The notes beneath the pieces are model-generated. The model saw only the letters and a program-made list of their open reading frames with translations. It ran no database searches and had not been told where the DNA came from. From positions 33,707 to 97,706 of IMG/VR virus record IMGVR_UViG_3300045988_134682: DNA of 64,000 nucleotides. The stretch is one strand, 5' to 3'. Below, piece by piece: positions 1-64,000 of this stretch (positions are counted from its first letter, which is position 1; the number at the start of each line of letters is the position of its first letter). Origin of the DNA: a virus. The position numbers were made by a program, and so were the translations under genes.

Positions 1-106
1 AACTGATTATGAAAAGCATTTACCTATTGGAGATTGGTATAATAATGAAGAACAAATGCGAATCATTCATGAAGATGGATTTCCAAAACAATGGATGGTA
101 AATTGA
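1..106 (+). CDS. 3' end of upstream gene (partial, hypothetical)
   Basis: Open frame from the window edge to TGA at 104-106 (...QWMVN*). No start in window. Confidence 0.3.
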   Translation, partial: TDYEKHLPIGDWYNNEEQMRIIHEDGFPKQWMVN

Positions 107-131
107 TTTTATTTTAAAAATATTATATAAT
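103..131 (+). promoter_or_regulatory. sigma-70-like promoter (TTGATT -17- TATAAT), member of conserved promoter family
   Basis: ttgatt 103-108, 17-nt spacer, tataat 126-131, upstream of CDS 169. Confidence 0.5.
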
Positions 132-168
132 ATATTTATAAGATAAAGAAAGAGAGAATGATAAATAA

Positions 169-1287
169 ATGCAAATTGTAAACACAGGAAGTATTTATAG
201 AATTTATGATAACAGTGTTCAGACTTCAGATAAATTACCTGCCCAGTGTTATCAGGTAGATTTTAATCCACAAGCAGGATTCTATTTAACTAAGTATGAT
301 GACATTAAAATCTCTGAAAAGATTTACGGAGTTCATCTTCAGAAAGTCCAAAAGGTATTGGGTTCTTTCAAACTTGTTAATAGAAATCTTGGTGTAATTT
401 TATCTGGCGATAAGGGCATTGGAAAATCTCTTTTTGCTAAATTACTCGCGGCAAGAGGTATAGAAGAGGGCTATCCGTTAATTATTGTGAATTGTTACTA
501 TCCAGGAATTGCGGATTTTCTTACTTCAATCCAGCAGGAGGTTGTAGTTCTTTTCGATGAGTTTGATAAAACATTTTCTGGTAAAAGAGATGAATCAAAT
601 TCTATCGACGATCCGCAGACAGAAATGCTTACACTTTTTGATGGATTAAATCAAGGAAAGAAACTTTTTGTAATCACTTGCAATGAGTTAAGAGGGTTGA
701 ACGATTATCTTGTTAATAGACCTGGTCGTTTTCATTATCACATTCGCTTTGAGTATCCAACAGATATGGAAGTAAAATCCTATCTTGAGGATCAAGTTCC
801 AGAGTGTATGTATGGTGAAATTAATAAAGTAATTGCATTTAGTCACAAGGTTAATCTTAATTATGACTGTTTGCGGGCAATTGCTTTTGAGCTTACTCTT
901 GGCTCTACCTTCGAAGATGCAATTAAAGACTTAAATATCATTCGTATTGAAAAAGAAACTTATAACGCAATTCTTTATTTTAAAGATGGCGGACATGTCA
1001 AAAGAACTGTTTATCTTGATTTATTTGAAGAAGAGACTATTACCATGGATTGTTATGATGAGAATGGTTTTAATTTCTGTGCTTCATTTGAATCTGGCGA
1101 TATAACCTATGATTATGATAGGGGCGGCATGATTATTGATGGTAAAAAGGTTAGTCTTAACTGGTTGCCTAAATACTATGATGATAATGATGAAGAGATT
1201 GCGGCTCTCAAAAAACGTCAGGAAAGAGAGGTAGATTATATTTCTCTCCGTAGAGCTGGAACAAAAAATCTTCATTATGCTCTTTAA
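169..1287 (+). CDS. AAA+ ATPase (classic clade)
   Basis: Walker A GDKGIGKS and Walker B VVLFDEFD. NRPGRFH sensor-2/Arg motif typical of AAA family. Roughly 100-aa N-terminal and 150-aa C-terminal extra domains. Confidence 0.7.
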   Translation: MQIVNTGSIYRIYDNSVQTSDKLPAQCYQVDFNPQAGFYLTKYDDIKISEKIYGVHLQKVQKVLGSFKLVNRNLGVILSGDKGIGKSLFAKLLAARGIEEGYPLIIVNCYYPGIADFLTSIQQEVVVLFDEFDKTFSGKRDESNSIDDPQTEMLTLFDGLNQGKKLFVITCNELRGLNDYLVNRPGRFHYHIRFEYPTDMEVKSYLEDQVPECMYGEINKVIAFSHKVNLNYDCLRAIAFELTLGSTFEDAIKDLNIIRIEKETYNAILYFKDGGHVKRTVYLDLFEEETITMDCYDENGFNFCASFESGDITYDYDRGGMIIDGKKVSLNWLPKYYDDNDEEIAALKKRQEREVDYISLRRAGTKNLHYAL

Positions 1288-1488
1288 ATAAAAATTTGCT
1301 TTTAAAAAAAATATATGTTATAATTTATATATAAATTAAAAAAGACACTTTCTCAGCAATTAAAGAAAATGGATAATAAAATTGTGTTGTGAATGATTTT
1401 TAGAGGGTTCAAATCCCTCAAATGAAAAATAAAGTGTCTTGATGAACTATTCAAGATAAACTCCTCACCGGAGTGTGAGGAGTATTAA

Positions 1489-1570
1489 GCTGGTATGGTG
1501 GAACGGTATACACGGCGGACTTAAAATCCGCTGGCTCCGAGCCTTGCGGGTTCGAATCCCGCTACCAGCA
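1489..1570 (+). tRNA. tRNA-Leu(TAA): tRNA-Leu (anticodon TAA), type II with long variable arm
   Basis: Acceptor gctggta/taccagc, anticodon stem gcgga/tccgc with loop cttaaaa, variable hairpin ggctccgagcc, T-arm cgggttcgaatcccg. Confidence 0.85.
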
Positions 1571-1655
1571 CTAACTAAAAATCAATAGGAGGGATAATAT
1601 ATGTTCTATCATATTGGTACAGTCTTCTAAGTCCTTGGAAAGGAGGATTTAGATA

Positions 1656-1976
1656 ATGAGTAGAAGTTATAAAAAAACGCCTTGGGCTGGAGACAAAAAA
1701 GGCAAAATAAAAAAACGGATTGCAAATCAGACAGTTCGTTCTTGGCTGAAACAGCATCCAGATGTAAAACTTTCAAAAAGCGATTTTAAAAAAATTTATG
1801 AAACTTGGGATATTTGTGATTATGGATATAAAATGACTTGGGAAGAATATTGGGAAAGTGAAATTAGACATTATTATTGGTTTAAAATGAATTTTCCTGA
1901 AGCAAAGAAATCTAAGTATTGTAAGTATCCAGACAAAAAAAAACTTATAGACAGTGGTACAAATGGTATAAAATGA
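1656..1976 (+). CDS. hypothetical protein (basic, Trp/Tyr-rich)
   Basis: ORF with strong RBS ggaaaggagg 9 nt upstream. Lies between tRNA genes. Confidence 0.5.
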   Translation: MSRSYKKTPWAGDKKGKIKKRIANQTVRSWLKQHPDVKLSKSDFKKIYETWDICDYGYKMTWEEYWESEIRHYYWFKMNFPEAKKSKYCKYPDKKKLIDSGTNGIK

Positions 1977-2010
1977 AATGATTTGATTTTTATAAAATTT
2001 TTTGATATAA

Positions 2011-2021
2011 TAAATATAGAA
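2011..2021 (+). promoter_or_regulatory. extended -10 promoter (TGaTATAAT) likely driving tRNA-Gly
   Basis: ttgatataat followed by the conserved atatagaaagttaa motif seen downstream of other promoters in this window. Confidence 0.4.
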
Positions 2022-2090
2022 AGTTAAAGAACTTTCCTCTTTTTAAATTTCTCTTAAAAATAGCAAATGTTTTAAACATTTGCTAAATAT

Positions 2091-2162
2091 GCGGGTGTGG
2101 TGTAGTTGGCAACATACGTGCCTTCCAAGCATGTGTCACGGGTTCAAATCCCGTTACCCGCT
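2091..2162 (+). tRNA. tRNA-Gly(TCC): tRNA-Gly (anticodon TCC)
   Basis: Acceptor gcgggtg/tacccgc, anticodon stem cgtgc/gcatg with loop cttccaa, T-arm acgggttcaaatcccgt. Confidence 0.85.
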
Positions 2163-2473
2163 CTAAAGAGCCATAAACTGCAAAATAATTTATATCTTTA
2201 AATGGATATTATTAATAAAATTACATACATATTAAAATATGATGATGCAATGCTTCTCAGTAAACTAAATAGGCTGGGCTCTTGATATATAAAGCAGTAT
2301 TAGTAAAAAGAAGCATCTATTTAATTTTTAATGGTTTTATAATTTACATTAAGGCATAAACAGCAATCGTTGATTAAATTCAAGCAAATATTTTATTATA
2401 TGAGAATAAAACATATTTTTGAAAAAGGATGATTATTATGCCTTGAAAAAAGGGCATTTTTGCCCCTCTTTTT

Positions 2474-2546
2474 GTGCCAGTAGCTTAGTTGGCAAAGCAC
2501 CGGACTTTTAATCCGGTTACCGCGGGTTCAAGTCCCGCCTGGCACA
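2474..2546 (+). tRNA. tRNA-Lys(TTT): tRNA-Lys (anticodon TTT)
   Basis: Acceptor gtgccag/ctggcac, anticodon stem ccgga/tccgg with loop cttttaa, T-arm gcgggttcaagtcccgc. Confidence 0.85.
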
Positions 2547-2560
2547 CTTTTTAAAGGAGA

Positions 2561-3034
2561 ATGAATATGAAAATTATGACATCTTATTTTTATCAGATTC
2601 GATTTTTTAAACCTTATATGATTCCTCTTAGTACAGCTAAATGGGATCCTAAATGGTTTCATAAAAGCCAAGGTCAAGATTATCAATTTAAAGATAAAAA
2701 TGGAGTGTGGAATGGTTTAAGAGCAGAGCCATTTGCGCCAGGTCCTTTATGTGAAGGATTATGCTCTGGTCCAAAAGGATGTGCAAGTGCCGCAAATGAT
2801 TGTATGTTTTTAAAAACCTATAAAATGCAATTAGAGCATTTAGATTTTCAAGATATTCTTTCAAGGATTGAGTCTATTGGATATGCTGTTAAAGAGCAAG
2901 AAAAATTCCAAGAGGAACCAGTTGTAATCTTAATTGTGCATGAAGCTTTTGGAAATCATTGTTCAGAACGTGAGCCAATTCAAGAGTGGTTTGCGGAGAA
3001 TGGGTATCCGATAGAAGAGTTTCAGGCGGGATAG
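2561..3034 (+). CDS. hypothetical protein
   Basis: ORF with RBS aaaggag. Its stop codon overlaps the 5' end of tRNA-Cys by 10 nt. Confidence 0.5.
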   Translation: MNMKIMTSYFYQIRFFKPYMIPLSTAKWDPKWFHKSQGQDYQFKDKNGVWNGLRAEPFAPGPLCEGLCSGPKGCASAANDCMFLKTYKMQLEHLDFQDILSRIESIGYAVKEQEKFQEEPVVILIVHEAFGNHCSEREPIQEWFAENGYPIEEFQAG

Positions 3035-3098
3035 CCAAGTTGGTTAAGGCGGCGGTCTGCAAAACCGCTATTCAGGGGTTCGAGTCCCCTTCCCGCCT
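3025..3098 (+). tRNA. tRNA-Cys(GCA): tRNA-Cys (anticodon GCA)
   Basis: Acceptor ggcggga/tcccgcc, anticodon stem gcggt/accgc with loop ctgcaaa, T-arm aggggttcgagtcccct. Confidence 0.85.
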
Positions 3099-3112
3099 CT
3101 TAAAAATCTTAA

Positions 3113-3141
3113 TTGATTTTTAAATAAAAATATAATATAAT
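3113..3141 (+). promoter_or_regulatory. sigma-70-like promoter of conserved family
   Basis: ttgatt 3113-3118, 17-nt spacer, tataat 3136-3141. A long (about 200 nt) leader follows before CDS 3358. Confidence 0.5.
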
Positions 3142-3357
3142 ATATATGTAAGATAAAGAAAGGTGCTTACAGCTAAAAAAAATATTTTTATACTGTGGTA
3201 GGTATAAACGAAAGTAAAGGGAATGTTGGTTCATATCCAGCCAGAAGTAATTCTGTAGTTTAAGTGGGAAAAATTAAAACGCCCTAACCGAAAAGTATCT
3301 TGTTAAAAATCAATTACGACCTTGTAATAAGGTTAAGAGAAAAAGGAGATTTTATCT

Positions 3358-4881
3358 ATGAATAGTTTTATGAATGGAATGAAAGCAGCTACAAACTTCA
3401 CAACAACTGAAAATGGTGCTATTACACATAAGACAACTAATTCCGATTTGTTGGATATGTTCGCACTTGGTGGAGCATATCGTAACAGAAGCGATGATGA
3501 TGTAAAAACACTTGTAAGAAATGCTTTCAGAGAGAACCCTGTTTACGCTCTGAAATGTTTATTCTACCTGCGTGACGTGCGTGGTGGACAGGGTGAGCGT
3601 AGATTTTTCCGTGTAGCAATCAAAGATCTGGTTGCTGTCGATAGAGAAGCGGTACGTAGAAACCTGATTCATGTACCTGAGTTTGGTCGTTGGGATGATC
3701 TGTATGTATTCGTAGGAACACCTCTTGAAGGAGATGCTCTGAAGATTATGAAAGACCAGCTCGCACTTGATGTTCAGTGCAAAACTCCATCTCTGCTTGC
3801 AAAATGGCTGAAATCTGAGAATACTTCTTCTCATGAGTCTCGCAGACTTGGAAAAGTAACTCGTAAATATTTTGGAATGACTGCAAAGCAGTATCGTAAG
3901 ACTCTTTCTATCCTTCGTGCTCGTATTAACGTTCTTGAGCGTTTGATGTCTGAGAATCGTTGGGATGAAATTGAGTTCGATAAGATTCCATCTAAAGCAG
4001 GTATGAAGTATAAGAACGCTTTCGCAAGACACGACATTGAGCGTGCAAAAACTGGAGCACAGACTTATGCGGACTTTGCTAAGGATGAGACTAAGACTGT
4101 TAATGCGGCAGTCCTGAATCCAGTAGATATCGCAAGTCAGATTTTCGGTTATGGTGGATACTACGGTGCTCCAACTCAGACTAAGCGTTTGATGTGGGAT
4201 AAATATTGGGCAAACCTTAAAGACTATTACAATGGTCATGAGGAGAACGGAATTGCAATCGTCGATGTATCTGGCTCTATGAGTGGTACTCCAATGAATG
4301 CGGCAGTATCTATGGGTGCTTATATCGCAGAGCGTGGTAAAGGTCCTTTCCAGAACCATTTCATCACATTCTCCAGCAATCCTCAGCTTGTTAGATTTGA
4401 TGGAGTGGATATTTACGATAAATTCCAGAGAGCACGTTCTGCTGACTGGGGTGGAAGCACAAACATTGAGGCAACTTTTGACCTTATGTTAAATGTCGCT
4501 CTTAAAAATAAAGTTCCTGCTTCTGAGATGCCAAAAACTCTTTATATCTTCTCTGATATGGAGTTTAATGGTTGTATGTCTTTTGGACGTCCTTCCAGAA
4601 ATCGTTGGAGTTATGGAAACCGTATTACCGGTGGTATTGATGAAATCAATACTATGCTTGAGAACATTGCTCAGAAGTGGATGGCTTATGGCTATGAGCT
4701 TCCAAGAGTAATCTTCTGGAATCTTGATGCAAGACAGAATAACATTCCAGCCCTTGGCGGAAGATTCTCATATGTATCTGGATTCTCAATGACGATGGTA
4801 GAAGAAATTCTCTCTGGAGAAGATGGCTACTCTCTCATGATGAAGAAGCTCGATTCTGAAAGATACTCTTGTATTCAGTAA
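3358..4881 (+). CDS. vWA-domain protein (DUF2828-like N-terminal region plus C-terminal von Willebrand A MIDAS)
   Basis: MIDAS motif IVDVSGSMSG plus downstream T/D residues. About 280-aa N-terminal domain. RBS aaaaaggag. Confidence 0.6.
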   Translation: MNSFMNGMKAATNFTTTENGAITHKTTNSDLLDMFALGGAYRNRSDDDVKTLVRNAFRENPVYALKCLFYLRDVRGGQGERRFFRVAIKDLVAVDREAVRRNLIHVPEFGRWDDLYVFVGTPLEGDALKIMKDQLALDVQCKTPSLLAKWLKSENTSSHESRRLGKVTRKYFGMTAKQYRKTLSILRARINVLERLMSENRWDEIEFDKIPSKAGMKYKNAFARHDIERAKTGAQTYADFAKDETKTVNAAVLNPVDIASQIFGYGGYYGAPTQTKRLMWDKYWANLKDYYNGHEENGIAIVDVSGSMSGTPMNAAVSMGAYIAERGKGPFQNHFITFSSNPQLVRFDGVDIYDKFQRARSADWGGSTNIEATFDLMLNVALKNKVPASEMPKTLYIFSDMEFNGCMSFGRPSRNRWSYGNRITGGIDEINTMLENIAQKWMAYGYELPRVIFWNLDARQNNIPALGGRFSYVSGFSMTMVEEILSGEDGYSLMMKKLDSERYSCIQ

Positions 4882-4888
4882 AAATATG

Positions 4889-4918
4889 CGAGCTGGAATT
4901 TTCCAGCTCGTTTTTTTT
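4889..4918 (+). terminator. rho-independent terminator
   Basis: Stem cgagctggaa/ttccagctcg followed by T8. Confidence 0.7.
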
Positions 4919-4983
4919 GGATAAGATAGACTCAACCTTTTATTTAAAAAAGAATATAATATATAAGAAAAGGAAGAGTCTAT

Positions 4984-5700
4984 ATGAGATTTATAGATAT
5001 AACAGGTCAAAAATTTAATCATCTACAAGTTTTAGAAAGGGTTCCAGGAACCTCTCCAATACAGTGGAAATGTAAATGTGATTGCGGAAAAATAGTAAAT
5101 GTAAGAGGTACCTATTTACGAAATGGACATACTAAATCATGTGGGTGTGAAAGAGTAAAAGCTGGACAACAACAAGGTAAAAAAAATTTAAACGATTTAT
5201 CTGGTCAACATTTTGGATTCTTAACAGTATTAAAAGATACAGGAAAACGACAAAATAAAAATGTAGTATGGTTATGTAAATGCGTGTGCGGTAATGAAAC
5301 AGAAGTTCTTACAACTAATCTTCGAGATGGTTCTACAAAATCTTGTGGATGCATTAAAAAATCTTTTGGTGAAGCTAAAATAGAATCAATCTTAAAAGAA
5401 AATAAAATTTCTTATATTTCTGAATTATGTATTCCAGAATTAAATAATGCAAGATATGATTTTGCAATTTTAGAAAATAATAAAATAATTCGCTTAATAG
5501 AATTTGATGGAGAACATCATTATCAAGAAATATCTTTCCATAAAGATAACAGATATAGTTTAAAAGATAGACAAGAACGAGATAAAAAGAAAAATGAATG
5601 GGCTAAAAATAATAATATTCCACTAGTTAGAATCCCATATTGGGAAAAAGAAAATATTGCTTTAGAAATGCTAATGGATTCTAAATATGAGGTAAAATAA
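4984..5700 (+). CDS. free-standing homing-endonuclease-like protein: two Cys-rich (CxCxCG...TKSCGC) DNA-binding repeats plus C-terminal DUF559/Vsr-like (PD-(D/E)xK) nuclease
   Basis: Duplicated WKCKCDCGK...SCGCER and WLCKCVCGN...SCGCIKK modules. C-terminal DFAIL...IEFDGEHHYQ...IPLVRIPYWE matches the DUF559 (E-x-DG-x-x-H ... G-x-V-R) signature. Flanked by a duplicated gene end. Confidence 0.55.
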   Translation: MRFIDITGQKFNHLQVLERVPGTSPIQWKCKCDCGKIVNVRGTYLRNGHTKSCGCERVKAGQQQGKKNLNDLSGQHFGFLTVLKDTGKRQNKNVVWLCKCVCGNETEVLTTNLRDGSTKSCGCIKKSFGEAKIESILKENKISYISELCIPELNNARYDFAILENNKIIRLIEFDGEHHYQEISFHKDNRYSLKDRQERDKKKNEWAKNNNIPLVRIPYWEKENIALEMLMDSKYEVK

Positions 5701-5828
5701 TGACAATTAAAGAAGCTATTGAAGTATTAAAAAATCTTCATATTTCATTTGAAGACTCAGATAAAAGAGAAAAAATTAAAGAAGCGTTAGAAATAGCAAT
5801 TGCAGTCCTTGATAATGAAGATTATTGA
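5700..5828 (+). CDS. small hypothetical protein (42 aa) within the endonuclease cassette
   Basis: ATG overlaps the upstream stop (taATGa). Charged helical peptide. Low support. Confidence 0.3.
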   Translation: MTIKEAIEVLKNLHISFEDSDKREKIKEALEIAIAVLDNEDY

Positions 5829-5830
5829 AC

Positions 5831-5917
5831 ATGGTAGAAACTATTCTGTCTGGTAAGGATGGATATGATCTGATGATGGAGAAGTTGAACACTGAGCGTT
5901 ATGCCGTTATCGGTTAA
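5831..5917 (+). pseudogene. orphan duplicate of the 3' end of the vWA gene (nt 4795-4881)
   Basis: Translates to MVETILSGKDGYDLMMEKLNTERYAVIG*, versus MVEEILSGEDGYSLMMKKLDSERYSCIQ* at the true gene end. 19/28 aa identical, same length, no upstream gene body. Confidence 0.6.
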
Positions 5918-5930
5918 TGCTCCTAATTTT

Positions 5931-5960
5931 CCCTTCCGAGAAATCGGGAGGGATTTTTTT
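5931..5960 (+). terminator. rho-independent terminator
   Basis: cccttccgag...cgggaggg stem followed by T7. Confidence 0.55.
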
Positions 5961-6132
5961 ATGCCTTTAAAGAACGCATAATCTACTCCGGCCGGCCACA
6001 ACCATAAAGACCGAAAATCAAAATGAAAATTGCTTTTAGTATTTTTTTCCTGGGCAAAGCCGTTATATTACATTCGTGATTTTTTTAAGTGCTTATAGCA
6101 GGGAAATTTAAAAGAAAGGAGTAGCTTTATAT

Positions 6133-6312
6133 ATGATTATTACTACATCAAATAGTGGACATACTGCATATGGATTGAAAGATTATGTAATTGACAGGAA
6201 AGCTGATTTAGAAGATCTTCCAGTTGATGTTCCTATGGGCAGTACTGCTTTCTGCATTGAAGATAGTTCCGTATATATGATTAATAGCTCCAGAGAGTGG
6301 GTGGAAATCTAA
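6133..6312 (+). CDS. small hypothetical protein (59 aa)
   Basis: RBS aaaggag. Stop is adjacent to the start of the next gene (translational coupling). Confidence 0.4.
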   Translation: MIITTSNSGHTAYGLKDYVIDRKADLEDLPVDVPMGSTAFCIEDSSVYMINSSREWVEI

Positions 6313-7251
6313 ATGGCAATAGATGTTGTAACTCTTGCTCTTGCAAAAAAATATACAAAAGAATCTTTAGAGGGCGCAGGCGCTCTTAAGGGTGAAAAAG
6401 GAGACCCATTTACCTATAATGATTTCACTCCCGAACAACTTTTAGCTCTAAAAGGTGAAAATGGTATTGACGGCAAATCAGCCTATCAGCTTGCAGTTAA
6501 TAACGGTTTTGTTGGAACTGAAGCTGAATGGATTACTTCTCTAAAAGGAGAAACAGGACCGATCGGTCCAGCAGGACCGCAAGGTCAAACTGGAGAGACT
6601 GGCGCCACCGGTCCAGTAGGACCGCAAGGTGAAGTTGGACCAAAAGGCGATAGTTATCAAATTACAGAAAGCGATTATGCGGCGATTGCAGGCATGATTT
6701 CAGTCCCATCTAAGACTTCAGAATTAACTAATGATTCAAATTTTGTTAATGATATTAAATTAAATGGAGAACCTGTGGCAAATCAGAATGGCTCTATTGA
6801 TTTGCAGCTTGGTAACTTAGATACTACTCTTGGAGAGACTATTACGTGTAATCAAACAATTGGTGGTATTGCTGCTGGTACTACTTTTTCTGAAGATACT
6901 ACTCTTGCTGATATTATTAGAGCTTTATTAAAAATTCCTGTTGTTGAAACAGACGGAGCAATTTATTATGGACTATCACGTGATATTCCAAATTCTATTA
7001 ATGGATTAACTCCTGTTACCATTGATAGAGACACTCTTCTTTCTTCTGGTTATACTTATAAGAATATCAACACTGATAATCAGCGTGTTGTATTAGCTAT
7101 TCCTAAATCTTTTGGAATTGTTTGTTATCAGATTTCAGTTAGTGGATTTAGTATTGGTTTTGACTCTGTAGAAACTGATAAATATATTATCTATTATGAT
7201 GGACTCTCTACTGGTTCATTTAGATATGTATATAGTTTTGAGGAGGTTTAA
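6313..7251 (+). CDS. collagen-like repeat tail fibre protein
   Basis: Gly-X-Y run GETGPIGPAGPQGQTGETGATGPVGPQGEVGPKGD. C-terminal beta-rich domain. Confidence 0.65.
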   Translation: MAIDVVTLALAKKYTKESLEGAGALKGEKGDPFTYNDFTPEQLLALKGENGIDGKSAYQLAVNNGFVGTEAEWITSLKGETGPIGPAGPQGQTGETGATGPVGPQGEVGPKGDSYQITESDYAAIAGMISVPSKTSELTNDSNFVNDIKLNGEPVANQNGSIDLQLGNLDTTLGETITCNQTIGGIAAGTTFSEDTTLADIIRALLKIPVVETDGAIYYGLSRDIPNSINGLTPVTIDRDTLLSSGYTYKNINTDNQRVVLAIPKSFGIVCYQISVSGFSIGFDSVETDKYIIYYDGLSTGSFRYVYSFEEV

Positions 7252-7253
7252 GT

Positions 7254-7535
7254 ATGATTATTTTACCACAAGGATTTAAAGTATCATCCTCAGAACCGAT
7301 AGATGCTAGAATTCTTTTAACCAAAGAAGAAATGAAAAATATCAATCAAAATATAATGCCAAATATATATTTTGCATTATGTAAAGATGATGGAAAATTA
7401 TATTTATACAATAAAAACAACTCTTTTAATGATATTACTGGATATTTCTCTTTATATGAATCTCAGGTTTATGCAGATTCTATTACTCAAGAGGATATAG
7501 ACCTAATTATTGGAAAAATTAAAGAGGAACTATAA
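7254..7535 (+). CDS. hypothetical protein (tail module)
   Basis: ORF tightly coupled to the upstream fibre gene. Confidence 0.45.
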   Translation: MIILPQGFKVSSSEPIDARILLTKEEMKNINQNIMPNIYFALCKDDGKLYLYNKNNSFNDITGYFSLYESQVYADSITQEDIDLIIGKIKEEL

Positions 7536-7588
7536 AGAATAATATTCTTTATAAAATAAAATTTTTATTAAAAAGGAGGACATAAAAT

Positions 7589-7879
7589 ATGCCTGATATG
7601 AAGAAATTTTTAGATCAAGAAGGATTGGCTCTTTTATGGAGAAAGATTGAAGCTGAATTAAAAACTAGAGATGGCGGAATTTCAGAACTCTCTGATTTAA
7701 TTGAAGTTGTTGAAACTGCATTTAATAGTTACAAAACTTCAAATGATACTGCAGTGCAAACTAATACGACAGATATTGCTAGCGTTTCTAGACGAGTTGA
7801 TAGTATTGAAACTGAAATAAATAATGCAGAAGCATTCGAACCAATATCAGACAGTGATATTGATGCTCTTTTTGTTTAA
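7589..7879 (+). CDS. hypothetical structural protein with shared N-terminal motif (KKFLDxEGLALLW)
   Basis: RBS aaaggagg. N-terminus is paralogous to those of CDS 12708 and CDS 13618. Confidence 0.5.
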   Translation: MPDMKKFLDQEGLALLWRKIEAELKTRDGGISELSDLIEVVETAFNSYKTSNDTAVQTNTTDIASVSRRVDSIETEINNAEAFEPISDSDIDALFV

Positions 7880-8083
7880 AAAAGATATAAATATAAAAAG
7901 GAGATAAAAATTATGCCTTTATTAAAATATTTATTATCTAATCATTTAATTAAAGTAGATAGCTCTTTAATGAAAATTGATGAAAATAGAAAATGCTAAA
8001 GTGCCTGGGCTTTATGATGAAAATGATAATTTAATTAAAGCTTGGGATGAATTGGTAGCAGAAGGGCTGGTGACTGTTGAATA

Positions 8084-9460
8084 ATGCGTACTTTAAAGAG
8101 AGTAGATAAGAATTTAGCGGGTAAATTGAAGATTCCTAATAATATAACTAATATTGATAGTTTTGCTTTTAGCGGATGTAACAATTTAATATCAATAGAT
8201 ATCCCAAATAGTGTAACTCGAATTGATTCTGGTGCTTTTCAAGGTTGCAAAAATTTAACATCAATTCATCTTTCTGATAATATAACTTCTATTAATTGGG
8301 GAACTTTTGATAGTTGTAACAATTTAATATCAATAGATATCCCAAATAGTGTAACTCGAATTGGGGAGGGCGCCTTTAATTATTGTACGAGCTTAACATC
8401 AGTAAATATTCCAGATAGTGTAATTAGTATTGATAAGTTGGCTTTTAGAAATTGTAAAAAATTAACCTCAATAAATATTCCAGATGGTGTAATTAGTATT
8501 GGAGAAAAAACTTTTGAAGACTGTGCAAATTTAACTTCAATAAATATTCCAGATGGTGTGACCAATATTGGACAAGAAGCTTTTAAAAATTGTGCAAATT
8601 TAACTTCAATAAATATTCCAGATGGTGTAACTATTATTGGAGGTTCAGCTTTTGCTGGTTGCACGAATTTAACTTCAATAAATATTCCAGATAGTACTTC
8701 TGAAATTTATGTAGGAGCATTTAAAGATTGTGTAAATTTAACTTCAATTCGTTTTCCAGATGGATCAAAGTATGTTGCTGAGAGAGTTTGTGAAGGATGT
8801 TCAAACTTAACTTCTGTTGTTATAGCTGATAGTGTTGAAACAATTTATAAGTATGCTTTTTCTAAATGTTCTAATTTAATATCTATAGATATTCCTAGTA
8901 ATATAACTAAAATTAGTTCATATGCTTTTAGTGACTGTACAAATTTAACTTCAATTACTATTCCTAATAGTGCTGTTGATATTGAAATACATGCTTTTGA
9001 AAATTTACCTTATATGCCAAAAGGAACTTATGAATATAATTCTATGAAATATAAAAATGGAATATTATGTACTGGTATTTGGGAAGATGATTTATATTAC
9101 AAAGATGGAATATTAGGTACTGGTATTTATGAAGATAAATATTACAAAGATGGAGTACGTAGTATATTATTTACTGGTATTTATAATGATAAATACTATG
9201 AAAATGGTATGCTTTTCACTGGTATTAAGGACGGCCAATACTATGAAAATGGCGTACTTGCTAAACCAGCATATTCAACAATTACAGAATCTAATGGTGT
9301 TTTAGAAGTAACAGGTGATTATAAAGAAATCGCAAATGATAATGGCACAACTTTATATCTTGAAACGCTTGATGTTACTGAATCTAATGACACTTTAACG
9401 ATTAATAGTAATTATGTAAAAGAAATCCCTAACGAAAAGGGAACAACATTATATATTTAA
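8084..9460 (+). CDS. receptor-binding/adhesin-like protein: BspA-type leucine-rich repeats plus choline-type cell-wall-binding repeats
   Basis: About 12 tandem 22-aa LRRs (NLTSINIPDGVTxIGxxAFxxC). C-terminal YYKDG..TGIYEDKYY repeats resemble CW_binding_1 repeats. Confidence 0.7.
   Translation: MRTLKRVDKNLAGKLKIPNNITNIDSFAFSGCNNLISIDIPNSVTRIDSGAFQGCKNLTSIHLSDNITSINWGTFDSCNNLISIDIPNSVTRIGEGAFNYCTSLTSVNIPDSVISIDKLAFRNCKKLTSINIPDGVISIGEKTFEDCANLTSINIPDGVTNIGQEAFKNCANLTSINIPDGVTIIGGSAFAGCTNLTSINIPDSTSEIYVGAFKDCVNLTSIRFPDGSKYVAERVCEGCSNLTSVVIADSVETIYKYAFSKCSNLISIDIPSNITKISSYAFSDCTNLTSITIPNSAVDIEIHAFENLPYMPKGTYEYNSMKYKNGILCTGIWEDDLYYKDGILGTGIYEDKYYKDGVRSILFTGIYNDKYYENGMLFTGIKDGQYYENGVLAKPAYSTITESNGVLEVTGDYKEIANDNGTTLYLETLDVTESNDTLTINSNYVKEIPNEKGTTLYI
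8144..8990 (+). repeat. tandem 66-nt (22-codon) LRR-encoding repeats
   Basis: Near-identical nucleotide repeats, for example 8196-8250 versus 8319-8373. They also create a spurious antisense ORF. Confidence 0.7.
9044..9259 (+). repeat. tandem cell-wall-binding-type repeats (about 48-54 nt units)
   Basis: At least four repeats of the GTGIxxDxYYKDG motif. Confidence 0.55.
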
Positions 9461-9480
9461 TTTTAGGAAGAAAAAATATT

Positions 9481-9873
9481 ATGGCAATTAATAAAGTTAT
9501 TGTAAATGGTGAAACCAAACTTGATTTAACAGCTGATACTGCTACCGTAGATAATGTTCAAAAAGGTTTTACTTTTCATGATGCTACTGGTGTATTAAAA
9601 ACTGGAGTAGCTAATGTTGGCGGAATAGATGGTTATTATATTGAAAAGATTTTCGATGCTGATGAAATTCATAATGATAATAGTACTGTAAGTGTTGATG
9701 TTACCACAAATGGTAAGTATTGCTTCTTTTGTATCGATGAACTTAGTAGCTATATTAATATAATTGAATGGTATGACGGTAGTAATGGTTATAATAAAAC
9801 AGTATATGTTATATCTACTCAGCCCATTGAAAATCTATCATGGTATGAAAATAGTTCTTCTTCCTCTTACTAA
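9481..9873 (+). CDS. hypothetical protein (tail module)
   Basis: ORF with Ser-rich C-terminus. Confidence 0.45.
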   Translation: MAINKVIVNGETKLDLTADTATVDNVQKGFTFHDATGVLKTGVANVGGIDGYYIEKIFDADEIHNDNSTVSVDVTTNGKYCFFCIDELSSYINIIEWYDGSNGYNKTVYVISTQPIENLSWYENSSSSSY

Positions 9874-9894
9874 TTTTAACTCTATACAACATTT

Positions 9895-11550
9895 ATGTAT
9901 AAATTATCTATAATCACAATAAATAAAAATAATTCCATCGGATTAGAAAAAACAATTCAAAGTGTCATTAACCAAACGTATTTTGATAAAATAGAATATA
10001 TTATTATAGATGGGCTATCTACTGATAGCTCATCTTTTATAATAGACAAATACAAAGATTATTTTTCTTATTGGATTTCCGAAGAAGATAATGGTATTTA
10101 CGATGCAATGAATAAGGGTACTAATGCCGCCATAGGAAAGTATTTATTATTCTTAAATAGTGGAGATGTATTATATCATAATAAAATCATTGAAGAAATT
10201 TATTCAGAATTAAATACATATGATATTGTATATGGAGGCGTTGAATATGAAGGAGAAAAACATATTATTCGAATTCCTCCAGAAAAATTAGATTATATTT
10301 ATTTTTCAAAAAGACGATCAGTATTTCATCAGGGTGCTTTTATTTCTAAAAAATTATTATTAGAATTACCATACGACACTTCATATAAATTAATGGGAGA
10401 TGTAAATTTCTTTTTTAATGCAATATGTATAAAAAAAGCAACTTATAAAAGAATATTAAAAAAAATTGCTATTTTTGATATAAATGGGATATCTTCTAGA
10501 GAAGTTTATGCAAAAGAAAAAGAAAAAACTAAGATTCTATTAAATGGATTAAAATATATTGAAGACGAAAATATTAAACAAAATTTTCTAAAAAATATAA
10601 AAGTTTATAATCGACTTATTAATCAGCTTCCAATAGATTTTGTTTTTCCATATGTGGATAATTCCGATCCAAATTGGATTCAACAATATATGAACTGTTG
10701 TACTCGTCGTCGTATGAGATTTAATACAGAAGATGTTAGATATAGAGACTATGGCACTTTAAAATATCTTTTACGAGGAATTGATAAGTGTCTACCATGG
10801 ATTAGAAATATTTATATAATTGTTGAGCAAGAAAGTCAAGTGCCAAATTGGTTAAATAGAGATAATGTAAAAATAGTATATCACAAAGATATTATTCCAG
10901 AAGATTTTTTACCTACATATAATAGTGGAACTATTGAAATGTATTTAAAAAACATTCCTGAACTATCTGAATATTTTATATATGGAAATGATGATATGTT
11001 TCCTATTTCTTTAATGGATAAATCAAATTTTTTTGACGAAGATGGACTTCCTATTCTTTCAATGCAAAAATATCAAATGGAAGATAACTGGCGTCCTAAT
11101 ACATATCAATCTATGTTACTTAATTCTAATTTTATAGCTTATAATGATTTAAATCTTATAAGAGAAGATAATACAATAATAAAATGGAATCATACGATAA
11201 CTCCAATGAGGAAATCTACTTGGGAAGGATTATTTAATAGACATAGAGAAGAAATTGAAAAATCCTGTTCAACATTTAGATCTCCTAAAAATATAACTCA
11301 AGAATTAGTCAATTCATGGCATTATTTATCGGGTCAGTATAATAAAGATTATACATTAAAAGTGAATTATATTAGTATTCAAGATATAAAAAATGAAGAT
11401 ATCTTATATGAATCTATAAAAGATTATCAAGTTATTTGTATTAATGATGGTAATATAAATAAAGAAATTTTACCATTTGAAAAAATTAAAAGTATAATCT
11501 TGAATACATTTGAAAAATTATTCCCAGAAAAAAGTAAATATGAATTATAA
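9895..11550 (+). CDS. glycosyltransferase family 2 domain fused to a Stealth-family (hexose-1-phosphoryl transferase-like) domain
   Basis: N-terminus SIITINKNN...IEYIIIDGLSTD...EDNGIYDAMNKG matches GT2. Downstream IDFVFPYVDNSDPNWIQQY (Stealth CR2), RYRDYGTLKYLLRGIDKCLPWIRNIYIIV (CR3) and YGNDDMFPI (CR4). Confidence 0.65.
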   Translation: MYKLSIITINKNNSIGLEKTIQSVINQTYFDKIEYIIIDGLSTDSSSFIIDKYKDYFSYWISEEDNGIYDAMNKGTNAAIGKYLLFLNSGDVLYHNKIIEEIYSELNTYDIVYGGVEYEGEKHIIRIPPEKLDYIYFSKRRSVFHQGAFISKKLLLELPYDTSYKLMGDVNFFFNAICIKKATYKRILKKIAIFDINGISSREVYAKEKEKTKILLNGLKYIEDENIKQNFLKNIKVYNRLINQLPIDFVFPYVDNSDPNWIQQYMNCCTRRRMRFNTEDVRYRDYGTLKYLLRGIDKCLPWIRNIYIIVEQESQVPNWLNRDNVKIVYHKDIIPEDFLPTYNSGTIEMYLKNIPELSEYFIYGNDDMFPISLMDKSNFFDEDGLPILSMQKYQMEDNWRPNTYQSMLLNSNFIAYNDLNLIREDNTIIKWNHTITPMRKSTWEGLFNRHREEIEKSCSTFRSPKNITQELVNSWHYLSGQYNKDYTLKVNYISIQDIKNEDILYESIKDYQVICINDGNINKEILPFEKIKSIILNTFEKLFPEKSKYEL

Positions 11551-11565
11551 AAAAGGAGGCAAGAT

Positions 11566-12687
11566 ATGAAAGCACTAATTACTGGAATTAATGGGCAAGA
11601 TGGTTCATATCTTGCCGAGTTACTTTTATCGAAAAATTATGAAGTTCATGGAATTATTCGTAGAACATCGACGAACAATTTAAATAGAATTCAACATATT
11701 TTATCTAAAATTACTTTACATTATGGAGATTTATCAGATAGTTTGTCTTTGATAAAAATAATTCAAAATGTAAAGCCTGATGAAATATATAATCTTGCCG
11801 CACAATCAGATGTTAAGGTGTCATTCTCAACACCAGAATATACTGCTGATATTGATGCATTAGGAACTCTAAGATTACTAGAAGCGTGCAGAATTTGTGG
11901 AATAGATAAAACAGTTAAGTTTTATCAAGCCTCTACTTCTGAATTATTCGGAAAAGTAGAGGCTTTTCCACAATCCGAAACCACGCCATTTCATCCCTAT
12001 TCTCCATACGCAATTGCAAAACAATATTCGTATTGGATTGTAAAAGAATATAGAGAAGCATATAGAATGTTTGCGGTAAATGGTATTTTATTTAATCATG
12101 AATCTGAAAGACGTGGTGAAGAATTTGTAACTCGTAAGATAACAAAATCTGTAGCTCATATTATGAATGGCACACAAGACCATTTAGAATTAGGGAATTT
12201 AGATTCTTTAAGAGATTGGGGATATGCAAATGATTATGTTGAAGCAATGTGGTTAATGCTTCAAAACGATACCCCAGATGATTTTGTTATTGCTACTGCG
12301 GATGATGGCATTTTGATTAGTTCAAGAAATGATGCTGAAAAAATCAGAAATTTAATTCCACTTCATAGACCTAATTATGAAGAAAAAAGATGGGGCGCAT
12401 ATAAAGTTTTAAAACAAGATGATAATTATCTTGTTAAAGAATTAGAACTATTGCCTTATAAAGAAATATCTTATCAATCTCATAATTATAGAAAAGAAAC
12501 ATGGACTATTGTTCAAGGGTCTGGAGAAGTAATTATTGATGGTATTACTCAACAGGTAAAGTCTGGTGATATAGTCAATATAGAAATAAAACAAAAGCAT
12601 AAACTTATTGCTGGAGAAAATGGGATTAAAATTTTTGAAGTGCAAATAGGAGATGTGCTAGAAGAGTCTGATATTATTAGATATTAA
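11566..12687 (+). CDS. GDP-mannose 4,6-dehydratase-like SDR (truncated) fused to C-terminal cupin domain
   Basis: N-terminus [31 protein letters not shown] matches Gmd and runs to DDFVIATA. The last 110 aa or so ([30 protein letters not shown]) resemble a cupin beta-barrel. Confidence 0.65.
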
Positions 12688-12707
12688 AATAGAAAGGAAT
12701 TTTTATT

Positions 12708-13463
12708 ATGGCAAAAAAATTTTTAGATAACGTTGGTTTGGCAAAATATAATGCGAAAATTAAAGAATATATTGATGCTCAAAACGACGCGGTGAAACAA
12801 CTTGTTGGAGAAACACTTGTTACTGCTCAAATTGAAACTGCTATTTCTAATGCTAAGACTGAGCTTGAGAATAAGATTGGCAATATTACTGAAGGTAAAA
12901 CTCTTGTAAGTATGATTGCTGATAATGCCGCTGCAATTGAAGCTCATAAGACTGCGGTTGATACTAAAGTAACTACTTTAATTGGCTCTGATACTGACAA
13001 GTCTGTTCGTGATATTGCTAATGAGGAGTTGGCTGCTCAGTTAATTCCTGATGACGCTAAAGAATCTCTTAATACTCTGCAAGAGATCGCTAATTGGATT
13101 CAAAATCATCCTGATGATGCTTCTGCAATGAATGCAGCTATTGCAGCTTTACAAGCAAAAACTAAACTCGGAACATATATTCCAGAGGGACAAACAGAAG
13201 CTGTTGAATATGCAACGGTTGATGCTTATGTAGAAGCTATTAAAAAAAGCTTAACAACAAATATTTCTACTGAATTATCAAGTAAGATAGATGCTAATAA
13301 GGATGCTATCGATATCATTAATGGCGATAGTAATACAGAGGGTTCTATCAATAAGGCTCTTGCAGATGCAAAAGCATATGCTGATAATAAAATTCAATCT
13401 ATGACTAATGAAGAAATTGAAGCTATTATCGCTAATGCAAAAACATCTCAACCTCAATCTTAA
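12708..13463 (+). CDS. Ala-rich coiled-coil structural (fibre-like) protein with shared N-terminal motif
   Basis: N-terminus MAKKFLDNVGLAKY is paralogous to CDS 7589 and CDS 13618. Heptad-rich Ala/Glu/Lys sequence. Confidence 0.5.
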   Translation: MAKKFLDNVGLAKYNAKIKEYIDAQNDAVKQLVGETLVTAQIETAISNAKTELENKIGNITEGKTLVSMIADNAAAIEAHKTAVDTKVTTLIGSDTDKSVRDIANEELAAQLIPDDAKESLNTLQEIANWIQNHPDDASAMNAAIAALQAKTKLGTYIPEGQTEAVEYATVDAYVEAIKKSLTTNISTELSSKIDANKDAIDIINGDSNTEGSINKALADAKAYADNKIQSMTNEEIEAIIANAKTSQPQS

Positions 13464-13467
13464 CTCC

Positions 13468-13496
13468 TTGACAAAAAATTTTTTTTATGGTATAAT
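13468..13496 (+). promoter_or_regulatory. sigma-70-like promoter (TTGACA -17- TGgTATAAT)
   Basis: ttgaca 13468-13473, tataat 13491-13496. Confidence 0.5.
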
Positions 13497-13545
13497 ATAA
13501 TTATATAAGGGGGATAAAAAAGGAATTATTCCTTTTTATCCCCCT
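13497..13545 (+). other. strong leader hairpin (aagggggataaaaaagg/cctttttatccccctt) followed by T-run, between promoter and CDS 13618
   Basis: Roughly 16-bp stem immediately after the -10 element, followed by tattttttaag. Attenuator-like or terminator-like. Confidence 0.45.
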
Positions 13546-13617
13546 TATATTTTTTAAGAAAATAATTCTAAAATAAAAATCTTTTATCTTAAGAAGTTAG
13601 TAAAAGGAGGATAAAGT

Positions 13618-13929
13618 ATGGCAGCATCTAAAAAAATTTTAGATGAAAATGGATTATTAGCATTATGGCATCAAATTGAAAATAATTTTATTTCATCTGA
13701 GAATATTGAACAAATTGTTTATGCAATTGAGTCAATTAAAGCAGATAAAGATTCTCCTGAATTTACAGGAATTCCAATTGCTCCAACCGCAAGTCCAAAT
13801 ACAAATACCACACAAATTGCAACTACTGAATTTGTTAATACTGCTATTGCTGAATTAAGTGCATTATTTTCTTCTTACAAAGAGCAAGTAGATAATGCTT
13901 TAGCAGAGATAAAAAATAAAATAGGCTAA
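13618..13929 (+). CDS. hypothetical structural protein with shared N-terminal motif
   Basis: RBS aaaaggagg. N-terminus MAASKKILDENGLLALWHQIE. Confidence 0.5.
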   Translation: MAASKKILDENGLLALWHQIENNFISSENIEQIVYAIESIKADKDSPEFTGIPIAPTASPNTNTTQIATTEFVNTAIAELSALFSSYKEQVDNALAEIKNKIG

Positions 13930-13967
13930 ATAGATATTTTATATCTATTTAGCCTATTTTATTTTTT
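13924..13967 (+). terminator. rho-independent terminator
   Basis: ggctaaatagatat/atatctatttagcc stem followed by a T-rich run. Overlaps the stop codon. Confidence 0.65.
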
Positions 13968-13968
13968 A

Positions 13969-13997
13969 TTGATTTTTTATAAAAAATATATTATAAT
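13969..13997 (+). promoter_or_regulatory. conserved-family promoter
   Basis: ttgatt 13969-13974, 17-nt spacer, tataat 13992-13997, then atatatagaaaatgag. Confidence 0.55.
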
Positions 13998-14030
13998 ATA
14001 TATAGAAAATGAGAAAGAGGATAAATAAAA

Positions 14031-14840
14031 ATGAAAGATATTAGCTATTATTGGGCAGATAAATCTCAAAGAGCAATTATTGCACAAGAGCATACTAAGC
14101 AAATGAATGAGCAATTTGCTAGTGAGATTGCGGAAAGTGTAATGAATAGTAAAATTTATAGCAAAGATTTTAAAGCAACAACGCCCGCAAGAAATTTAGA
14201 GGAAGCAGATATTGCTCTTGATGCTGTTGGAAGTGTTGAAGCTATTGTAGCTTGCGATTCTACAGATGGAAAAGTTGCGGTTCTTAATTTCGCTTCATAT
14301 AAAAATCCTGGCGGAATGTTTATTAATGGGTCTCGTGCTCAGGAAGAATGTCTGTGCCATGAATCTTTTCTTTACAACGTATTAAGCCAAATTCCAAATT
14401 ATTATGATTGGAATGAAAAACACAAGAATCGTGCTTTATATGAGAATAGAGCAATTTATTCTCCAAATATCAGATTTGAGCATTCTGGCATTGAAAAATA
14501 CTGCGATGTAATTACTTGCGCCGCACCTAATTTTACTGCCGCTGCAAAGTATTGCAACGTAGATAGAAAAGAAAATAAAAAAGTTCTTGAATCAAGAATT
14601 CGATTCGTTTTTGAAGTAGCAAAACAGAATCAGGTTGATACTCTCATTTTAGGGGCTTTTGGATGCGGAGTGTTTGGACAGAATGCAGATGATGTTGCAG
14701 AAATTTTTATCAATCTGTTAGTTACAGATTATGCAACTGAATTTAAGAAAGTAATTTTCGCAATTCCGATTATCAATAATGATTCTATCAATTACAGTAA
14801 ATTTCAGAATATGTTTGATGAATTGTTAGAGGAGAATTAA
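14031..14840 (+). CDS. PARG-like macrodomain protein (DUF2263 / bacterial-type poly(ADP-ribose) glycohydrolase family)
   Basis: Signature NFASYKNPGGMFINGSRAQEECLC (GGG-x6-8-QEE) and glycine-rich ILGAFGCGVFGQN diphosphate-binding loop. Confidence 0.6.
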   Translation: MKDISYYWADKSQRAIIAQEHTKQMNEQFASEIAESVMNSKIYSKDFKATTPARNLEEADIALDAVGSVEAIVACDSTDGKVAVLNFASYKNPGGMFINGSRAQEECLCHESFLYNVLSQIPNYYDWNEKHKNRALYENRAIYSPNIRFEHSGIEKYCDVITCAAPNFTAAAKYCNVDRKENKKVLESRIRFVFEVAKQNQVDTLILGAFGCGVFGQNADDVAEIFINLLVTDYATEFKKVIFAIPIINNDSINYSKFQNMFDELLEEN

Positions 14841-14841
14841 T

Positions 14842-15051
14842 ATGAATTCTTTTACTATCACAATTACAAATTGCCTTGATTGTCCAGACCATGATGTTCG
14901 TCCTATTTACACTCCAGATTCTTGGGACCATGAGGAAGGATGTTATTGTAAACTTGCTAAAGATGTAAATGGATATGACAAATTAGTTGCAGGAGACGAT
15001 TGGCATTTAAGAAGATATACTGACATTCCAGATTGGTGTCCAAAATTATGA
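14842..15051 (+). CDS. small Cys-rich hypothetical protein
   Basis: CLDCPDH...CYC...WCP pattern. Start overlaps the upstream stop. Confidence 0.4.
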   Translation: MNSFTITITNCLDCPDHDVRPIYTPDSWDHEEGCYCKLAKDVNGYDKLVAGDDWHLRRYTDIPDWCPKL

Positions 15052-15356
15052 CGTATATTTCTGAATATTTTTATAGTAATTGCTTAATCGAAGCTATTAA
15101 AGCTAAGATTAAGCATCCTATAAAAGTAAAAATAAAATATATTCCAGCAAGATTAAATGAAGTATTTTGTCCGCATTTAATGTGGCATGATGGTGAATAT
15201 ACTTATGATTTTTGGGCTTGCGGGCATTTAAAGCCATATCAAATTTTATGGCATAAAGGTAAGATAAGAAAAAACGAATATGATTATTATGATAAATGTA
15301 TAAAAACTTTAAAAGAATGGAAAGAAAGAGGTAAACAAGATGCCGGTAAGAGATGA
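15033..15356 (+). CDS. hypothetical protein
   Basis: ORF overlapping both neighbours (operonic). Confidence 0.4.
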   Translation: MVSKIMTYISEYFYSNCLIEAIKAKIKHPIKVKIKYIPARLNEVFCPHLMWHDGEYTYDFWACGHLKPYQILWHKGKIRKNEYDYYDKCIKTLKEWKERGKQDAGKR

Positions 15357-16215
15357 TTTAGGTACTCGTATGAAAACCTTTTATGAAAATATTCCTAAAA
15401 CTCGACTTATGAGAAGAGTTCCAGTAGCAATTAGGCTGGACGGCAAGGCGTTTCATACTTTTACAAGAGGTTTTCAAAAGCCATTTGATTTTGTGCTAAT
15501 GGATACAATGCAACAAACAATGAAATATTTATGTGAAAATATTCAAGGATGTGTATTGGGATATACTCAGTCTGATGAGATTACATTGATTCTTGTTGAT
15601 TATAAGAAATTAAATTCTGCTGCATGGTTTGATTATGAAGTTCAGAAAATGTGCAGTATCGCAGCAAGTATGGCTACAATGGCGTTTAATAGATTTTTCA
15701 TGTATGAATATGAAGAGTTTAATAGATGGGTTAATGAAGGAAATCCAACAGATGAAGATAGACGATTAAATGATATTTATTATGATGCGATGTGTAAAGG
15801 TGCAATGTTTGATGCACGTTGTTTCAATATTCCAAAAGAAGAAGTAACTAACCTCATTTATTGGCGGCAACTTGATGCAACAAGAAATAGTATTCAAATG
15901 GTTGGACAAGCTCATTTTTCACATGATGAGCTTCAAGATAAAACTTGTAATATGATTCAAGATATGTTAATGACCAAGTATGGCATTAACTGGAATGATT
16001 TTACAACACCATGTAAACGAGGCACTGCATGTATTAGAATTGGAAAAAAAGTAACTGAAAATATCAAAAGAGAACCTCAACCTTTTGGAGAAGATAAAGT
16101 TACAACTACAATTATTGAAGAAAGACCTATCTGGGTTATTGACAAGAATATGCCTATTTTAAAAGGCGAAGACCGCAAATATGTTGATGATTTAATTTAC
16201 ATAGGAGAAGAATAA
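15340..16215 (+). CDS. Thg1-like protein (tRNA-His guanylyltransferase family, 3'-5' nucleotidyltransferase)
   Basis: VPVAIRLDGKAFHTFTRGFQKPFD...VLGYTQSDEITLIL aligns with the Thg1/TLP core motifs (RxDG+xFHxF, KPxD, YGQSDE). Confidence 0.75.
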   Translation: MPVRDDLGTRMKTFYENIPKTRLMRRVPVAIRLDGKAFHTFTRGFQKPFDFVLMDTMQQTMKYLCENIQGCVLGYTQSDEITLILVDYKKLNSAAWFDYEVQKMCSIAASMATMAFNRFFMYEYEEFNRWVNEGNPTDEDRRLNDIYYDAMCKGAMFDARCFNIPKEEVTNLIYWRQLDATRNSIQMVGQAHFSHDELQDKTCNMIQDMLMTKYGINWNDFTTPCKRGTACIRIGKKVTENIKREPQPFGEDKVTTTIIEERPIWVIDKNMPILKGEDRKYVDDLIYIGEE

Positions 16216-16368
16216 ATGATAAGAGGATATAGCATTTCTGAAGAGGATATTGATAGAGTAATGCCTTTTGTAAGAGGTGTGATTCATGAACTTGAAGTCA
16301 GTATTTCTATGTATTATTGCGGATATACAGGAGAAATTTCTTTGGGTATTTGTGAGGAGGAATGCTAA
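16216..16368 (+). CDS. small hypothetical protein (50 aa)
   Basis: Start adjacent to the upstream stop. Overlaps the next start. Confidence 0.3.
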   Translation: MIRGYSISEEDIDRVMPFVRGVIHELEVSISMYYCGYTGEISLGICEEEC

Positions 16369-16796
16369 TGGGGTGTAATTATGATATTACAAAAGTGAAT
16401 AAATTATTTAATTTGGCAGTTCAATATTATCCTAAGAAAAAATTAGTTCATGCTTTGCGGGTTGCTGAATATGCGACCGCAAAAGCCAGTGCTTTAAAAA
16501 TTGATACAGTAAAGACTTATATGATCGCCTTAGCGCACGATTTGTTAGAGGATACTGAATGTCCAAAAGAAGATTTAATGTCTATTTTAGGTATAGAGAG
16601 TTATAATTCAGTAGTTCTTTTAACTAAAGATGCACAAGAAAAATATGAAGATTATATTCATAAGATTCTTGATGCAGGAGATGACTATGCTTTTGTTGTT
16701 AAACAGGCAGATATGAAAGACCATATGACTTTAACTGATACACTTACAGAAAAATTGCTGGATAAATATATTCCTGTATTGCATTATTTCTTATAA
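16362..16796 (+). CDS. HD-domain phosphohydrolase (YfbR/DatZ-like dNTPase or Mesh1/SpoT-like hydrolase)
   Basis: H...HALRVA...ALAHDLLEDT motif (H, HD, D metal ligands). Confidence 0.55.
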   Translation: MLMGCNYDITKVNKLFNLAVQYYPKKKLVHALRVAEYATAKASALKIDTVKTYMIALAHDLLEDTECPKEDLMSILGIESYNSVVLLTKDAQEKYEDYIHKILDAGDDYAFVVKQADMKDHMTLTDTLTEKLLDKYIPVLHYFL

Positions 16797-16810
16797 GGAA
16801 GGATTTATGT

Positions 16811-17167
16811 ATGATTTTTAACTGGAAAGAGAAAATGTTTTTAATTATTCTTTTATGTATATTATTTACATCTTTAAATATGTTTTTTCGACCTAAATCT
16901 GCGGAAAAGATGCAAATTTTTCCATCTTATGATTGGGGAAGTGAAGAAGAAGAAATTTTAGCTTATATTTCTGCAAATACAAATGGAACTGATAAAGATA
17001 AACAACAAGCTGTTATTGATTGTTTAGATTATGTATGGGACGCAAATCATCATTTTAATATTTCTGAATATGCTTCTGCGAAATATAAATTTTATGTTGA
17101 ACCAACCCAGCATGATTATGAACTTGTAAGATTGGTTAAAAAGGGACAATGGGCAACCGATGATTAA
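16811..17167 (+). CDS. hypothetical membrane/secreted protein
   Basis: N-terminal hydrophobic helix MFLIILLCILFTSLNMFF. Confidence 0.4.
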   Translation: MIFNWKEKMFLIILLCILFTSLNMFFRPKSAEKMQIFPSYDWGSEEEEILAYISANTNGTDKDKQQAVIDCLDYVWDANHHFNISEYASAKYKFYVEPTQHDYELVRLVKKGQWATDD

Positions 17168-17199
17168 AGGAGAAAGTTTAAATACTTTCTCCTTTTTTT
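17167..17199 (+). terminator. rho-independent terminator
   Basis: ggagaaagt/actttctcc stem followed by T7. Confidence 0.65.
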
Positions 17200-17226
17200 G
17201 ATTTTTTATTAAAAATTTATTATAAT
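17198..17226 (+). promoter_or_regulatory. conserved-family promoter
   Basis: ttgatt 17198-17203, 17-nt spacer, tataat 17221-17226, then atatatagaaaattaaaggaaggtg. Confidence 0.55.
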
Positions 17227-17258
17227 ATATATAGAAAATTAAAGGAAGGTGAGAAAGC

Positions 17259-18080
17259 ATGGCAGATCTTAATACAATAACTAAAGCGGCTAGTGGTATT
17301 CAAGAGCATTATCTTGAATCTAAACAATACTTTGCTAAGAATAATATTGTAGGTATTTTTCTACAAGGTAGTCAGAATTATGGTCTTGAAACTGAAGATT
17401 CTGATATTGATACAAAACTTATTACCACTCCAACATTAAATGATTTAATTTATAACCGAAAACCTATGTCTACAACTCATTTTAGGGCTAATGGGGAACA
17501 TATTGATTTTAAAGATATTAGGCTTATGTTTGATACTTTCCGCAAACAGAATCTAAATTTTATTGAGATTCTGTTCACTAATTATAAAATCATCAATCCA
17601 ATGTATGAAAAAGAGTGGAATAAATTGATTGCGGAAAATGAAGTTATTGCACATTATAATCCTTATTTCGCAGTAAAAGCTATGTCTGGCATTGCTCTTG
17701 GAAAAAGATATGCTCTTACTAAAGAAACAGAAGCTCATAAAGGAACCTTTGAAAAGTTTAATTATGACCCAAAACAGCTTTATCAGCTTGTGAGAATTGA
17801 TGAATATCTCGATAAATATATTGCTGGAGCGCCATATAAAGAATGTTTGTGTCCAGCTAACCCGCAATATTTAAAAGACATTAAAACTGGTCTTTATTCA
17901 AAAGAAGAAGCTATTAAAGTTGCAGATGAACATATGACTCATATTGATAAAATTTGTGCCCCATATACAAAAGATTCTGAATTTAACTACATTGATGAAG
18001 AAGCTGAAAATCTTCTGCAAGAAGTCCAAGCGGAAATTATGAAGAAAAGTATTGCTTTTGAATTGGAGGAAAAGAAATGA
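17259..18080 (+). CDS. Pol-beta-superfamily nucleotidyltransferase-domain protein
   Basis: GSQNYGLETEDSDID (GS-x10-DxD) motif near the N-terminus. Helical C-terminal domain. Confidence 0.5.
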   Translation: MADLNTITKAASGIQEHYLESKQYFAKNNIVGIFLQGSQNYGLETEDSDIDTKLITTPTLNDLIYNRKPMSTTHFRANGEHIDFKDIRLMFDTFRKQNLNFIEILFTNYKIINPMYEKEWNKLIAENEVIAHYNPYFAVKAMSGIALGKRYALTKETEAHKGTFEKFNYDPKQLYQLVRIDEYLDKYIAGAPYKECLCPANPQYLKDIKTGLYSKEEAIKVADEHMTHIDKICAPYTKDSEFNYIDEEAENLLQEVQAEIMKKSIAFELEEKK

Positions 18081-18865
18081 TTAAACAGTTTTTTGTAACA
18101 GGAGATACACATGGCTGTATGGATCGTTTTACATGGCTTGAAATACAAAATCCAAAAGAGACTGGTATTATTATCTTAGGAGATGCAGGTGTAAATTTTT
18201 ATAAAAGTGCGGCAAGGCAACATGATATTAAGATGCAACTTGAACAATATGGATGTACATTTTATTTGGTAAGGGGGAATCATGAGGCTCGTCCAGAAGA
18301 TGTTAAAGGCATTGAAGAGGTTTGGGATGATGATGTTGCGAATTATGTTTTCATTGAACCCGGTTATCCTCATATCCATTATCTTATGGATGGCTCTAAT
18401 TATGATTTTCTTGGTCATAATACACTTGTAATAGGTGGAGCTTATTCTGTGGATAAATGGTATAGACTTGAAAATCATTATACTTGGTATCCAAACGAAC
18501 AATTAACAGAAGCAGAAATGCAGGCTATTGAAGCAATGTATGCGGGACAAAGTTTTGATTTTGTTTTTACTCATACTTGTCCATTAAGCTGGGAACCAAC
18601 TGACTTATTTTTATCTATGATTGACCAGTCTACTGTAGATGATTCTATGGAAGTTTGGCTTGATTCTTTTAAAGATAAGATTAATTGGGGCGTTTGGCTG
18701 TTTGGTCACTTTCACGCAGATAGAATGGAGCGCCCGCATGTTGAACAATATTTTAAAGCAATCGAAGATTTAGAAGAGATATGGAAAAGATGGAATGATC
18801 CAAATTATTTACTTCCAACTTATTTTAGAAAATCTCCTAATTTTAATAAAGGAAAAACTGAATAA
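18077..18865 (+). CDS. calcineurin-like metallophosphoesterase
   Basis: Motifs GDTHG, GDAG, GNHE and GHFH. Confidence 0.65.
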   Translation: MIKQFFVTGDTHGCMDRFTWLEIQNPKETGIIILGDAGVNFYKSAARQHDIKMQLEQYGCTFYLVRGNHEARPEDVKGIEEVWDDDVANYVFIEPGYPHIHYLMDGSNYDFLGHNTLVIGGAYSVDKWYRLENHYTWYPNEQLTEAEMQAIEAMYAGQSFDFVFTHTCPLSWEPTDLFLSMIDQSTVDDSMEVWLDSFKDKINWGVWLFGHFHADRMERPHVEQYFKAIEDLEEIWKRWNDPNYLLPTYFRKSPNFNKGKTE

Positions 18866-18880
18866 GTTTTTCCTTTATTG
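18851..18880 (+). terminator. rho-independent terminator
   Basis: ggaaaaact...agtttttcc stem followed by a T-run. Confidence 0.55.
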
Positions 18881-18906
18881 ATTTTTTATTAAAATTATAA
18901 TATAAT
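18878..18906 (+). promoter_or_regulatory. conserved-family promoter
   Basis: ttgatt 18878-18883, 17-nt spacer, tataat 18901-18906, then atatatagaaagttaaggaaagg. Confidence 0.55.
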
Positions 18907-18939
18907 ATATATAGAAAGTTAAGGAAAGGATAAAAAGAA

Positions 18940-19122
18940 ATGATTAAAATTCTTAAATCTGGTAACAAATATGGTTATCGGTTAAAATGTTCAAAATGTC
19001 ATTGTGTATTTATTGCATCACAAGATGAATGTCGAAATTCTATTTTTTCATATTTTAGATGTCCAGATTGTGGAAGTATTGTTGAAAAGAAACTTTATAC
19101 TAAAAAAGTAAGACTTGACTAA
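18940..19122 (+). CDS. zinc-ribbon hypothetical protein
   Basis: CSKCHC...CPDCGS pattern. Confidence 0.45.
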   Translation: MIKILKSGNKYGYRLKCSKCHCVFIASQDECRNSIFSYFRCPDCGSIVEKKLYTKKVRLD

Positions 19123-19140
19123 AGAGAGGATTGATACATT

Positions 19141-19959
19141 ATGAAATATTTTATTGACTTTGAAGCAATGCAGTTTTCCAATTATATTATTTCTGTTGGA
19201 TGTGTTCGAGAAGATGGAAAAGAATTTTATTCTCTTGTACATACCCCAGAGAATACAAATAAGAATGTTTCTAAGTTTATCACTGATTTAACAGGTATTA
19301 CTACAGAAATGGTTGAGGCAGCTCCTTCTCCAGAAGAGGTATTCAATGAGTTTTTTGATTTTTGTTTTGAAGATTGCGGCGATGACATTCCTGAATTTTA
19401 TTGTTATGGGAATTGTGATACAGATTTTATCAAAGCAACCTTCCGCAAAACAAATAGTTTTAAAGCAAAAGCAATTCTTGGTTATATGAATACAGATATG
19501 AAAGATTTTGCTCCTGCTGTTAAGGTTCATTTTGGCTTAATCAAACTGATTAACCTCGCTAAAGTTTGCGAATATTTTAGAGGAGAAGAGGTTGTTCAGA
19601 CTCATAATTCTCTTGACGATGCAAAGATGTTAAAAGAAGTTTATGAAGGCTGTAAAAATGAAAAAGCTTCTGAAGTAGATGCAAATGTCTTTATGGAGTA
19701 TAAGGAAATTACAACCGACCAGATTGAATATGAAGATACTCGTTTTGATGTTTTTTGTTGCCCTACTAAAAATTTTGAAGAAGAAAGAACTAAGAAATTT
19801 GAAAATCTTAAAGAAGCAGTTGAATACGTTAAATCATATGATAAGAGCATGAGAAATAATCCGACTGTAAATGTCCACAATATTGCCAAAAGGATTAAAA
19901 AATCCTATAATACAAAGAAACAGTACAACTTCTACTATTGGAAATTTGAGGTGAAATAA
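19141..19959 (+). CDS. DEDDh 3'-5' exonuclease (DnaQ/epsilon-like), candidate proofreading subunit or RNA exonuclease
   Basis: Exo I FIDFEA, Exo II ...YGNCDTDF region and Exo III HNSLDDAKML motifs. Confidence 0.6.
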   Translation: MKYFIDFEAMQFSNYIISVGCVREDGKEFYSLVHTPENTNKNVSKFITDLTGITTEMVEAAPSPEEVFNEFFDFCFEDCGDDIPEFYCYGNCDTDFIKATFRKTNSFKAKAILGYMNTDMKDFAPAVKVHFGLIKLINLAKVCEYFRGEEVVQTHNSLDDAKMLKEVYEGCKNEKASEVDANVFMEYKEITTDQIEYEDTRFDVFCCPTKNFEEERTKKFENLKEAVEYVKSYDKSMRNNPTVNVHNIAKRIKKSYNTKKQYNFYYWKFEVK

Positions 19960-20288
19960 TGATTAAACTTTGGATTGATGATATGCGGCCCGCGCCAGAT
20001 GAATCTTATATTTGGATTAAGAGTGTTTGGGATGCAGAAATGTGTCTTACTACTCTTGTAAGACCAGAAGGAGACATTCTTGAAGTTAATGAAATTAATT
20101 TAGATCATGATGCTGGTGAATATTATGAAAAAGGCGGAGATTATATTAAAATTCTTGATTGGCTTGAATGTTGCCAAAGACTGCGTGGCTGGCATATTTA
20201 TGCAACTTTTAAATTTCATAGTATGAATCCTGTTGGAGTTCAAAATATGAAAAGAGTTTGTAAGGAAGCTGGTTGGAGAATTGAGTAA
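19959..20288 (+). CDS. hypothetical protein
   Basis: Coupled ORF. Confidence 0.4.
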   Translation: MIKLWIDDMRPAPDESYIWIKSVWDAEMCLTTLVRPEGDILEVNEINLDHDAGEYYEKGGDYIKILDWLECCQRLRGWHIYATFKFHSMNPVGVQNMKRVCKEAGWRIE

Positions 20289-20674
20289 TGGAATATTGGA
20301 GAAGACAAAGATTAAAAGAAATTATAAAACACATTGTAGTTGTGGTACTTATTGTCGCAGCTTGTATTGGAATTATAACTGGGATAATAAAGTATTATGA
20401 CCAATTTTATTTAAAAACTGAAGTAAGAGCAGTTGAAGTTATAAATAAAGAAGATGATGTACATCATTCTTTTGTAATGAGCGGGAAAGTTCTTATTCCT
20501 ATTACAAATCATTCATATTATTTATATGGCGTAAATAATGAAAAAGTAAGCGTTTCTTCTTCTATATTTAATGCGGTTAAAGAAGGAGATAAGATACAGG
20601 TAAAATGTACCTATGTTTACTATAAAAAAGATGATTCTTTACATAAAATAGAGTATAAATATTTAGAGGAATAA
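20288..20674 (+). CDS. hypothetical membrane protein
   Basis: TM helix IVVVVLIVAACIGIITGII. Confidence 0.4.
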   Translation: MEYWRRQRLKEIIKHIVVVVLIVAACIGIITGIIKYYDQFYLKTEVRAVEVINKEDDVHHSFVMSGKVLIPITNHSYYLYGVNNEKVSVSSSIFNAVKEGDKIQVKCTYVYYKKDDSLHKIEYKYLEE

Positions 20675-20677
20675 AAT

Positions 20678-21253
20678 ATGAAAATTAAAAACTTTTTTGG
20701 GCACTTAAAAACGGTATGTAAACATAAATATTGGGTAGGAAAATACTGCTTTAAAATTGGTCTTTATAAGCAGGGAATTACACACGATTTATCCAAATTT
20801 TCTCCTGTTGAATTTTGGGAAGGTGTCAAATATTGGCAGGGGACTCGTTCTCCGATAGATGCTTGTAAAGAGGAAAATGGAATGTCCTTTGCTTGGCAGC
20901 ATCATAAAGGTCGGAATCGACACCATTACGAGTACTGGTTCGATAACATTGATAAAGGCGGCACCGCACTCCCAATGCCAGATAAGTATCTTTTGGAGCT
21001 ACTCTGTGATTATTTAGGTGCGGGACATGCTTATATGGGAAAAAATTTTACATATCAAGAAGAATATAAGTGGTGGCAGAATAAGATTAAGAATCCTATT
21101 GCTATGCATCCTGCGACTAAAATTTTTATAGATAAAGTATTATCTCGTTTAGCATGGAGAGAAGAGCATAATGTTGGATATAAGGCACTTTTAAATAAGA
21201 AAAATCTCATTAAGATTTATCACGAATGTTTGAAAGAAACAGATCTTAATTGA
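20678..21253 (+). CDS. hypothetical His/Trp-rich protein
   Basis: ORF; no recognisable motif. Confidence 0.4.
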   Translation: MKIKNFFGHLKTVCKHKYWVGKYCFKIGLYKQGITHDLSKFSPVEFWEGVKYWQGTRSPIDACKEENGMSFAWQHHKGRNRHHYEYWFDNIDKGGTALPMPDKYLLELLCDYLGAGHAYMGKNFTYQEEYKWWQNKIKNPIAMHPATKIFIDKVLSRLAWREEHNVGYKALLNKKNLIKIYHECLKETDLN

Positions 21254-21278
21254 TTTACTTTTAAAATTTTTATATAAT
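21249..21278 (+). promoter_or_regulatory. sigma-70-like promoter
   Basis: ttgatt 21249-21254, 18-nt spacer, tataat 21273-21278. Confidence 0.45.
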
Positions 21279-21310
21279 ATATTTACAATAAATAAAGGAG
21301 ATTGATAGGT

Positions 21311-22492
21311 ATGCTGAATGAAAAGAAAGAAAGAGAGCTTGCTTATGTTGTCAAAGTTGATGAGATTCGTCCTATTGAAGGAGCTGACAGAGTAGAAGTA
21401 GCTATCGTAAATGGTTGGCATATTATGGTTCGTAAAGACCAATTTAAGCCAGGCGATTTAGCTGTTTACTTTGAGATTGATTCTAAAGTTCCAGCAGAAG
21501 AGCCATTTATGTTCCTTGAGCCGAAACATTTTAAAATTAAAACTCAGAAATATTTTAAAGGCACTGTAATTTCTCAGGGTCTGCTTATGAGCTTTGAAGA
21601 CTTCGGTTGGGAAAAGGACGCTTATAAACTTGGTGACTTTTTAACTCAGAAATTAAAAGTAACTTATGCAGTTGAAGAAGATAATGCTCGTAAAGCATCT
21701 TCTGTGGATAAGTATAAAAAGATGGCTCAGAGACATGGAAAATTGTTCTCTCATCAGCCTTTTAGATGGTTAATGCGTAGAACTTGGGGTAAGAAAATTT
21801 TATTCATGTTCTTCGGTAAAACTTCTGATAAGAAAACCGGATGGCCGACATGGGTTTCTAAAACAGATGAAGAGCGTGTACAGAATATGCCTTGGATTCT
21901 TGAGAATAAAAATCCATGGGTTGCAACTGAAAAAATTGATGGTACTTCTACTACCTTTACAATGAAAAGAATTAAGACTCGTTTCTTGAAGAAAGAAAAA
22001 TTTGAGTTTTATATCTGTTCTCGTAACGTAGTATTTGATAGACCAGATAAGTCTTGCTTTTATGATACTAATGTTTACGTTGAGATGGCTGAAAAGTATA
22101 ATGTTGAAGCAACTCTCCAGGAGATTCTCAGAAATCGTCCAGACCTTGAATGGGTAACACTTCAGGGTGAAACTTATGGTCAGGGTATCCAGAAGAGAGA
22201 ATACTCTCTGAAAGAGCATAACTTTATGGGATTTAACTTCATTACTTCTGCGGAAGGTCGTTGGGATTCTAAACGGGCAAGCAAGTTGATGATGGAGTAT
22301 GGTATTCCGTGGGTGCCGATTGTTGATGAAAACTTTATCCTTCCAGATACAGTTGATGAACTTCTTGCTATTGCTACCGGTGATTCTGTGATAGATGGAA
22401 AGATGCGTGAAGGTCTTGTATTCCGTTCTCAGGATGGCGTTCAGTCCTTTAAGGCTGTTTCCAATGAATTTCTACTGAAGTTCCATTCTTAA
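21311..22492 (+). CDS. ATP-dependent RNA ligase-like nucleotidyltransferase (Rnl5/DraRnl-like: N-terminal OB domain plus ligase NTase)
   Basis: Motif I ATEKIDGTS (KxDG), motif IV EGLVFR, motif V SFKAVSNEFLLK. About 200-aa N-terminal OB-like domain. RBS aaaggag 11 nt upstream of ATG 21311. Confidence 0.6.
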   Translation: MLNEKKERELAYVVKVDEIRPIEGADRVEVAIVNGWHIMVRKDQFKPGDLAVYFEIDSKVPAEEPFMFLEPKHFKIKTQKYFKGTVISQGLLMSFEDFGWEKDAYKLGDFLTQKLKVTYAVEEDNARKASSVDKYKKMAQRHGKLFSHQPFRWLMRRTWGKKILFMFFGKTSDKKTGWPTWVSKTDEERVQNMPWILENKNPWVATEKIDGTSTTFTMKRIKTRFLKKEKFEFYICSRNVVFDRPDKSCFYDTNVYVEMAEKYNVEATLQEILRNRPDLEWVTLQGETYGQGIQKREYSLKEHNFMGFNFITSAEGRWDSKRASKLMMEYGIPWVPIVDENFILPDTVDELLAIATGDSVIDGKMREGLVFRSQDGVQSFKAVSNEFLLKFHS

Positions 22493-22524
22493 AGAATGGA
22501 ACTTCTAAGAAAGGAGTAAATGCT

Positions 22525-22704
22525 ATGAGATTTTTATATCTTATAACAGCACTTTTAGATTTAGTAGCTTGTATTCTTTTTATAGTACAAGCTGTACTCG
22601 CTACAACAAATTTTAAGATTGGAACTTCAATCTTTTGTGCTATATGTTGGGGAGTTTGTTTTATTTTGAATTTAATAATGACTATAGATGACTTTAAGAA
22701 ATAA
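22525..22704 (+). CDS. small membrane protein (59 aa, two TM helices)
   Basis: RBS aaaggag. Hydrophobic segments. Below the ORF-track length cutoff. Confidence 0.4.
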   Translation: MRFLYLITALLDLVACILFIVQAVLATTNFKIGTSIFCAICWGVCFILNLIMTIDDFKK

Positions 22705-22723
22705 ATAAAAAGGAGTAAAGGAA

Positions 22724-22915
22724 ATGGCAAAGACACGAGAAATCGCTTGTATTCATTATGTATGTAACGGAAAATGTGATTTGGGCAAAGAGGCTGACTT
22801 CTACGGTCATTGCCAGACTTGCCCAACGTATAAAAAGAAGCCAGGTGGTAAGCCAGCCAGAACGGATAACCGCAGACAAAAAATGGATAGGATTTTAAGA
22901 AAGGAGAAATATTAA
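22724..22915 (+). CDS. small Cys-rich basic protein
   Basis: RBS aaaaggag. CxxxxNGKC...HCQTC pattern. Confidence 0.45.
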   Translation: MAKTREIACIHYVCNGKCDLGKEADFYGHCQTCPTYKKKPGGKPARTDNRRQKMDRILRKEKY

Positions 22916-23169
22916 TGTTCCATTTTAAAATCTTTTATTCAGATCAAGATCCGCAGGAAGTGGAGATTCTTTTTGATAAGAATCTCCATAAATATCGTTA
23001 TGTAAATCTTACTAAACATCATATTTGTAAATGCACTTTTGCATCAGAATTAGATGCTATTAGAGATTTGCGAAAATATCCAAACATTACAGAAATTCTT
23101 TTAACAGCTTCTCCAAAGAGAAACGTTGAAGATTTTATTACCACTTTTGAAGAAAGGTTAGGAAAATAA
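22915..23169 (+). CDS. hypothetical protein
   Basis: Coupled ORF. Confidence 0.4.
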   Translation: MFHFKIFYSDQDPQEVEILFDKNLHKYRYVNLTKHHICKCTFASELDAIRDLRKYPNITEILLTASPKRNVEDFITTFEERLGK

Positions 23170-23465
23170 TGTTTCTTGAATTACATATTTCAAAAGATAA
23201 TAAAAATTCATATCGAAAACTTTGTATTTCAAAAGATAATATGTTTAATACTTGGAGATATGTTTTTATTCCAGATTTAAACGAAGACGATTTGGAATGT
23301 CATATTGAAAGACAACAGTTTCCGAATGAAACATTAGCAATTAAAGAACTTTTAAATATTCCAGGGATTGTAGGAGTAAAAGAATTAGTTGCATTATCGT
23401 CAACTTATAAAGCTTTTACACCAGTAGAAGATTTTGTAAAAGAATATTATAAAGGAGAGAATTAA
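23169..23465 (+). CDS. hypothetical protein
   Basis: Coupled ORF. Confidence 0.4.
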   Translation: MFLELHISKDNKNSYRKLCISKDNMFNTWRYVFIPDLNEDDLECHIERQQFPNETLAIKELLNIPGIVGVKELVALSSTYKAFTPVEDFVKEYYKGEN

Positions 23466-23466
23466 A

Positions 23467-23928
23467 ATGACACTTGATACAGTTATGAAAGAGATGGTTA
23501 CTGCAATGAAGGCTAAAGACAAGGCTCGAAAAGATATTATTTCTAGTCTTGTTGATGCTATTAAAAAGGCGGCTATTGATAAAAATTGCCGAAATAACAT
23601 TCCAGAAGACATGGTTGATGCAGTTATCTTAAAAGAGCAAAAAACCGTACAGGAAATGATTGATACCTGCCCTGCCGCAAGAATAGACCTTTTGGAATCT
23701 TATAAGTATAGACTTGAAGTAATTAAAGAATTTGCTCCAACTCTTATGACAGAGGATGAAATTCGATCTTTTATTAATGAAGAGTTAATTGAGCTTACTC
23801 AGGTCGTTACTGAACCTATTGGACCAAAAATGAAGGGTATGGTTATGAAAAATATTATGCCTAAACTTAAAGGCAAAGCAGATGGAAAACTTATCAATAA
23901 AGTTCTTACTGAACTTTTGAACCAGTAG
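23467..23928 (+). CDS. GatB/YqeY-domain protein
   Basis: MKEMVTAMKAKDKARKDII...LTEDEIRSFINEE...GMVMKNIMPKLKGKADGKLINKVLTELL closely mirrors the YqeY family pattern. Confidence 0.6.
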   Translation: MTLDTVMKEMVTAMKAKDKARKDIISSLVDAIKKAAIDKNCRNNIPEDMVDAVILKEQKTVQEMIDTCPAARIDLLESYKYRLEVIKEFAPTLMTEDEIRSFINEELIELTQVVTEPIGPKMKGMVMKNIMPKLKGKADGKLINKVLTELLNQ

Positions 23929-23938
23929 GAGGTTATAT

Positions 23939-24478
23939 ATGTTTAATAGTCCCGATGGAACAATGTTCAGATTTAAAAATGGTAAGTCTCTAAGTCATTC
24001 TATCCCTATTTTAAATAGGGAAGAAACTATTGATGAATATCTTGACAATATTAAAGTCAACCTTCTTGACAAGCAGAAAACTATTGAATCTTTGAGAGAA
24101 AAGATAGATAATTTTGAAAAAGAAACATACGCAACTAAAGAAATGCAGGATATGAAGAAACAGAGAGATGCGGCGCTGGCTGATATGTGGAGAGGTTTTC
24201 CGATTACTGAGAAGGAAAGTGTAGCTATCAGAGATTGGAAAAAGAAACATGATACTGAAGTTCATGGAAACCCGCATGGATATCATGGTTGCTCAGGTGG
24301 CGGATATACATATATGTTTTATCCAACAAGTATTGGTACTGTTGGATCTTGTAGATGTGATATTTGTCATCAAAGAGCAATGACTGCAGCATGTGCGCAT
24401 GGATCTTATGATCGGAATGTATACCAGGCTGAAATGAAAGAAAGAGGTGGCACTTTTGACTTTCAAACATTGGATTAA
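23939..24478 (+). CDS. hypothetical Cys/His-rich protein
   Basis: HGNPHGYHGCSGGG...CRCDICHQRAMTAACAHG pattern. Confidence 0.4.
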   Translation: MFNSPDGTMFRFKNGKSLSHSIPILNREETIDEYLDNIKVNLLDKQKTIESLREKIDNFEKETYATKEMQDMKKQRDAALADMWRGFPITEKESVAIRDWKKKHDTEVHGNPHGYHGCSGGGYTYMFYPTSIGTVGSCRCDICHQRAMTAACAHGSYDRNVYQAEMKERGGTFDFQTLD

Positions 24479-24618
24479 AGATATTACTATTTATCGTAGC
24501 TTGTGTGACAGGTGCTATTTTAAGCACTAAATTTAATGAGCCAAGTCATATCTATATAATAGGTTTTATTTTTGGCGGGATCGCACAAATTATTTTAAAT
24601 ATAATACATTATTAACGT

Positions 24619-24656
24619 AATGCCCTATCAAAAAGATAGGGCATTGATTTTTTATA
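24619..24656 (+). terminator. rho-independent terminator
   Basis: aatgccctatc/gatagggcatt stem followed by T6. Confidence 0.7.
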
Positions 24657-24672
24657 AAAAATATTATATAAT
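24644..24672 (+). promoter_or_regulatory. conserved-family promoter (overlaps terminator stem)
   Basis: ttgatt 24644-24649, 17-nt spacer, tataat 24667-24672. Confidence 0.5.
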
Positions 24673-24708
24673 ATATATATCAAATGAAAGAGAAAGGAAA
24701 AAATAAAA

Positions 24709-24870
24709 ATGATTGAATTTGGTGGTTGTGACAGATGCGAACTGGAAGACGCTTTAGAGTCTTTAGCTTATCAGGTTCTTCAATATCAAAATCCTGGATG
24801 GTATGAAATTCCAGAAGACGAAATTGTTGCTTTGTTAAAGAATGAAGGACTTTTAGTAACATCCTTTTAA
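24709..24870 (+). CDS. small acidic hypothetical protein (53 aa)
   Basis: Good RBS gaaaggaaaaaa. The ORF-track minus-strand ORF at 24680-24862 is its antisense artefact. Confidence 0.45.
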   Translation: MIEFGGCDRCELEDALESLAYQVLQYQNPGWYEIPEDEIVALLKNEGLLVTSF

Positions 24871-24914
24871 GTAAACAACAAATAATTATTATAAAAGATA
24901 TGAGGTGTAAAAAT

Positions 24915-25655
24915 ATGAGTCATGTATATTGTTGTTCTGATCTTCATGGTCAGTATGATTTATGGGAAATGGTAAAAAATATTGTATATGCAGACAATAG
25001 TTTTTGCTACATTTTAGGTGATTGTGTAGATAGGGGTCCAGCAGGATTCAAGATTTTAAAAGAAGTTCTTGAAGATTCTGAACATTTCTTCTTAATCTGC
25101 GGCAACCATGAACAGATGTTTGCAGATTCTATGCGGATAAAGCATTGCACAAGACTTCATTGTGCTAATGGTGGTCAATCTACTTTTGATGAATGGAAAG
25201 CAGATGGAAGTGATAGAAAATACATTGATATTATCGACAACTTGCCTAAGTGGTATCGTTATGATAATAAAAATGGAGAAGTTGTAATTTTATCTCATTC
25301 AGGTTTTACGCCTGGCCCACACTTAGGATTTCCAGAGTTTGAAGATGATTTTATTTGGAATCGAGATCATTTTGATGATGAATGGGATGAAAAAGGCGGA
25401 ATGGATAATGTAATTCTTATTCATGGACATACTCCTGTACCTCTTTTAAGTCATCATTCTTATGAATATATGTGTGAGATGAGTGGAAAGAAAGCTTCTC
25501 ATGGAGCATATTTCTATTGCAAAGATTCTGCTGGCAAAGCTCATAAAATTGATATTGATGGCGGATGTTTCTTTACAGGAAGTTTACCATTAATTGATTT
25601 GGATACTTTGGAACAAAATGTATTATTTGATGCAAATAGCATTTTTGAGGACTAA
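24915..25655 (+). CDS. PPP-family Ser/Thr (lambda-phosphatase/ApaH-like) metallophosphatase
   Basis: Motifs SDLHG, GDCVDRGP, GNHE and GHTP. RBS gaggtg before ATG 24915. Confidence 0.7.
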   Translation: MSHVYCCSDLHGQYDLWEMVKNIVYADNSFCYILGDCVDRGPAGFKILKEVLEDSEHFFLICGNHEQMFADSMRIKHCTRLHCANGGQSTFDEWKADGSDRKYIDIIDNLPKWYRYDNKNGEVVILSHSGFTPGPHLGFPEFEDDFIWNRDHFDDEWDEKGGMDNVILIHGHTPVPLLSHHSYEYMCEMSGKKASHGAYFYCKDSAGKAHKIDIDGGCFFTGSLPLIDLDTLEQNVLFDANSIFED

Positions 25656-25659
25656 TAAA

Positions 25660-33852: not shown

Positions 33853-33900
33853 TCTCTCTATTTTCAAATATATATATAAGGAGTTAAAAAGGAGGAATGA

Positions 33901-34149
33901 ATGATTCAAAACTTAATATTTTTTATTTTAGGAATAATTTTTATTGAATTAATAATTCCTGTAATAGAGGCTCTAACAATAGTAATTGTCACTGCTTTAG
34001 AGGTTGCCAAAGGTAAACTAAACATGACAATTTCTAAATATAATATACAAATCCAAAAGATGGCAGAAGAACTTGAGCCAGAAAATACACGCGCCATTGG
34101 GTTTGTAGTACAAAATAATGAACCAGAGGAAGAAGAGGAAGACGAATGA
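33901..34149 (+). CDS. small membrane protein with acidic tail
   Basis: RBS aaaaggagg. TM helix LIFFILGIIFIELIIPVI. Confidence 0.4.
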   Translation: MIQNLIFFILGIIFIELIIPVIEALTIVIVTALEVAKGKLNMTISKYNIQIQKMAEELEPENTRAIGFVVQNNEPEEEEEDE

Positions 34150-35393
34150 AATTTTATGACACATGTGCATTATTAGATAATTTTGAAACTATGCCAGAAG
34201 AGAAGTTCATCATATCTTCTATTACATTAGCGGAACTTGAGAAGATTAAAACATCAGCTTCTAAAGATTCTGAAGTTAAATATATTGCAAGAAAAATCCT
34301 ATCTTTTTTAAATGCGAATCCCGCAAAATATGAAGTTGTATTATATAAAACATTTTTTATTTATCCTTTTACTGAAAAAGGATTTGAAGTAAACAATGAT
34401 ATTAAAATTTTAGCAACCGCATATTCTTATTTTAGTAATTTAAAAATAAGTGAAAGAGAAAATTTTTTCTTTGTAACAAATGATTTGACTTTAAAAGTTA
34501 CTGCTACTGCCTTTTTACCAGTGCAATGTATTATGTCTATGTATCCTCCAAAAGATGATTACAGTGGATATAAAGAGATTATAATGGATGATGAAATGAT
34601 GTCTGATTTTTATTCTAATCCTACTGAAAATATTTATGGTTTAAAAGTAAATGAATATATCATTGTAAAAAATAAAGATGGAAAACCAGTTGATTCTGCC
34701 GTATGGACAGGTTCTGAATATCGCCATACTCAATTTAGAAGCTTTAATTCTAAATGGTTCGGTGAAGTTAAGCCACTTAAAGGGGATATTTATCAGACAC
34801 TTGTAGCAGATAGTTTTACAAATAATAAAATAACTCTGGTAAAAGGACCTGCAGGCTCAGGTAAAACATACCTATCTCTTGGATACTTAATGAGTCAATT
34901 AGAGCGTGGTAAGATTAATAAAATTATTATTTTCTGTAATACAGTTGCTACAAAAAATTCTGCTAAATTAGGATATTTACCAGGCACTAAAGATGAAAAA
35001 CTTTTAGATTCACAAATTGGAAATGTTCTTGCAAGTAAAATAGGAAGTCGAATTGAATTAGAAAGATTAATGGATGAAGAACAAATTGTTTTACTTCCAT
35101 TCTCTGATATTAGAGGTTATGATACTACTGGAATGAATGCTGGGATATATATTTCAGAAGCTCAAAATCTTGATATTACGCTTATGAAACTTGCTTTACA
35201 AAGAATTGGTGAAGATAGCATATGTATTATAGATGGAGATGAAAAAGCGCAAGTTGATGATATTGCATTTGCCGGAAATAATAATGGTATGAGACGAGTA
35301 TCAAAGGTCTATCGAGGCGAAGATATATATGGTGAAATTGAATTAAAAATGATTCATCGTTCTAAAATTGCTAAAATTGCAGAAAGATTATAA
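34146..35393 (+). CDS. phoH: PIN-domain plus PhoH-like ATPase (YlaK-type)
   Basis: N-terminal PIN (MKFYDTCALLD...). Walker A KGPAGSGKTYLSLGY. PhoH C-terminal motifs. Confidence 0.7.
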   Translation: MKFYDTCALLDNFETMPEEKFIISSITLAELEKIKTSASKDSEVKYIARKILSFLNANPAKYEVVLYKTFFIYPFTEKGFEVNNDIKILATAYSYFSNLKISERENFFFVTNDLTLKVTATAFLPVQCIMSMYPPKDDYSGYKEIIMDDEMMSDFYSNPTENIYGLKVNEYIIVKNKDGKPVDSAVWTGSEYRHTQFRSFNSKWFGEVKPLKGDIYQTLVADSFTNNKITLVKGPAGSGKTYLSLGYLMSQLERGKINKIIIFCNTVATKNSAKLGYLPGTKDEKLLDSQIGNVLASKIGSRIELERLMDEEQIVLLPFSDIRGYDTTGMNAGIYISEAQNLDITLMKLALQRIGEDSICIIDGDEKAQVDDIAFAGNNNGMRRVSKVYRGEDIYGEIELKMIHRSKIAKIAERL

Positions 35394-35397
35394 TATA

Positions 35398-35434
35398 AAC
35401 CAGAAGAGATTAATATCTCTTCTGGTTTTTTTAT
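35398..35434 (+). terminator. rho-independent terminator
   Basis: aaccagaagagat/atctcttctggtt stem followed by T9. Confidence 0.7.
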
Positions 35435-35498
35435 TTATAATGGAAACATGTTAAAACCTTTGAAGAAGATATTTTTGGAAGAGGAGGTTTATATAAAT

Positions 35499-37202
35499 AT
35501 GGCTTCAATTGAAAAAAATATTTGGAATTATCTAATTAAAGAAATTAATAATCCATATGGTGTTGCTGGATTAATGGGTAACATCTATGCTGAGTCTGGT
35601 ATGATTCCAAATAGAGTAGAAGTTTTATGCTTAAACAGATTAAAAGAACATGGTCAAGTATGGAATGATTCTACTTATACTGCGGCAGTTGATAATGGAA
35701 AAATTTCAAGAGAAACTTTTCTGCATCCACTCCCTAATAAGCAATATGGATATGGGCTTTGCCAATGGACTAGTCCAGGTCGTAAAGCAGGATTATATGA
35801 TTTAGCAAAAATGAAACAAGCTTCTATTGGTAATGAATTAATTCAATTGCAATGGCTTATGACTGAATTAAAAAATAATTATTCTACAGTTTTATCAACT
35901 TTAAAAAATGCAACAAGCGTAAGACAAGCTTCTGATATGGTCTTAACTCGTTTTGAATGTCCTGCTAATACAGGTGAAACTGTTAAAGCAACAAGAGCTA
36001 AATATGGTCAGAGGTATTATGATGCATATGCATCTAATAAAGGAGGAAACTCAATAGTGGCAAATTATAATAACTATATTAATTCTACTGGCACTCATTA
36101 TATTTCTAATTCAGGTTCAGATGAAAATGGTGGATATCATAGTGGAAGAGCTGGTGACCAGACTGGTAGAGAATGGTACTTACGTTCTTGGTATAATAGA
36201 CCATGGAATTGTGTATTAAGATATGAAAAAGACTCAAGAGTTGGTCAAAAGATGGCTGAATTAAGCTGTGCCGCAGCTCTTAATAATTTAGTTGGTTATG
36301 ACCAATATGAAAGAGATACTTATTGGGCTCATTTAAAAGCATCTAACTATGACCCTGCTCAAATTACTATCACATGTGAAGCAGACTGTTCTGCAGGTGT
36401 AATTGCTAATATTAGAGCAGTAGGATATTTACTTGGAATTCCAGCTTTACAAAATATTAGTGCAAGTTACACTGGTGATATGAGAGCCGGTTTTAAAGCT
36501 GCTGGATTCACTGTTTTAACAGCAGACAAATATCTTTCTGGATATGATTATTTACTTCCTGGAGATATTTTACTTAATGATGCCCATCATACAGCAACAA
36601 ATATTACAAGAGGACGTTTAGCAGTTAATTCTAACTCACTACAACAAAGCCCAGCTCCAGAAAAAACTAATACTACTTATGTTGGAAAAGGAATTGGTAC
36701 TGCAACTGCAAAAACTGAGATGAATATTAGAAGTAATTCCAATACAAATAGCTCTTCTTATGGAACTATTTCTAAAGGAACTAAAGTAGAAGTATTAGAG
36801 ATTTTATCTAATGGTTGGTATAAAATTGTATGGCCAGGTGCTTCATGTGGTTATGCTTATACTTCTAATTCTACTAAAACTTATTATTCATATGTAGCTA
36901 AAAAGAAGGCTCCTACAACTACTAAACCAAAACCATCCAGTAGTAAAAGTATAACTGCAAAAGAAGGCGCAACTGACTTTAATAAATCTCTTGCAGGTAT
37001 ATATTGTACAACAGCTGATTTAAATATCCGCCATGGAGCAGGTACATCTAAGGCTCTTATGGTTACAATTCCAAAAGGAACAAAAGTAGCTAATTATGGA
37101 TATTATTCAGTTAGCAATGGCTGTAAATGGTTGTATGTCCAATTCACATATAAGAACGTAACTTATACAGGATTTGCTTCAAGCACATATTTACGTAAAT
37201 AA
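35499..37202 (+). CDS. endolysin / lysozyme-like cell-wall hydrolase with two C-terminal SH3b domains
   Basis: N-terminal GNIYAESG...GYGLCQWT lysozyme-like motif block. Two SH3b-like modules (NIRSNSN...GWYKIVWPG and LNIRHGAGTSKALMV...WLYVQF). RBS ggaagaggagg before ATG 35499. Confidence 0.6.
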   Translation: MASIEKNIWNYLIKEINNPYGVAGLMGNIYAESGMIPNRVEVLCLNRLKEHGQVWNDSTYTAAVDNGKISRETFLHPLPNKQYGYGLCQWTSPGRKAGLYDLAKMKQASIGNELIQLQWLMTELKNNYSTVLSTLKNATSVRQASDMVLTRFECPANTGETVKATRAKYGQRYYDAYASNKGGNSIVANYNNYINSTGTHYISNSGSDENGGYHSGRAGDQTGREWYLRSWYNRPWNCVLRYEKDSRVGQKMAELSCAAALNNLVGYDQYERDTYWAHLKASNYDPAQITITCEADCSAGVIANIRAVGYLLGIPALQNISASYTGDMRAGFKAAGFTVLTADKYLSGYDYLLPGDILLNDAHHTATNITRGRLAVNSNSLQQSPAPEKTNTTYVGKGIGTATAKTEMNIRSNSNTNSSSYGTISKGTKVEVLEILSNGWYKIVWPGASCGYAYTSNSTKTYYSYVAKKKAPTTTKPKPSSSKSITAKEGATDFNKSLAGIYCTTADLNIRHGAGTSKALMVTIPKGTKVANYGYYSVSNGCKWLYVQFTYKNVTYTGFASSTYLRK

Positions 37203-37204
37203 TT

Positions 37205-37606
37205 ATGACTAAAGAAGAACGTGATATAACTATTAAAGAACATCGCTGGCAAAGAGAAAAAGAAGTTCTTAAAAGAAAGTATAAATTAAAACAAGAAAAA
37301 AGAGATTTTAAAAAACAATTCCTTCCTAAAATATCTACTTCAAAACTCCTTATTCTTTTCTTGTTTATAAATTGCACAATTATAGAACTTTTCACAGGCT
37401 TTGTAACTTTAAAGAGTCTTGATTTAACAACTCTTACCATGGCGAATCCAGACTTTACTCCATTAGTAGCATTAATAGGTGCGGTCGTGAGTGAGGTCGT
37501 AGGATATGCGGTCTATGCATTAAAGTCCGCAAAAGAGAATACCGCAGGTGGTATTACATATGAAGCAGCAATGCGTCAAATTGATGAAGATAAAGCCAAA
37601 GGATAA
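37205..37606 (+). CDS. holin-like membrane protein (putative)
   Basis: Immediately downstream of the endolysin. Two hydrophobic helices plus charged termini. Confidence 0.4.
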   Translation: MTKEERDITIKEHRWQREKEVLKRKYKLKQEKRDFKKQFLPKISTSKLLILFLFINCTIIELFTGFVTLKSLDLTTLTMANPDFTPLVALIGAVVSEVVGYAVYALKSAKENTAGGITYEAAMRQIDEDKAKG

Positions 37607-37617
37607 TTGATTTTTAA

Positions 37618-37658
37618 CCCTAAAAGAGAAGATTTTCTCTTTTAGGGTATTTTTTTTT
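37618..37658 (+). terminator. rho-independent terminator
   Basis: ccctaaaagagaa/ttctcttttaggg stem followed by T9. Confidence 0.75.
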
Positions 37659-37692
37659 GACCGTAACTAAAATTTTAAGAATTGATTTTATT

Positions 37693-37721
37693 ATTTTTTT
37701 ATGCTATAATATATGTATGAT
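37693..37721 (+). promoter_or_regulatory. sigma-70-like promoter
   Basis: ttgatt 37693-37698, 17-nt spacer, tataat 37716-37721. Confidence 0.5.
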
Positions 37722-37760
37722 AAGAAAAAATGATGATTTTAAAACTGAAAGGGGATTTAT

Positions 37761-39659
37761 ATGTCTGATAATTATGGTGTAAAAGACATAAAAACTTTGG
37801 AAGGTATCGAAGCCATCAGACTTAGACCTGGTATGTATATAGGCTCAATCGGACCAGATGGAGTTAGACATATTACTCTTGAAATTATTTCTAACGTAAT
37901 TGATGAGTATTTAAACGGATATTGTACAAAGTGTAATATTGAAGTAACAGAAGATGATATGGTAAAAGTTTCTGACGATGGACGTGGTGTTCCTTTTGGA
38001 AAAGCCGCAGATGGTTCAGAAACTCTTGAAAATATTTTTACTAAACTTCATACAGGAGCTAAATTTGATAGTTCTGGTAAAACTGGATATAATACATCTG
38101 GTGGTATGAATGGTGTTGGTGCAAAAGCGACAAATGCATTGTCTGATAAATTTATTGTCACTTCTAAAAGAGATGGTAAAATTGCAACAATGACATTTGA
38201 AAAAGGTGAAAGAAAAAATTTTAAAGTTGAAAAGTATGCGGAAAAAGATACTGGAACAACAATTACTTTTCATCCAGATATTGAGATTTTTAAAGAAGGA
38301 ATCTCGCTTGATTATGACAGTTTAAAAAGACAAATTCAGGAATTAGCATATCTTTCTCCTGGATTAACTTTTACATTAAAATATAAAGACAAAGCTGAAG
38401 ATGTAATTGTTTCTCAGAATGGTATTCTGGATTATATTCAAGATTTGAATAAAAAGAAAAATGCTATTACATCTGTTTTTTATGCCGAAGCTTCCGAAGA
38501 TAGGATTGGTGTAAAATTAGCAATGCTGTATAACGATAGTTATACTGATACCTATAAATTATATACAAACTCAATTCCAAATACAGCTGGAACTCATCTT
38601 ACTGGATTTAGAACTGCATTAACTTCTGCAATTAATAATTATGCAAGAGAGAATAAACTTCTTAAAGAGAAAGATTCTAATATTGTAGGTGATGAGTTAA
38701 AAGAAGGTCTTGTATTAGTTCTTTCTTTTGTGATGCCAGACCCAGTCTTTTCAGGTCAGACAAAAGAGAAACTTGATTCAAGTGAAGGACGTACAATGGT
38801 CCAGAAGCTGGTATCAAAAGAAATCGCAATTTGGCTTGACAGCCATCCTAATGATGCAAAAGCAATTATCAATAAAGCTTTATTAGCACGTGCCGCAAGA
38901 GAAAAAGCTAAAAAAGCTAAAGAAACAGTTCGTAAAGCAGACGTGAAAAAAAGAGCAGTAATGCCTGGTACATTAGCAGATGCAAGTTCTCGAAATAGAG
39001 CTTCTTGTGAAGTATTTATTGTAGAGGGAAAATCTGCGGCCGGTTCAACAAAAGAAGCCAGGGATAGAGCTACCCAGGCTGTGTTCCCCGTAAGAGGAAA
39101 GATTCTTAACGTATTGAAGGCAGACCTCGCGAAGGCATTAAAGAACGCAGAGATTGATGGTATGATTACTGCTTTTGGACTTGAAATTAAAGATGGAAAA
39201 GTAATCGTAAATAAAGATAAATTACGTTATGGCAAAATTGTTATTACAGCCGATGCGGACGTTGATGGTAGTCACATTAGAGCATTGTTCTTAACCTTTA
39301 TTTGGAAATTTGCTCCGCAGTTAATTGAAGATGGATATATTTTTGCGGCAGTTCCTCCACTTTATAAAGTTACACAGGGAACTAAAATTACTTATCTGAA
39401 GGATGATGCGGCTCTTGAGGAGTTCAGAAAGACAGCTAAAAAGTCTTTTGAGCTGGGTCGTATGAAGGGTCTTGGCGAGATGGACCCGTCTGAAATGGCT
39501 GAAACAGTTATGAATCCAGAAACGAGAACTCTTAAACAGATATGTATGGAAGATGCAGAAGAAGCTGCTAAAACTTTCATGGGATTGATGGGTGAGTCAG
39601 TTGTTTATAGAAAGAAATTTATCGAAGAGAATGCGTGGAGAGCAAATATTGACGTATAA
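37761..39659 (+). CDS. gyrB: type II DNA topoisomerase ATPase subunit (GyrB/ParE-like; T4 gp39-like)
   Basis: GHKL ATPase N-terminus (LRPGMYIGS; GLHH-type region). TOPRIM EVFIVEGKSAAGS. C-terminal PLYKV...GLGEM motif. Confidence 0.85.
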   Translation: MSDNYGVKDIKTLEGIEAIRLRPGMYIGSIGPDGVRHITLEIISNVIDEYLNGYCTKCNIEVTEDDMVKVSDDGRGVPFGKAADGSETLENIFTKLHTGAKFDSSGKTGYNTSGGMNGVGAKATNALSDKFIVTSKRDGKIATMTFEKGERKNFKVEKYAEKDTGTTITFHPDIEIFKEGISLDYDSLKRQIQELAYLSPGLTFTLKYKDKAEDVIVSQNGILDYIQDLNKKKNAITSVFYAEASEDRIGVKLAMLYNDSYTDTYKLYTNSIPNTAGTHLTGFRTALTSAINNYARENKLLKEKDSNIVGDELKEGLVLVLSFVMPDPVFSGQTKEKLDSSEGRTMVQKLVSKEIAIWLDSHPNDAKAIINKALLARAAREKAKKAKETVRKADVKKRAVMPGTLADASSRNRASCEVFIVEGKSAAGSTKEARDRATQAVFPVRGKILNVLKADLAKALKNAEIDGMITAFGLEIKDGKVIVNKDKLRYGKIVITADADVDGSHIRALFLTFIWKFAPQLIEDGYIFAAVPPLYKVTQGTKITYLKDDAALEEFRKTAKKSFELGRMKGLGEMDPSEMAETVMNPETRTLKQICMEDAEEAAKTFMGLMGESVVYRKKFIEENAWRANIDV

Positions 39660-39755
39660 TGATGCAATGTATCTGGCCGTTGGAGTTGAAGACGGCTGGA
39701 TACATGTAACTCCAAAAGTGTGGAAAGAATATTTAAAAGCTAAAGAGGTTATTAA

Positions 39756-40115
39756 ATGGAAACAAAAATATTTGAATTTGTACCAGAAGAGTCAGAACAC
39801 TTTGAATCCCAATTTTTAAAATGGTATGATGCGGGCAAGCCTAAAAATAATTTTAATGAGGCTTATGATTATAGTACAATAACTCAATTTCTTATATGGG
39901 AGTATGGATTATCAGATGAGTCATATGATAAACCTCGTAGATGGAATCAAATTGTAGAGGGAGTTGTTTGTATTAATGGACGCTATTTTTCTGTTTGCTA
40001 TGATAGAGGTTTAACAGAAATGCAAGAAAATGATTATGACTTTGATGATAATATTACTGAAGTTGAAAAACGCACAGTTTTAAAAGAGGTAACAGAATGG
40101 AAGAAAAAAAGATAA
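39756..40115 (+). CDS. hypothetical protein
   Basis: ORF. Confidence 0.4.
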   Translation: METKIFEFVPEESEHFESQFLKWYDAGKPKNNFNEAYDYSTITQFLIWEYGLSDESYDKPRRWNQIVEGVVCINGRYFSVCYDRGLTEMQENDYDFDDNITEVEKRTVLKEVTEWKKKR

Positions 40116-40336
40116 TTGAATTAGCTGGAGATTTTTCTCAAAAACCAGACATGGCAGCAATTACCAAAATAACTCCTATAAAAGATGGGGATAAAGTGAT
40201 TTTACATTTCGATATAAAGAAATATGATTTAGATATAGATACTGTTACTCAACAATTTAATCTATGGCAGCAATGTTTTCCACATAATGATGTAATTGGA
40301 GATTTGTGCAATACAGACATTGAAGTAAAGGAGTAA
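40097..40336 (+). CDS. hypothetical protein
   Basis: ORF overlapping the upstream stop. Confidence 0.4.
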   Translation: MEEKKIIELAGDFSQKPDMAAITKITPIKDGDKVILHFDIKKYDLDIDTVTQQFNLWQQCFPHNDVIGDLCNTDIEVKE

Positions 40337-40338
40337 AT

Positions 40339-40785
40339 ATGATATTTTATACAGACGGTTCTGCGAGTCCAAATCCAGGCCCAGGTGGTTTTGGAGTTGT
40401 TCAAGTCGACACAGAAGGTAATATTTTAAGCACATATTCCAGTAGACAGGATAATACGACTAATAATGAACAGGAAATGAAAGCTATTCTTTACGCAGCC
40501 TGTCAAGGAGTATTAGCTAAAGAAGACGTATTAATTTACTCTGATTCTGCATATGCAATTAATACTTTTTCAAACTGGATGTATAATTGGGAAAGAAATG
40601 GATGGATTAAAGGAGATGGAAAAGTACCTGAAAATTTAGAAGTTGTGCAGGCTTTTTTTGAAGTATCCAAAATGATTGAAGTCACTTTTGTAAAAGTAAA
40701 AGGACATTCTAAAAATCCATTCAATGAGCTTGCAGATAATCTAGCAACTGGCAAGGTTAAACCTGGTAACTATTTGACAATTTAA
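40339..40785 (+). CDS. rnhA: ribonuclease HI
   Basis: Motifs IFYTDGSASPNPGPGGFGVV, YSDSAY and KVKGHSKNPFNELADNLA. Confidence 0.8.
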   Translation: MIFYTDGSASPNPGPGGFGVVQVDTEGNILSTYSSRQDNTTNNEQEMKAILYAACQGVLAKEDVLIYSDSAYAINTFSNWMYNWERNGWIKGDGKVPENLEVVQAFFEVSKMIEVTFVKVKGHSKNPFNELADNLATGKVKPGNYLTI

Positions 40786-40802
40786 TTTTTTTATGGTAAT
40801 AT
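40774..40802 (+). promoter_or_regulatory. sigma-70-like promoter (TTGACA -17- TGgTAATAT)
   Basis: ttgaca 40774-40779 followed by an extended -10 element. Confidence 0.4.
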
Positions 40803-40809
40803 ATTATAT

Positions 40810-41088
40810 ATGGATAAGAATAAAGAACAGTTAAAAAAACAATTACTACAATTTGTTAAATCAGTTGAAGAACCTATGACAAAAGAAGAATATGATAAAT
40901 ATATGAAAGAATATCATAAACAAAATCCTCTTTTAAATACTGGTTCTGGTTATTTATATATTCCATCAGAAGATGTTGTTGTTAGTGCTGATTCAATTTA
41001 TAATTTTATAGAAAGAGTTATAGATGAAAGTTTGATGGATGTAAAAATGCAATATTATAAAGAATTATTTGATAAGGGAGAGTCTTAA
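40810..41088 (+). CDS. hypothetical protein
   Basis: ORF. Confidence 0.4.
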   Translation: MDKNKEQLKKQLLQFVKSVEEPMTKEEYDKYMKEYHKQNPLLNTGSGYLYIPSEDVVVSADSIYNFIERVIDESLMDVKMQYYKELFDKGES

Positions 41089-43466
41089 TGAGTGAGAATA
41101 TTATTCAAGTAAATATTAAAGATGAAATTGAACAGAGTTTACTTGATTATGGAATGAGTATCATTTCAGATCGAGCTTTACCTTCAGCAGAAGATGGATT
41201 AAAACCTGTTAATAGACGTATCTTATATGATATGTTTGATAAAGGTTTTATGAATAATAAGAAATTTGTAAAGTGTGCTCAGCCAGTCGGAGATACAATG
41301 GGTAGATTTCATCCGCATGGTGATAGTTCTATCTATGGTGCATTAGTATGGATGTCACAGGAATGGAATATGAGATATCCACTCATTTCTTGGCATGGTA
41401 ATAATGGAAGCCGAGATGGTGATGAACCGGCTGCATATAGATATACAGAATGTAAGCTTTCTAAATTTGGAGAAGAAATGCTTGCAGATATTAAAAAGAA
41501 TACAGTAGATTGGATGAATGCTTATACAGATGAAGAGCAGGAGCCAATTTATTTACCTGGCCGAATTCCAAACCTTATTGTAAATGGTACTTCTGGAATT
41601 GCATGGGCAATGGCTTGTTCATTTGCGCCGCACAATTTATCAGAAGTTATGGATGCAGCTATTTATCTTTTGGAAAATCCAGAATGTGATATTAGGGAAC
41701 TCTTAAACTATATTAAAGGTCCAGATTTTCCAACAGGTGGATTACTTATTAATAAAGATGAACTTGAGACAGCTTATCTTACAGGAAAAGGTCGTGCAAG
41801 ATTAAGAGGTGAATATACAATCGAATCTTCCAAAAACGGAGATAGTATTGTTTTTACTTCAATTCCTTATAAGGTATCTAAAGAGACATTAACAGTCGAG
41901 ATTGATAAACTCTGTGAAGAAGGAGAACTTAATGGCGTAACAGCTATTAGAGATGAATCCAACAGAGATGGTGTACGTTTTGTAATTGAACTTGGTAAAG
42001 GAATATCTGCGGCACCGATTATCGCAAAATTATTCAAATCTACACGTCTTGAAGATACATATTCATTCAATCAGGTTGCGCTGGTTGATAAGAAACCAAG
42101 ACTTCTGAACATTAAACAGCTTTTGGAAAATTATATTGAGCATCAGAAAGATGTTCTTTTAAGAAAGACTAAATTCGATATTGAAAAAGTACAAGCAAGA
42201 ATTCATATTCTTGAAGGATTGTTAATTGCACTTGAAGATATTGATAATATTATTGCTTTAATTAAGAAATCTGCCAGTGCGGCTGCCGCAAAAGAAGCTT
42301 TAATGAATAAGTATAATCTTAGTGAAGCACAGGCAAAAGCAATTCTTGATATGAAATTGAGTAAATTGGCTCGTTTGGAATCAGTTGAAATTCAGACTGA
42401 AAAAGATAATTTACTTAAAAAAGAAGCTGAATTAAATCAGATTCTTTTAAATCCAGTTCCAGAGATGAAAAAAAACTTCACAGAGATTAAAACCTTATAT
42501 GGAGATGCTCGTAGAACCACAATCACACAGGTAAATGTCACAAAAGAAGAAAAAGAGATTGAATATGTAGAACCTGAAAAATGTGTTGTTGTAATGACAG
42601 AAGACGGTTTAATTAAACGTATTCCTTCTACTAGTTTTAGAACTCAGAGAAGAAACGGAAAAGGTGTTAAAACACAAGGTGATGTTGTTAAAACTACCAT
42701 CCGCACAAATACTATTGATTCTCTTATGGTATTTACAACAAAAGGAAAAATGTATCGTATCCTTGTAAATGATATTCCAGTAGGTACAAATGTATCTAAA
42801 GGTCAGTCAATTAAGTCTTTAATTGCGATGGATACTGATGAAGAACCTAATTTAATTTATTCTATTTATAGAGATACTGATGCAAAATATTTATTATTTG
42901 TAACAAAAAACGGAATCACAAAGAAAACCTCCTTAGAGGAATATACAAATACAAAGAAAAAGACTGGAATTATTGCTATTAATCTTAAAGAGGATGATAC
43001 ATTAGTATCTGTAAATCTTGTTAAAGATGAAGATTTAGTTCTCTTAACCTCTAACGGTATGGGAATTAAGATTAATTCTGGAGAGATTTCAGCTTCTGGT
43101 AGAGCAACAGCAGGTGTTAAAGGAATCACTTTGAAGAAAGATGATTTTGTAGTTGCTGCATTACCAGTTCGTAATAAGACAGATTACATTGCAATCTTTT
43201 CATCTAAGGGTCTTGGAAAGAAGATTGAAATGGATGAATTAGTTCTTCAGAAACGTGCGGGAAAAGGTTTGATTATTTATAAGCCAACAGATGAAACAGG
43301 AACAGTTATTTCTGGTGCTTTAATTGCGGACGAGGATAATATTCTTGTTATTGGCAAATTAAGTTCAATTTGTATTTCTGCAAAAGACATTCCTCTTACA
43401 AGTAGAATTGCAACAGGTAATCAGTTAATTAAAAATGGTGAAATTACTTCTGTGACAAAAATTTAA
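41088..43466 (+). CDS. gyrA: type II DNA topoisomerase breakage-reunion subunit (GyrA/ParC-like; T4 gp52-like)
   Basis: DRALPSAEDGLKPVNRRILY and active-site AAYRYTE motifs. Beta-pinwheel-like C-terminal repeats. Confidence 0.85.
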   Translation: MSENIIQVNIKDEIEQSLLDYGMSIISDRALPSAEDGLKPVNRRILYDMFDKGFMNNKKFVKCAQPVGDTMGRFHPHGDSSIYGALVWMSQEWNMRYPLISWHGNNGSRDGDEPAAYRYTECKLSKFGEEMLADIKKNTVDWMNAYTDEEQEPIYLPGRIPNLIVNGTSGIAWAMACSFAPHNLSEVMDAAIYLLENPECDIRELLNYIKGPDFPTGGLLINKDELETAYLTGKGRARLRGEYTIESSKNGDSIVFTSIPYKVSKETLTVEIDKLCEEGELNGVTAIRDESNRDGVRFVIELGKGISAAPIIAKLFKSTRLEDTYSFNQVALVDKKPRLLNIKQLLENYIEHQKDVLLRKTKFDIEKVQARIHILEGLLIALEDIDNIIALIKKSASAAAAKEALMNKYNLSEAQAKAILDMKLSKLARLESVEIQTEKDNLLKKEAELNQILLNPVPEMKKNFTEIKTLYGDARRTTITQVNVTKEEKEIEYVEPEKCVVVMTEDGLIKRIPSTSFRTQRRNGKGVKTQGDVVKTTIRTNTIDSLMVFTTKGKMYRILVNDIPVGTNVSKGQSIKSLIAMDTDEEPNLIYSIYRDTDAKYLLFVTKNGITKKTSLEEYTNTKKKTGIIAINLKEDDTLVSVNLVKDEDLVLLTSNGMGIKINSGEISASGRATAGVKGITLKKDDFVVAALPVRNKTDYIAIFSSKGLGKKIEMDELVLQKRAGKGLIIYKPTDETGTVISGALIADEDNILVIGKLSSICISAKDIPLTSRIATGNQLIKNGEITSVTKI

Positions 43467-43495
43467 GTGGGATTTATTTCCCACTTATCTTTTCT
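43467..43495 (+). terminator. terminator-like hairpin
   Basis: gtgggatttatttcccac stem followed by a T-rich run. Confidence 0.5.
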
Positions 43496-43508
43496 AAAAG
43501 GAGAATAA

Positions 43509-45487
<1,979 letters not shown>

Positions 45488-45521
45488 TAAATTGTAATAA
45501 AGATAAGGATAGAAAAAAAAT

Positions 45522-45716
45522 ATGAATAAGAAAGAAATCAAGAATTTAGCTAAACAAATCGCAAAAGCTGAATCAACCATTCAGAATTCCACTGATCAAA
45601 AGGAAAGAAAATATGCGATGGATACAATAATTGCTTTATCAAGTAAACTCTCTTCATTAGAGGAAATAGAACGTGTCGATGAGATGGTTCAAAAAATTTT
45701 AAAAAATAATTCTTGA
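45522..45716 (+). CDS. small hypothetical protein
   Basis: ORF. Confidence 0.4.
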   Translation: MNKKEIKNLAKQIAKAESTIQNSTDQKERKYAMDTIIALSSKLSSLEEIERVDEMVQKILKNNS

Positions 45717-45741
45717 TTTAAAAATATTTTTTTGATATAAT
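45713..45741 (+). promoter_or_regulatory. sigma-70-like promoter
   Basis: ttgatt 45713-45718, 17-nt spacer, TGaTATAAT 45733-45741. Confidence 0.45.
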
Positions 45742-45814
45742 AATTACATAAGCTAAGAGAGCTTAGAAAATTACACAAACAATAAAATTATTTAATTAAA
45801 GGAGATTTGTTATT

Positions 45815-46090
45815 ATGGCAAAAATGAAAGAAAATTCACGTAAAGTATTTGAGTATTTAAAGACTATCGGAGATGCAAAGGTTACAGCAGCAGATGTAGC
45901 AGAGGCACTCGGAATTGAGAAGAAACGTGTAGATGGAATCTTTACTTCCGCTATTCAGAGAAAAGGTCTTGGAGTTCGTACTCCTGCAGAAATTGAGCTT
46001 GAGGACGGAAGTCATAAGGCAGTTAAGTTCTTGTCTCTTACACCAGCTGGCATGAGCTTCGACCCAGACGCTGAAGATGAAGCTGAGTAA
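45815..46090 (+). CDS. winged-helix DNA-binding-like protein with acidic tail
   Basis: RBS aaaggag. Paralogous to CDS 48719 (VTAADVAEALGIEKKRVDG versus KAKDIAKGMFVSSRTVSG). Confidence 0.45.
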   Translation: MAKMKENSRKVFEYLKTIGDAKVTAADVAEALGIEKKRVDGIFTSAIQRKGLGVRTPAEIELEDGSHKAVKFLSLTPAGMSFDPDAEDEAE

Positions 46091-46116
46091 TTAAATTATT
46101 TTTGTAATATAAATTA

Positions 46117-46149
46117 AAAGAGATAAGGTAATACTTATCTCTTTTTTTA
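46117..46149 (+). terminator. rho-independent terminator
   Basis: aaagagataag/cttatctcttt stem followed by T7. Confidence 0.7.
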
Positions 46150-46156
46150 ACAAAAT

Positions 46157-47149
46157 ATGATTACTGTAATTATAGCAATTTTTTGTCTTATATTGGGGGC
46201 TGGGTTAGTATATCTGTTTATGCAACCAAAAGTCAAAGTTACTCAAAAGGAAAATAAAGAAATTCTTGAAAAGAATAAAGCCGTTCAATTTGAGTTACAA
46301 GCAATGGAGCAAAGAACGGATTACTTAAAAGAACAATATGAACAAAAATTGCAAGAATATAAACAATTAAAACAAGATGTTGATAAAGAATATAAGGCTT
46401 CAGAAGAAAGTGTGAAAAAATATTATCAACAAATGCTTGATTTTTATAAACAAAAATTTCATACTGATACAGAAGAAATTCATGCTATTTTCATGGACAC
46501 AAAACATAGTTTAGAAGATAGTTATGAAGAATTAGCTAAAGATTTAGTACAAGATTATCTGGATAAAAAGCAAGAAAGCGTCCAAAAGATAAAGAAATTA
46601 AATGAAAAAATTCAATTTGAAGAATCTCAGCTAGAAGATTTGCGGCATAAGGTAGAGGCCGCAGTTGCATATGATAAACGCAATGAAGAAAATAAGAATA
46701 AAACTGATTTTTATAAATTAAATTTAACTCAAGATGATTTAGATGAAATTTATGAATTAAGGAAAATTATTTCTCATTTTAGAAATCCTGAACCTGTAAA
46801 TAAGGTTATATGGAAAACATATTATGAGAAACCTTATACTGATTTAGTTGGTAGAGTAATTGGTTCTGGTGTTCATTGCGGCATTTATAAAATCACAAAT
46901 TTACAAAATAATATGTGTTATGTCGGACAGAGTACGAATATTGCTGAACGTTGGAAACAGCATATTAAGCGTGGATTGGGCGCAGATACTCCGACCCGCA
47001 ATAAACTTTATCCTATTATGCAGGCTGTTGGAGTTGAAAATTTTTCATTTGAAATCATTGAAGAATGTACAAAATCTCAATTAAATGATAGAGAAGATTA
47101 TTGGCAAGATTTTTTTAAAGCAAAAGAATTTGGTTATAGTATAAAATAA
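46157..47149 (+). CDS. membrane-anchored coiled-coil protein with C-terminal GIY-YIG nuclease domain
   Basis: N-terminal TM helix, then about 200 aa of coiled coil. C-terminus GIYKITNLQNNMCYVGQSTNIAERWKQHIKRG...YWQDFF. Confidence 0.55.
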   Translation: MITVIIAIFCLILGAGLVYLFMQPKVKVTQKENKEILEKNKAVQFELQAMEQRTDYLKEQYEQKLQEYKQLKQDVDKEYKASEESVKKYYQQMLDFYKQKFHTDTEEIHAIFMDTKHSLEDSYEELAKDLVQDYLDKKQESVQKIKKLNEKIQFEESQLEDLRHKVEAAVAYDKRNEENKNKTDFYKLNLTQDDLDEIYELRKIISHFRNPEPVNKVIWKTYYEKPYTDLVGRVIGSGVHCGIYKITNLQNNMCYVGQSTNIAERWKQHIKRGLGADTPTRNKLYPIMQAVGVENFSFEIIEECTKSQLNDREDYWQDFFKAKEFGYSIK

Positions 47150-47164
47150 AAGGAGAAAATTGTT

Positions 47165-47458
47165 ATGTATAGAATTATTGATGGACGAGGAACAGGAAAA
47201 ACTTCTCGATTATTCTTACTTGCAAAAGAAGCCGGTATTCCTATTATTTGCCAGTGTCCGAAAGATATGAGAGAAAAAGCTTACTCTTATGGAATAACTG
47301 GCATTGATTTTATTAGTTATCAAGAAGCCCTTACCACAGGAGACATATCTGATACAGCTAAAGATGTCTTTGTTGATAATATTGAACAATTTTCTTATTA
47401 TATATTAATGAAAAATCATTTTAAGTTGAAAGGATTTACAGTATCAAATGAAGATTAA
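47165..47458 (+). CDS. hypothetical protein
   Basis: RBS aaaaggag. Confidence 0.45.
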   Translation: MYRIIDGRGTGKTSRLFLLAKEAGIPIICQCPKDMREKAYSYGITGIDFISYQEALTTGDISDTAKDVFVDNIEQFSYYILMKNHFKLKGFTVSNED

Positions 47459-47771
47459 AGTATTTACAACTGACCAAAAAGGTTATATTACTTTAACACA
47501 GAAAGAGCTTCAAGAGCTTTTAAATGAAGCTTATTGGGAAGGTTATAATGAGGGAAATAGACCTATACAAACTTATCCTAATCGTCCAAATCCTTACTAT
47601 TGGACTACTGCGGCAAATGGTAATGTAACTTTGTTAAACAATCCAGATGTTACAAATAATGATAAAATTAGTACACCAAAAGTAACAACTACTACTGGAA
47701 GTTTATCAATTAAAGCAGAAGATATGAAACCATATTCAATTAGTTATGATACAAAAACCAGAGGTAAATAA
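47448..47771 (+). CDS. hypothetical protein
   Basis: Coupled ORF. Confidence 0.4.
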   Translation: MKIKVFTTDQKGYITLTQKELQELLNEAYWEGYNEGNRPIQTYPNRPNPYYWTTAANGNVTLLNNPDVTNNDKISTPKVTTTTGSLSIKAEDMKPYSISYDTKTRGK

Positions 47772-47774
47772 AGA

Positions 47775-48671
47775 ATGAAATTTGAAAATATAAAAGTTTA
47801 TAATTTTGAAAATGCTTTAAGAGGAATGAGAAATCCAAAAAATTCTTGGAATTTAAGCGATAGCTATTTTGGACTTATCAATATAGACGATGATGAGCAT
47901 GATTATGAAGTTGCCGAAGAGTGGGTTCAGAAAAAATTCCCTAATTATCCATCTGATGTGAATAATGAAGCTCTTATGGCTCAAGAAGAATATGATAGAT
48001 GGCTTTTAGACAATGGTATTCTTGAAATTAATTTTGACCATCAATTGGCTAATGTCGCTTTTATTGGTCCGAATGATATGAAGCTTGCTAAAGCTCTTAT
48101 CAATGGCGGTTCCGAGCATAGAAAATTTTTAAGACAAATTATGGTAACAGTTGACATTACAGCCCCACTTTTTTGGTGGAAGGAATTTGATACTTATAAA
48201 GTAGGTACTACAGCTAATTCAACTTCTACAATGCATAAACTCACAAGTAAGCCAATTACATTAGATTGTTTTGAAATTGATGATTATTGTAGTGATATTC
48301 CAGTAGAAAAAGTAGACCAGTCCGCAGTAGTTAATCCAGAGTTTATTGACCATTGGCATATGGATATGTTTACTGAGGATTTAATTAATAAACTTGAAGA
48401 TTTGCGTCAGACTTATCTTAAAACTAAAGATAAACGCTACTGGAAAGAACTTGTTCGTTGGTTACCAGAGTCTTGGCTTCAGACAAGAACTGTCACAATG
48501 AATTATGAAAATATTCTAGCTATGGTTCATCAGAGATGTCATCATAAACTTACAGAATGGTCTGGAGATGGCGAAGAGTTTATCAATGAAAGTTTCATTA
48601 AATTTGCTCATTCTTTACCTTATTCTGATGATTTTATCTTTATAGATAACAATACAACAGAAAGTAAGTAA
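47775..48671 (+). CDS. ThyX-fold (flavin-dependent thymidylate synthase-like) protein lacking the canonical RHR/SxR motifs
   Basis: SEHRKFLRQIMVTVDITAPLFWWKEF aligns with the ThyX block [21 protein letters not shown]. In place of RHRIASYNELSGRY it has DTYKVGTTANSTSTMH. The later block TMNYENILAMVHQRCHHKLTEW corresponds to [22 protein letters not shown]. Confidence 0.45.
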   Translation: MKFENIKVYNFENALRGMRNPKNSWNLSDSYFGLINIDDDEHDYEVAEEWVQKKFPNYPSDVNNEALMAQEEYDRWLLDNGILEINFDHQLANVAFIGPNDMKLAKALINGGSEHRKFLRQIMVTVDITAPLFWWKEFDTYKVGTTANSTSTMHKLTSKPITLDCFEIDDYCSDIPVEKVDQSAVVNPEFIDHWHMDMFTEDLINKLEDLRQTYLKTKDKRYWKELVRWLPESWLQTRTVTMNYENILAMVHQRCHHKLTEWSGDGEEFINESFIKFAHSLPYSDDFIFIDNNTTESK

Positions 48672-48678
48672 AACAGTA

Positions 48679-48708
48679 TTGATTTTTATTTAAAAAAATG
48701 TTATAATA
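48679..48708 (+). promoter_or_regulatory. sigma-70-like promoter
   Basis: ttgatt 48679-48684, 18-nt spacer, TGtTATAAT, tataat 48703-48708. Confidence 0.45.
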
Positions 48709-48718
48709 TACTTATAAG

Positions 48719-49102
48719 ATGAAAGATGAAAGCGAGTTAAAAGAAATGAGTAAAAAAGAAAAATTTATTGAATGTATAGATTCATTATTTGCAGATTTAG
48801 ATATGGCAGATATTGACCCAGATGTAATTGCTTATTGGGAGGCTTTTAAAGGAAAAGGTACTTCTGATAAACCATTATTTACTGATAATGGAAAAATGAT
48901 TTTAAAATATATGCAGGAGCATGTTTCTGATATGCCAATGGGTAAAGCAAAAGATATTGCTAAAGGAATGTTTGTTTCTTCAAGGACTGTATCTGGTGCG
49001 ATTCAGAAACTTGTTAAAGATGGATATGTTGAGAAAATTGGGTCAGACCCAGTTGTCTATGCTTTAACAGATAATGGAAAAACAGTTAATATTAATGACT
49101 AA
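48719..49102 (+). CDS. winged-helix (MarR-like) DNA-binding protein
   Basis: AKDIAKGMFVSSRTVSGAIQKLVKDGYVEK helix-turn-helix and wing. Confidence 0.45.
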   Translation: MKDESELKEMSKKEKFIECIDSLFADLDMADIDPDVIAYWEAFKGKGTSDKPLFTDNGKMILKYMQEHVSDMPMGKAKDIAKGMFVSSRTVSGAIQKLVKDGYVEKIGSDPVVYALTDNGKTVNIND

Positions 49103-49144
49103 TTAAATAAAAAGAATAAATATAATTAAGGAGAATAGAATAAT

Positions 49145-50092
49145 ATGAAGAGTATGGTGAATAGAAGTCACATCGAGGGATTTATTTATGAGCATGACTT
49201 ACAGTTAAGAGAGTCTGGTGCAAATTCAAAACATCCAGGAACTAAATTTATCATGGGTAATCTTAGTATTGCCACTGATAATGATATGACAAATATTGTA
49301 CCTGTTCATTTTACATATGTAACAGCAACAACTGCAAAAGGAAATACAAATGCAACATTTGGTATTCTTAATCAGATTATCAATGGAGAGCTTGGTTCTG
49401 TAATGGAACATGGCAAAGAGAATGCTGCAAAAGTTCGTATTGATTCTGCAATTGGTTTAAATGAGTTTTATTCTGATAGAAATGGTGAGGAGCAGCTTGT
49501 TTCTGTAAAAAGAAATGAAGGTGGATTTGTTCATACTTGTGTTGATTTGAATGAAGACGAGAAAATGAGAAATACTTTTGAAGCTGATATTCTTATTACA
49601 AATGTAAGAACTATTGATGCAAATGAAGAGCAGAATACTCCTGAGAAAGCTATTATTAAAGGTGCGATTTTTGACTTTAGAGGCGCAGTTTTTCCTGTTG
49701 AATTTTCAGCAATTAATCCAGGAGCTATCTCTTATTTTGAAGGACTTGGTGCATCTGCAAAAGAACCTGTATTTACAAAAGTAAAAGGTCGTCAGGTGTC
49801 TGAAGTAATTACTCGTACAATTACTGAAGAGTCTGCATTTGGTGAGCCTTATGTAAGAACTGTTCAATCTAATAGAAAAGATTGGGTTATCACTTGGGCT
49901 CTTCCAGATCCATATGTATGGGATGATGCAAGCACAATTACTGCGGCAGAGCTGACTGAAGCTCTTGCTAACAGAGAAGTTTATCTTGCTGATGTGAAGA
50001 AACGTCAGGACGAGTATAAAGCTTCTAAAGGACAGGTAGCTGCTCCAACTTCTGCAACTCCTGCAAAGGGTGGCGGCGCATTTAACTTCTAA
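49145..50092 (+). CDS. hypothetical replication-module protein, possibly ssDNA-binding
   Basis: Position in the replication module. Flexible Ala/Pro/Gly tail ending in a hydrophobic ...GGGAFNF terminus. Speculative. Confidence 0.3.
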   Translation: MKSMVNRSHIEGFIYEHDLQLRESGANSKHPGTKFIMGNLSIATDNDMTNIVPVHFTYVTATTAKGNTNATFGILNQIINGELGSVMEHGKENAAKVRIDSAIGLNEFYSDRNGEEQLVSVKRNEGGFVHTCVDLNEDEKMRNTFEADILITNVRTIDANEEQNTPEKAIIKGAIFDFRGAVFPVEFSAINPGAISYFEGLGASAKEPVFTKVKGRQVSEVITRTITEESAFGEPYVRTVQSNRKDWVITWALPDPYVWDDASTITAAELTEALANREVYLADVKKRQDEYKASKGQVAAPTSATPAKGGGAFNF

Positions 50093-50265
50093 TGACAGTT
50101 TCTGAATTAATTATTTTACTACAGTCGTATCCAAAAGATGCAATTGTAGTAAATGATATGGGAATTATATCAAAAGAAGATATTTATATACAAAATGAAT
50201 TTTATAATGGTGACAGTGCAAATCCTAATTGCGAAATTTTAAAAAATGTTGTAAGAATTGATTAA
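50092..50265 (+). CDS. small hypothetical protein (57 aa)
   Basis: ATG overlaps the upstream stop. Confidence 0.3.
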   Translation: MTVSELIILLQSYPKDAIVVNDMGIISKEDIYIQNEFYNGDSANPNCEILKNVVRID

Positions 50266-50315
50266 AATAAAAATTGCGGGTGGTCGGATGCCAATGCCGC
50301 AAGAAGGAGAAAAGA

Positions 50316-51293
50316 ATGGGAATTAATTTATTAAATATTGAACCACATAAGGTTAGTAAAGATTTAAGTGGATATATTACTTATATCTATGGGGCTCCTA
50401 AAACAGGAAAAACAACTTTAGCAGTTCAGATGCCAAAAACACTTTTACTCGCTTTTGAACGTGGATATAATGCATTACCTGGTGTAATCGCTCAGGATGT
50501 TACTTCTTGGGGAGATATGAAACAGGTTATGAGAGAACTTAAAAAGCCAGAAGTTAAAGCTAATTTTGATGCCGTAGTTGTTGATACTATTGATATTGCT
50601 TCTGATTTTTGTCAGAAATATATCTGTCAGCAAAAAGGTATTGAAGCTCTTGGAGACCTTGGATATGGAAAAGGTTGGACTGCTTTTAAAGATGAATTTA
50701 ATGATGTATTTAGAGGTTTAACTCAATTAGGATACGCAGTATTTTTCATCGGCCACCACAAAGAGCAGACAATTACAAATGATGATGGAACAGAAAGAAT
50801 TGTAATTCGTCCTGCACTTAGTAATTCAACAAGACAGGTTATTGAAGGTATGGCTGATATTTATGGATATGCTCATCAGTCTAATAAAAATGAAATGTCT
50901 GTATTAACACTTCGTTGTCCAGATGATTCTATTAGCTGTGGTGGTCGTTTTAAATATATCGCAAGTGAGTTTCCAATGAGTTATGATAATCTTGTAGAAG
51001 AAATCCATAAAGCCATTGATAAAGAAGCTCTTGAGCATGGTAATCAGTATGTTACAGATGAACGTGAAAAGCCTGTTGAGAAAGAGGAATTAAATTATGA
51101 TGCATTAATGAATAAATTCCAGGAGTTAGTTGGTAATTTAATGCAAGCTTCTGAAGCTAATGGACCTAAGATTACGAAGATTATTGATAAATATCTTGGT
51201 AAAGGTCGTAAAATTGCAGATGCAACTCCAGAGCAAGTTGAGATGATTAACTTAATTGTAACTGAGATTGAAGATGAATTAATGCATAGCTAA
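50316..51293 (+). CDS. RecA-fold ATPase of the Sak4/AAA_24 family (recombination/replication mediator)
   Basis: KVSKDLSGYITYIYGAPKTGKTTLAVQ Walker A block. RBS aagaaggag before ATG 50316. Confidence 0.55.
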   Translation: MGINLLNIEPHKVSKDLSGYITYIYGAPKTGKTTLAVQMPKTLLLAFERGYNALPGVIAQDVTSWGDMKQVMRELKKPEVKANFDAVVVDTIDIASDFCQKYICQQKGIEALGDLGYGKGWTAFKDEFNDVFRGLTQLGYAVFFIGHHKEQTITNDDGTERIVIRPALSNSTRQVIEGMADIYGYAHQSNKNEMSVLTLRCPDDSISCGGRFKYIASEFPMSYDNLVEEIHKAIDKEALEHGNQYVTDEREKPVEKEELNYDALMNKFQELVGNLMQASEANGPKITKIIDKYLGKGRKIADATPEQVEMINLIVTEIEDELMHS

Positions 51294-51310
51294 GATATAT
51301 AATCTTAAAG

Positions 51311-51345
51311 TCAATCCAAGTTATATTCTTGGATTGACTTTTTTA
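51311..51345 (+). terminator. rho-independent terminator
   Basis: tcaatccaag/cttggattga stem followed by T6. Confidence 0.7.
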
Positions 51346-51362
51346 TTGAAAAATGATATAAT
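51334..51362 (+). promoter_or_regulatory. sigma-70-like promoter
   Basis: ttgact 51334-51339, 17-nt spacer, TGaTATAAT 51354-51362. Confidence 0.45.
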
Positions 51363-51396
51363 ATTATTATAGATTGGGAGAAAGGGGTAAGAATAT

Positions 51397-51924
51397 TTGG
51401 CACATAAAGTAAAATGTATATATTGTCATCAAACGTTTGATAGAGATAAATATTCTTTTGTTCAAATCTCACCAAGAAGATATGCTCATACTGAATGTGC
51501 AAGTAAAGAGCAAAGTCGATTAAAACAAGAAGAAGCCGATAAAATAGCTTTAGAAGAATATATCATTAAATTGTTGGGCGATGACTTTATAACTCCAAGA
51601 GTTAGAAAACAAATAAATACATACATTGAACAATACCAATATACTTATTCAGGAATTAGAAAAGCTTTAGTTTATTTTTATGAGATAAAAGGTAATTCTA
51701 CAGAAAAGGCAAATGGCGGCATAGGTATCGTTCCTTATGTTTATAAAGATGCTTTTAATTATTATTATTCCATTTGGGAAGCGAATCAAAAAAATCAGGA
51801 TAAAGATGTTCAAGAGTTTGTTTCAAAAGAAAAAGTTATAAAAATCGAACCCCCAAAAAGGAATTTGAGAAAACGGAAATTATTTGCATTTTTAGACGAG
51901 GAGGAAGCTGAAAGTGGCGAGTAA
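51397..51924 (+). CDS. zinc-finger hypothetical protein (TTG start)
   Basis: CIYCHQ...HTEC pattern. Basic C-terminus. Confidence 0.4.
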   Translation: MAHKVKCIYCHQTFDRDKYSFVQISPRRYAHTECASKEQSRLKQEEADKIALEEYIIKLLGDDFITPRVRKQINTYIEQYQYTYSGIRKALVYFYEIKGNSTEKANGGIGIVPYVYKDAFNYYYSIWEANQKNQDKDVQEFVSKEKVIKIEPPKRNLRKRKLFAFLDEEEAESGE

Positions 51925-53455
51925 GTATGTCGATGTGACTGCAATAATGCAGGTAATTGGATGTGTTTATAATAATCCTCAGATTTTGGAGTTTGAAGAT
52001 AAATATACTATTACAGATGAAGATTTTCCAGATGAATTTCATAGAACTGTATTTGGTGCTATTTATAAAGTTTATGAACTTGGCGCAAAAACTATCACGT
52101 TAGAAAACTTAGCGGATTTTTTAAGTTCAAGACCAAAATCTGCGGCAATATATAAGAAAAATGATGGTGATAAATGGCTATTAAAAGTAGCTGATATCGC
52201 ATCTCAGTTATCTTTTGATTTCTATTATAATAGATTGAAGAAGATGACATTATTAAGAGCATATGATAACTATGGAGTAGATGTTTCTGATATCTACGAC
52301 CCAGATAATATCTTAGATATAAAAAAGAAACAACTTCAAGAAGACTTGTTAGATAATTCTTCTTTAGAGGAAATTGCGGATAGGGTTGACCGCAAGATAA
52401 GCGATATTCGTTTAAAATATGTTGATGATACTACTGGAGAAGCTATTCAAGCTGGAAAAGGTGTTTTACAATTAATCCAAAAATTTAAAGATCATCCAGA
52501 AGTAGGAGTTCCTCTTTATGGAAGATTAGTAAATACAGTTACTCGTGGAGCAAGATTAAAGAAGTTTTATTTACGTTCTGCTGCAACTGGTATAGGAAAG
52601 ACTCGTTCAATGATTGCGGACGCTTGTAATATAGCTTGTAATAAGATATATGATGAGTCTTTTGGATGGATTAAAAATGGCACATCTGAGCCAACTTTGT
52701 TTATTACAACAGAGCAGGAACTTGAAGAAATCCAAACAATGATGTTAGCTTTTCTTTCCAATGTAAATGAAGAACATATTATTAATGGTGAATATGAGGG
52801 CGATGAAGAAGAGCGAGTTATTAAAGCTGGAGAGATTCTTGAAAGTAGTCCATTATATGTAGAAGAATTACCAGATTTTTCATTGAAAGATGTTGAAAAT
52901 GTAATTAAGAAAAATATTCGTGACCATGATGTTAAGTATATTTTTCACGATTATATTCATACCAGTTTGAAAATTTTGGAAGAAATCACAAAAAGAAGTG
53001 GTGGAGTAAAACTTCGTGAAGATAATATCTTATTTATGTTATCAAATAAATTAAAAGATATTTGTAATCAGTATGGAGTCTTTATTATGTCTGCAACGCA
53101 GTTAAATGGAGACTATCAAGACGCTAAAACTCCTGACCAGAATTTACTTCGTGGTGCAAAATCTATTGCTGATAAGATTGACTATGGTTCAATTTTATTA
53201 AGTGTTAAAGAAGAAGACATTGATGCTCTTGATTCAATTCTTTCTTCAAATATTTTTGAAAAGCCTACTATTAAAATGTCTGTTTACAAGAATAGACGTG
53301 GTAGATATAAAGGAATTATTATGTGGTGCAAAGCAGATTTAGGTACTTGTAGAATCCAGCCTATGTTCTGTACTACATATGATTATGAACTTATTAACAT
53401 GGACGATATAAAAATTATTGTAGAGAAAGGTGCTTGGGACGATGATGAAGAGTGA
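51914..53455 (+). CDS. DnaB-like replicative helicase
   Basis: N-terminal DnaB-like helical domain (VTAIMQVIGCVYNNPQIL). RecA-like domain with Walker A AATGIGKT and downstream D/E-rich Walker B. Confidence 0.55.
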   Translation: MASKYVDVTAIMQVIGCVYNNPQILEFEDKYTITDEDFPDEFHRTVFGAIYKVYELGAKTITLENLADFLSSRPKSAAIYKKNDGDKWLLKVADIASQLSFDFYYNRLKKMTLLRAYDNYGVDVSDIYDPDNILDIKKKQLQEDLLDNSSLEEIADRVDRKISDIRLKYVDDTTGEAIQAGKGVLQLIQKFKDHPEVGVPLYGRLVNTVTRGARLKKFYLRSAATGIGKTRSMIADACNIACNKIYDESFGWIKNGTSEPTLFITTEQELEEIQTMMLAFLSNVNEEHIINGEYEGDEEERVIKAGEILESSPLYVEELPDFSLKDVENVIKKNIRDHDVKYIFHDYIHTSLKILEEITKRSGGVKLREDNILFMLSNKLKDICNQYGVFIMSATQLNGDYQDAKTPDQNLLRGAKSIADKIDYGSILLSVKEEDIDALDSILSSNIFEKPTIKMSVYKNRRGRYKGIIMWCKADLGTCRIQPMFCTTYDYELINMDDIKIIVEKGAWDDDEE

Positions 53456-53732
53456 AAAAAATTATAGTGAGAAAAATTATAAGGTAAACAATTTTACAAA
53501 GAAGAAAACGAAAAAGAAAGAAAGTAGAGTAGCAAAAGTTGCTCGTCAGTATGTAGCTCCAAAAGAAATCAGAGCTGGTATGCAGTTTGAATATAAAATG
53601 CCTATTCCTATGTATGAGGATATTCTTAAAGAGTGTAAGAAAGATGGTGGCGAAGCTCAGGTATATCTTTGCAATTGGGTAAATGAGCAGTTTGGATTGC
53701 TTGGAACTTGTGTAAGAGTTATCCCAGGTTAA
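53430..53732 (+). CDS. hypothetical protein
   Basis: ORF. Confidence 0.4.
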   Translation: MLGTMMKSEKNYSEKNYKVNNFTKKKTKKKESRVAKVARQYVAPKEIRAGMQFEYKMPIPMYEDILKECKKDGGEAQVYLCNWVNEQFGLLGTCVRVIPG

Positions 53733-53736
53733 TATT

Positions 53737-53925
53737 ATGGATAAGGGAGAAATAACAATTCTTCGACTTATTGGACAGGATAAATTCGTTGCTGGCAGAA
53801 AATTAACTCTGTCAGCAGACGAATATAAGATAACCGGTCCAATGAAAGAGTTTGAAGAACAAACTGGAATAGATTTGACCGCAATAACAGATTTAACATT
53901 CTTTTGGCCAGAAAGTGAAAAGTAA
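53737..53925 (+). CDS. small hypothetical protein
   Basis: ORF. Confidence 0.35.
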   Translation: MDKGEITILRLIGQDKFVAGRKLTLSADEYKITGPMKEFEEQTGIDLTAITDLTFFWPESEK

Positions 53926-55032
53926 ATGATTAATTATGATAAGAGCGAAATTAGAGAAGTTTTAGAATTAGAAAATATATTTGAGTTATTGCAAGAGTGG
54001 GGAGGAGACCCAGAGTATACTGGCTTTGGAATCCTCTCTTCTACTATATGTCATAATGAACCAGGAGAAGGAAGTCGTAAACTATATTATTATAGTAATT
54101 CAGGCTTGTTTAGATGTTATACTGGTTGTGATAGTTATTTTGATATTTTTGAATTAACCAGAAAAGTTGCTAAGATTCAATGGTCAGAGGAATATGACCT
54201 AAATGATGCTGTGCGGTGGATTGCAAGAAGATTCGGTATCGCAGGAAGAAATGAAGATGGTTCTGAGTCTGATGATAAAATTGAGGATTGGAAACTTTTA
54301 GCGAATTATGAAAAAATAAAAGAAATAGAATTAAGAGAAAATAAGATAGAATTAAAAGAATTTAATACAGATATTTTAACACGATTTAATTATAATGTTC
54401 TTATTATGCCTTGGGTAAAAGAGGGAATAACTAATGAAGTTATGAAACTTGCTCAGATAGGTTATTATCCAGGAGCAGATCAAATTACGATTCCGCATTT
54501 TGATGTTAATGGTAGGTTTATTGGTTTAAGAGGCCGAACTTTAATTGCGGATGAAGCCGAGATATATGGAAAATATAGACCTATGCGAATTAATAAACTA
54601 TTATATAATCATCCTCTTGGAATGAATTTATATGGTTTAAATTGGAGCAAAAATAATATTAAAACAATGGGAAAAGCTATTGTTTTTGAATCTGAAAAAT
54701 CTGTATTAATGTATGCAAGTTATTTTGGTTGGGATAATAATATCTCAGTTGCTTGTTGTGGTTCAAGTTTGTCCGCAAGGCAAATTCAGTTATTGAAAGA
54801 TGCTGGGGCGAAAGAAATTATTATTGCTTTTGATAGACAGTTTCAAGAAATTGGAGATAAAGAATTTAAACATTTAACAAGAAATCTTACAAGAATTAAT
54901 GACAAATATAAGAATGATGTAAATATTAGCTTTATATTTGATAAGAATATGATTACTGGATATAAAGCAAGTCCAATAGACGAAGGATCTGAAAAATTTC
55001 TCACATTATTTAAAGAAAGGATTTTATTATGA
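53926..55032 (+). CDS. dnaG: DnaG-like DNA primase (zinc-binding plus TOPRIM)
   Basis: CHNEPGEGSRKLYYYSNSGLFRCYTGCD zinc ribbon. TOPRIM acidic residues (VFESEKS, IIAFDRQ). Confidence 0.65.
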   Translation: MINYDKSEIREVLELENIFELLQEWGGDPEYTGFGILSSTICHNEPGEGSRKLYYYSNSGLFRCYTGCDSYFDIFELTRKVAKIQWSEEYDLNDAVRWIARRFGIAGRNEDGSESDDKIEDWKLLANYEKIKEIELRENKIELKEFNTDILTRFNYNVLIMPWVKEGITNEVMKLAQIGYYPGADQITIPHFDVNGRFIGLRGRTLIADEAEIYGKYRPMRINKLLYNHPLGMNLYGLNWSKNNIKTMGKAIVFESEKSVLMYASYFGWDNNISVACCGSSLSARQIQLLKDAGAKEIIIAFDRQFQEIGDKEFKHLTRNLTRINDKYKNDVNISFIFDKNMITGYKASPIDEGSEKFLTLFKERILL

Positions 55033-55331
55033 TAGTAGATGAACCTTTTAACCCTAATAAATACCCATTAAGAGACTATGCTGGCTTTAGTATAGAAGTG
55101 CCTATTCATGGAGATAGATATGGCGCCAGATGTAAATTTTCTCGGGCGCATAGAGAAGTATTAGATATTATTGATGCAAATACGATTAGTTTTACTTTTC
55201 AAGATTATTGGGAGTTTAATGAATTTGTAGGTATGTTAAATGAAATGAAAAAATCCCTTGAAGAAAAAGCTGGATATGGAAAAGAGGTTAGTTCAGTAAA
55301 TAAAATTGATTTTGATGATAAAGGAGTGTGA
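55029..55331 (+). CDS. hypothetical protein
   Basis: Coupled ORF. Confidence 0.4.
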   Translation: MIVDEPFNPNKYPLRDYAGFSIEVPIHGDRYGARCKFSRAHREVLDIIDANTISFTFQDYWEFNEFVGMLNEMKKSLEEKAGYGKEVSSVNKIDFDDKGV

Positions 55332-55361
55332 TGTACAAATGAAAGGAGGTTGAAATCAAAT

Positions 55362-57143
55362 ATGGATTATCAACTTAAAACGCCATTGCTCCCAATTAAA
55401 AATGAATATACAGTGGTAGAGCGGGTATTTGCAATAAGAGGAGTAGATCCAAAAGATATTCCTCATTATCTTAATACAACTAAAGAAGATATTTTAGACC
55501 CTGGTTTAATTATGAATATAGATGAAGGAGTAAGAATGTTGGCAAGACATATTAGCCAACAGGATAAGATTTATATTCAAGTAGATAGTGACTGCGATGG
55601 TTTTACATCTGCGGCATTCCTTATTAATTATTTAAACCGATTATTTCCAGGATATACTCAGACAAAAATTTCATATGGATTACATTCTGGTAAACAGCAC
55701 GGACTTTATGAAGAGTTTATTCCAGATTTTATAAATGAAGATTATAAACTAATTATTGCGCCAGATTCGTCAAGTAATAATTATGAAGTACATAAAAAAC
55801 TTAAAGAACTCGGAATTGATGTATTGGTTATTGACCACCATGAGGCTGAAAAAGTTTCAGAGGATGCATGTGTAATAAATAATCAATTATGTGATTATCC
55901 AACTAAATCTTTATCTGGTGTAGGTATGGTTTATAAATTTTGCTCTTATTTTGATTCAATTATGGGAACAGATTGGGCAAATTACTATCTTGATTTAGCA
56001 GCACTTGGAATAATTGCAGATATGATGGATATTAGAGATTTTGAAACAAAAGAAATTATTAATCTTGGTTTAGCGTCTGTTGAAAACCCGTTTTTTAAAG
56101 AAATGGTAAAAGTGCAAAACTATTCCATTAGTAGAGCAGGAGGATTATGTCCATTTGCAGTTAGTTTTTATATTGCGCCGCAAATAAATGGAACTATTCG
56201 TATGGGTTCTGCAAATGAGAAACTTATGCTTTTTGAATCTATGTTAGATTTTAAGGCTTATGACCAAATTCCTTCTACCAAAAGAGGATGTAAAGGTCAG
56301 TTTGAAACTCGTGTAGAGCAGGCTTGCCGCAATTGCACAAATATTAAACGAAATCAATCTAAAGCTATTGATGCAAGTCTTCAAACGATTGAAGGAATTA
56401 TAAAAGATAAATCTCTTGAAGAAAATAAAATTATTGCGGTTAAGCTTGCTGCTGGAGCAATAAATAAAAATTTAACTGGACTCATCGCAAACCAGTTAAT
56501 GGCTAAATATAATCATCCTTTTCTTATTCTTATGGAACATCCACAAGAAGATGGTAGTATTAGCTTAGAAGGCTCTGGTAGAAGTTATGAAACCTCTAAT
56601 TTTAATGATTTGAGAACATTTATTCGAGATAGCGGTTATGCCAGTATCGCAGAAGGTCATCCTAATGCATTTGGTGCAGCCATTCCAGAAGAAAAGTTCA
56701 ATGATTTTATTCAGTATTCAAATGAAGCTTTAAAAGAATGCTCATTTACTCCATGTCAGAAAGTTGATTTTATATGGGATGCAAATGACTTTAAAGCAAA
56801 TGATATTATTGATTTAGCTGAATTAAATACTATTTGGGGACAAGAGCTTGCGGAACCGATTGTTGTAATTAAAAATATCAAAGTAACTAAAGATAATTTA
56901 TCTTATATGGGAAAAGGTGGTAGATGCCCTTCATTTAAAATTACATTACCTAATGGAACAAGCTTAATTAAGTTTAGAATTACTGATGAAGAATTTGATT
57001 CATTACTTCCTACTAATGCTACTGGCAGTAAAAATATTACAGTTATAGGAACTTGTGCAATTAATGAATGGAATGGTCGTATAACTCCTCAGATTAAAGT
57101 TAATGATTATGAAATTACAGGAGAGACTAAATATTATTTTTAA
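55362..57143 (+). CDS. recJ: RecJ-like DHH/DHHA1 single-strand exonuclease
   Basis: Motif I VDSDCDGFTSAA, DHH VIDHHEA, DHHA1 GHPNAFGAAI. RBS aaaggagg before ATG 55362. Confidence 0.7.
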   Translation: MDYQLKTPLLPIKNEYTVVERVFAIRGVDPKDIPHYLNTTKEDILDPGLIMNIDEGVRMLARHISQQDKIYIQVDSDCDGFTSAAFLINYLNRLFPGYTQTKISYGLHSGKQHGLYEEFIPDFINEDYKLIIAPDSSSNNYEVHKKLKELGIDVLVIDHHEAEKVSEDACVINNQLCDYPTKSLSGVGMVYKFCSYFDSIMGTDWANYYLDLAALGIIADMMDIRDFETKEIINLGLASVENPFFKEMVKVQNYSISRAGGLCPFAVSFYIAPQINGTIRMGSANEKLMLFESMLDFKAYDQIPSTKRGCKGQFETRVEQACRNCTNIKRNQSKAIDASLQTIEGIIKDKSLEENKIIAVKLAAGAINKNLTGLIANQLMAKYNHPFLILMEHPQEDGSISLEGSGRSYETSNFNDLRTFIRDSGYASIAEGHPNAFGAAIPEEKFNDFIQYSNEALKECSFTPCQKVDFIWDANDFKANDIIDLAELNTIWGQELAEPIVVIKNIKVTKDNLSYMGKGGRCPSFKITLPNGTSLIKFRITDEEFDSLLPTNATGSKNITVIGTCAINEWNGRITPQIKVNDYEITGETKYYF

Positions 57144-57150
57144 AATTATA

Positions 57151-57178
57151 TGGCGTATATAATGTACGCCATATTTTT
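57151..57178 (+). terminator. rho-independent terminator
   Basis: ggcgtatata/tgtacgcca stem followed by T5. Confidence 0.65.
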
Positions 57179-57284
57179 GTACCCATATGCGAGAATAGCA
57201 GGTCTTCCGACGGTGATGGGTCCTAACAACCGTAATCCAAAACAAAAAGTGGTCTTAGAAATTTTTTACCAAAAATGCCTTATA

Positions 57285-57313
57285 TTGATTTTTTACTTAA
57301 AAAATGGTATAAT
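57285..57313 (+). promoter_or_regulatory. conserved-family promoter
   Basis: ttgatt 57285-57290, 17-nt spacer, TGgTATAAT 57305-57313. Confidence 0.5.
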
Positions 57314-57345
57314 ATTTATATAATAAAAAAGGGATGGTATGTATT

Positions 57346-57642
57346 ATGACAAGAGAAGCTGAAGAATTAAAAAATAAATTAGACGTAACAGTAATTAATA
57401 GAGACCAGTTAAATAAAATTTTACTTGAAAGACTTAATTTTGCTTTTGATAGTTTATATTTTCGATATGCTATGGCTATCAAAGAGCTTAGTGAATATAA
57501 AGAAAGAGAAGCATTAAAAGAAGGTAGACATTTTTCCCGTAAAAATTGGGAAGAGAGTCAGTGTATGCATTTTTATAAAGTATTAGAGGAGATATTAGAA
57601 GCCCATGCAGAAGACCACCCACTTCGATCAAACAAGGAATGA
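57346..57642 (+). CDS. hypothetical protein
   Basis: ATG 57346 (alternative start at 57334). Confidence 0.4.
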   Translation: MTREAEELKNKLDVTVINRDQLNKILLERLNFAFDSLYFRYAMAIKELSEYKEREALKEGRHFSRKNWEESQCMHFYKVLEEILEAHAEDHPLRSNKE

Positions 57643-57691
57643 TTCAATTAGAGCTTTTAAATTAACTAAAAGTGATATATTTTCAATTTCC

Positions 57692-57868
57692 ATGAAAACA
57701 TATATGAAAAATCCATATTTATGGAATGGAAATTTTAAGATAATGGGATTTAAAAAAGAGAGAGTATATTTATATTGGCGTTATCATAGAATTCCAACGC
57801 CATTTAGACAGCAAATGATCAGATTAATGTATATGAAAGAGAGTAATGAAATAAATGGAATTAACTAA
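57692..57868 (+). CDS. small hypothetical protein
   Basis: Internal ATG of ORF-track 57605..57868, chosen to avoid overlap with the upstream CDS. Confidence 0.3.
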   Translation: MKTYMKNPYLWNGNFKIMGFKKERVYLYWRYHRIPTPFRQQMIRLMYMKESNEINGIN

Positions 57869-59036
57869 AAAACAAGAAGAAGGGCTGAAAATTGCAGTTG
57901 AAAGATTCCACAATAATGAGAAATATACCGTAATAGCTGGGTACGCAGGTACTGGTAAGTCCACACTCGTGAAGTTCATCATCGAGGCCCTTGATGTCGA
58001 ACCAAGCAAAGTCGCATATGCCGCTTTTACTGGCAAGGCTGCTGAAGTTCTTCGTAAAAAGGGAAATAAAAATGCTTGCACTTTACATAAATTACTTTAT
58101 GAGCATATCCCAAGACCAGGCGGAGGTTTTTTCAGAAAACCAAAAACCACTATTGAATATAGTATTATTGTAGTTGATGAGATTTCAATGGTTCCAGTAG
58201 ACATGATGCAACAGCTTTTTAAGCATAAAGTGTATGTTATTTGTTTAGGTGACCCATTTCAGATTCCTCCAATAGAGAAGGATAAAGATAATCATTTACT
58301 TGAGCATCCTCATATTTTTTTGGATGAAATTATGCGGCAGGCCGCAGATTCTGAAATTATTAGACTTAGCATTGATATTCGAGAGATGAAACCCTTAGAA
58401 TTATTTAGAGGGGAGAACGTTCAGGTAATTGACCAAAAAGATTATGAGGCTGGTATGGTTCTTTGGGCTGACCAGATTATTTGTGGAACCAATGCCGCAG
58501 TCGAAGAAATTAATACTTATGCAAGAAATCTGTTAGGAAGAGGCCCATTTCCAGAAGATGGAGATAAGATTCTTTGTAGACAAAATTATTGGGATGACAT
58601 TAGCGATAATCACAATGCTTTAGTTAATGGAACTATTGGTTATCTTAAAAACCCTAAAAATAAATTTGTTTATTTCCCATATTGGATTAGAGCTTCAGTC
58701 CCATCGGTACAGGCAATTCAGTGTGATATAGAAACTGAATCAGGGGATTTATATAAAGATTTATACTTAGACAAAACTATGCTCACTCATGGAACAAGAT
58801 GTCTTGATGATAGAGATATATATAAGATAGGTAAATATCGTGAAAGAGTTGGAGATTTAGTTCCAAAATGTTTTACTTATGGATATGGTATTACTGGACA
58901 CAAATCTCAAGGTTCTGAATGGGATAAAGTTTTAGTTCTTGAAGAAGCTTATCCAAGAGTAAGATTAGAGCATGCAAGATGGCTTTATACTGCGATAACC
59001 AGAGCATCTGAAAAAGTAATTGTAAGGAGAAAATAA
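57855..59036 (+). CDS. dda: SF1B Dda/RecD-like DNA helicase
   Basis: Walker A GYAGTGKST, Walker B VVDEISMV, C-terminal UvrD-like motifs (GYGITGHKSQGSEWDKV). Confidence 0.75.
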   Translation: MELTKKQEEGLKIAVERFHNNEKYTVIAGYAGTGKSTLVKFIIEALDVEPSKVAYAAFTGKAAEVLRKKGNKNACTLHKLLYEHIPRPGGGFFRKPKTTIEYSIIVVDEISMVPVDMMQQLFKHKVYVICLGDPFQIPPIEKDKDNHLLEHPHIFLDEIMRQAADSEIIRLSIDIREMKPLELFRGENVQVIDQKDYEAGMVLWADQIICGTNAAVEEINTYARNLLGRGPFPEDGDKILCRQNYWDDISDNHNALVNGTIGYLKNPKNKFVYFPYWIRASVPSVQAIQCDIETESGDLYKDLYLDKTMLTHGTRCLDDRDIYKIGKYRERVGDLVPKCFTYGYGITGHKSQGSEWDKVLVLEEAYPRVRLEHARWLYTAITRASEKVIVRRK

Positions 59037-59037
59037 T

Positions 59038-59679
59038 ATGAATGTAGTTACAATAGATTTTGATATTATTATGGAACCAAGTATTAGTTTTTATAATAAT
59101 ATGGTGGATATTGAAGACCCAATGAAAGATTATGTAGATAAATTTTCATTTCTTACAAATATCCCCGCCAATTTATATATTTATGATTATCTAACTCGCT
59201 ATATTGTACGTGCGGCAAAGCAAAATCAAGAAATTTATTTTGTGAATAGCCATGATAAAGTGATTGATATTCTTAAAACGATTCCTCATGATGAACAGAT
59301 TGACTTATATAATATTGACCATCATCATGACTTAGGATATGACATGGAGTCTGCTGATTGGATGCGCCCAATGTTTAAATATGATTTAAGTAATTGGGTT
59401 AAGTATGCAAGAGATAAGAAGTTGGTTGATACTTTTTATTGGGTTCATAATGAAAATTCTGACCCTTATCCAAACGAGGCCGCAAGATATGTTACAGAAG
59501 ATTATGTCTTAAAAGATTTTAATTTAGAAGATGACAAATACGCTCCAGATGTTTTAATTATTTGTTCTTCTTTTGAATGGATTCCGCCAGTTTATCAACC
59601 ATTATTTTATTCATGGAATACCATCTGTAGCGAAATCACAGGAAAAGAATATCCTTTTGACAGTATTGAAAAAATATGA
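59038..59679 (+). CDS. hypothetical protein
   Basis: Coupled ORF. Confidence 0.45.
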   Translation: MNVVTIDFDIIMEPSISFYNNMVDIEDPMKDYVDKFSFLTNIPANLYIYDYLTRYIVRAAKQNQEIYFVNSHDKVIDILKTIPHDEQIDLYNIDHHHDLGYDMESADWMRPMFKYDLSNWVKYARDKKLVDTFYWVHNENSDPYPNEAARYVTEDYVLKDFNLEDDKYAPDVLIICSSFEWIPPVYQPLFYSWNTICSEITGKEYPFDSIEKI

Positions 59680-59685
59680 TATAAT
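59657..59685 (+). promoter_or_regulatory. sigma-70-like promoter
   Basis: ttgaca 59657-59662, 17-nt spacer, TGaTATAAT 59677-59685. Confidence 0.45.
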
Positions 59686-59727
59686 ATTTATATAATTGAG
59701 AATAGTATAGATAGAGGAAAATAATAA

Positions 59728-61890
59728 ATGAGCAAAAAGTGGTTTAATTGTCATAACCATACAGAGTATTCAAACTTACGTCTTTTGGATTCAACCAATC
59801 ACCCAAAAGATTTAATCAATAAAGCAATCGAATTAGGACTTAGTGGTATCTGTATAACTGACCATGAAGCCCTTTGTGCGCACGTTGAAATAAATAAAAT
59901 TGCAACAGAATTAAGAGAAACAAATCCTGATTTTGTGATTGGGTTAGGAAATGAGATTTATTTAACTGATACAAGAAATCATGGTCAGAAATATTATCAC
60001 TTCATTTTGATTGCTAAAGATGCAATCGGTCATAAAGCGTTAAGAGAGTTAAGTTCTACAGCTTGGTATTATTCATATATGGATAGAGGTATGGAAAGAG
60101 TTCCAACCTTAAAAGATGAATTAACTGAGATTGTAAAACATTATAAAGGTCATTTAATTGCAACAAGTGCATGTATTGGTGGAGAATTATCTTCATGGTC
60201 TTTATTATATGCAGAAGCATTAAAGGTAAATGACCAAAAGATGGCAATGGAATTTCAGAAAAAGATTCAAGATTTTATGGATTTTGTTTTGGATTTATTT
60301 GGAGATGATTTTTATATTGAATGCGCTCCATCTAATAAAGAAGATCAAATGACTGTAAATTCTCAGTTATTTAAAATCGCAACTGCATATAATGTTAAAA
60401 TGGTTGTTGGAACTGACTCTCATTATTTAACAAAAGAAGATAGAATGGTTCATAAAGCATATCTTAATTCAAAGGGTGGAGAGCGTGAAGTTGATGACTT
60501 TTATGAATTTGCAAGACTTATGGATAGTGATGAAGTAGAAGAATTATTATCTCCATGTTTTCCAGAAGGATATGTAGATGTAATTTTTGAGAACACTTTA
60601 GATTTACAGAATAAAATTGAATATTATAGTCTTTTTCATAAACAAGATATTCCATATGTAGAAGTTAAAGATTATCCAAAAGTAAGAGGATTTAAACAGT
60701 ATCCACATTTATCTGCGATGTTAATGGATGATGATATTCAGAATCGTTATTGGGTAAATGAGTGTTTAAATCAGCTTGAAAAGCTTGAGAAAATCAATGA
60801 TAAACGTTATCTTGATGAGCTTGAAGAAGAAGCACGAGTTAAAAGTATTATTAGTGAAAAACTTGAAACAAATATGTTTCGTTATCCAAATACACTTCAG
60901 CATTATATTGATATGATTTGGGATTGTGGTTCAATGGTAGGCGCTGGTCGTGGTTCCAGTTGTGCAGCACTTAATCATTACCTTATGGGAATTACTCAGT
61001 TGGATCCTATCGAGTGGGATTTACCTTTCTTCCGTTACCTCAACGAAGAGAGAATTGAGCTTGGCGATATTGATATCGACATATGCCCGTCTAAACGTCC
61101 AGAGATTCTTCGTAAAATTAAAGAAGAGCGTGGAAAAATGTTCTATGATAATATCATGGAATGGGCGAAGAAAAATCTTGGATGTACTCTTGTAGCAACA
61201 TTTGGTACAGAAGGAACTAAATCTGCAATTCAGACAGCTTGTAGAGGTTATAGAAGTGAGGATTATCCAGAAGGAATTGATGTTGATGAAGCTCAGTATA
61301 TGAGTTCGTTAATTCCAGAAGAGAGAGGATTTTTATGGACAATTAAAGAAGTTGTTTATGGAAATCCAGAAAAAGGTCGCAAGCCTGTTAAGGCATTTGT
61401 CAATGAAGTAAATAAATATCCAGGTTTATTAGATATTATTGTAGCTATTGAAGGTCTTGTAAACCATAGAGGTTCTCATGCATCTGGTGTAATTTTATTT
61501 GGAGATGACCCATTTGAGCATAGTGCTTTTATGAAAACTCCAAAAGGTGAGATTACTACTCAGTTTGACTTACATGATGCAGAGTATATGGGATTAACAA
61601 AATATGATTTTCTTGTAACTGAGGTTCAGGATAAGTTGGTTCAAACTATTCAATTACTCCAAGAGGATAATGAAATTGAGCCAGAATTAAGTTTGCGGGA
61701 AGTCTATGACAAATATTTTCATCCTAATGTTTTACCTTTAAATGATCCGAAGATTTGGGATGCATTAGGTAAAGTATCTGTTATTAATACTTTTCAGTTC
61801 GATTCTCAGGTTGGCGCGCAGGTTGCAAAGAAATTAAAACCTCAGAATGTATTGGAAATGGCGGATGCGAATGGGTCGACAATTGGCCCT
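59728..61890 (+). CDS. dnaE: DNA polymerase III alpha (DnaE-type) exon 1: PHP domain and polymerase core through the RPGP-equivalent region
   Basis: PHP CHNHTEYSNLRLLDS...ICITDHEAL. FQFDSQVGAQVAKKLKPQ region aligns with DnaE GVFQLESRGM...LQP. The ORF-track stop at 61906-61908 lies 18 nt into the proposed intron. The exon end at 61890 is modelled, not certain. Confidence 0.7.
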
Positions 61891-62943
61891 TACACACTTT
61901 ACCTCTAATCAGAGGGGTCGCGGTTTTCCAGTTTTTGGAATATTATTGGTAATAATTACCAAACCGCAGGCTAACGGGGAAGTCTAACCGCGTAATGGCG
62001 AAGATAATCCCGTGGGAAATTAATGTATAAAATTTTGGACAATGGCAGTTAATTCATCGGCTATCTCATTTATATAATTATGAAAAGGAGGTAGTAATAT
62101 GATACATTATATTTACTGCTATACGAATAGAGAAAATAATAAACAATATATCGGACAGACTAATAATATAGAAAGAAGAAAAAAACAACACTTACAAGAT
62201 AGTATTCATTGTCATCAAGGGCATGAAACATCTTATAATTCACCTTTTCATTCCGCAATTAGAAAATATGGAATTGATAATTTTAATTTTGAAATTTTAG
62301 AAATTATCGAAACGGACAACTGGGATGAAGTAAATGAATTAGAAACTAAATATATTAAAGAAAAAAATAGTTTATCTCCAAATGGATATAATTTAAAGGC
62401 GCAAGGAGAGGCAAATAGAGGGTTAAATATTAGTAAGCTTCCCATTGAGCAAATTTTATCTATTATTAGTGACTTAAAAAATGGTGTTAAAATAAAAACT
62501 ATTGCTGAAAAAAATAATTTATCTCGTTCTTATATTTCAGATATAAATAATGGTAGATGCTGTAAAATAGAAGAAGTTAGTTATCCTATTCAACAAAATA
62601 GAATTACAGAAGATGAATATTTAGATATAATTGATATGATAAAAAATACTAATTATTCATTGCGTAAAATTGCTGAATATTTTAATAGAAATAGAGATAC
62701 AATAGAAAAAATTAATAAAGGTAATCAAGCAATAGTTCGAGCTTTATATGATGAAGATTTTCCGATTAGAAAAAATGCCAGAAAAGGATATACATTAAAA
62801 CCTGTAGAGACTATCCCGGGTTAGACCGGGAGTAGGACTTCTATTGATACGAAGTTCGAAATGGTGTGCTCGTAAGAGTAAAAGATAGTCCAGACCACAA
62901 ACGGCTCACCCAGCCGGCAAGAAATTGTAGATGGTAGGTAATG
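61891..62943 (+). mobile_element. group I intron (T4 td-like core) carrying a GIY-YIG homing endonuclease ORF
   Basis: A 190-nt structured 5' part and a 119-nt 3' part flank the ORF. Candidate P1 pairs ggccct (61885-61890) with ggggtc (61914-61919), with a U:G at the splice site. gataatcccgtgggaaattaatgta resembles the td-intron core (gacaatcccgtgctaaattgta). The intron ends ...ggtaatG. The downstream exon frame opens right after. Confidence 0.5.
62099..62824 (+). CDS. GIY-YIG homing endonuclease (intron-encoded)
   Basis: N-terminus IYCYTNRENNKQYIGQTNNIERRKKQH (GIY...YIG...R...E/N). C-terminal helix-turn-helix-like DNA-binding region. Own RBS aaaggagg. Confidence 0.75.
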   Translation: MIHYIYCYTNRENNKQYIGQTNNIERRKKQHLQDSIHCHQGHETSYNSPFHSAIRKYGIDNFNFEILEIIETDNWDEVNELETKYIKEKNSLSPNGYNLKAQGEANRGLNISKLPIEQILSIISDLKNGVKIKTIAEKNNLSRSYISDINNGRCCKIEEVSYPIQQNRITEDEYLDIIDMIKNTNYSLRKIAEYFNRNRDTIEKINKGNQAIVRALYDEDFPIRKNARKGYTLKPVETIPG

Positions 62944-64000
62944 AGACTTATGGGCGAAGATGGAGAAGAACGCCCGATGGATAAATATTATCGTTTTAAA
63001 CAAAACATTCAGTTATGGTATGATGAAATGACAAAATTTGGTCTTACCGAAGAAGAGCAGAAAACTCTTGAGCCTTACTTTAAGAGTTCTTATGGAGTTC
63101 CGCCTTCACAGGAACAGTTAATGAGAATGTTGATGGACGATAAGATTTGTCATTTCACTCTTGGAGAAGCAAATGCGGCTCGTAAGATTGTTGGTAAAAA
63201 ACAAATGAATAAAATTCCAGCCTTACATGAAAAAGTATTGGCACAAGCGGCAAGTGAAAAACTTGGTCAGTATGTATGGAAATGTGGAGTTGGTCCGCAG
63301 ATGGGTTATTCATTTAGTGTTATTCATGCACTTGCTTATAGTTTTATTGGTGTTCAAACGTTATATATTGCAACAAATTGGAATCCTATTTATTGGGATT
63401 GTGCATGTTTAATTGTAAATAGTGGTTCACTTGAAGATAATAATGAGTTAGAGATTGATGAGGATGATGAATCTGAATCTATCTCTGTAAAGAAAACAGC
63501 TTCAACTGATTATGGAAAAATTGCAAAAGCGATGGGTGAAATTATATCTGCGGGAATTAAAATGAGCCTTGTTGATATAAATAACTCAGATTATGGATTT
63601 AAACCTGATGCTAAAAATAATCAAATTCTTTATGGAATGAAAGGTTTATTGAATGTCAGTGATGCAGTAATTGATGATATTATCAAAAATAGACTTTATA
63701 TTTCACCTAAAGACTTTTTATTAAAAGTACATCCAAATAAACAAGCAATGATTTCACTTATTAAAGGTGGAGCATTTGATACAATGATTGACCGCAAGAT
63801 TTGTATGGGTTGGTATATTTGGGAGACTTGTGATAAGAAGAAACGAATTACATTACAAAATATGGGAGGTTTGATTAAATATAATCTTCTTCCAGAAAAA
63901 AATGAACAGCAAATTATGGCGAGAAGAGTTTATGAATTTAATCGTTATTTAAAATCTGTTTGTAAAATTAAGGGTGATACAACTAATTATCATATAGATG
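62944..64000 (+). CDS. dnaE: DNA polymerase III alpha exon 2 (partial; continues beyond window)
   Basis: Frame open from 62938 to the window end. YGVPPSQEQLMRMLMDDKICHFTLGEANAARKIVGKK aligns with DnaE YGIILYQEQVMQIAQ...LGGADMLRRAMGKK. GYSFSVIHALAYSFIGVQTLYIATNWNPIYW aligns with [28 protein letters not shown]. Confidence 0.65.

Follow-up and report, generated by a model that had tools for sequence, protein, structure and literature searches.

The open reading frame (ORF) at 15340-16215 of the window, the 64,000-nucleotide stretch of viral DNA analyzed here, encodes, on the evidence of its profile matches, aligned residues, and fold, a bacterial-type Thg1-like protein (TLP) and not a eukaryotic Thg1, and with its active site intact the enzyme should, by homology, be catalytically competent. 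Purifying selection acts on it: measured against relatives, dN/dS is 0.10-0.18 over the main body of the gene. The best role for it is probably the repair of damaged tRNA 5' ends, and on balance we favor the view that it belongs, as a bacterial-type 5'-end tRNA repair enzyme, to a phage toolkit for RNA repair and counter-defence. Here, we infer the substrate (tRNA 5' ends), the source of the damage, and the cooperation with neighboring genes.

An earlier note on this DNA, made from the letters alone, had called the ORF Thg1-like, and the alignment to Thg1/TLP families that it proposed as a check bears this out. Pfam Thg1 (PF04446) matches with 98.8 bits (cut-off 29.2; E 2.9e-28) over profile positions 3-130 of 130, and PHROG 4717, "tRNA-His guanylyltransferase," aligns its positions 2-237 of 250 with residues 4-284 (E 2.4e-83). 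Among solved structures, the TLP of B. thuringiensis (BtTLP, 4KGK) is found by HMMER at E 4.9e-52. The sequence search also finds Thg1/TLP structures of human (E 5e-8), yeast, Candida, and archaeal origin, at E 5e-8 to 2e-6. The second Pfam model, Thg1C (PF14413), scores 19.7 bits against a cut-off of 26.3; residues 155-233 nonetheless align to BtTLP 126-204. No NCBIfam model matched the protein. The AlphaFold (AF2) model (pLDDT 95.4, pTM 0.89) retrieves 4KGM as its best Foldseek match (E 1.9e-26, TM 0.93), followed by human, Candida, yeast, and archaeal Thg1/TLP, with every other Thg1/TLP entry matching at E <1e-11. The coordinates of the gene, its internal features, and its neighbors are collected in Table 1; the TLP start overlaps the 3' end of the preceding ORF (15033-15356) by 17 nt.

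Table 1. Position of the TLP gene, its parts, and the surrounding features in the window
Feature	Position	Strand	Remarks
Last four tRNA genes (Leu, Gly, Lys, Cys) of a long phage array	1489..3099	+	Array extends upstream of the window
Terminator-like hairpin, then promoter-like TTGATT-N17-TATAAT	13916..13997	+	Consensus scan; predicted start of TLP unit
Microbial-type PARG/macro-domain protein (ADP-ribose hydrolase family)	14031..14840	+	First gene of TLP unit
AAGAGG, Shine-Dalgarno-like ribosome-binding site	15326..15331	+	8 nt 5' of TLP ATG; read from sequence
Thg1-like protein (TLP) gene	15340..16215	+	Single-frame intact ORF; ATG, 291 codons, stop
GAC codon of D34, first metal-binding Asp	15439..15441	+	Aligns with BtTLP D30, human D29
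S78-D79-E80 codons, second carboxylate motif	15571..15579	+	BtTLP D75/E76, human S75-D76-E77; at least 90% conserved in 75 relatives
Insertion of ~25 aa relative to BtTLP, residues 125-154	15712..15801	+	Gap between two HMMER stretches against 4KGK
C-terminal beta-hairpin and helix, residues 229-291	16024..16212	+	AF2 model; second exchangeable module
HD-domain hydrolase, 144 aa, small-alarmone/(p)ppApp-hydrolase-like	16362..16796	+	TLP unit; weak E-values
Terminator-like hairpin, then TTGATT-N17-TATAAT	17166..17226	+	Consensus scan; predicted end of TLP unit and start of next unit
Pol-beta-superfamily nucleotidyltransferase	17259-18080	+	Next unit; PF18765 E 3.6e-4, phrog_388 E 3.9e-18
Calcineurin-like metallophosphoesterase	18077-18865	+	Next unit; PF00149 E 2.7e-8, phrog_1649 E 1.4e-22
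DEDD 3'-5' exonuclease	19141-19959	+	Profile matches
cREC, cyclic-phosphate-processing receiver domain	19959-20288	+	PF20274 E 6.4e-13
Rnl5-type (Naegleria NgrRnl/DRB0094-like) RNA ligase, N-terminal OB domain	21302..22492	+	
P-loop AAA_33 kinase	29804-30388	+	PF13671 E 7.6e-17
Metallophos_2 phosphoesterase	30385-30936	+	PF12850 E 3e-8

The two strings that had been quoted as the catalytic core, RLDGKAFHTFTRGFQKPFD (residues 32-50) and GYTQSDEITLIL (residues 74-85), are indeed those of Thg1/TLP, and the metal-binding carboxylates that they carry (D34, D79, and E80) are kept in the alignment to BtTLP and the human enzyme. The comparison was extended to the BtTLP residues that have been functionally tested or that contact nucleotide. 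Identical to these are E16 (BtTLP E12), R32 (R28), D34, H39 (H35), K47 (K43), D79, E80, R160 (R131), R176 (R147), and M187 (M158), and K103 is the aligned counterpart of human K95. Conservation of E16, R32, D34, D79, E80, R160, and R176 reaches at least 90% across 75 diverse relatives. Residues 181-187 (TRNSIQM) align with SKNSISM of BtTLP, and the eukaryotic HINNLYN motif is absent; the role of the position held by M158 in BtTLP and by N161 in eukaryotes has been described (PMC3701042).

The best solved relative is a bacterial enzyme (BtTLP, 4KGK/4KGM; Hyde et al. 2013, PMC3701042; 33-36% identity), whereas the phage protein is virus-encoded, known from its sequence and a model, and 46 aa longer, owing to a helical insertion of ~25 aa and a longer C-terminal beta-hairpin and helix. 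The TLP of Methanosarcina acetivorans (5AXK-5AXN; Kimura et al. 2016, PMC4820378) has the same fold (Foldseek E 2e-15) but only ~22% identity to the phage TLP, which sits clearly closer to the bacterial TLPs; the archaeal enzyme carries out templated 3'-5' addition in two steps, and no other TLP is known to have been solved with tRNA bound. Eukaryotic Thg1 (human 3OTB, yeast 5XOX, Candida 3WBZ) has the palm fold and the carboxylates in common with the phage TLP, but identity falls to 17-20%, HINNLYN is replaced by TRNSIQM, and the N161 equivalent is Met, as in BtTLP.

Two parts of the protein vary among relatives. In the AF2 model, helices 101-133 and 138-153 make a hairpin with the insertion at its tip; the region of the insertion ranges from 17 to 58 aa among the 75 relatives, and the module is common to the distant phages L006 and L007 but not to the close relative L003, all of which marks it, at the level of sequence, as hypervariable and exchangeable. 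The C-terminal type is common to L003, L009, and L012 and differs in L006 and L007.

Phage TLPs are a known, catalogued gene family (PHROG 4717), and the novelty implied by the earlier note was overstated. Homologues occur in 162 GenBank phage records, most of the 40 listed being named tRNA-His guanylyltransferase; an identical protein is named "tRNA(His) 5'-end guanylyltransferase" by JGI; and publications of 2013 and 2021 took up phage TLPs, the later of them, a comparative-genomics review, assigning phage Thg1 to 5' nucleotide restoration and RNA repair (PMC7824862). A literature search for biochemical work on phage TLPs found annotation-level mentions only. Members of PHROG 4717 include Bacillus phages Bc431v3 (gp143) and Bcp1 (gp164), phage G (gp378), Fnu1 (gp147), and Staphylococcus phage PMBT8; these cultured phages are likewise large and tRNA-rich, and the same repair role has been proposed for them in print, but their gene neighborhood differs from that of the window phage. 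No GenBank-phage homologue exceeds 57% identity to this TLP (39-45% for cultured-phage members), and a DNA-level search of GenBank phages gave no close genome. Homologues of the TLP number 5,395 in all. The lineage is one of uncultured human-gut phages of ~195 kb, with hints of a Clostridia/Lachnospiraceae host; the cluster of one relative alone is seen on 137 contigs.

Synteny in related phages, another check that had been proposed, held for close sister loci and was lost beyond the immediate phage family. Five complete sister loci keep a syntenic block of 9 kb around the TLP; L009 and L012 keep it too, but there the TLP reading frame is split. The block is absent from L006, L007, L008, and L010, as it is from Fusobacterium phage Fnu1, Bacillus phage Bcp1, and Staphylococcus phage PMBT8; in L006, L007, L010, and the three named phages the TLP sits amid unrelated or hypothetical genes. 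Conservation of the arrangement across phage families was therefore rejected, and since the neighborhood is not conserved beyond the close family, it argues weakly for functional coupling of the TLP to its neighbors.

Within the window, the TLP appears to be co-transcribed with the PARG-like macro protein and the small HD hydrolase, the unit boundaries being predicted from consensus scans. The macro protein matches PF10021 (E 7.6e-30), TIGR02452 (E 3.8e-60), and the bacterial PARG 3sig (E 2.6e-23); the HD protein matches PF01966 (E 1.4e-4), phrog_990 (E 6.4e-17), RelA/SpoT HD (E 3.6e-4), and the (p)ppApp hydrolase 7smg (E 1.6e-4). A prophage of Eubacterium plexicaudatum ASF492 (AQFT02000004.1) carries an HD homologue (35% identical) 2.5 kb from its own TLP. 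In the next unit, sequence search found no solved relatives of the nucleotidyltransferase or the metallophosphoesterase, so their roles stay generic. The clearest RNA-repair enzyme of the region is the Rnl5-type ligase (TIGR02306 E 3.9e-27; PF21189 and PF09414 matched; 5cot E 2.4e-28). Further downstream, the AAA_33 kinase has a weak match (E 3e-4) to 4gp7/4jst, which we take to be the Pnkp kinase domain of C. thermocellum, and together with the adjoining Metallophos_2 phosphoesterase it makes a candidate split Pnkp-like end-healing pair.

The repair-type genes sit in one tightly packed block on the same strand, with the ligase, cREC, and the kinase/phosphoesterase pair 4-15 kb 3' of the TLP. 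The claim that the TLP lies beside other RNA-repair enzymes is thus right for the region, which has the Rnl5-like ligase, cREC, phosphoesterases, and a P-loop kinase, and too generous as to distance, the ligase being 5.1 kb downstream. PADLOC defence models gave no match for the TLP, macro, HD, nucleotidyltransferase, metallophosphoesterase, cREC, or ligase proteins; their sole match was a generic DEDDh, for the DEDD exonuclease. A known anti-phage defence system made up of the TLP and its neighbors was rejected on this ground, PADLOC giving no system match.

By homology, the phage TLP would use ATP or GTP to activate RNA that ends in a 5'-monophosphate. It would then extend that end in the 3'-5' direction, with the opposite (3') strand of the tRNA acceptor stem as template, so that 5'-truncated tRNAs would be rebuilt. 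Bacterial TLPs prefer such templated repair to tRNA-His maturation in vitro (PMC3701042). Most likely, the enzyme would look after 5' ends within a broader toolkit for RNA repair and counter-defence that may include the PARG-like macro protein, the alarmone-hydrolase-like HD protein, the nucleotidyltransferase, the phosphoesterases, cREC, the Rnl5-type ligase, and the kinase/phosphoesterase pair, and that would keep at least 30 phage tRNAs, plus host tRNAs, usable during infection. The phage family does have at least 30 tRNA genes: the source contig carries 10 more upstream of the window, and sister contigs have others, tRNA-His among them. The nearest to the TLP, however, is tRNA-Cys (3025-3099), 12.2 kb upstream, and not "next to" it as had been stated.

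Both the family name and most phage annotations assume a different role, tRNA-His maturation, in which the TLP would add G-1 to the phage tRNA-His, templated by C73, and so secure charging by HisRS where +1 is the site of RNase P cleavage. C73-templated G-1 addition is within the in vitro repertoire of archaeal and bacterial TLPs, and the tRNA-His(GTG) of sister phages has C73, the right template; it also starts only 4 nt past the tRNA-Ser before it, which could make its 5' processing inexact. Sister contigs were located by exact DNA search, however, and in both of those examined the gene itself specifies a G-1 that faces C73. Post-transcriptional addition is therefore not required; in the bacterial arrangement, such an encoded G-1 is left in place by RNase P (PMC3701042). 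In eukaryotes, Thg1 places a non-templated G-1 across from A73, an activity tied to the HINNLYN motif that the phage TLP lacks, and a tRNA-His with A73 and no encoded G-1, as expected for a eukaryotic-type Thg1, was not found in the sister phages. We consider maturation of tRNA-His unlikely, though it deserves more weight than the other alternatives.

A role away from tRNA is less probable still. The palm domains of Thg1 are evolutionarily unified with those of GGDEF and CRISPR polymerases (PMC12657218), and by this kinship with distant relatives (GGDEF, Cas10, and mCpol) one might imagine phage transcripts being extended at the 5' end or given a capping-like modification, a part in priming, or the synthesis of a small nucleotide signal or decoy. 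Weak Foldseek tails to Cas10/Cmr2 fit this, as does the absence of a conserved tRNA-linked synteny across phage families, and the hypervariable helical insertion and exchangeable C-terminal module could retarget substrate choice. Yet the cyclase and Cas10 fold matches are non-significant (Foldseek E ~0.1, TM <0.3), PADLOC found no defence model, and the TLP-specific nucleotide-binding and activation residues are all kept, along with a C-terminal half that aligns to BtTLP.

It is improbable that the gene is a decaying or dispensable accessory that does nothing for this phage at present. Divergence within the syntenic block is greatest for this gene, with ~84% identity against 88-98% for its neighbors (the shortened o16216 aside), and a frameshift interrupts sister alleles; but in the window the gene is one unbroken ORF that keeps every catalytic residue, dN/dS stays at 0.1-0.2 even where dS is saturated, and the extra divergence is clustered in the exchangeable modules and not scattered, as it would be in random decay.

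Editing of 5' ends by TLPs has a precedent in protist mitochondria (amoebal TLPs), TLP repair activity is published, and the phage tRNA genes are densely packed, but replacement of mismatched 5' nucleotides in tRNAs with unpaired acceptor-stem tops is largely refuted here, and very improbable, because the stems are nearly fully paired: pairs 1-3 are Watson-Crick or G-U in 31 of 32 tRNA genes checked in L001 and L014, the exception being an initiator-like tRNA-Met whose stem register is uncertain. With G-1 encoded in the sister phages and the acceptor stems paired, neither G-1 maturation nor 5' editing is needed, which leaves 5'-end repair as the best explanation. The suggestion that the phage repairs tRNAs cut at the 5' side accordingly survives as what one can most reasonably infer from the family, the repair genes of the region, and the tRNA genes, and not as an observation.

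In sister phages, the sequence CGT CTT T GAC at the D34 codon forms a +1 frameshift site that splits the TLP; the CUU-UGA-C site is conserved and falls exactly at the catalytic Asp codon, and the split alleles usually adjoin a LAGLIDADG homing endonuclease gene. L009 and the E. plexicaudatum prophage are among the carriers of CGT CTT TGA C. The window allele does not have this site and reads AGG CTG, in frame, directly 5' of the GAC. The heptanucleotide is identical to what we take to be the programmed +1 frameshift site of prfB (RF2), and a slip from CUU to UUU restores the downstream frame; the trans-frame product would contain ...PV(A/I)(I/L)RL-DGKAFH.... Unlike prfB, the sister alleles are phage TLP genes linked to a homing endonuclease, and no Shine-Dalgarno-like stimulator was seen 3 nt upstream of the site. 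Two non-TLP matches to the frameshift pattern, in Nitrospirota and Chitinophagaceae MAGs, were discarded as in-frame FDGKAFHTYT repeats of unrelated proteins, and a literature search for Thg1 together with programmed frameshifting found nothing past annotation-level mentions. The split alleles of sister phages may add a new example of programmed +1 frameshifting, and they may show intron-less homing into a catalytic-site codon.

A wider reading, which we put forward tentatively and hold to be rather doubtful as a whole, would join these observations and make the TLP the 5' arm of an anti-immunity operon for repair of the tRNA acceptor end. The PARG-like macro protein would remove ADP-ribose left by host immunity, the HD protein would remove pyrophosphate of the CapRel/toxSAS type from the 3'-CCA, and the TLP would refill 5' nucleotides. 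The 5' end of the TLP gene in sister phages would have given way to a LAGLIDADG homing-endonuclease cassette, so that the enzyme would be made there only through a conserved prfB-type +1 frameshift at the catalytic Asp codon. If this were true, TLP synthesis in those phages would be coupled to the state of translation termination, and the frameshift allele may be immune to the homing endonuclease.

This TLP gene alone adds little, since the family is already catalogued in phages. Reverse (3'-5') polymerases are rare, however, and phage copies provide clean genetics for asking what bacterial-type TLPs do in the cell. The TLP described here belongs to an abundant lineage of human-gut phages, and its apparent unit with ADP-ribose-hydrolase-like and alarmone-hydrolase-like genes would provide a concrete, testable hypothesis of tRNA acceptor-end repair.

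The gene at 15340-16215 (+) is one ORF of 291 codons, beginning at an ATG with an AAGAGG ribosome-binding site 8 nt before it. An earlier note had read its product (here TLP, for Thg1-like protein) as a Thg1-like enzyme repairing 5'-cut tRNAs, and this reading stands: the identification is correct and the interpretation reasonable. Membership in the Thg1/TLP family is far from marginal: the Pfam Thg1 profile scores 98.8 bits (cut-off 29.2, E 2.9e-28), PHROG 4717 gives E 2.4e-83, and the crystallised Bacillus thuringiensis Thg1-like protein (BtTLP, PDB 4kgk) gives E 4.9e-52 with HMMER, with human, yeast, Candida and archaeal Thg1/TLP enzymes at E 5e-8 to 2e-6. Both peptide strings quoted at the outset were found, at residues 32-50 and 74-85.

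To examine the active site, we used HMMER alignments to 4kgk and to the human THG1 structure 3otb, taking the BtTLP residue roles from the literature (PMC3701042). The metal ligands D34, D79 and E80, whose loss would have spoken against the assignment, are kept, as are the nucleotide-contacting R32, H39, K103, R160 and R176, E16, which braces the arginines, and K47, by which the activating ATP is positioned. Across 75 diverse relatives that were aligned, K103 is invariant, and E16, R32, D34, D79, E80, R160 and R176 are conserved at 90% or more. Met187 corresponds to M158 of BtTLP, whereas eukaryotic Thg1 has Asn at this position; the eukaryotic HINNLYN motif is TRNSIQM in the phage protein and SKNSISM in BtTLP. 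A very confident AlphaFold2 model built from the 75-relative alignment (pLDDT 95.4, pTM 0.89) retrieved 4kgm first in Foldseek (E 1.9e-26, TM 0.93 relative to the target), then all other Thg1/TLP structures, with Cas10-like palms reaching only non-significant scores. The phage protein differs from BtTLP in a longer C-terminal beta-hairpin and helix and in an insertion of about 25 residues (residues 125-154) that makes up a helical hairpin's tip. Because the key residues are kept, Met187 and TRNSIQM are of the BtTLP kind and the model superposes on 4kgm, TLP is a bacterial-type enzyme with an intact active site.

Public databases contain an identical protein, named 'tRNA(His) 5'-end guanylyltransferase' by JGI, from a human-gut metagenome contig of 194,726 bp. 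Many contigs of ~181-201 kb carry relatives that are 82-99% identical, with one cluster on 137 contigs, and sister phages in IMG/VR measure 181-196 kb. The remainder of the window is a large-phage replication and nucleotide-metabolism arm (topoisomerase II, NAD-dependent ligase, DnaB, RecJ, DNA polymerase, Dda helicase and PhoH). The window also encodes a divergent adenylosuccinate-synthetase homologue (28094-29272; PF00709 E 1.3e-18, solved PurA only ~1e-4), also found at 6294-7394 of the distant phage L006 beside the same two upstream genes, which could be a PurZ-like enzyme of the 2-aminoadenine pathway. A DNA-level search of GenBank phages with the window found no close genome; the only megablast match, to Synechococcus phage S-SCSM1, is a GDP-mannose 4,6-dehydratase. 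This gene, fused to a cupin, lies upstream of the TLP block with a BspA-type leucine-rich-repeat protein and a Stealth/GT2 glycosyltransferase (8084-9460, 9895-12687), a set of surface-glycan genes unusual in a phage.

Phage TLPs are not new as a kind. Homologues were found by tblastn in 162 GenBank phage records, with hosts including Bacillus, Prevotella, Caulobacter, Mycobacterium and Fusobacterium; most of the 40 listed are annotated 'tRNA-His guanylyltransferase', and the best cultured-phage match among those listed is 45% identical. The whole-library search returned 5,395 homologues at E <= 1e-3. A 2013 paper noted a Thg1-type gene in Bacillus phage Bc431v3 (PMC3601020), and in 2021 a comparative study of jumbo phages explicitly named Thg1 as the enzyme that restores 5' nucleotides in phage RNA-repair systems (PMC7824862). 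We found no biochemical test of any phage TLP in the literature searched.

The likely substrate was approached through the phage tRNA genes. The gene had been described as lying next to these, which holds only loosely; the window does hold four (1489-3099), the tail of a long array, but the last ends 12 kb upstream of TLP. In sister genomes the array has at least 30 genes (contigs L001, 60-12931, and L014, 5539-12966; also L013). In two sister contigs carrying the TLP block, a tRNA-His(GTG) gene is encoded 4 nt downstream of one for tRNA-Ser. A tmRNA gene is present in L007 and L008, more distant TLP-bearing phages, and directly after the last window tRNA gene (3358-4881) lies a 507-aa protein with DUF2828 and vWA-like DUF7788 domains, possibly related to TROVE/Ro-type RNA-binding modules. 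CCA is encoded by none of the phage tRNA genes examined.

The preferred reaction of BtTLP is the templated refilling of 5'-truncated tRNAs (PMC3701042). Maturation of tRNA-His by G-1 addition would at most be a back-up role for the phage enzyme, since both sister tRNA-His genes already encode G-1 opposite the discriminator C73; in this arrangement, which is that of bacteria, RNase P leaves G-1 on the tRNA (PMC3701042). Mitochondrial-style 5' editing is rejected, as the first three acceptor pairs are intact in 31 of 32 phage tRNA genes, leaving nothing to edit. Going by elimination and by the homology to BtTLP, repair of damaged tRNA 5' ends is the best-supported candidate role.

Between 14031 and 22492 every gene lies on the + strand and neighbours overlap or are spaced by a few bases; terminator- and promoter-like punctuation divides these genes into predicted units. 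Terminator-like sites in the window number 16 against a shuffled expectation of 3.8, roughly 4-fold over. In the recurring punctuation module a long AT-rich hairpin of this kind has the promoter-like sequence immediately behind it. The predicted TLP unit (14031-17167) encodes a microbial-type PARG/macro protein, two small ORFs, TLP, a 50-aa ORF, a 144-aa HD hydrolase and a 118-aa ORF. The nearest named relatives of the HD protein, at a weak E of ~1e-4, are RelA/SpoT-type and (p)ppApp hydrolases. The 50-aa ORF (16216-16368) has been shortened in frame from the ~100-aa protein of most sister phages by loss of its central ~52 residues; the gene is absent from L012. Units downstream encode a Pol-beta nucleotidyltransferase, a metallophosphoesterase, a DEDD exonuclease and cREC. 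The reported proximity of other RNA-repair enzymes is thus right in substance, since an RNA ligase, cREC, phosphoesterases and an AAA_33 kinase lie downstream of TLP. DUF5662 and a YqeY/GatB-like protein are grouped with these RNA-repair-type genes.

Coordinates of predicted punctuation and neighbouring genes in the window, and of split TLP and endonuclease genes in related contigs (L numbers)
Feature	Location	Strand	Basis
Strong terminator-like hairpin, then promoter-like TTGATT-N17-TATAAT	13916-13997		consensus scan
Strong terminator-like hairpin, then promoter-like TTGATT-N17-TATAAT	17166-17226		consensus scan
Strong terminator-like hairpin, then promoter-like TTGATT-N17-TATAAT	18843-18906		consensus scan
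Further promoter-like TTGATT-N17-TATAAT	21250-21278		consensus scan
cREC, 'cyclic-phosphate-processing receiver' domain	19959-20288		
DUF5662	20678-21253		
Rnl5-type RNA ligase, kin to Naegleria NgrRnl, N-terminal OB domain	21302-22492		
YqeY/GatB-like protein	23467-23928		
AAA_33 kinase and Metallophos_2 pair, resembling split Pnkp	29804-30936		
Split TLP	L009 ~9995-10859		
Split TLP	L012 ~9995-10898		
Split TLP	L015 2978-3830		
Split TLP	L018 ~3494-4310		
Split TLP	L019 433-1210		
Split TLP	L020/L025 (Eubacterium plexicaudatum ASF492, AQFT02000004.1); L021; L023		
LAGLIDADG gene	L012 8950-9975		
LAGLIDADG gene	L015 1883-2959		
LAGLIDADG gene	L025 2085-3161	-	
LAGLIDADG gene	L018, L020, L021, L023		

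The synteny looked for in related phages holds in close sisters, where a 9-kb block around TLP is kept, but not in distant phages, where a 66-77% identical TLP sits amid unrelated genes. Nor are repair genes grouped around TLP in the phages Fnu1, Bcp1 and PMBT8. Neither TLP nor its neighbours match a PADLOC defence model, apart from a generic DEDDh hit for the exonuclease. The apparent co-transcription of TLP with macro/PARG-like and alarmone-hydrolase-like HD genes suggests to us a wider theme, in which the unit would clear modified or damaged tRNA acceptor ends.

Of the sizeable genes in the syntenic block, TLP has diverged most (~84% identity versus 88-98% for its neighbours), and its differences from relatives are modular, not diffuse. 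The insertion module (15712-15801) is near-exact in the distant phages L006 and L007 but different in the close relative L003, whereas the C-terminal module (16024-16212) is common to the window, L003, L009 and L012 and not to L006 and L007. The insertion region ranges from 17 to 58 residues across the 75 relatives, and dN/dS against relatives for the main body is 0.10-0.18. Judged from these comparisons, TLP is not decaying: it is a functional gene that recombination has shuffled.

Eight contigs (seven from IMG/VR and one from a Clostridia MAG) carry a TLP orthologue that is interrupted at one shared position, the codon of the catalytic Asp; one of the IMG/VR sequences also occurs in the isolate genome of E. 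plexicaudatum. ORF0 of these alleles is 31-33 codons long, is served by a separate AAAGGAG ribosome-binding site and terminates ...CGT CTT TGA C. The downstream part, in the +1 frame, runs for 226-269 codons without further stops and begins at the catalytic Asp with GAC GGN AAR GCN TTY CAY (DGKAFH). The 10-mer CGTCTTTGAC is invariant in three diverged lineages, while flanking and wobble positions vary; in-frame alleles, including that of the window, read AGG CTG GAC, AGA ATT GAT or CGT ATT GAC here. Purifying selection is seen on both sides of the site (dN/dS 0.16-0.34, with synonymous divergence saturated at dS >1). Internal restart could not yield an active enzyme, because D34, H39 and K47 are encoded before the first downstream Met. 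The split alleles are candidates for programmed +1 ribosomal frameshifting. CUU UGA C is the heptamer at which the RF2 gene, prfB, undergoes its programmed +1 frameshift. No Shine-Dalgarno-like stimulator is evident at this site in the sister alleles, and no paper linking Thg1 with programmed frameshifting was found in the literature searched.

A free-standing LAGLIDADG homing-endonuclease gene (PF03161) lies immediately upstream of ORF0 in six of the eight contigs, in two lineages that are 53% identical; none was found adjoining an in-frame allele. Just upstream of the endonuclease gene in L015, at 1801-1869, part of an older TLP N-terminus survives; this remnant shares 91% identity with residues 4-26 of the TLP encoded in the window. 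The restriction of the endonuclease to frameshift-type alleles, together with this remnant, suggests that an intron-less form of homing targeted the 5' end of TLP. On the best reading, the homing cassette would bring a replacement 5' end, the resulting allele would be decoded through programmed +1 frameshifting, and the extra T may also shield the allele from endonuclease cleavage. The window's own TLP has neither the frameshift nor an adjacent endonuclease gene. Because the phage gene family was already catalogued, TLP is of modest interest on its own; what gives the finding value is an operon hypothesis that can be tested, together with the biology of frameshifting and homing in the sister alleles.

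Follow-up and report, generated by a model that had tools for sequence, protein, structure and literature searches.

A gene for a DnaE-type polymerase opens at 59728 on the plus strand of the window (the whole 64,000-nt stretch of virus DNA analysed here) and, when read unspliced, runs only to 61908, where a preliminary description had placed its stop (TAA 61906-08). Polymerase coding sequence returns farther downstream, with a GIY-YIG ORF in between. The locus raises the question of whether these are two genes or one and, if one, what kind of element divides it. The earlier proposal was of a group I intron with a GIY-YIG homing endonuclease, and it holds up on four lines of evidence: a covarying RNA core, a match to the td intron, an intron-less relative (the contig L125) and an ORF resembling I-TevI. 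The polymerase gene is split by a td-like group I intron, a mobile element of an ordinary kind at a site that is rarely used. More precisely, 61877..62938 is very probably a mobile phage td-like (IA2-type) group I intron within the finger-domain coding region of the gene for a DnaE-type replicative polymerase. Its features are collected in Table 1.

Table 1. Exons, intron RNA elements and endonuclease gene, in window coordinates
Feature	Position	Strand	Description
dnaE exon 1	59728..61876	+	PHP, Pol III alpha core and start of finger domain; Pfam matches
P1 hairpin	61873..61889	+	exon GGGU 61873-76 / guide GCCC 61886-89; stem continues CGA/UUG
Group I intron	61877..62938	+	1,062 nt; first base C61877, last base G62938 (omega-G)
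P10	61882-85 / 62939-42	+	guide AUUG / exon 2 UAAU; adjoins P1 guide, one contiguous guide
P3	61893..61898 / 62863-68	+	CACACU / GGUGUG; positioned by rule; covariation
Extra hairpin X	61902..61915	+	CCUCU aauc AGAGG; stem covaries, 3-5 pair types per position
Extra branched hairpin Y	61917..61971	+	G-C and U·G closing; ends directly before J3/4; from folding
J3/4 UAA and P4-P5 domain	61972..62014	+	from folding and td likeness
P4	61975-79 / 62008-12	+	CGGGG / UCCCG; from folding
P5	61982-84 / 62003-05	+	GUC / GAU; from folding
P5a	61989-91 / 61998-62000	+	CGC / GCG
P6	62015-16 / 62801-02	+	GG / CC; 100% paired, compensatory GG/CC, CC/GG, GC/GC, CU/AG
P6a	62020-26 / 62792-98	+	UUAAUGU / ACAUUAA; EF1 P6a covaries (UUUUAGU/ACUAAAA)
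Putative homing-endonuclease gene	62084..62824	+	in P6a loop; ATG 62099, TAG 62822-24, 241 aa
Shine-Dalgarno of endonuclease ORF	62084-91	+	AAAGGAGG
P6a', P6', J6/7 and P7 5' strand	62792..62813	+	P7 strand GACUA 62809-13; overlapped by end of endonuclease ORF
P7	62809-13 / 62886-90	+	GACUA / UAGUC; sequence identical to td intron
P7.1	62814-31	+	UCCCGG guuaga CCGGGA; folds, covaries
P7.2	62835-57	+	GGACUUC uauugauac GAAGUUC; folds, covaries; L7.2 loop conserved class-wide
P8	62869-78	+	CUC guaa GAG; covaries
J8/7	62879-85	+	UAAAAGA
3' terminal domain	62894..62938	+	ends at G62938
P9.0, possible	62894-97 / 62932-35	+	ACCA / UGGU; from sequence only
P9 hairpin	62902-16	+	CGGCU caccc AGCCG; recovered by folding
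dnaE exon 2	62939..64000	+	rest of finger domain and HhH domain; runs off window end

Borders of the insertion

L125 is 95-96% identical to the window in both exons, exon 1 being colinear with L125 6004-6812 up to 61874 and exon 2 with L125 6815-7197, and exactly 61877..62938 is absent there; the two are close relatives, only one of which carries the insertion at this site. Comparison with this intron-less allele (96% identical) fixes the borders: the uninterrupted site reads AATGGTCTAATGAG in L125, and its counterpart in the window is AATGGGT/TAATGAG, with the slash at the insertion. Across the junction the two alleles show two synonymous differences, GGT CTA in L125 vs. GGG TTA in the window. 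All 14 of the aligned close homologues are uninterrupted at the site (...ADANGLMRLMGEDGEE..., ADANGLMRLM), including P0001 at 98% identity, and P0037, from another contig, is identical to window exon 2. Exon 1 ends at T61876, the first base of a Leu codon. Exon 2 retains Pfam matches to finger (97-164) and to HHH_6 and stays open to the end of the window, and neither exon has a frameshift or internal stop. When 61400-63400 was compared by blastn with 50,697 phage records, only exon sequence was matched, and the intron had no nucleotide-level relative there.

The preliminary description had modelled the junctions as 61890/62944. The L125 allele and the homologous proteins instead place the insertion at 61877..62938, so that the true junctions lie upstream of that model, by 14 nt at the 5' end and by 5 nt at the 3' end. 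Splicing at 61890/62944 would yield ...GSTIGPRLM..., a product three residues longer than every homologue, in which the invariant GLMRLM is destroyed through loss of Leu-Met. We also rejected a blunt junction at codon boundaries (61878/62941, giving GSMRLM), which breaks the U/G splice-site rule and disagrees with L125. With the borders so placed, the insertion falls, as had been noted, near the RPGP motif in a highly conserved segment: it lies about 7 residues upstream of that motif in an alignment to Thermus aquaticus Pol III alpha (3E0D), within N-G-L-x-R-L, an invariant block of the phage family.

The polymerase does resume after about 1 kb, but the accompanying statement that it does so in another frame was mistaken, the exons sharing one genomic frame (62941-59728 = 3 × 1071) and the intron measuring 1062 = 3 × 354 nt. 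An insertion whose length is a multiple of three, between exons in one frame, could bring an intein to mind, but an intein is ruled out because the interval contains 57 in-frame stop codons. Other intervening elements fit no better: the interval has no reverse transcriptase or maturase ORF, no Rfam group II match and no domain V/VI-like structure that would mark a group II intron, and its ORF list includes no transposase that would mark an insertion sequence. The RNA core is that of a group I intron and protein-splicing motifs are absent, and we regard an intein, group II intron or insertion sequence as scarcely conceivable here.

Structure of the intron RNA

The P1 with a U:G at the splice site and the terminal G that had been anticipated were both found, as the wobble pair U61876·G61886 at the 5' splice site and as G62938. 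The minimum-free-energy fold gives P1 seven base pairs, and its exon-guide pairs number only four. Guides vary with exon context, pairing as AGCGU/GCGCU in L125, GGGGU/GCCCU in Enterococcus phage EF1 and AGGU/GCCU in L010. The td-like core sequence noted earlier ('gataatcccgtg', 62003-14) is part of a P4-P5-P4' motif with a single occurrence in the window, at this site, vs. 0.01 occurrences expected by chance. Folding, one of the checks originally suggested, recovered P1, X, Y, P4, P5, P7.1, P7.2, P8 and P9; the folding energy of the intron 5' half was low relative to shuffles (z = -2.66), and the 3' half folded alone did no better than its shuffles (z = -1.49).

The helices were assessed by covariation over 32 related introns, with hairpins located by complementarity and the P3 and P6 columns fixed by rule. 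The fraction of cells paired was 97.6%, vs. 72.3% for shuffled controls (0/500) and 34-47% when the strands were slid, and 23 of the 37 pairs had changed on both sides. In P3, 86.5% of cells were paired and five of the six pairs had changed on both sides; P4 and P7 are invariant across the set because the search pattern selected them. The Y stem also covaries in relatives, around an invariant closing GU..GC. One alternative assignment, with GGACU/AGUCC as P7 and UCUAUUGA as the P3 3' strand, was discarded, since comparison with the td intron shows GGACUUC to be the P7.2 stem and UAUUGAUAC its loop.

The loop of the first extra hairpin, X, contains AUC (61908-10), complementary to GAU (62846-48) of L7.2. 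Such complementarity recurs in 28 of 29 relatives, vs. a permutation mean of 14.5 (0/5000), and predicts a kissing contact between X and L7.2. The P11 of subgroup IA was considered as the identity of this contact and rejected, as P11 joins the P7 extension to P6 (PMC12088405). The three-base-pair kissing contact may be a new peripheral brace in place of P2.

These results bear on another account of the locus, in which dnaE is truly split by a free-standing GIY-YIG gene and two subunits are translated separately and assemble without splicing. The N-terminal subunit would have 726 aa and end in ...GSTIGPYTLYL; the C-terminal one would start at ATG 62941 (MRLMGEDG...). Phage genes split by endonucleases, without introns, are known from the literature. 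An in-frame ATG does stand right at the start of exon 2, the public gene call P0037 starts within this exon (MGEDGEE), and many database homologues are annotated as fragments of 200-490 aa. Yet fragment annotation is what a gene caller produces for any intron-bearing gene, and ATG 62941 has no Shine-Dalgarno at a usable distance, the nearby GGUAGG ending 2 nt before it. The flanks of the ORF, moreover, hold a complete covarying group I core whose guide fits both exon ends, and a split here would break the invariant NGLMRLM and remove the Leu codon shared between the two exons. We therefore find two separately translated subunits very improbable, and favor a single gene interrupted by the intron.

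The endonuclease ORF

The GIY-YIG ORF had been credited with its own ribosome-binding site, and it has one: the ORF (62099..62824) is preceded by a Shine-Dalgarno sequence (Table 1). Its N-terminus is a GIY-YIG domain (Pfam PF01541, 6e-13), and the ORF matches the PHROG 7168 homing endonuclease (3e-35). Alignment to I-TevI 1MK0 (E = 4e-4) finds equivalents of the Tyr, YIG, Arg27, Glu75 and Asn90, and in alignment with 1MK0/1LN0 the IY, YIG, R (ERRK), E (LET) and N (NGYN) are in register. Helix-turn-helix matches in the C-terminus (117-148 and 182-203) are all sub-threshold; the repeat architecture of this region is common to the intron ORFs of the window, L125 and EF1. The ORF has a G+C content of 25.5%, vs. 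33-37% in the exons. Judged from these alignments, the 241-aa product is probably a GIY-YIG homing endonuclease of the I-TevI type, and the intron-less L125 sequence ...GCAAATGGTCTAATGAGACTT... is its candidate cleavage target. A scan of the intron for promoters and terminators gave chance-level counts and no evident endonuclease promoter. Over its final 33 nt the ORF coincides with P6a', P6', P7 and half of P7.1, and translation of the endonuclease and folding of the ribozyme should thus be mutually exclusive.

The integrity of this ORF, catalytic residues included, also counts against a decayed intron, that is, one that no longer splices or that needs a host or phage protein cofactor, leaving this dnaE copy a pseudogene or its splicing non-autonomous. 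Such decay would accord with the short P1 and its four exon pairs, with a P9 region that departs from the class consensus, with the lack of any Rfam match in the window and with the unremarkable folding energy of the 3' half. On the other hand, the window copy retains all of its core helices, and its only blemish is a single bulge in the Y stem; P7, J8/7, J6/7 and J3/4 agree with both the td intron and the class consensus; the exons are open, as described above; and no second DnaE-type polymerase was found among the window ORFs scanned. A decayed intron is very improbable.

Rfam model and intron class

The Rfam model Intron_gpI (RF00028), which the preliminary description had named as a check, failed to match the window, either at the gathering threshold or at E<=10 over 61700-63200; it likewise had no match in EF1 and none at the gathering threshold in 17 related loci. 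This negative is weak evidence and the test has low power, because the genuine td intron, run as a control, scores only 42.5 bits, below the 50-bit threshold, and in its 3' half only. ORF-less relatives of the class score 27-32 bits, also below 50, although two of them, L055 (E = 2e-4) and L120 (5e-3), align over the whole model (RF00028 positions 1-253); in the window intron a 790-nt ORF splits the core. Where RF00028 does align, X is made to serve as P2 and the 3' strand of Y is assigned to P3, placements that find no support in the covariation. Rfam and GISSD models have been reported to miss phage variants (PMC11878797).

The P7.1 and P7.2 that lie between P7 and the P3 3' strand, the mark of subgroup IA2 (td, Twort type), are present. 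Neither a P2 between P1 and P3 nor a short J3/4 after P3 was found in the window or in any of the 32 parsed relatives: the P3 5' strand starts 3 nt after the guide, and the hairpins at 61902-15 and 61917-71 separate it from the UAA and P4. The intron is therefore not a textbook IA2, having no P2 and, in place of the usual 3-nt J3/4, two hairpins. The sequence mark of the class, GCUAACGGGGAA...AAUCCCGUG, occurs in more than 120 viral contigs and in 84 contigs of genomes or MAGs; most come from Firmicutes of the gut and rumen. A genome-wide pattern scan for a characterised bacterial intron yielded mostly uncultured gut MAG contigs and no intron of a model organism, and the analysis identified no member of this exact class for which splicing is known from experiment. 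It is possible, though we would put it forward only tentatively, that the window intron belongs to a large, uncatalogued subclass of phage group I introns that RF00028 misses, P2-less and bearing the X and Y hairpins and the kissing loop.

Comparison with known introns

The T4 td intron (I-TevI, IA2) resembles the window intron in the order of its core helices, including P7.1 and P7.2 between P7 and P3'. P4 (ACGGGG/UCCCGU) and P7 (GACUA/UAGUC) are identical between them and J6/7 and J8/7 similar, with 33 of 44 aligned bases identical over P4-P5-P4' and 57 of 86 over the 3' core. P1 in td is likewise GGGU with a U·G, and the td P6 loop houses a GIY-YIG gene that has a ribosome-binding site of its own. 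The td host gene is a thymidylate synthase, whereas that of the window is a DnaE-type polymerase. The window intron further differs in having no P2 between P1 and P3, in carrying X and Y between P3 and J3/4, and in the pairing of its X loop with L7.2; on RF00028, td scores its 42.5 bits while the window gives nothing. Nor do the endonucleases agree at their C-termini, where the window ORF has its sub-threshold helix-turn-helix repeats and I-TevI a zinc finger and minor-groove helix.

Another counterpart is found in the Enterococcus phages EF1 and EF5 (MF001358, MF001361), whose dnaE, of the same gene family as that of the window (42% identity), is interrupted by an element that includes a GIY-YIG ORF. 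Its annotation is no more than a 'hypothetical protein' flanked by two CDSs called 'DNA polymerase III alpha'. Their intron is of the same class (GCUAACGGGGAA...AAUCCCGUGGGAA, X, Y and L7.2 UAUUGAUAC), with an extra hairpin after P7.2. The EF1 ORF, in the P6a loop, is the closest phage homologue of the window endonuclease (40% identity). The EF1/EF5 intron occupies another dnaE site, after ...VQMG, about 125 codons downstream, and its guide accordingly differs (GCCCU). A second, HNH-bearing intervening sequence lies near the catalytic aspartates in EF1; neither EF1 site is occupied in the window.

A further parallel, drawn from architecture, is the group IA intron with I-BthII in Bacillus thuringiensis nrdF, for which splicing was shown by RT-PCR (PMC2248736). 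It too interrupts a conserved DNA-metabolism gene, and it shares with the window intron P6a, P7.1, P7.2, a P10 formed from the P1 loop, and a GIY-YIG ORF that begins within the P6a loop and extends across P7 (PMC2248736). It differs in being bacterial chromosomal and in its host gene, and I-BthII has an unusual spacing, GIY-(X)8-YIG (PMC2248736), vs. YIY-(X)10-YIG in the window ORF.

Proposed splicing and homing

From the structure and these parallels, the following course would be expected. In the pre-mRNA, the guide GCCC would pair with the terminal exon bases GGGU to form P1, placing the wobble U61876·G61886 at the splice site. P7 (GACUA/UAGUC) and the adjoining J6/7 and J8/7 agree with those of the td intron, and the guanosine site is predicted there; the core (P3-P8, P4-P6 and P7) would bind guanosine in P7, which would attack after U61876. 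The guide AUUG would then align the UAAU of exon 2 as P10, and G62938 would enter the G site, leading to exon ligation and a full-length polymerase. The spliced message would read ...AAT GGG TTA ATG AGA... and encode ...ADANG-L-MRLM..., with the RNA junction ...AAUGGGU/UAAUGAGA...; catalysis by the intron RNA and splicing in vivo are thus both expected of this locus.

Translation of the endonuclease would start from the Shine-Dalgarno that its ORF has in the P6a loop. In a mixed infection, the enzyme would cut intron-less dnaE alleles such as that of L125, and homing would follow as recombinational repair copied the intron, together with exon bases on either side, into the cleaved allele.

Implications

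The polymerase is to be read as a single gene with no fewer than 1,070 codons, rather than as two fragments and a 'hypothetical protein'. Public protein databases contain 'DnaE' pieces of 200-490 aa from this phage clade in their hundreds, and these are exons. The DnaE-type replicase joins the phage polymerase genes known to be invaded by mobile introns, and related introns with re-tuned guides can enter one conserved gene at several sites; the P2-less X/Y subclass may have colonised at least four or five sites of this one. Because RF00028 misses the class at its gathering threshold, intron surveys based on Rfam will undercount phage introns. The known principles of group I splicing and homing are unchanged by the window intron. 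If the subclass reading is true, these phages would offer a natural system in which to study how introns transpose to new sites and have their guides re-tuned.

Interruption of the polymerase gene and position of the intron borders

ORF scanning, Pfam domains and a Shine-Dalgarno sequence agree with the basic observation of the preliminary description, that the polymerase ORF is interrupted and that a GIY-YIG ORF with its own ribosome-binding site lies between the two parts (see table). The location near the RPGP motif is also correct: in alignment to Thermus aquaticus Pol III alpha (3E0D) the site falls about seven residues before RPGP, in a region that reads GLMRLMGEDG in the window's phage family. 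The polymerase had been said to resume in another frame; both parts in fact share the same genomic frame (62941-59728 = 3x1071), and the sequence between them measures 1062 = 3x354 nt, with 57 in-frame stops inside. We consider an intein, a group II intron or an insertion sequence unlikely: the stop codons, together with the lack of the ORFs and RNA features that mark such elements, exclude them.

The nearest annotated phages for the window polymerase, at 40-42% protein identity, were the Enterococcus phages VRE9_4, H1 and EF1 (MF001358) and Bacillus SPbeta (YorL), whose polymerases run ...NSLMRLM... across the insertion site. Much closer relatives were obtained with the spliced polymerase model as query against a large protein collection, and all 14 of the 14 close homologues aligned were uninterrupted at the site (...LEMADANGLMRLM-GEDGEERPMDKYY...), including P0001 (98% identity), which is encoded on the related contig L125 (95-96% DNA identity to the window). 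The DNA match pairs window 61066-61874 with L125 6004-6812, and window 62939-63321 with L125 6815-7197; L125 has GCAAATGGTCTAATGAGACTT at the insertion site, where joining the window exons at 61876|62939 gives GCGAATGGGT|TAATGAGACTT. Since a one-base junction shift alters an invariant Leu codon, the intron is 61877..62938, with U as the last base of exon 1 and G as its own last base. Comparison with intron-less dnaE alleles, which the preliminary description had proposed, thus fixes the border at 61876|62939 and places the terminal G at 62938, while displacing the junctions modelled there (61890/62944): those give ...GSTIGPRLM..., a spliced product that lacks Leu-Met and has three residues in excess. 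Among the other database homologues examined, none is interrupted at this insertion site. Next to it, the window (61875-61876) and L125 (6813-6814) differ only by two neighboring synonymous changes, GGG TTA vs. GGT CTA; these give the intron-bearing allele the GGGU that P1 requires, and they may also influence recognition by the endonuclease or be a trace of co-conversion.

Features of the polymerase gene, its intron and related loci
Feature	Position	Strand	Description
Polymerase ORF	59728..61908	+	726 aa; PHP, Pol III alpha and first part of finger domain (Pfam profile positions 14-68)
Polymerase frame reopening	near 62940 to window end	+	finger positions 97-164 and HhH domain (Pfam); runs off window end
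Hairpin X	61902-15	+	4-7 bp stem CCNNN/NNNGG in class
Hairpin Y	61917-71	+	closure always G-C and U·G; size variable; branched, 55 nt in window
Shine-Dalgarno of endonuclease ORF	62084-91	+	AAAGGAGG; strong
Endonuclease ORF	62099..62824	+	241 aa; GIY-YIG domain 6e-13 (Pfam)
dnaE interruption near catalytic GDIDID	L125 4852/6004		NUMOD3 ORF; EF1 counterpart with HNH ORF
dnaE interruption before LTKYDF			several protein fragments begin there
dnaE interruption after QMG			EF1 and the DnaE-family proteins P0002, P0008
dnaE interruption after SFSV	L125 7197/8425		GIY-YIG ORF
dnaE interruptions in another relative	L003 3904-4730, 5854-6845		
Second GIY-YIG protein	46157-47149	+	330 aa
Four-tRNA gene cluster	1489-3098	+	Rfam tRNA, 63-77 bits
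Unusual gene content	14031-16215, 37761-45467	+	see text

Ribozyme core and its folding

By comparison with a T4-type td intron (L124) used as a control, the td-like core noted earlier is borne out in both halves of the intron. The 5' part holds GCUAACGGGGAA-N24-AAUCCCGUGGGAA, corresponding to J3/4-P4-P5-P4'-P6 (33 of 44 aligned bases identical), and the 3' part, after the ORF, follows the td order P7 / P7.1 / P7.2 / P3' / P8 / J8/7 / P7' (57 of 86 bases identical), with P7 strands, GACUA/UAGUC, that are the same in the two introns. The minimum-free-energy fold contains P1 as a 7-bp hairpin (exon GGGU x GCCC) with the expected U·G at the splice site (U61876·G61886). Directly 5' of the P1 guide, AUUG (61882-85) is complementary to the UAAU that opens exon 2 (P10); P1 and P10 thus share one contiguous guide, which gives independent support for the borders. 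Folding likewise recovered P4, P5, P5a, P7.1, P7.2, P8 and P9, with z-scores of -2.66 (5' half) and -1.49 (3' half). The 3' terminal domain (62891-62938), consisting of P9 (CGGCU/AGCCG) followed by a long tail with UGGUAGG at its end, departs from the usual ending of its class, CCAUUGGAAACAAUGG...ACACG; we propose ACCA/UGGU as a candidate P9.0 pairing.

The 5' strand of P3 begins only three bases after the guide, so that there is no P2, and two hairpins (X and Y) lie between P3 and the J3/4 UAA, throughout the 'GCUAACGGGG' class (window; loci L003 and L010-L122); td and Twort differ from the class in both respects. The P3' assignment was made because its position is homologous (CGAAAU-P3'-P8, as in td) and because P3 covaries. 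Three bases of the X loop are complementary to the three variable bases of L7.2, a loop that is conserved otherwise (UAUU-NNN-AC; window 62842-62850), in five types: AUC/GAU, ACC/GGU, GCU/AGC, GUC/GAC and AUU/AAU. The X loop matched its own L7.2 partner in 28 of 29 introns, vs. 14.5 on permutation (0/5000), the single mismatch being an artefact of the stem parse. Because X and P7.2 both leave the same end of P3, a loop-loop contact would be geometrically reasonable. Its identification as the P11 of subgroup IA was rejected, as P11 joins the P7 extension to P6 (PMC12088405).

Covariation among relatives

A P4-P5-P4' pattern scan of viral contigs gave at least 120 loci; among the matches listed, 63 loci of the 'GCUAACGGGG' class were separable into 5' and 3' halves, and 32 distinct introns, window and EF1 counted in, were fully parsed. 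These were aligned as one fixed-length block per helix plus conserved anchors, gap-free in MAFFT, and pairs were then counted. Across these 32 introns, which are related to one another, standard pairs filled 97.6% of 1,184 cells, vs. 72.3% when shuffled (0/500) and 34-47% with partners slid; the covariation score was 0.644 vs. 0.132, and 23 of 37 pairs changed on both sides. Invariance of P4 and P7 was required by the search pattern, and X, Y, P7.1, P7.2 and P8 were found through complementarity between fixed anchors, so that their percentage paired is by construction (3-6 pair types per position). P3 and P6 were placed by rule alone, at fixed offsets from anchors: P3 was 86.5% paired, with both-sided changes in five of six pairs (CACACU/GGUGUG, AUGGUU/AGCCAU, AUAUCU/GGAUAU, GUUUCU/AGAAAC and others), and P6 was 100% paired (GG/CC, CC/GG, GC/GC, CU/AG). 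The guide also tracks exon context at different sites: GGGU/GCCC in the window, AGCGU/GCGCU in L125, GGGGU/GCCCU in EF1 and AGGU/GCCU in L010.

That the polymerase gene is truly split, its halves being separately translated, is unlikely, since the flanks form a complete covarying ribozyme and no ribosome-binding site usable by the ATG at 62941 is present. That the intron is dead, or needs a cofactor, seems improbable too, with every helix, the two exons and the ORF intact.

The class-specific pattern was also present in 84 bacterial genome/MAG contigs (the L126-L205 set), nearly all of them uncultured gut and rumen Firmicutes bins and probably phage or prophage DNA; none of these held a well-studied model-organism intron.

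An Rfam Intron_gpI search, a check suggested at the outset, gave no match in the window at the gathering threshold or at E<=10, none in EF1, and none in 17 related loci at the gathering threshold. The td control, a textbook group I intron, scored 42.5 bits, in its 3' half only (gathering score 50), and two ORF-less members of the window's class scored 32.1 bits (L055, E = 2e-4) and 27.4 bits (L120, E = 5e-3) over the full model. On L120, group I introns of two classes lie about 270 nt apart (1718-1974 and 2246-2485), the downstream one, canonical and td-like, reaching 70.5 bits on RF00028 vs. 27.4 for its X/Y-class neighbor. The control scores show that RF00028 recognizes the class weakly and cannot span an insertion of 790 nt; that Rfam and GISSD models miss phage variants was also noted in a 2025 survey of Bastillevirinae introns (PMC11878797).

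The endonuclease ORF

The ORF aligns to the catalytic domain of I-TevI (1MK0/1LN0, E = 4e-4), keeping the equivalents of Tyr, YIG, Arg27, Glu75 and Asn90, and has PHROG matches to families of homing endonucleases (3e-35). Among phage proteins its best homologue, at 40% identity, is the ORF carried by the homologous intron that EF1 has elsewhere in dnaE; the ORF of a related intron in L125 is 33% identical. The window ORF starts in the P6a loop and its last 33 nt overlie P6a', P6', J6/7, P7 and half of P7.1, an arrangement of ORF and ribozyme like that of the Bacillus thuringiensis nrdF intron, whose splicing has been shown (PMC2248736). Its G+C content is 25.5%, vs. 33-37% for the exons and 39-47% for the ribozyme parts, and a scan of the intron found no promoter-like signal above chance upstream of it.

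The second GIY-YIG protein in the window has a hydrophobic N-terminus, then about 200 residues that appear coiled-coil-like, and GIY-YIG at the extreme C-terminus (residues 241-328) with no DNA-binding tail after the nuclease domain, a predicted layout that is not typical of a homing endonuclease.

Insertion sites in dnaE

Relatives have interruptions at four or five further dnaE sites; in the window only the ADANG|L site is occupied. Such multiplicity of sites explains the hundreds of 200-490-aa 'DnaE' fragments in public databases (P0001-P0110 among them). The L125 intron at the SFSV site has P3 (CACACU/AGUGUG) and P7.1 in common with that of the window, and their 3' cores are 78% identical, a likeness suggesting that one intron lineage has moved between sites of the same gene.

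Upstream of dnaE are genes for a DnaB-like helicase, a primase, a RecJ-like protein and a RecD/Dda-like helicase. For a phage replication region the gene content is out of the ordinary: it includes a protein with a microbial-type PARG domain, a Thg1-like tRNA-His guanylyltransferase, homologues of both gyrase subunits (B and A) and an NAD-dependent DNA ligase.

Very probably, then, the window carries a mobile, self-splicing group I intron, whose splicing would restore ...ADANG-L-MRLM... and whose endonuclease would target intron-less dnaE alleles such as that of L125. Group I introns with homing endonucleases are classical in phage DNA polymerase genes (SPO1, Bastille and T7-like phages; reviewed in PMC3984707), and in the GenBank entry for EF1 dnaE is already marked as holding a 'phage intron'; the window intron thus belongs to a known kind.
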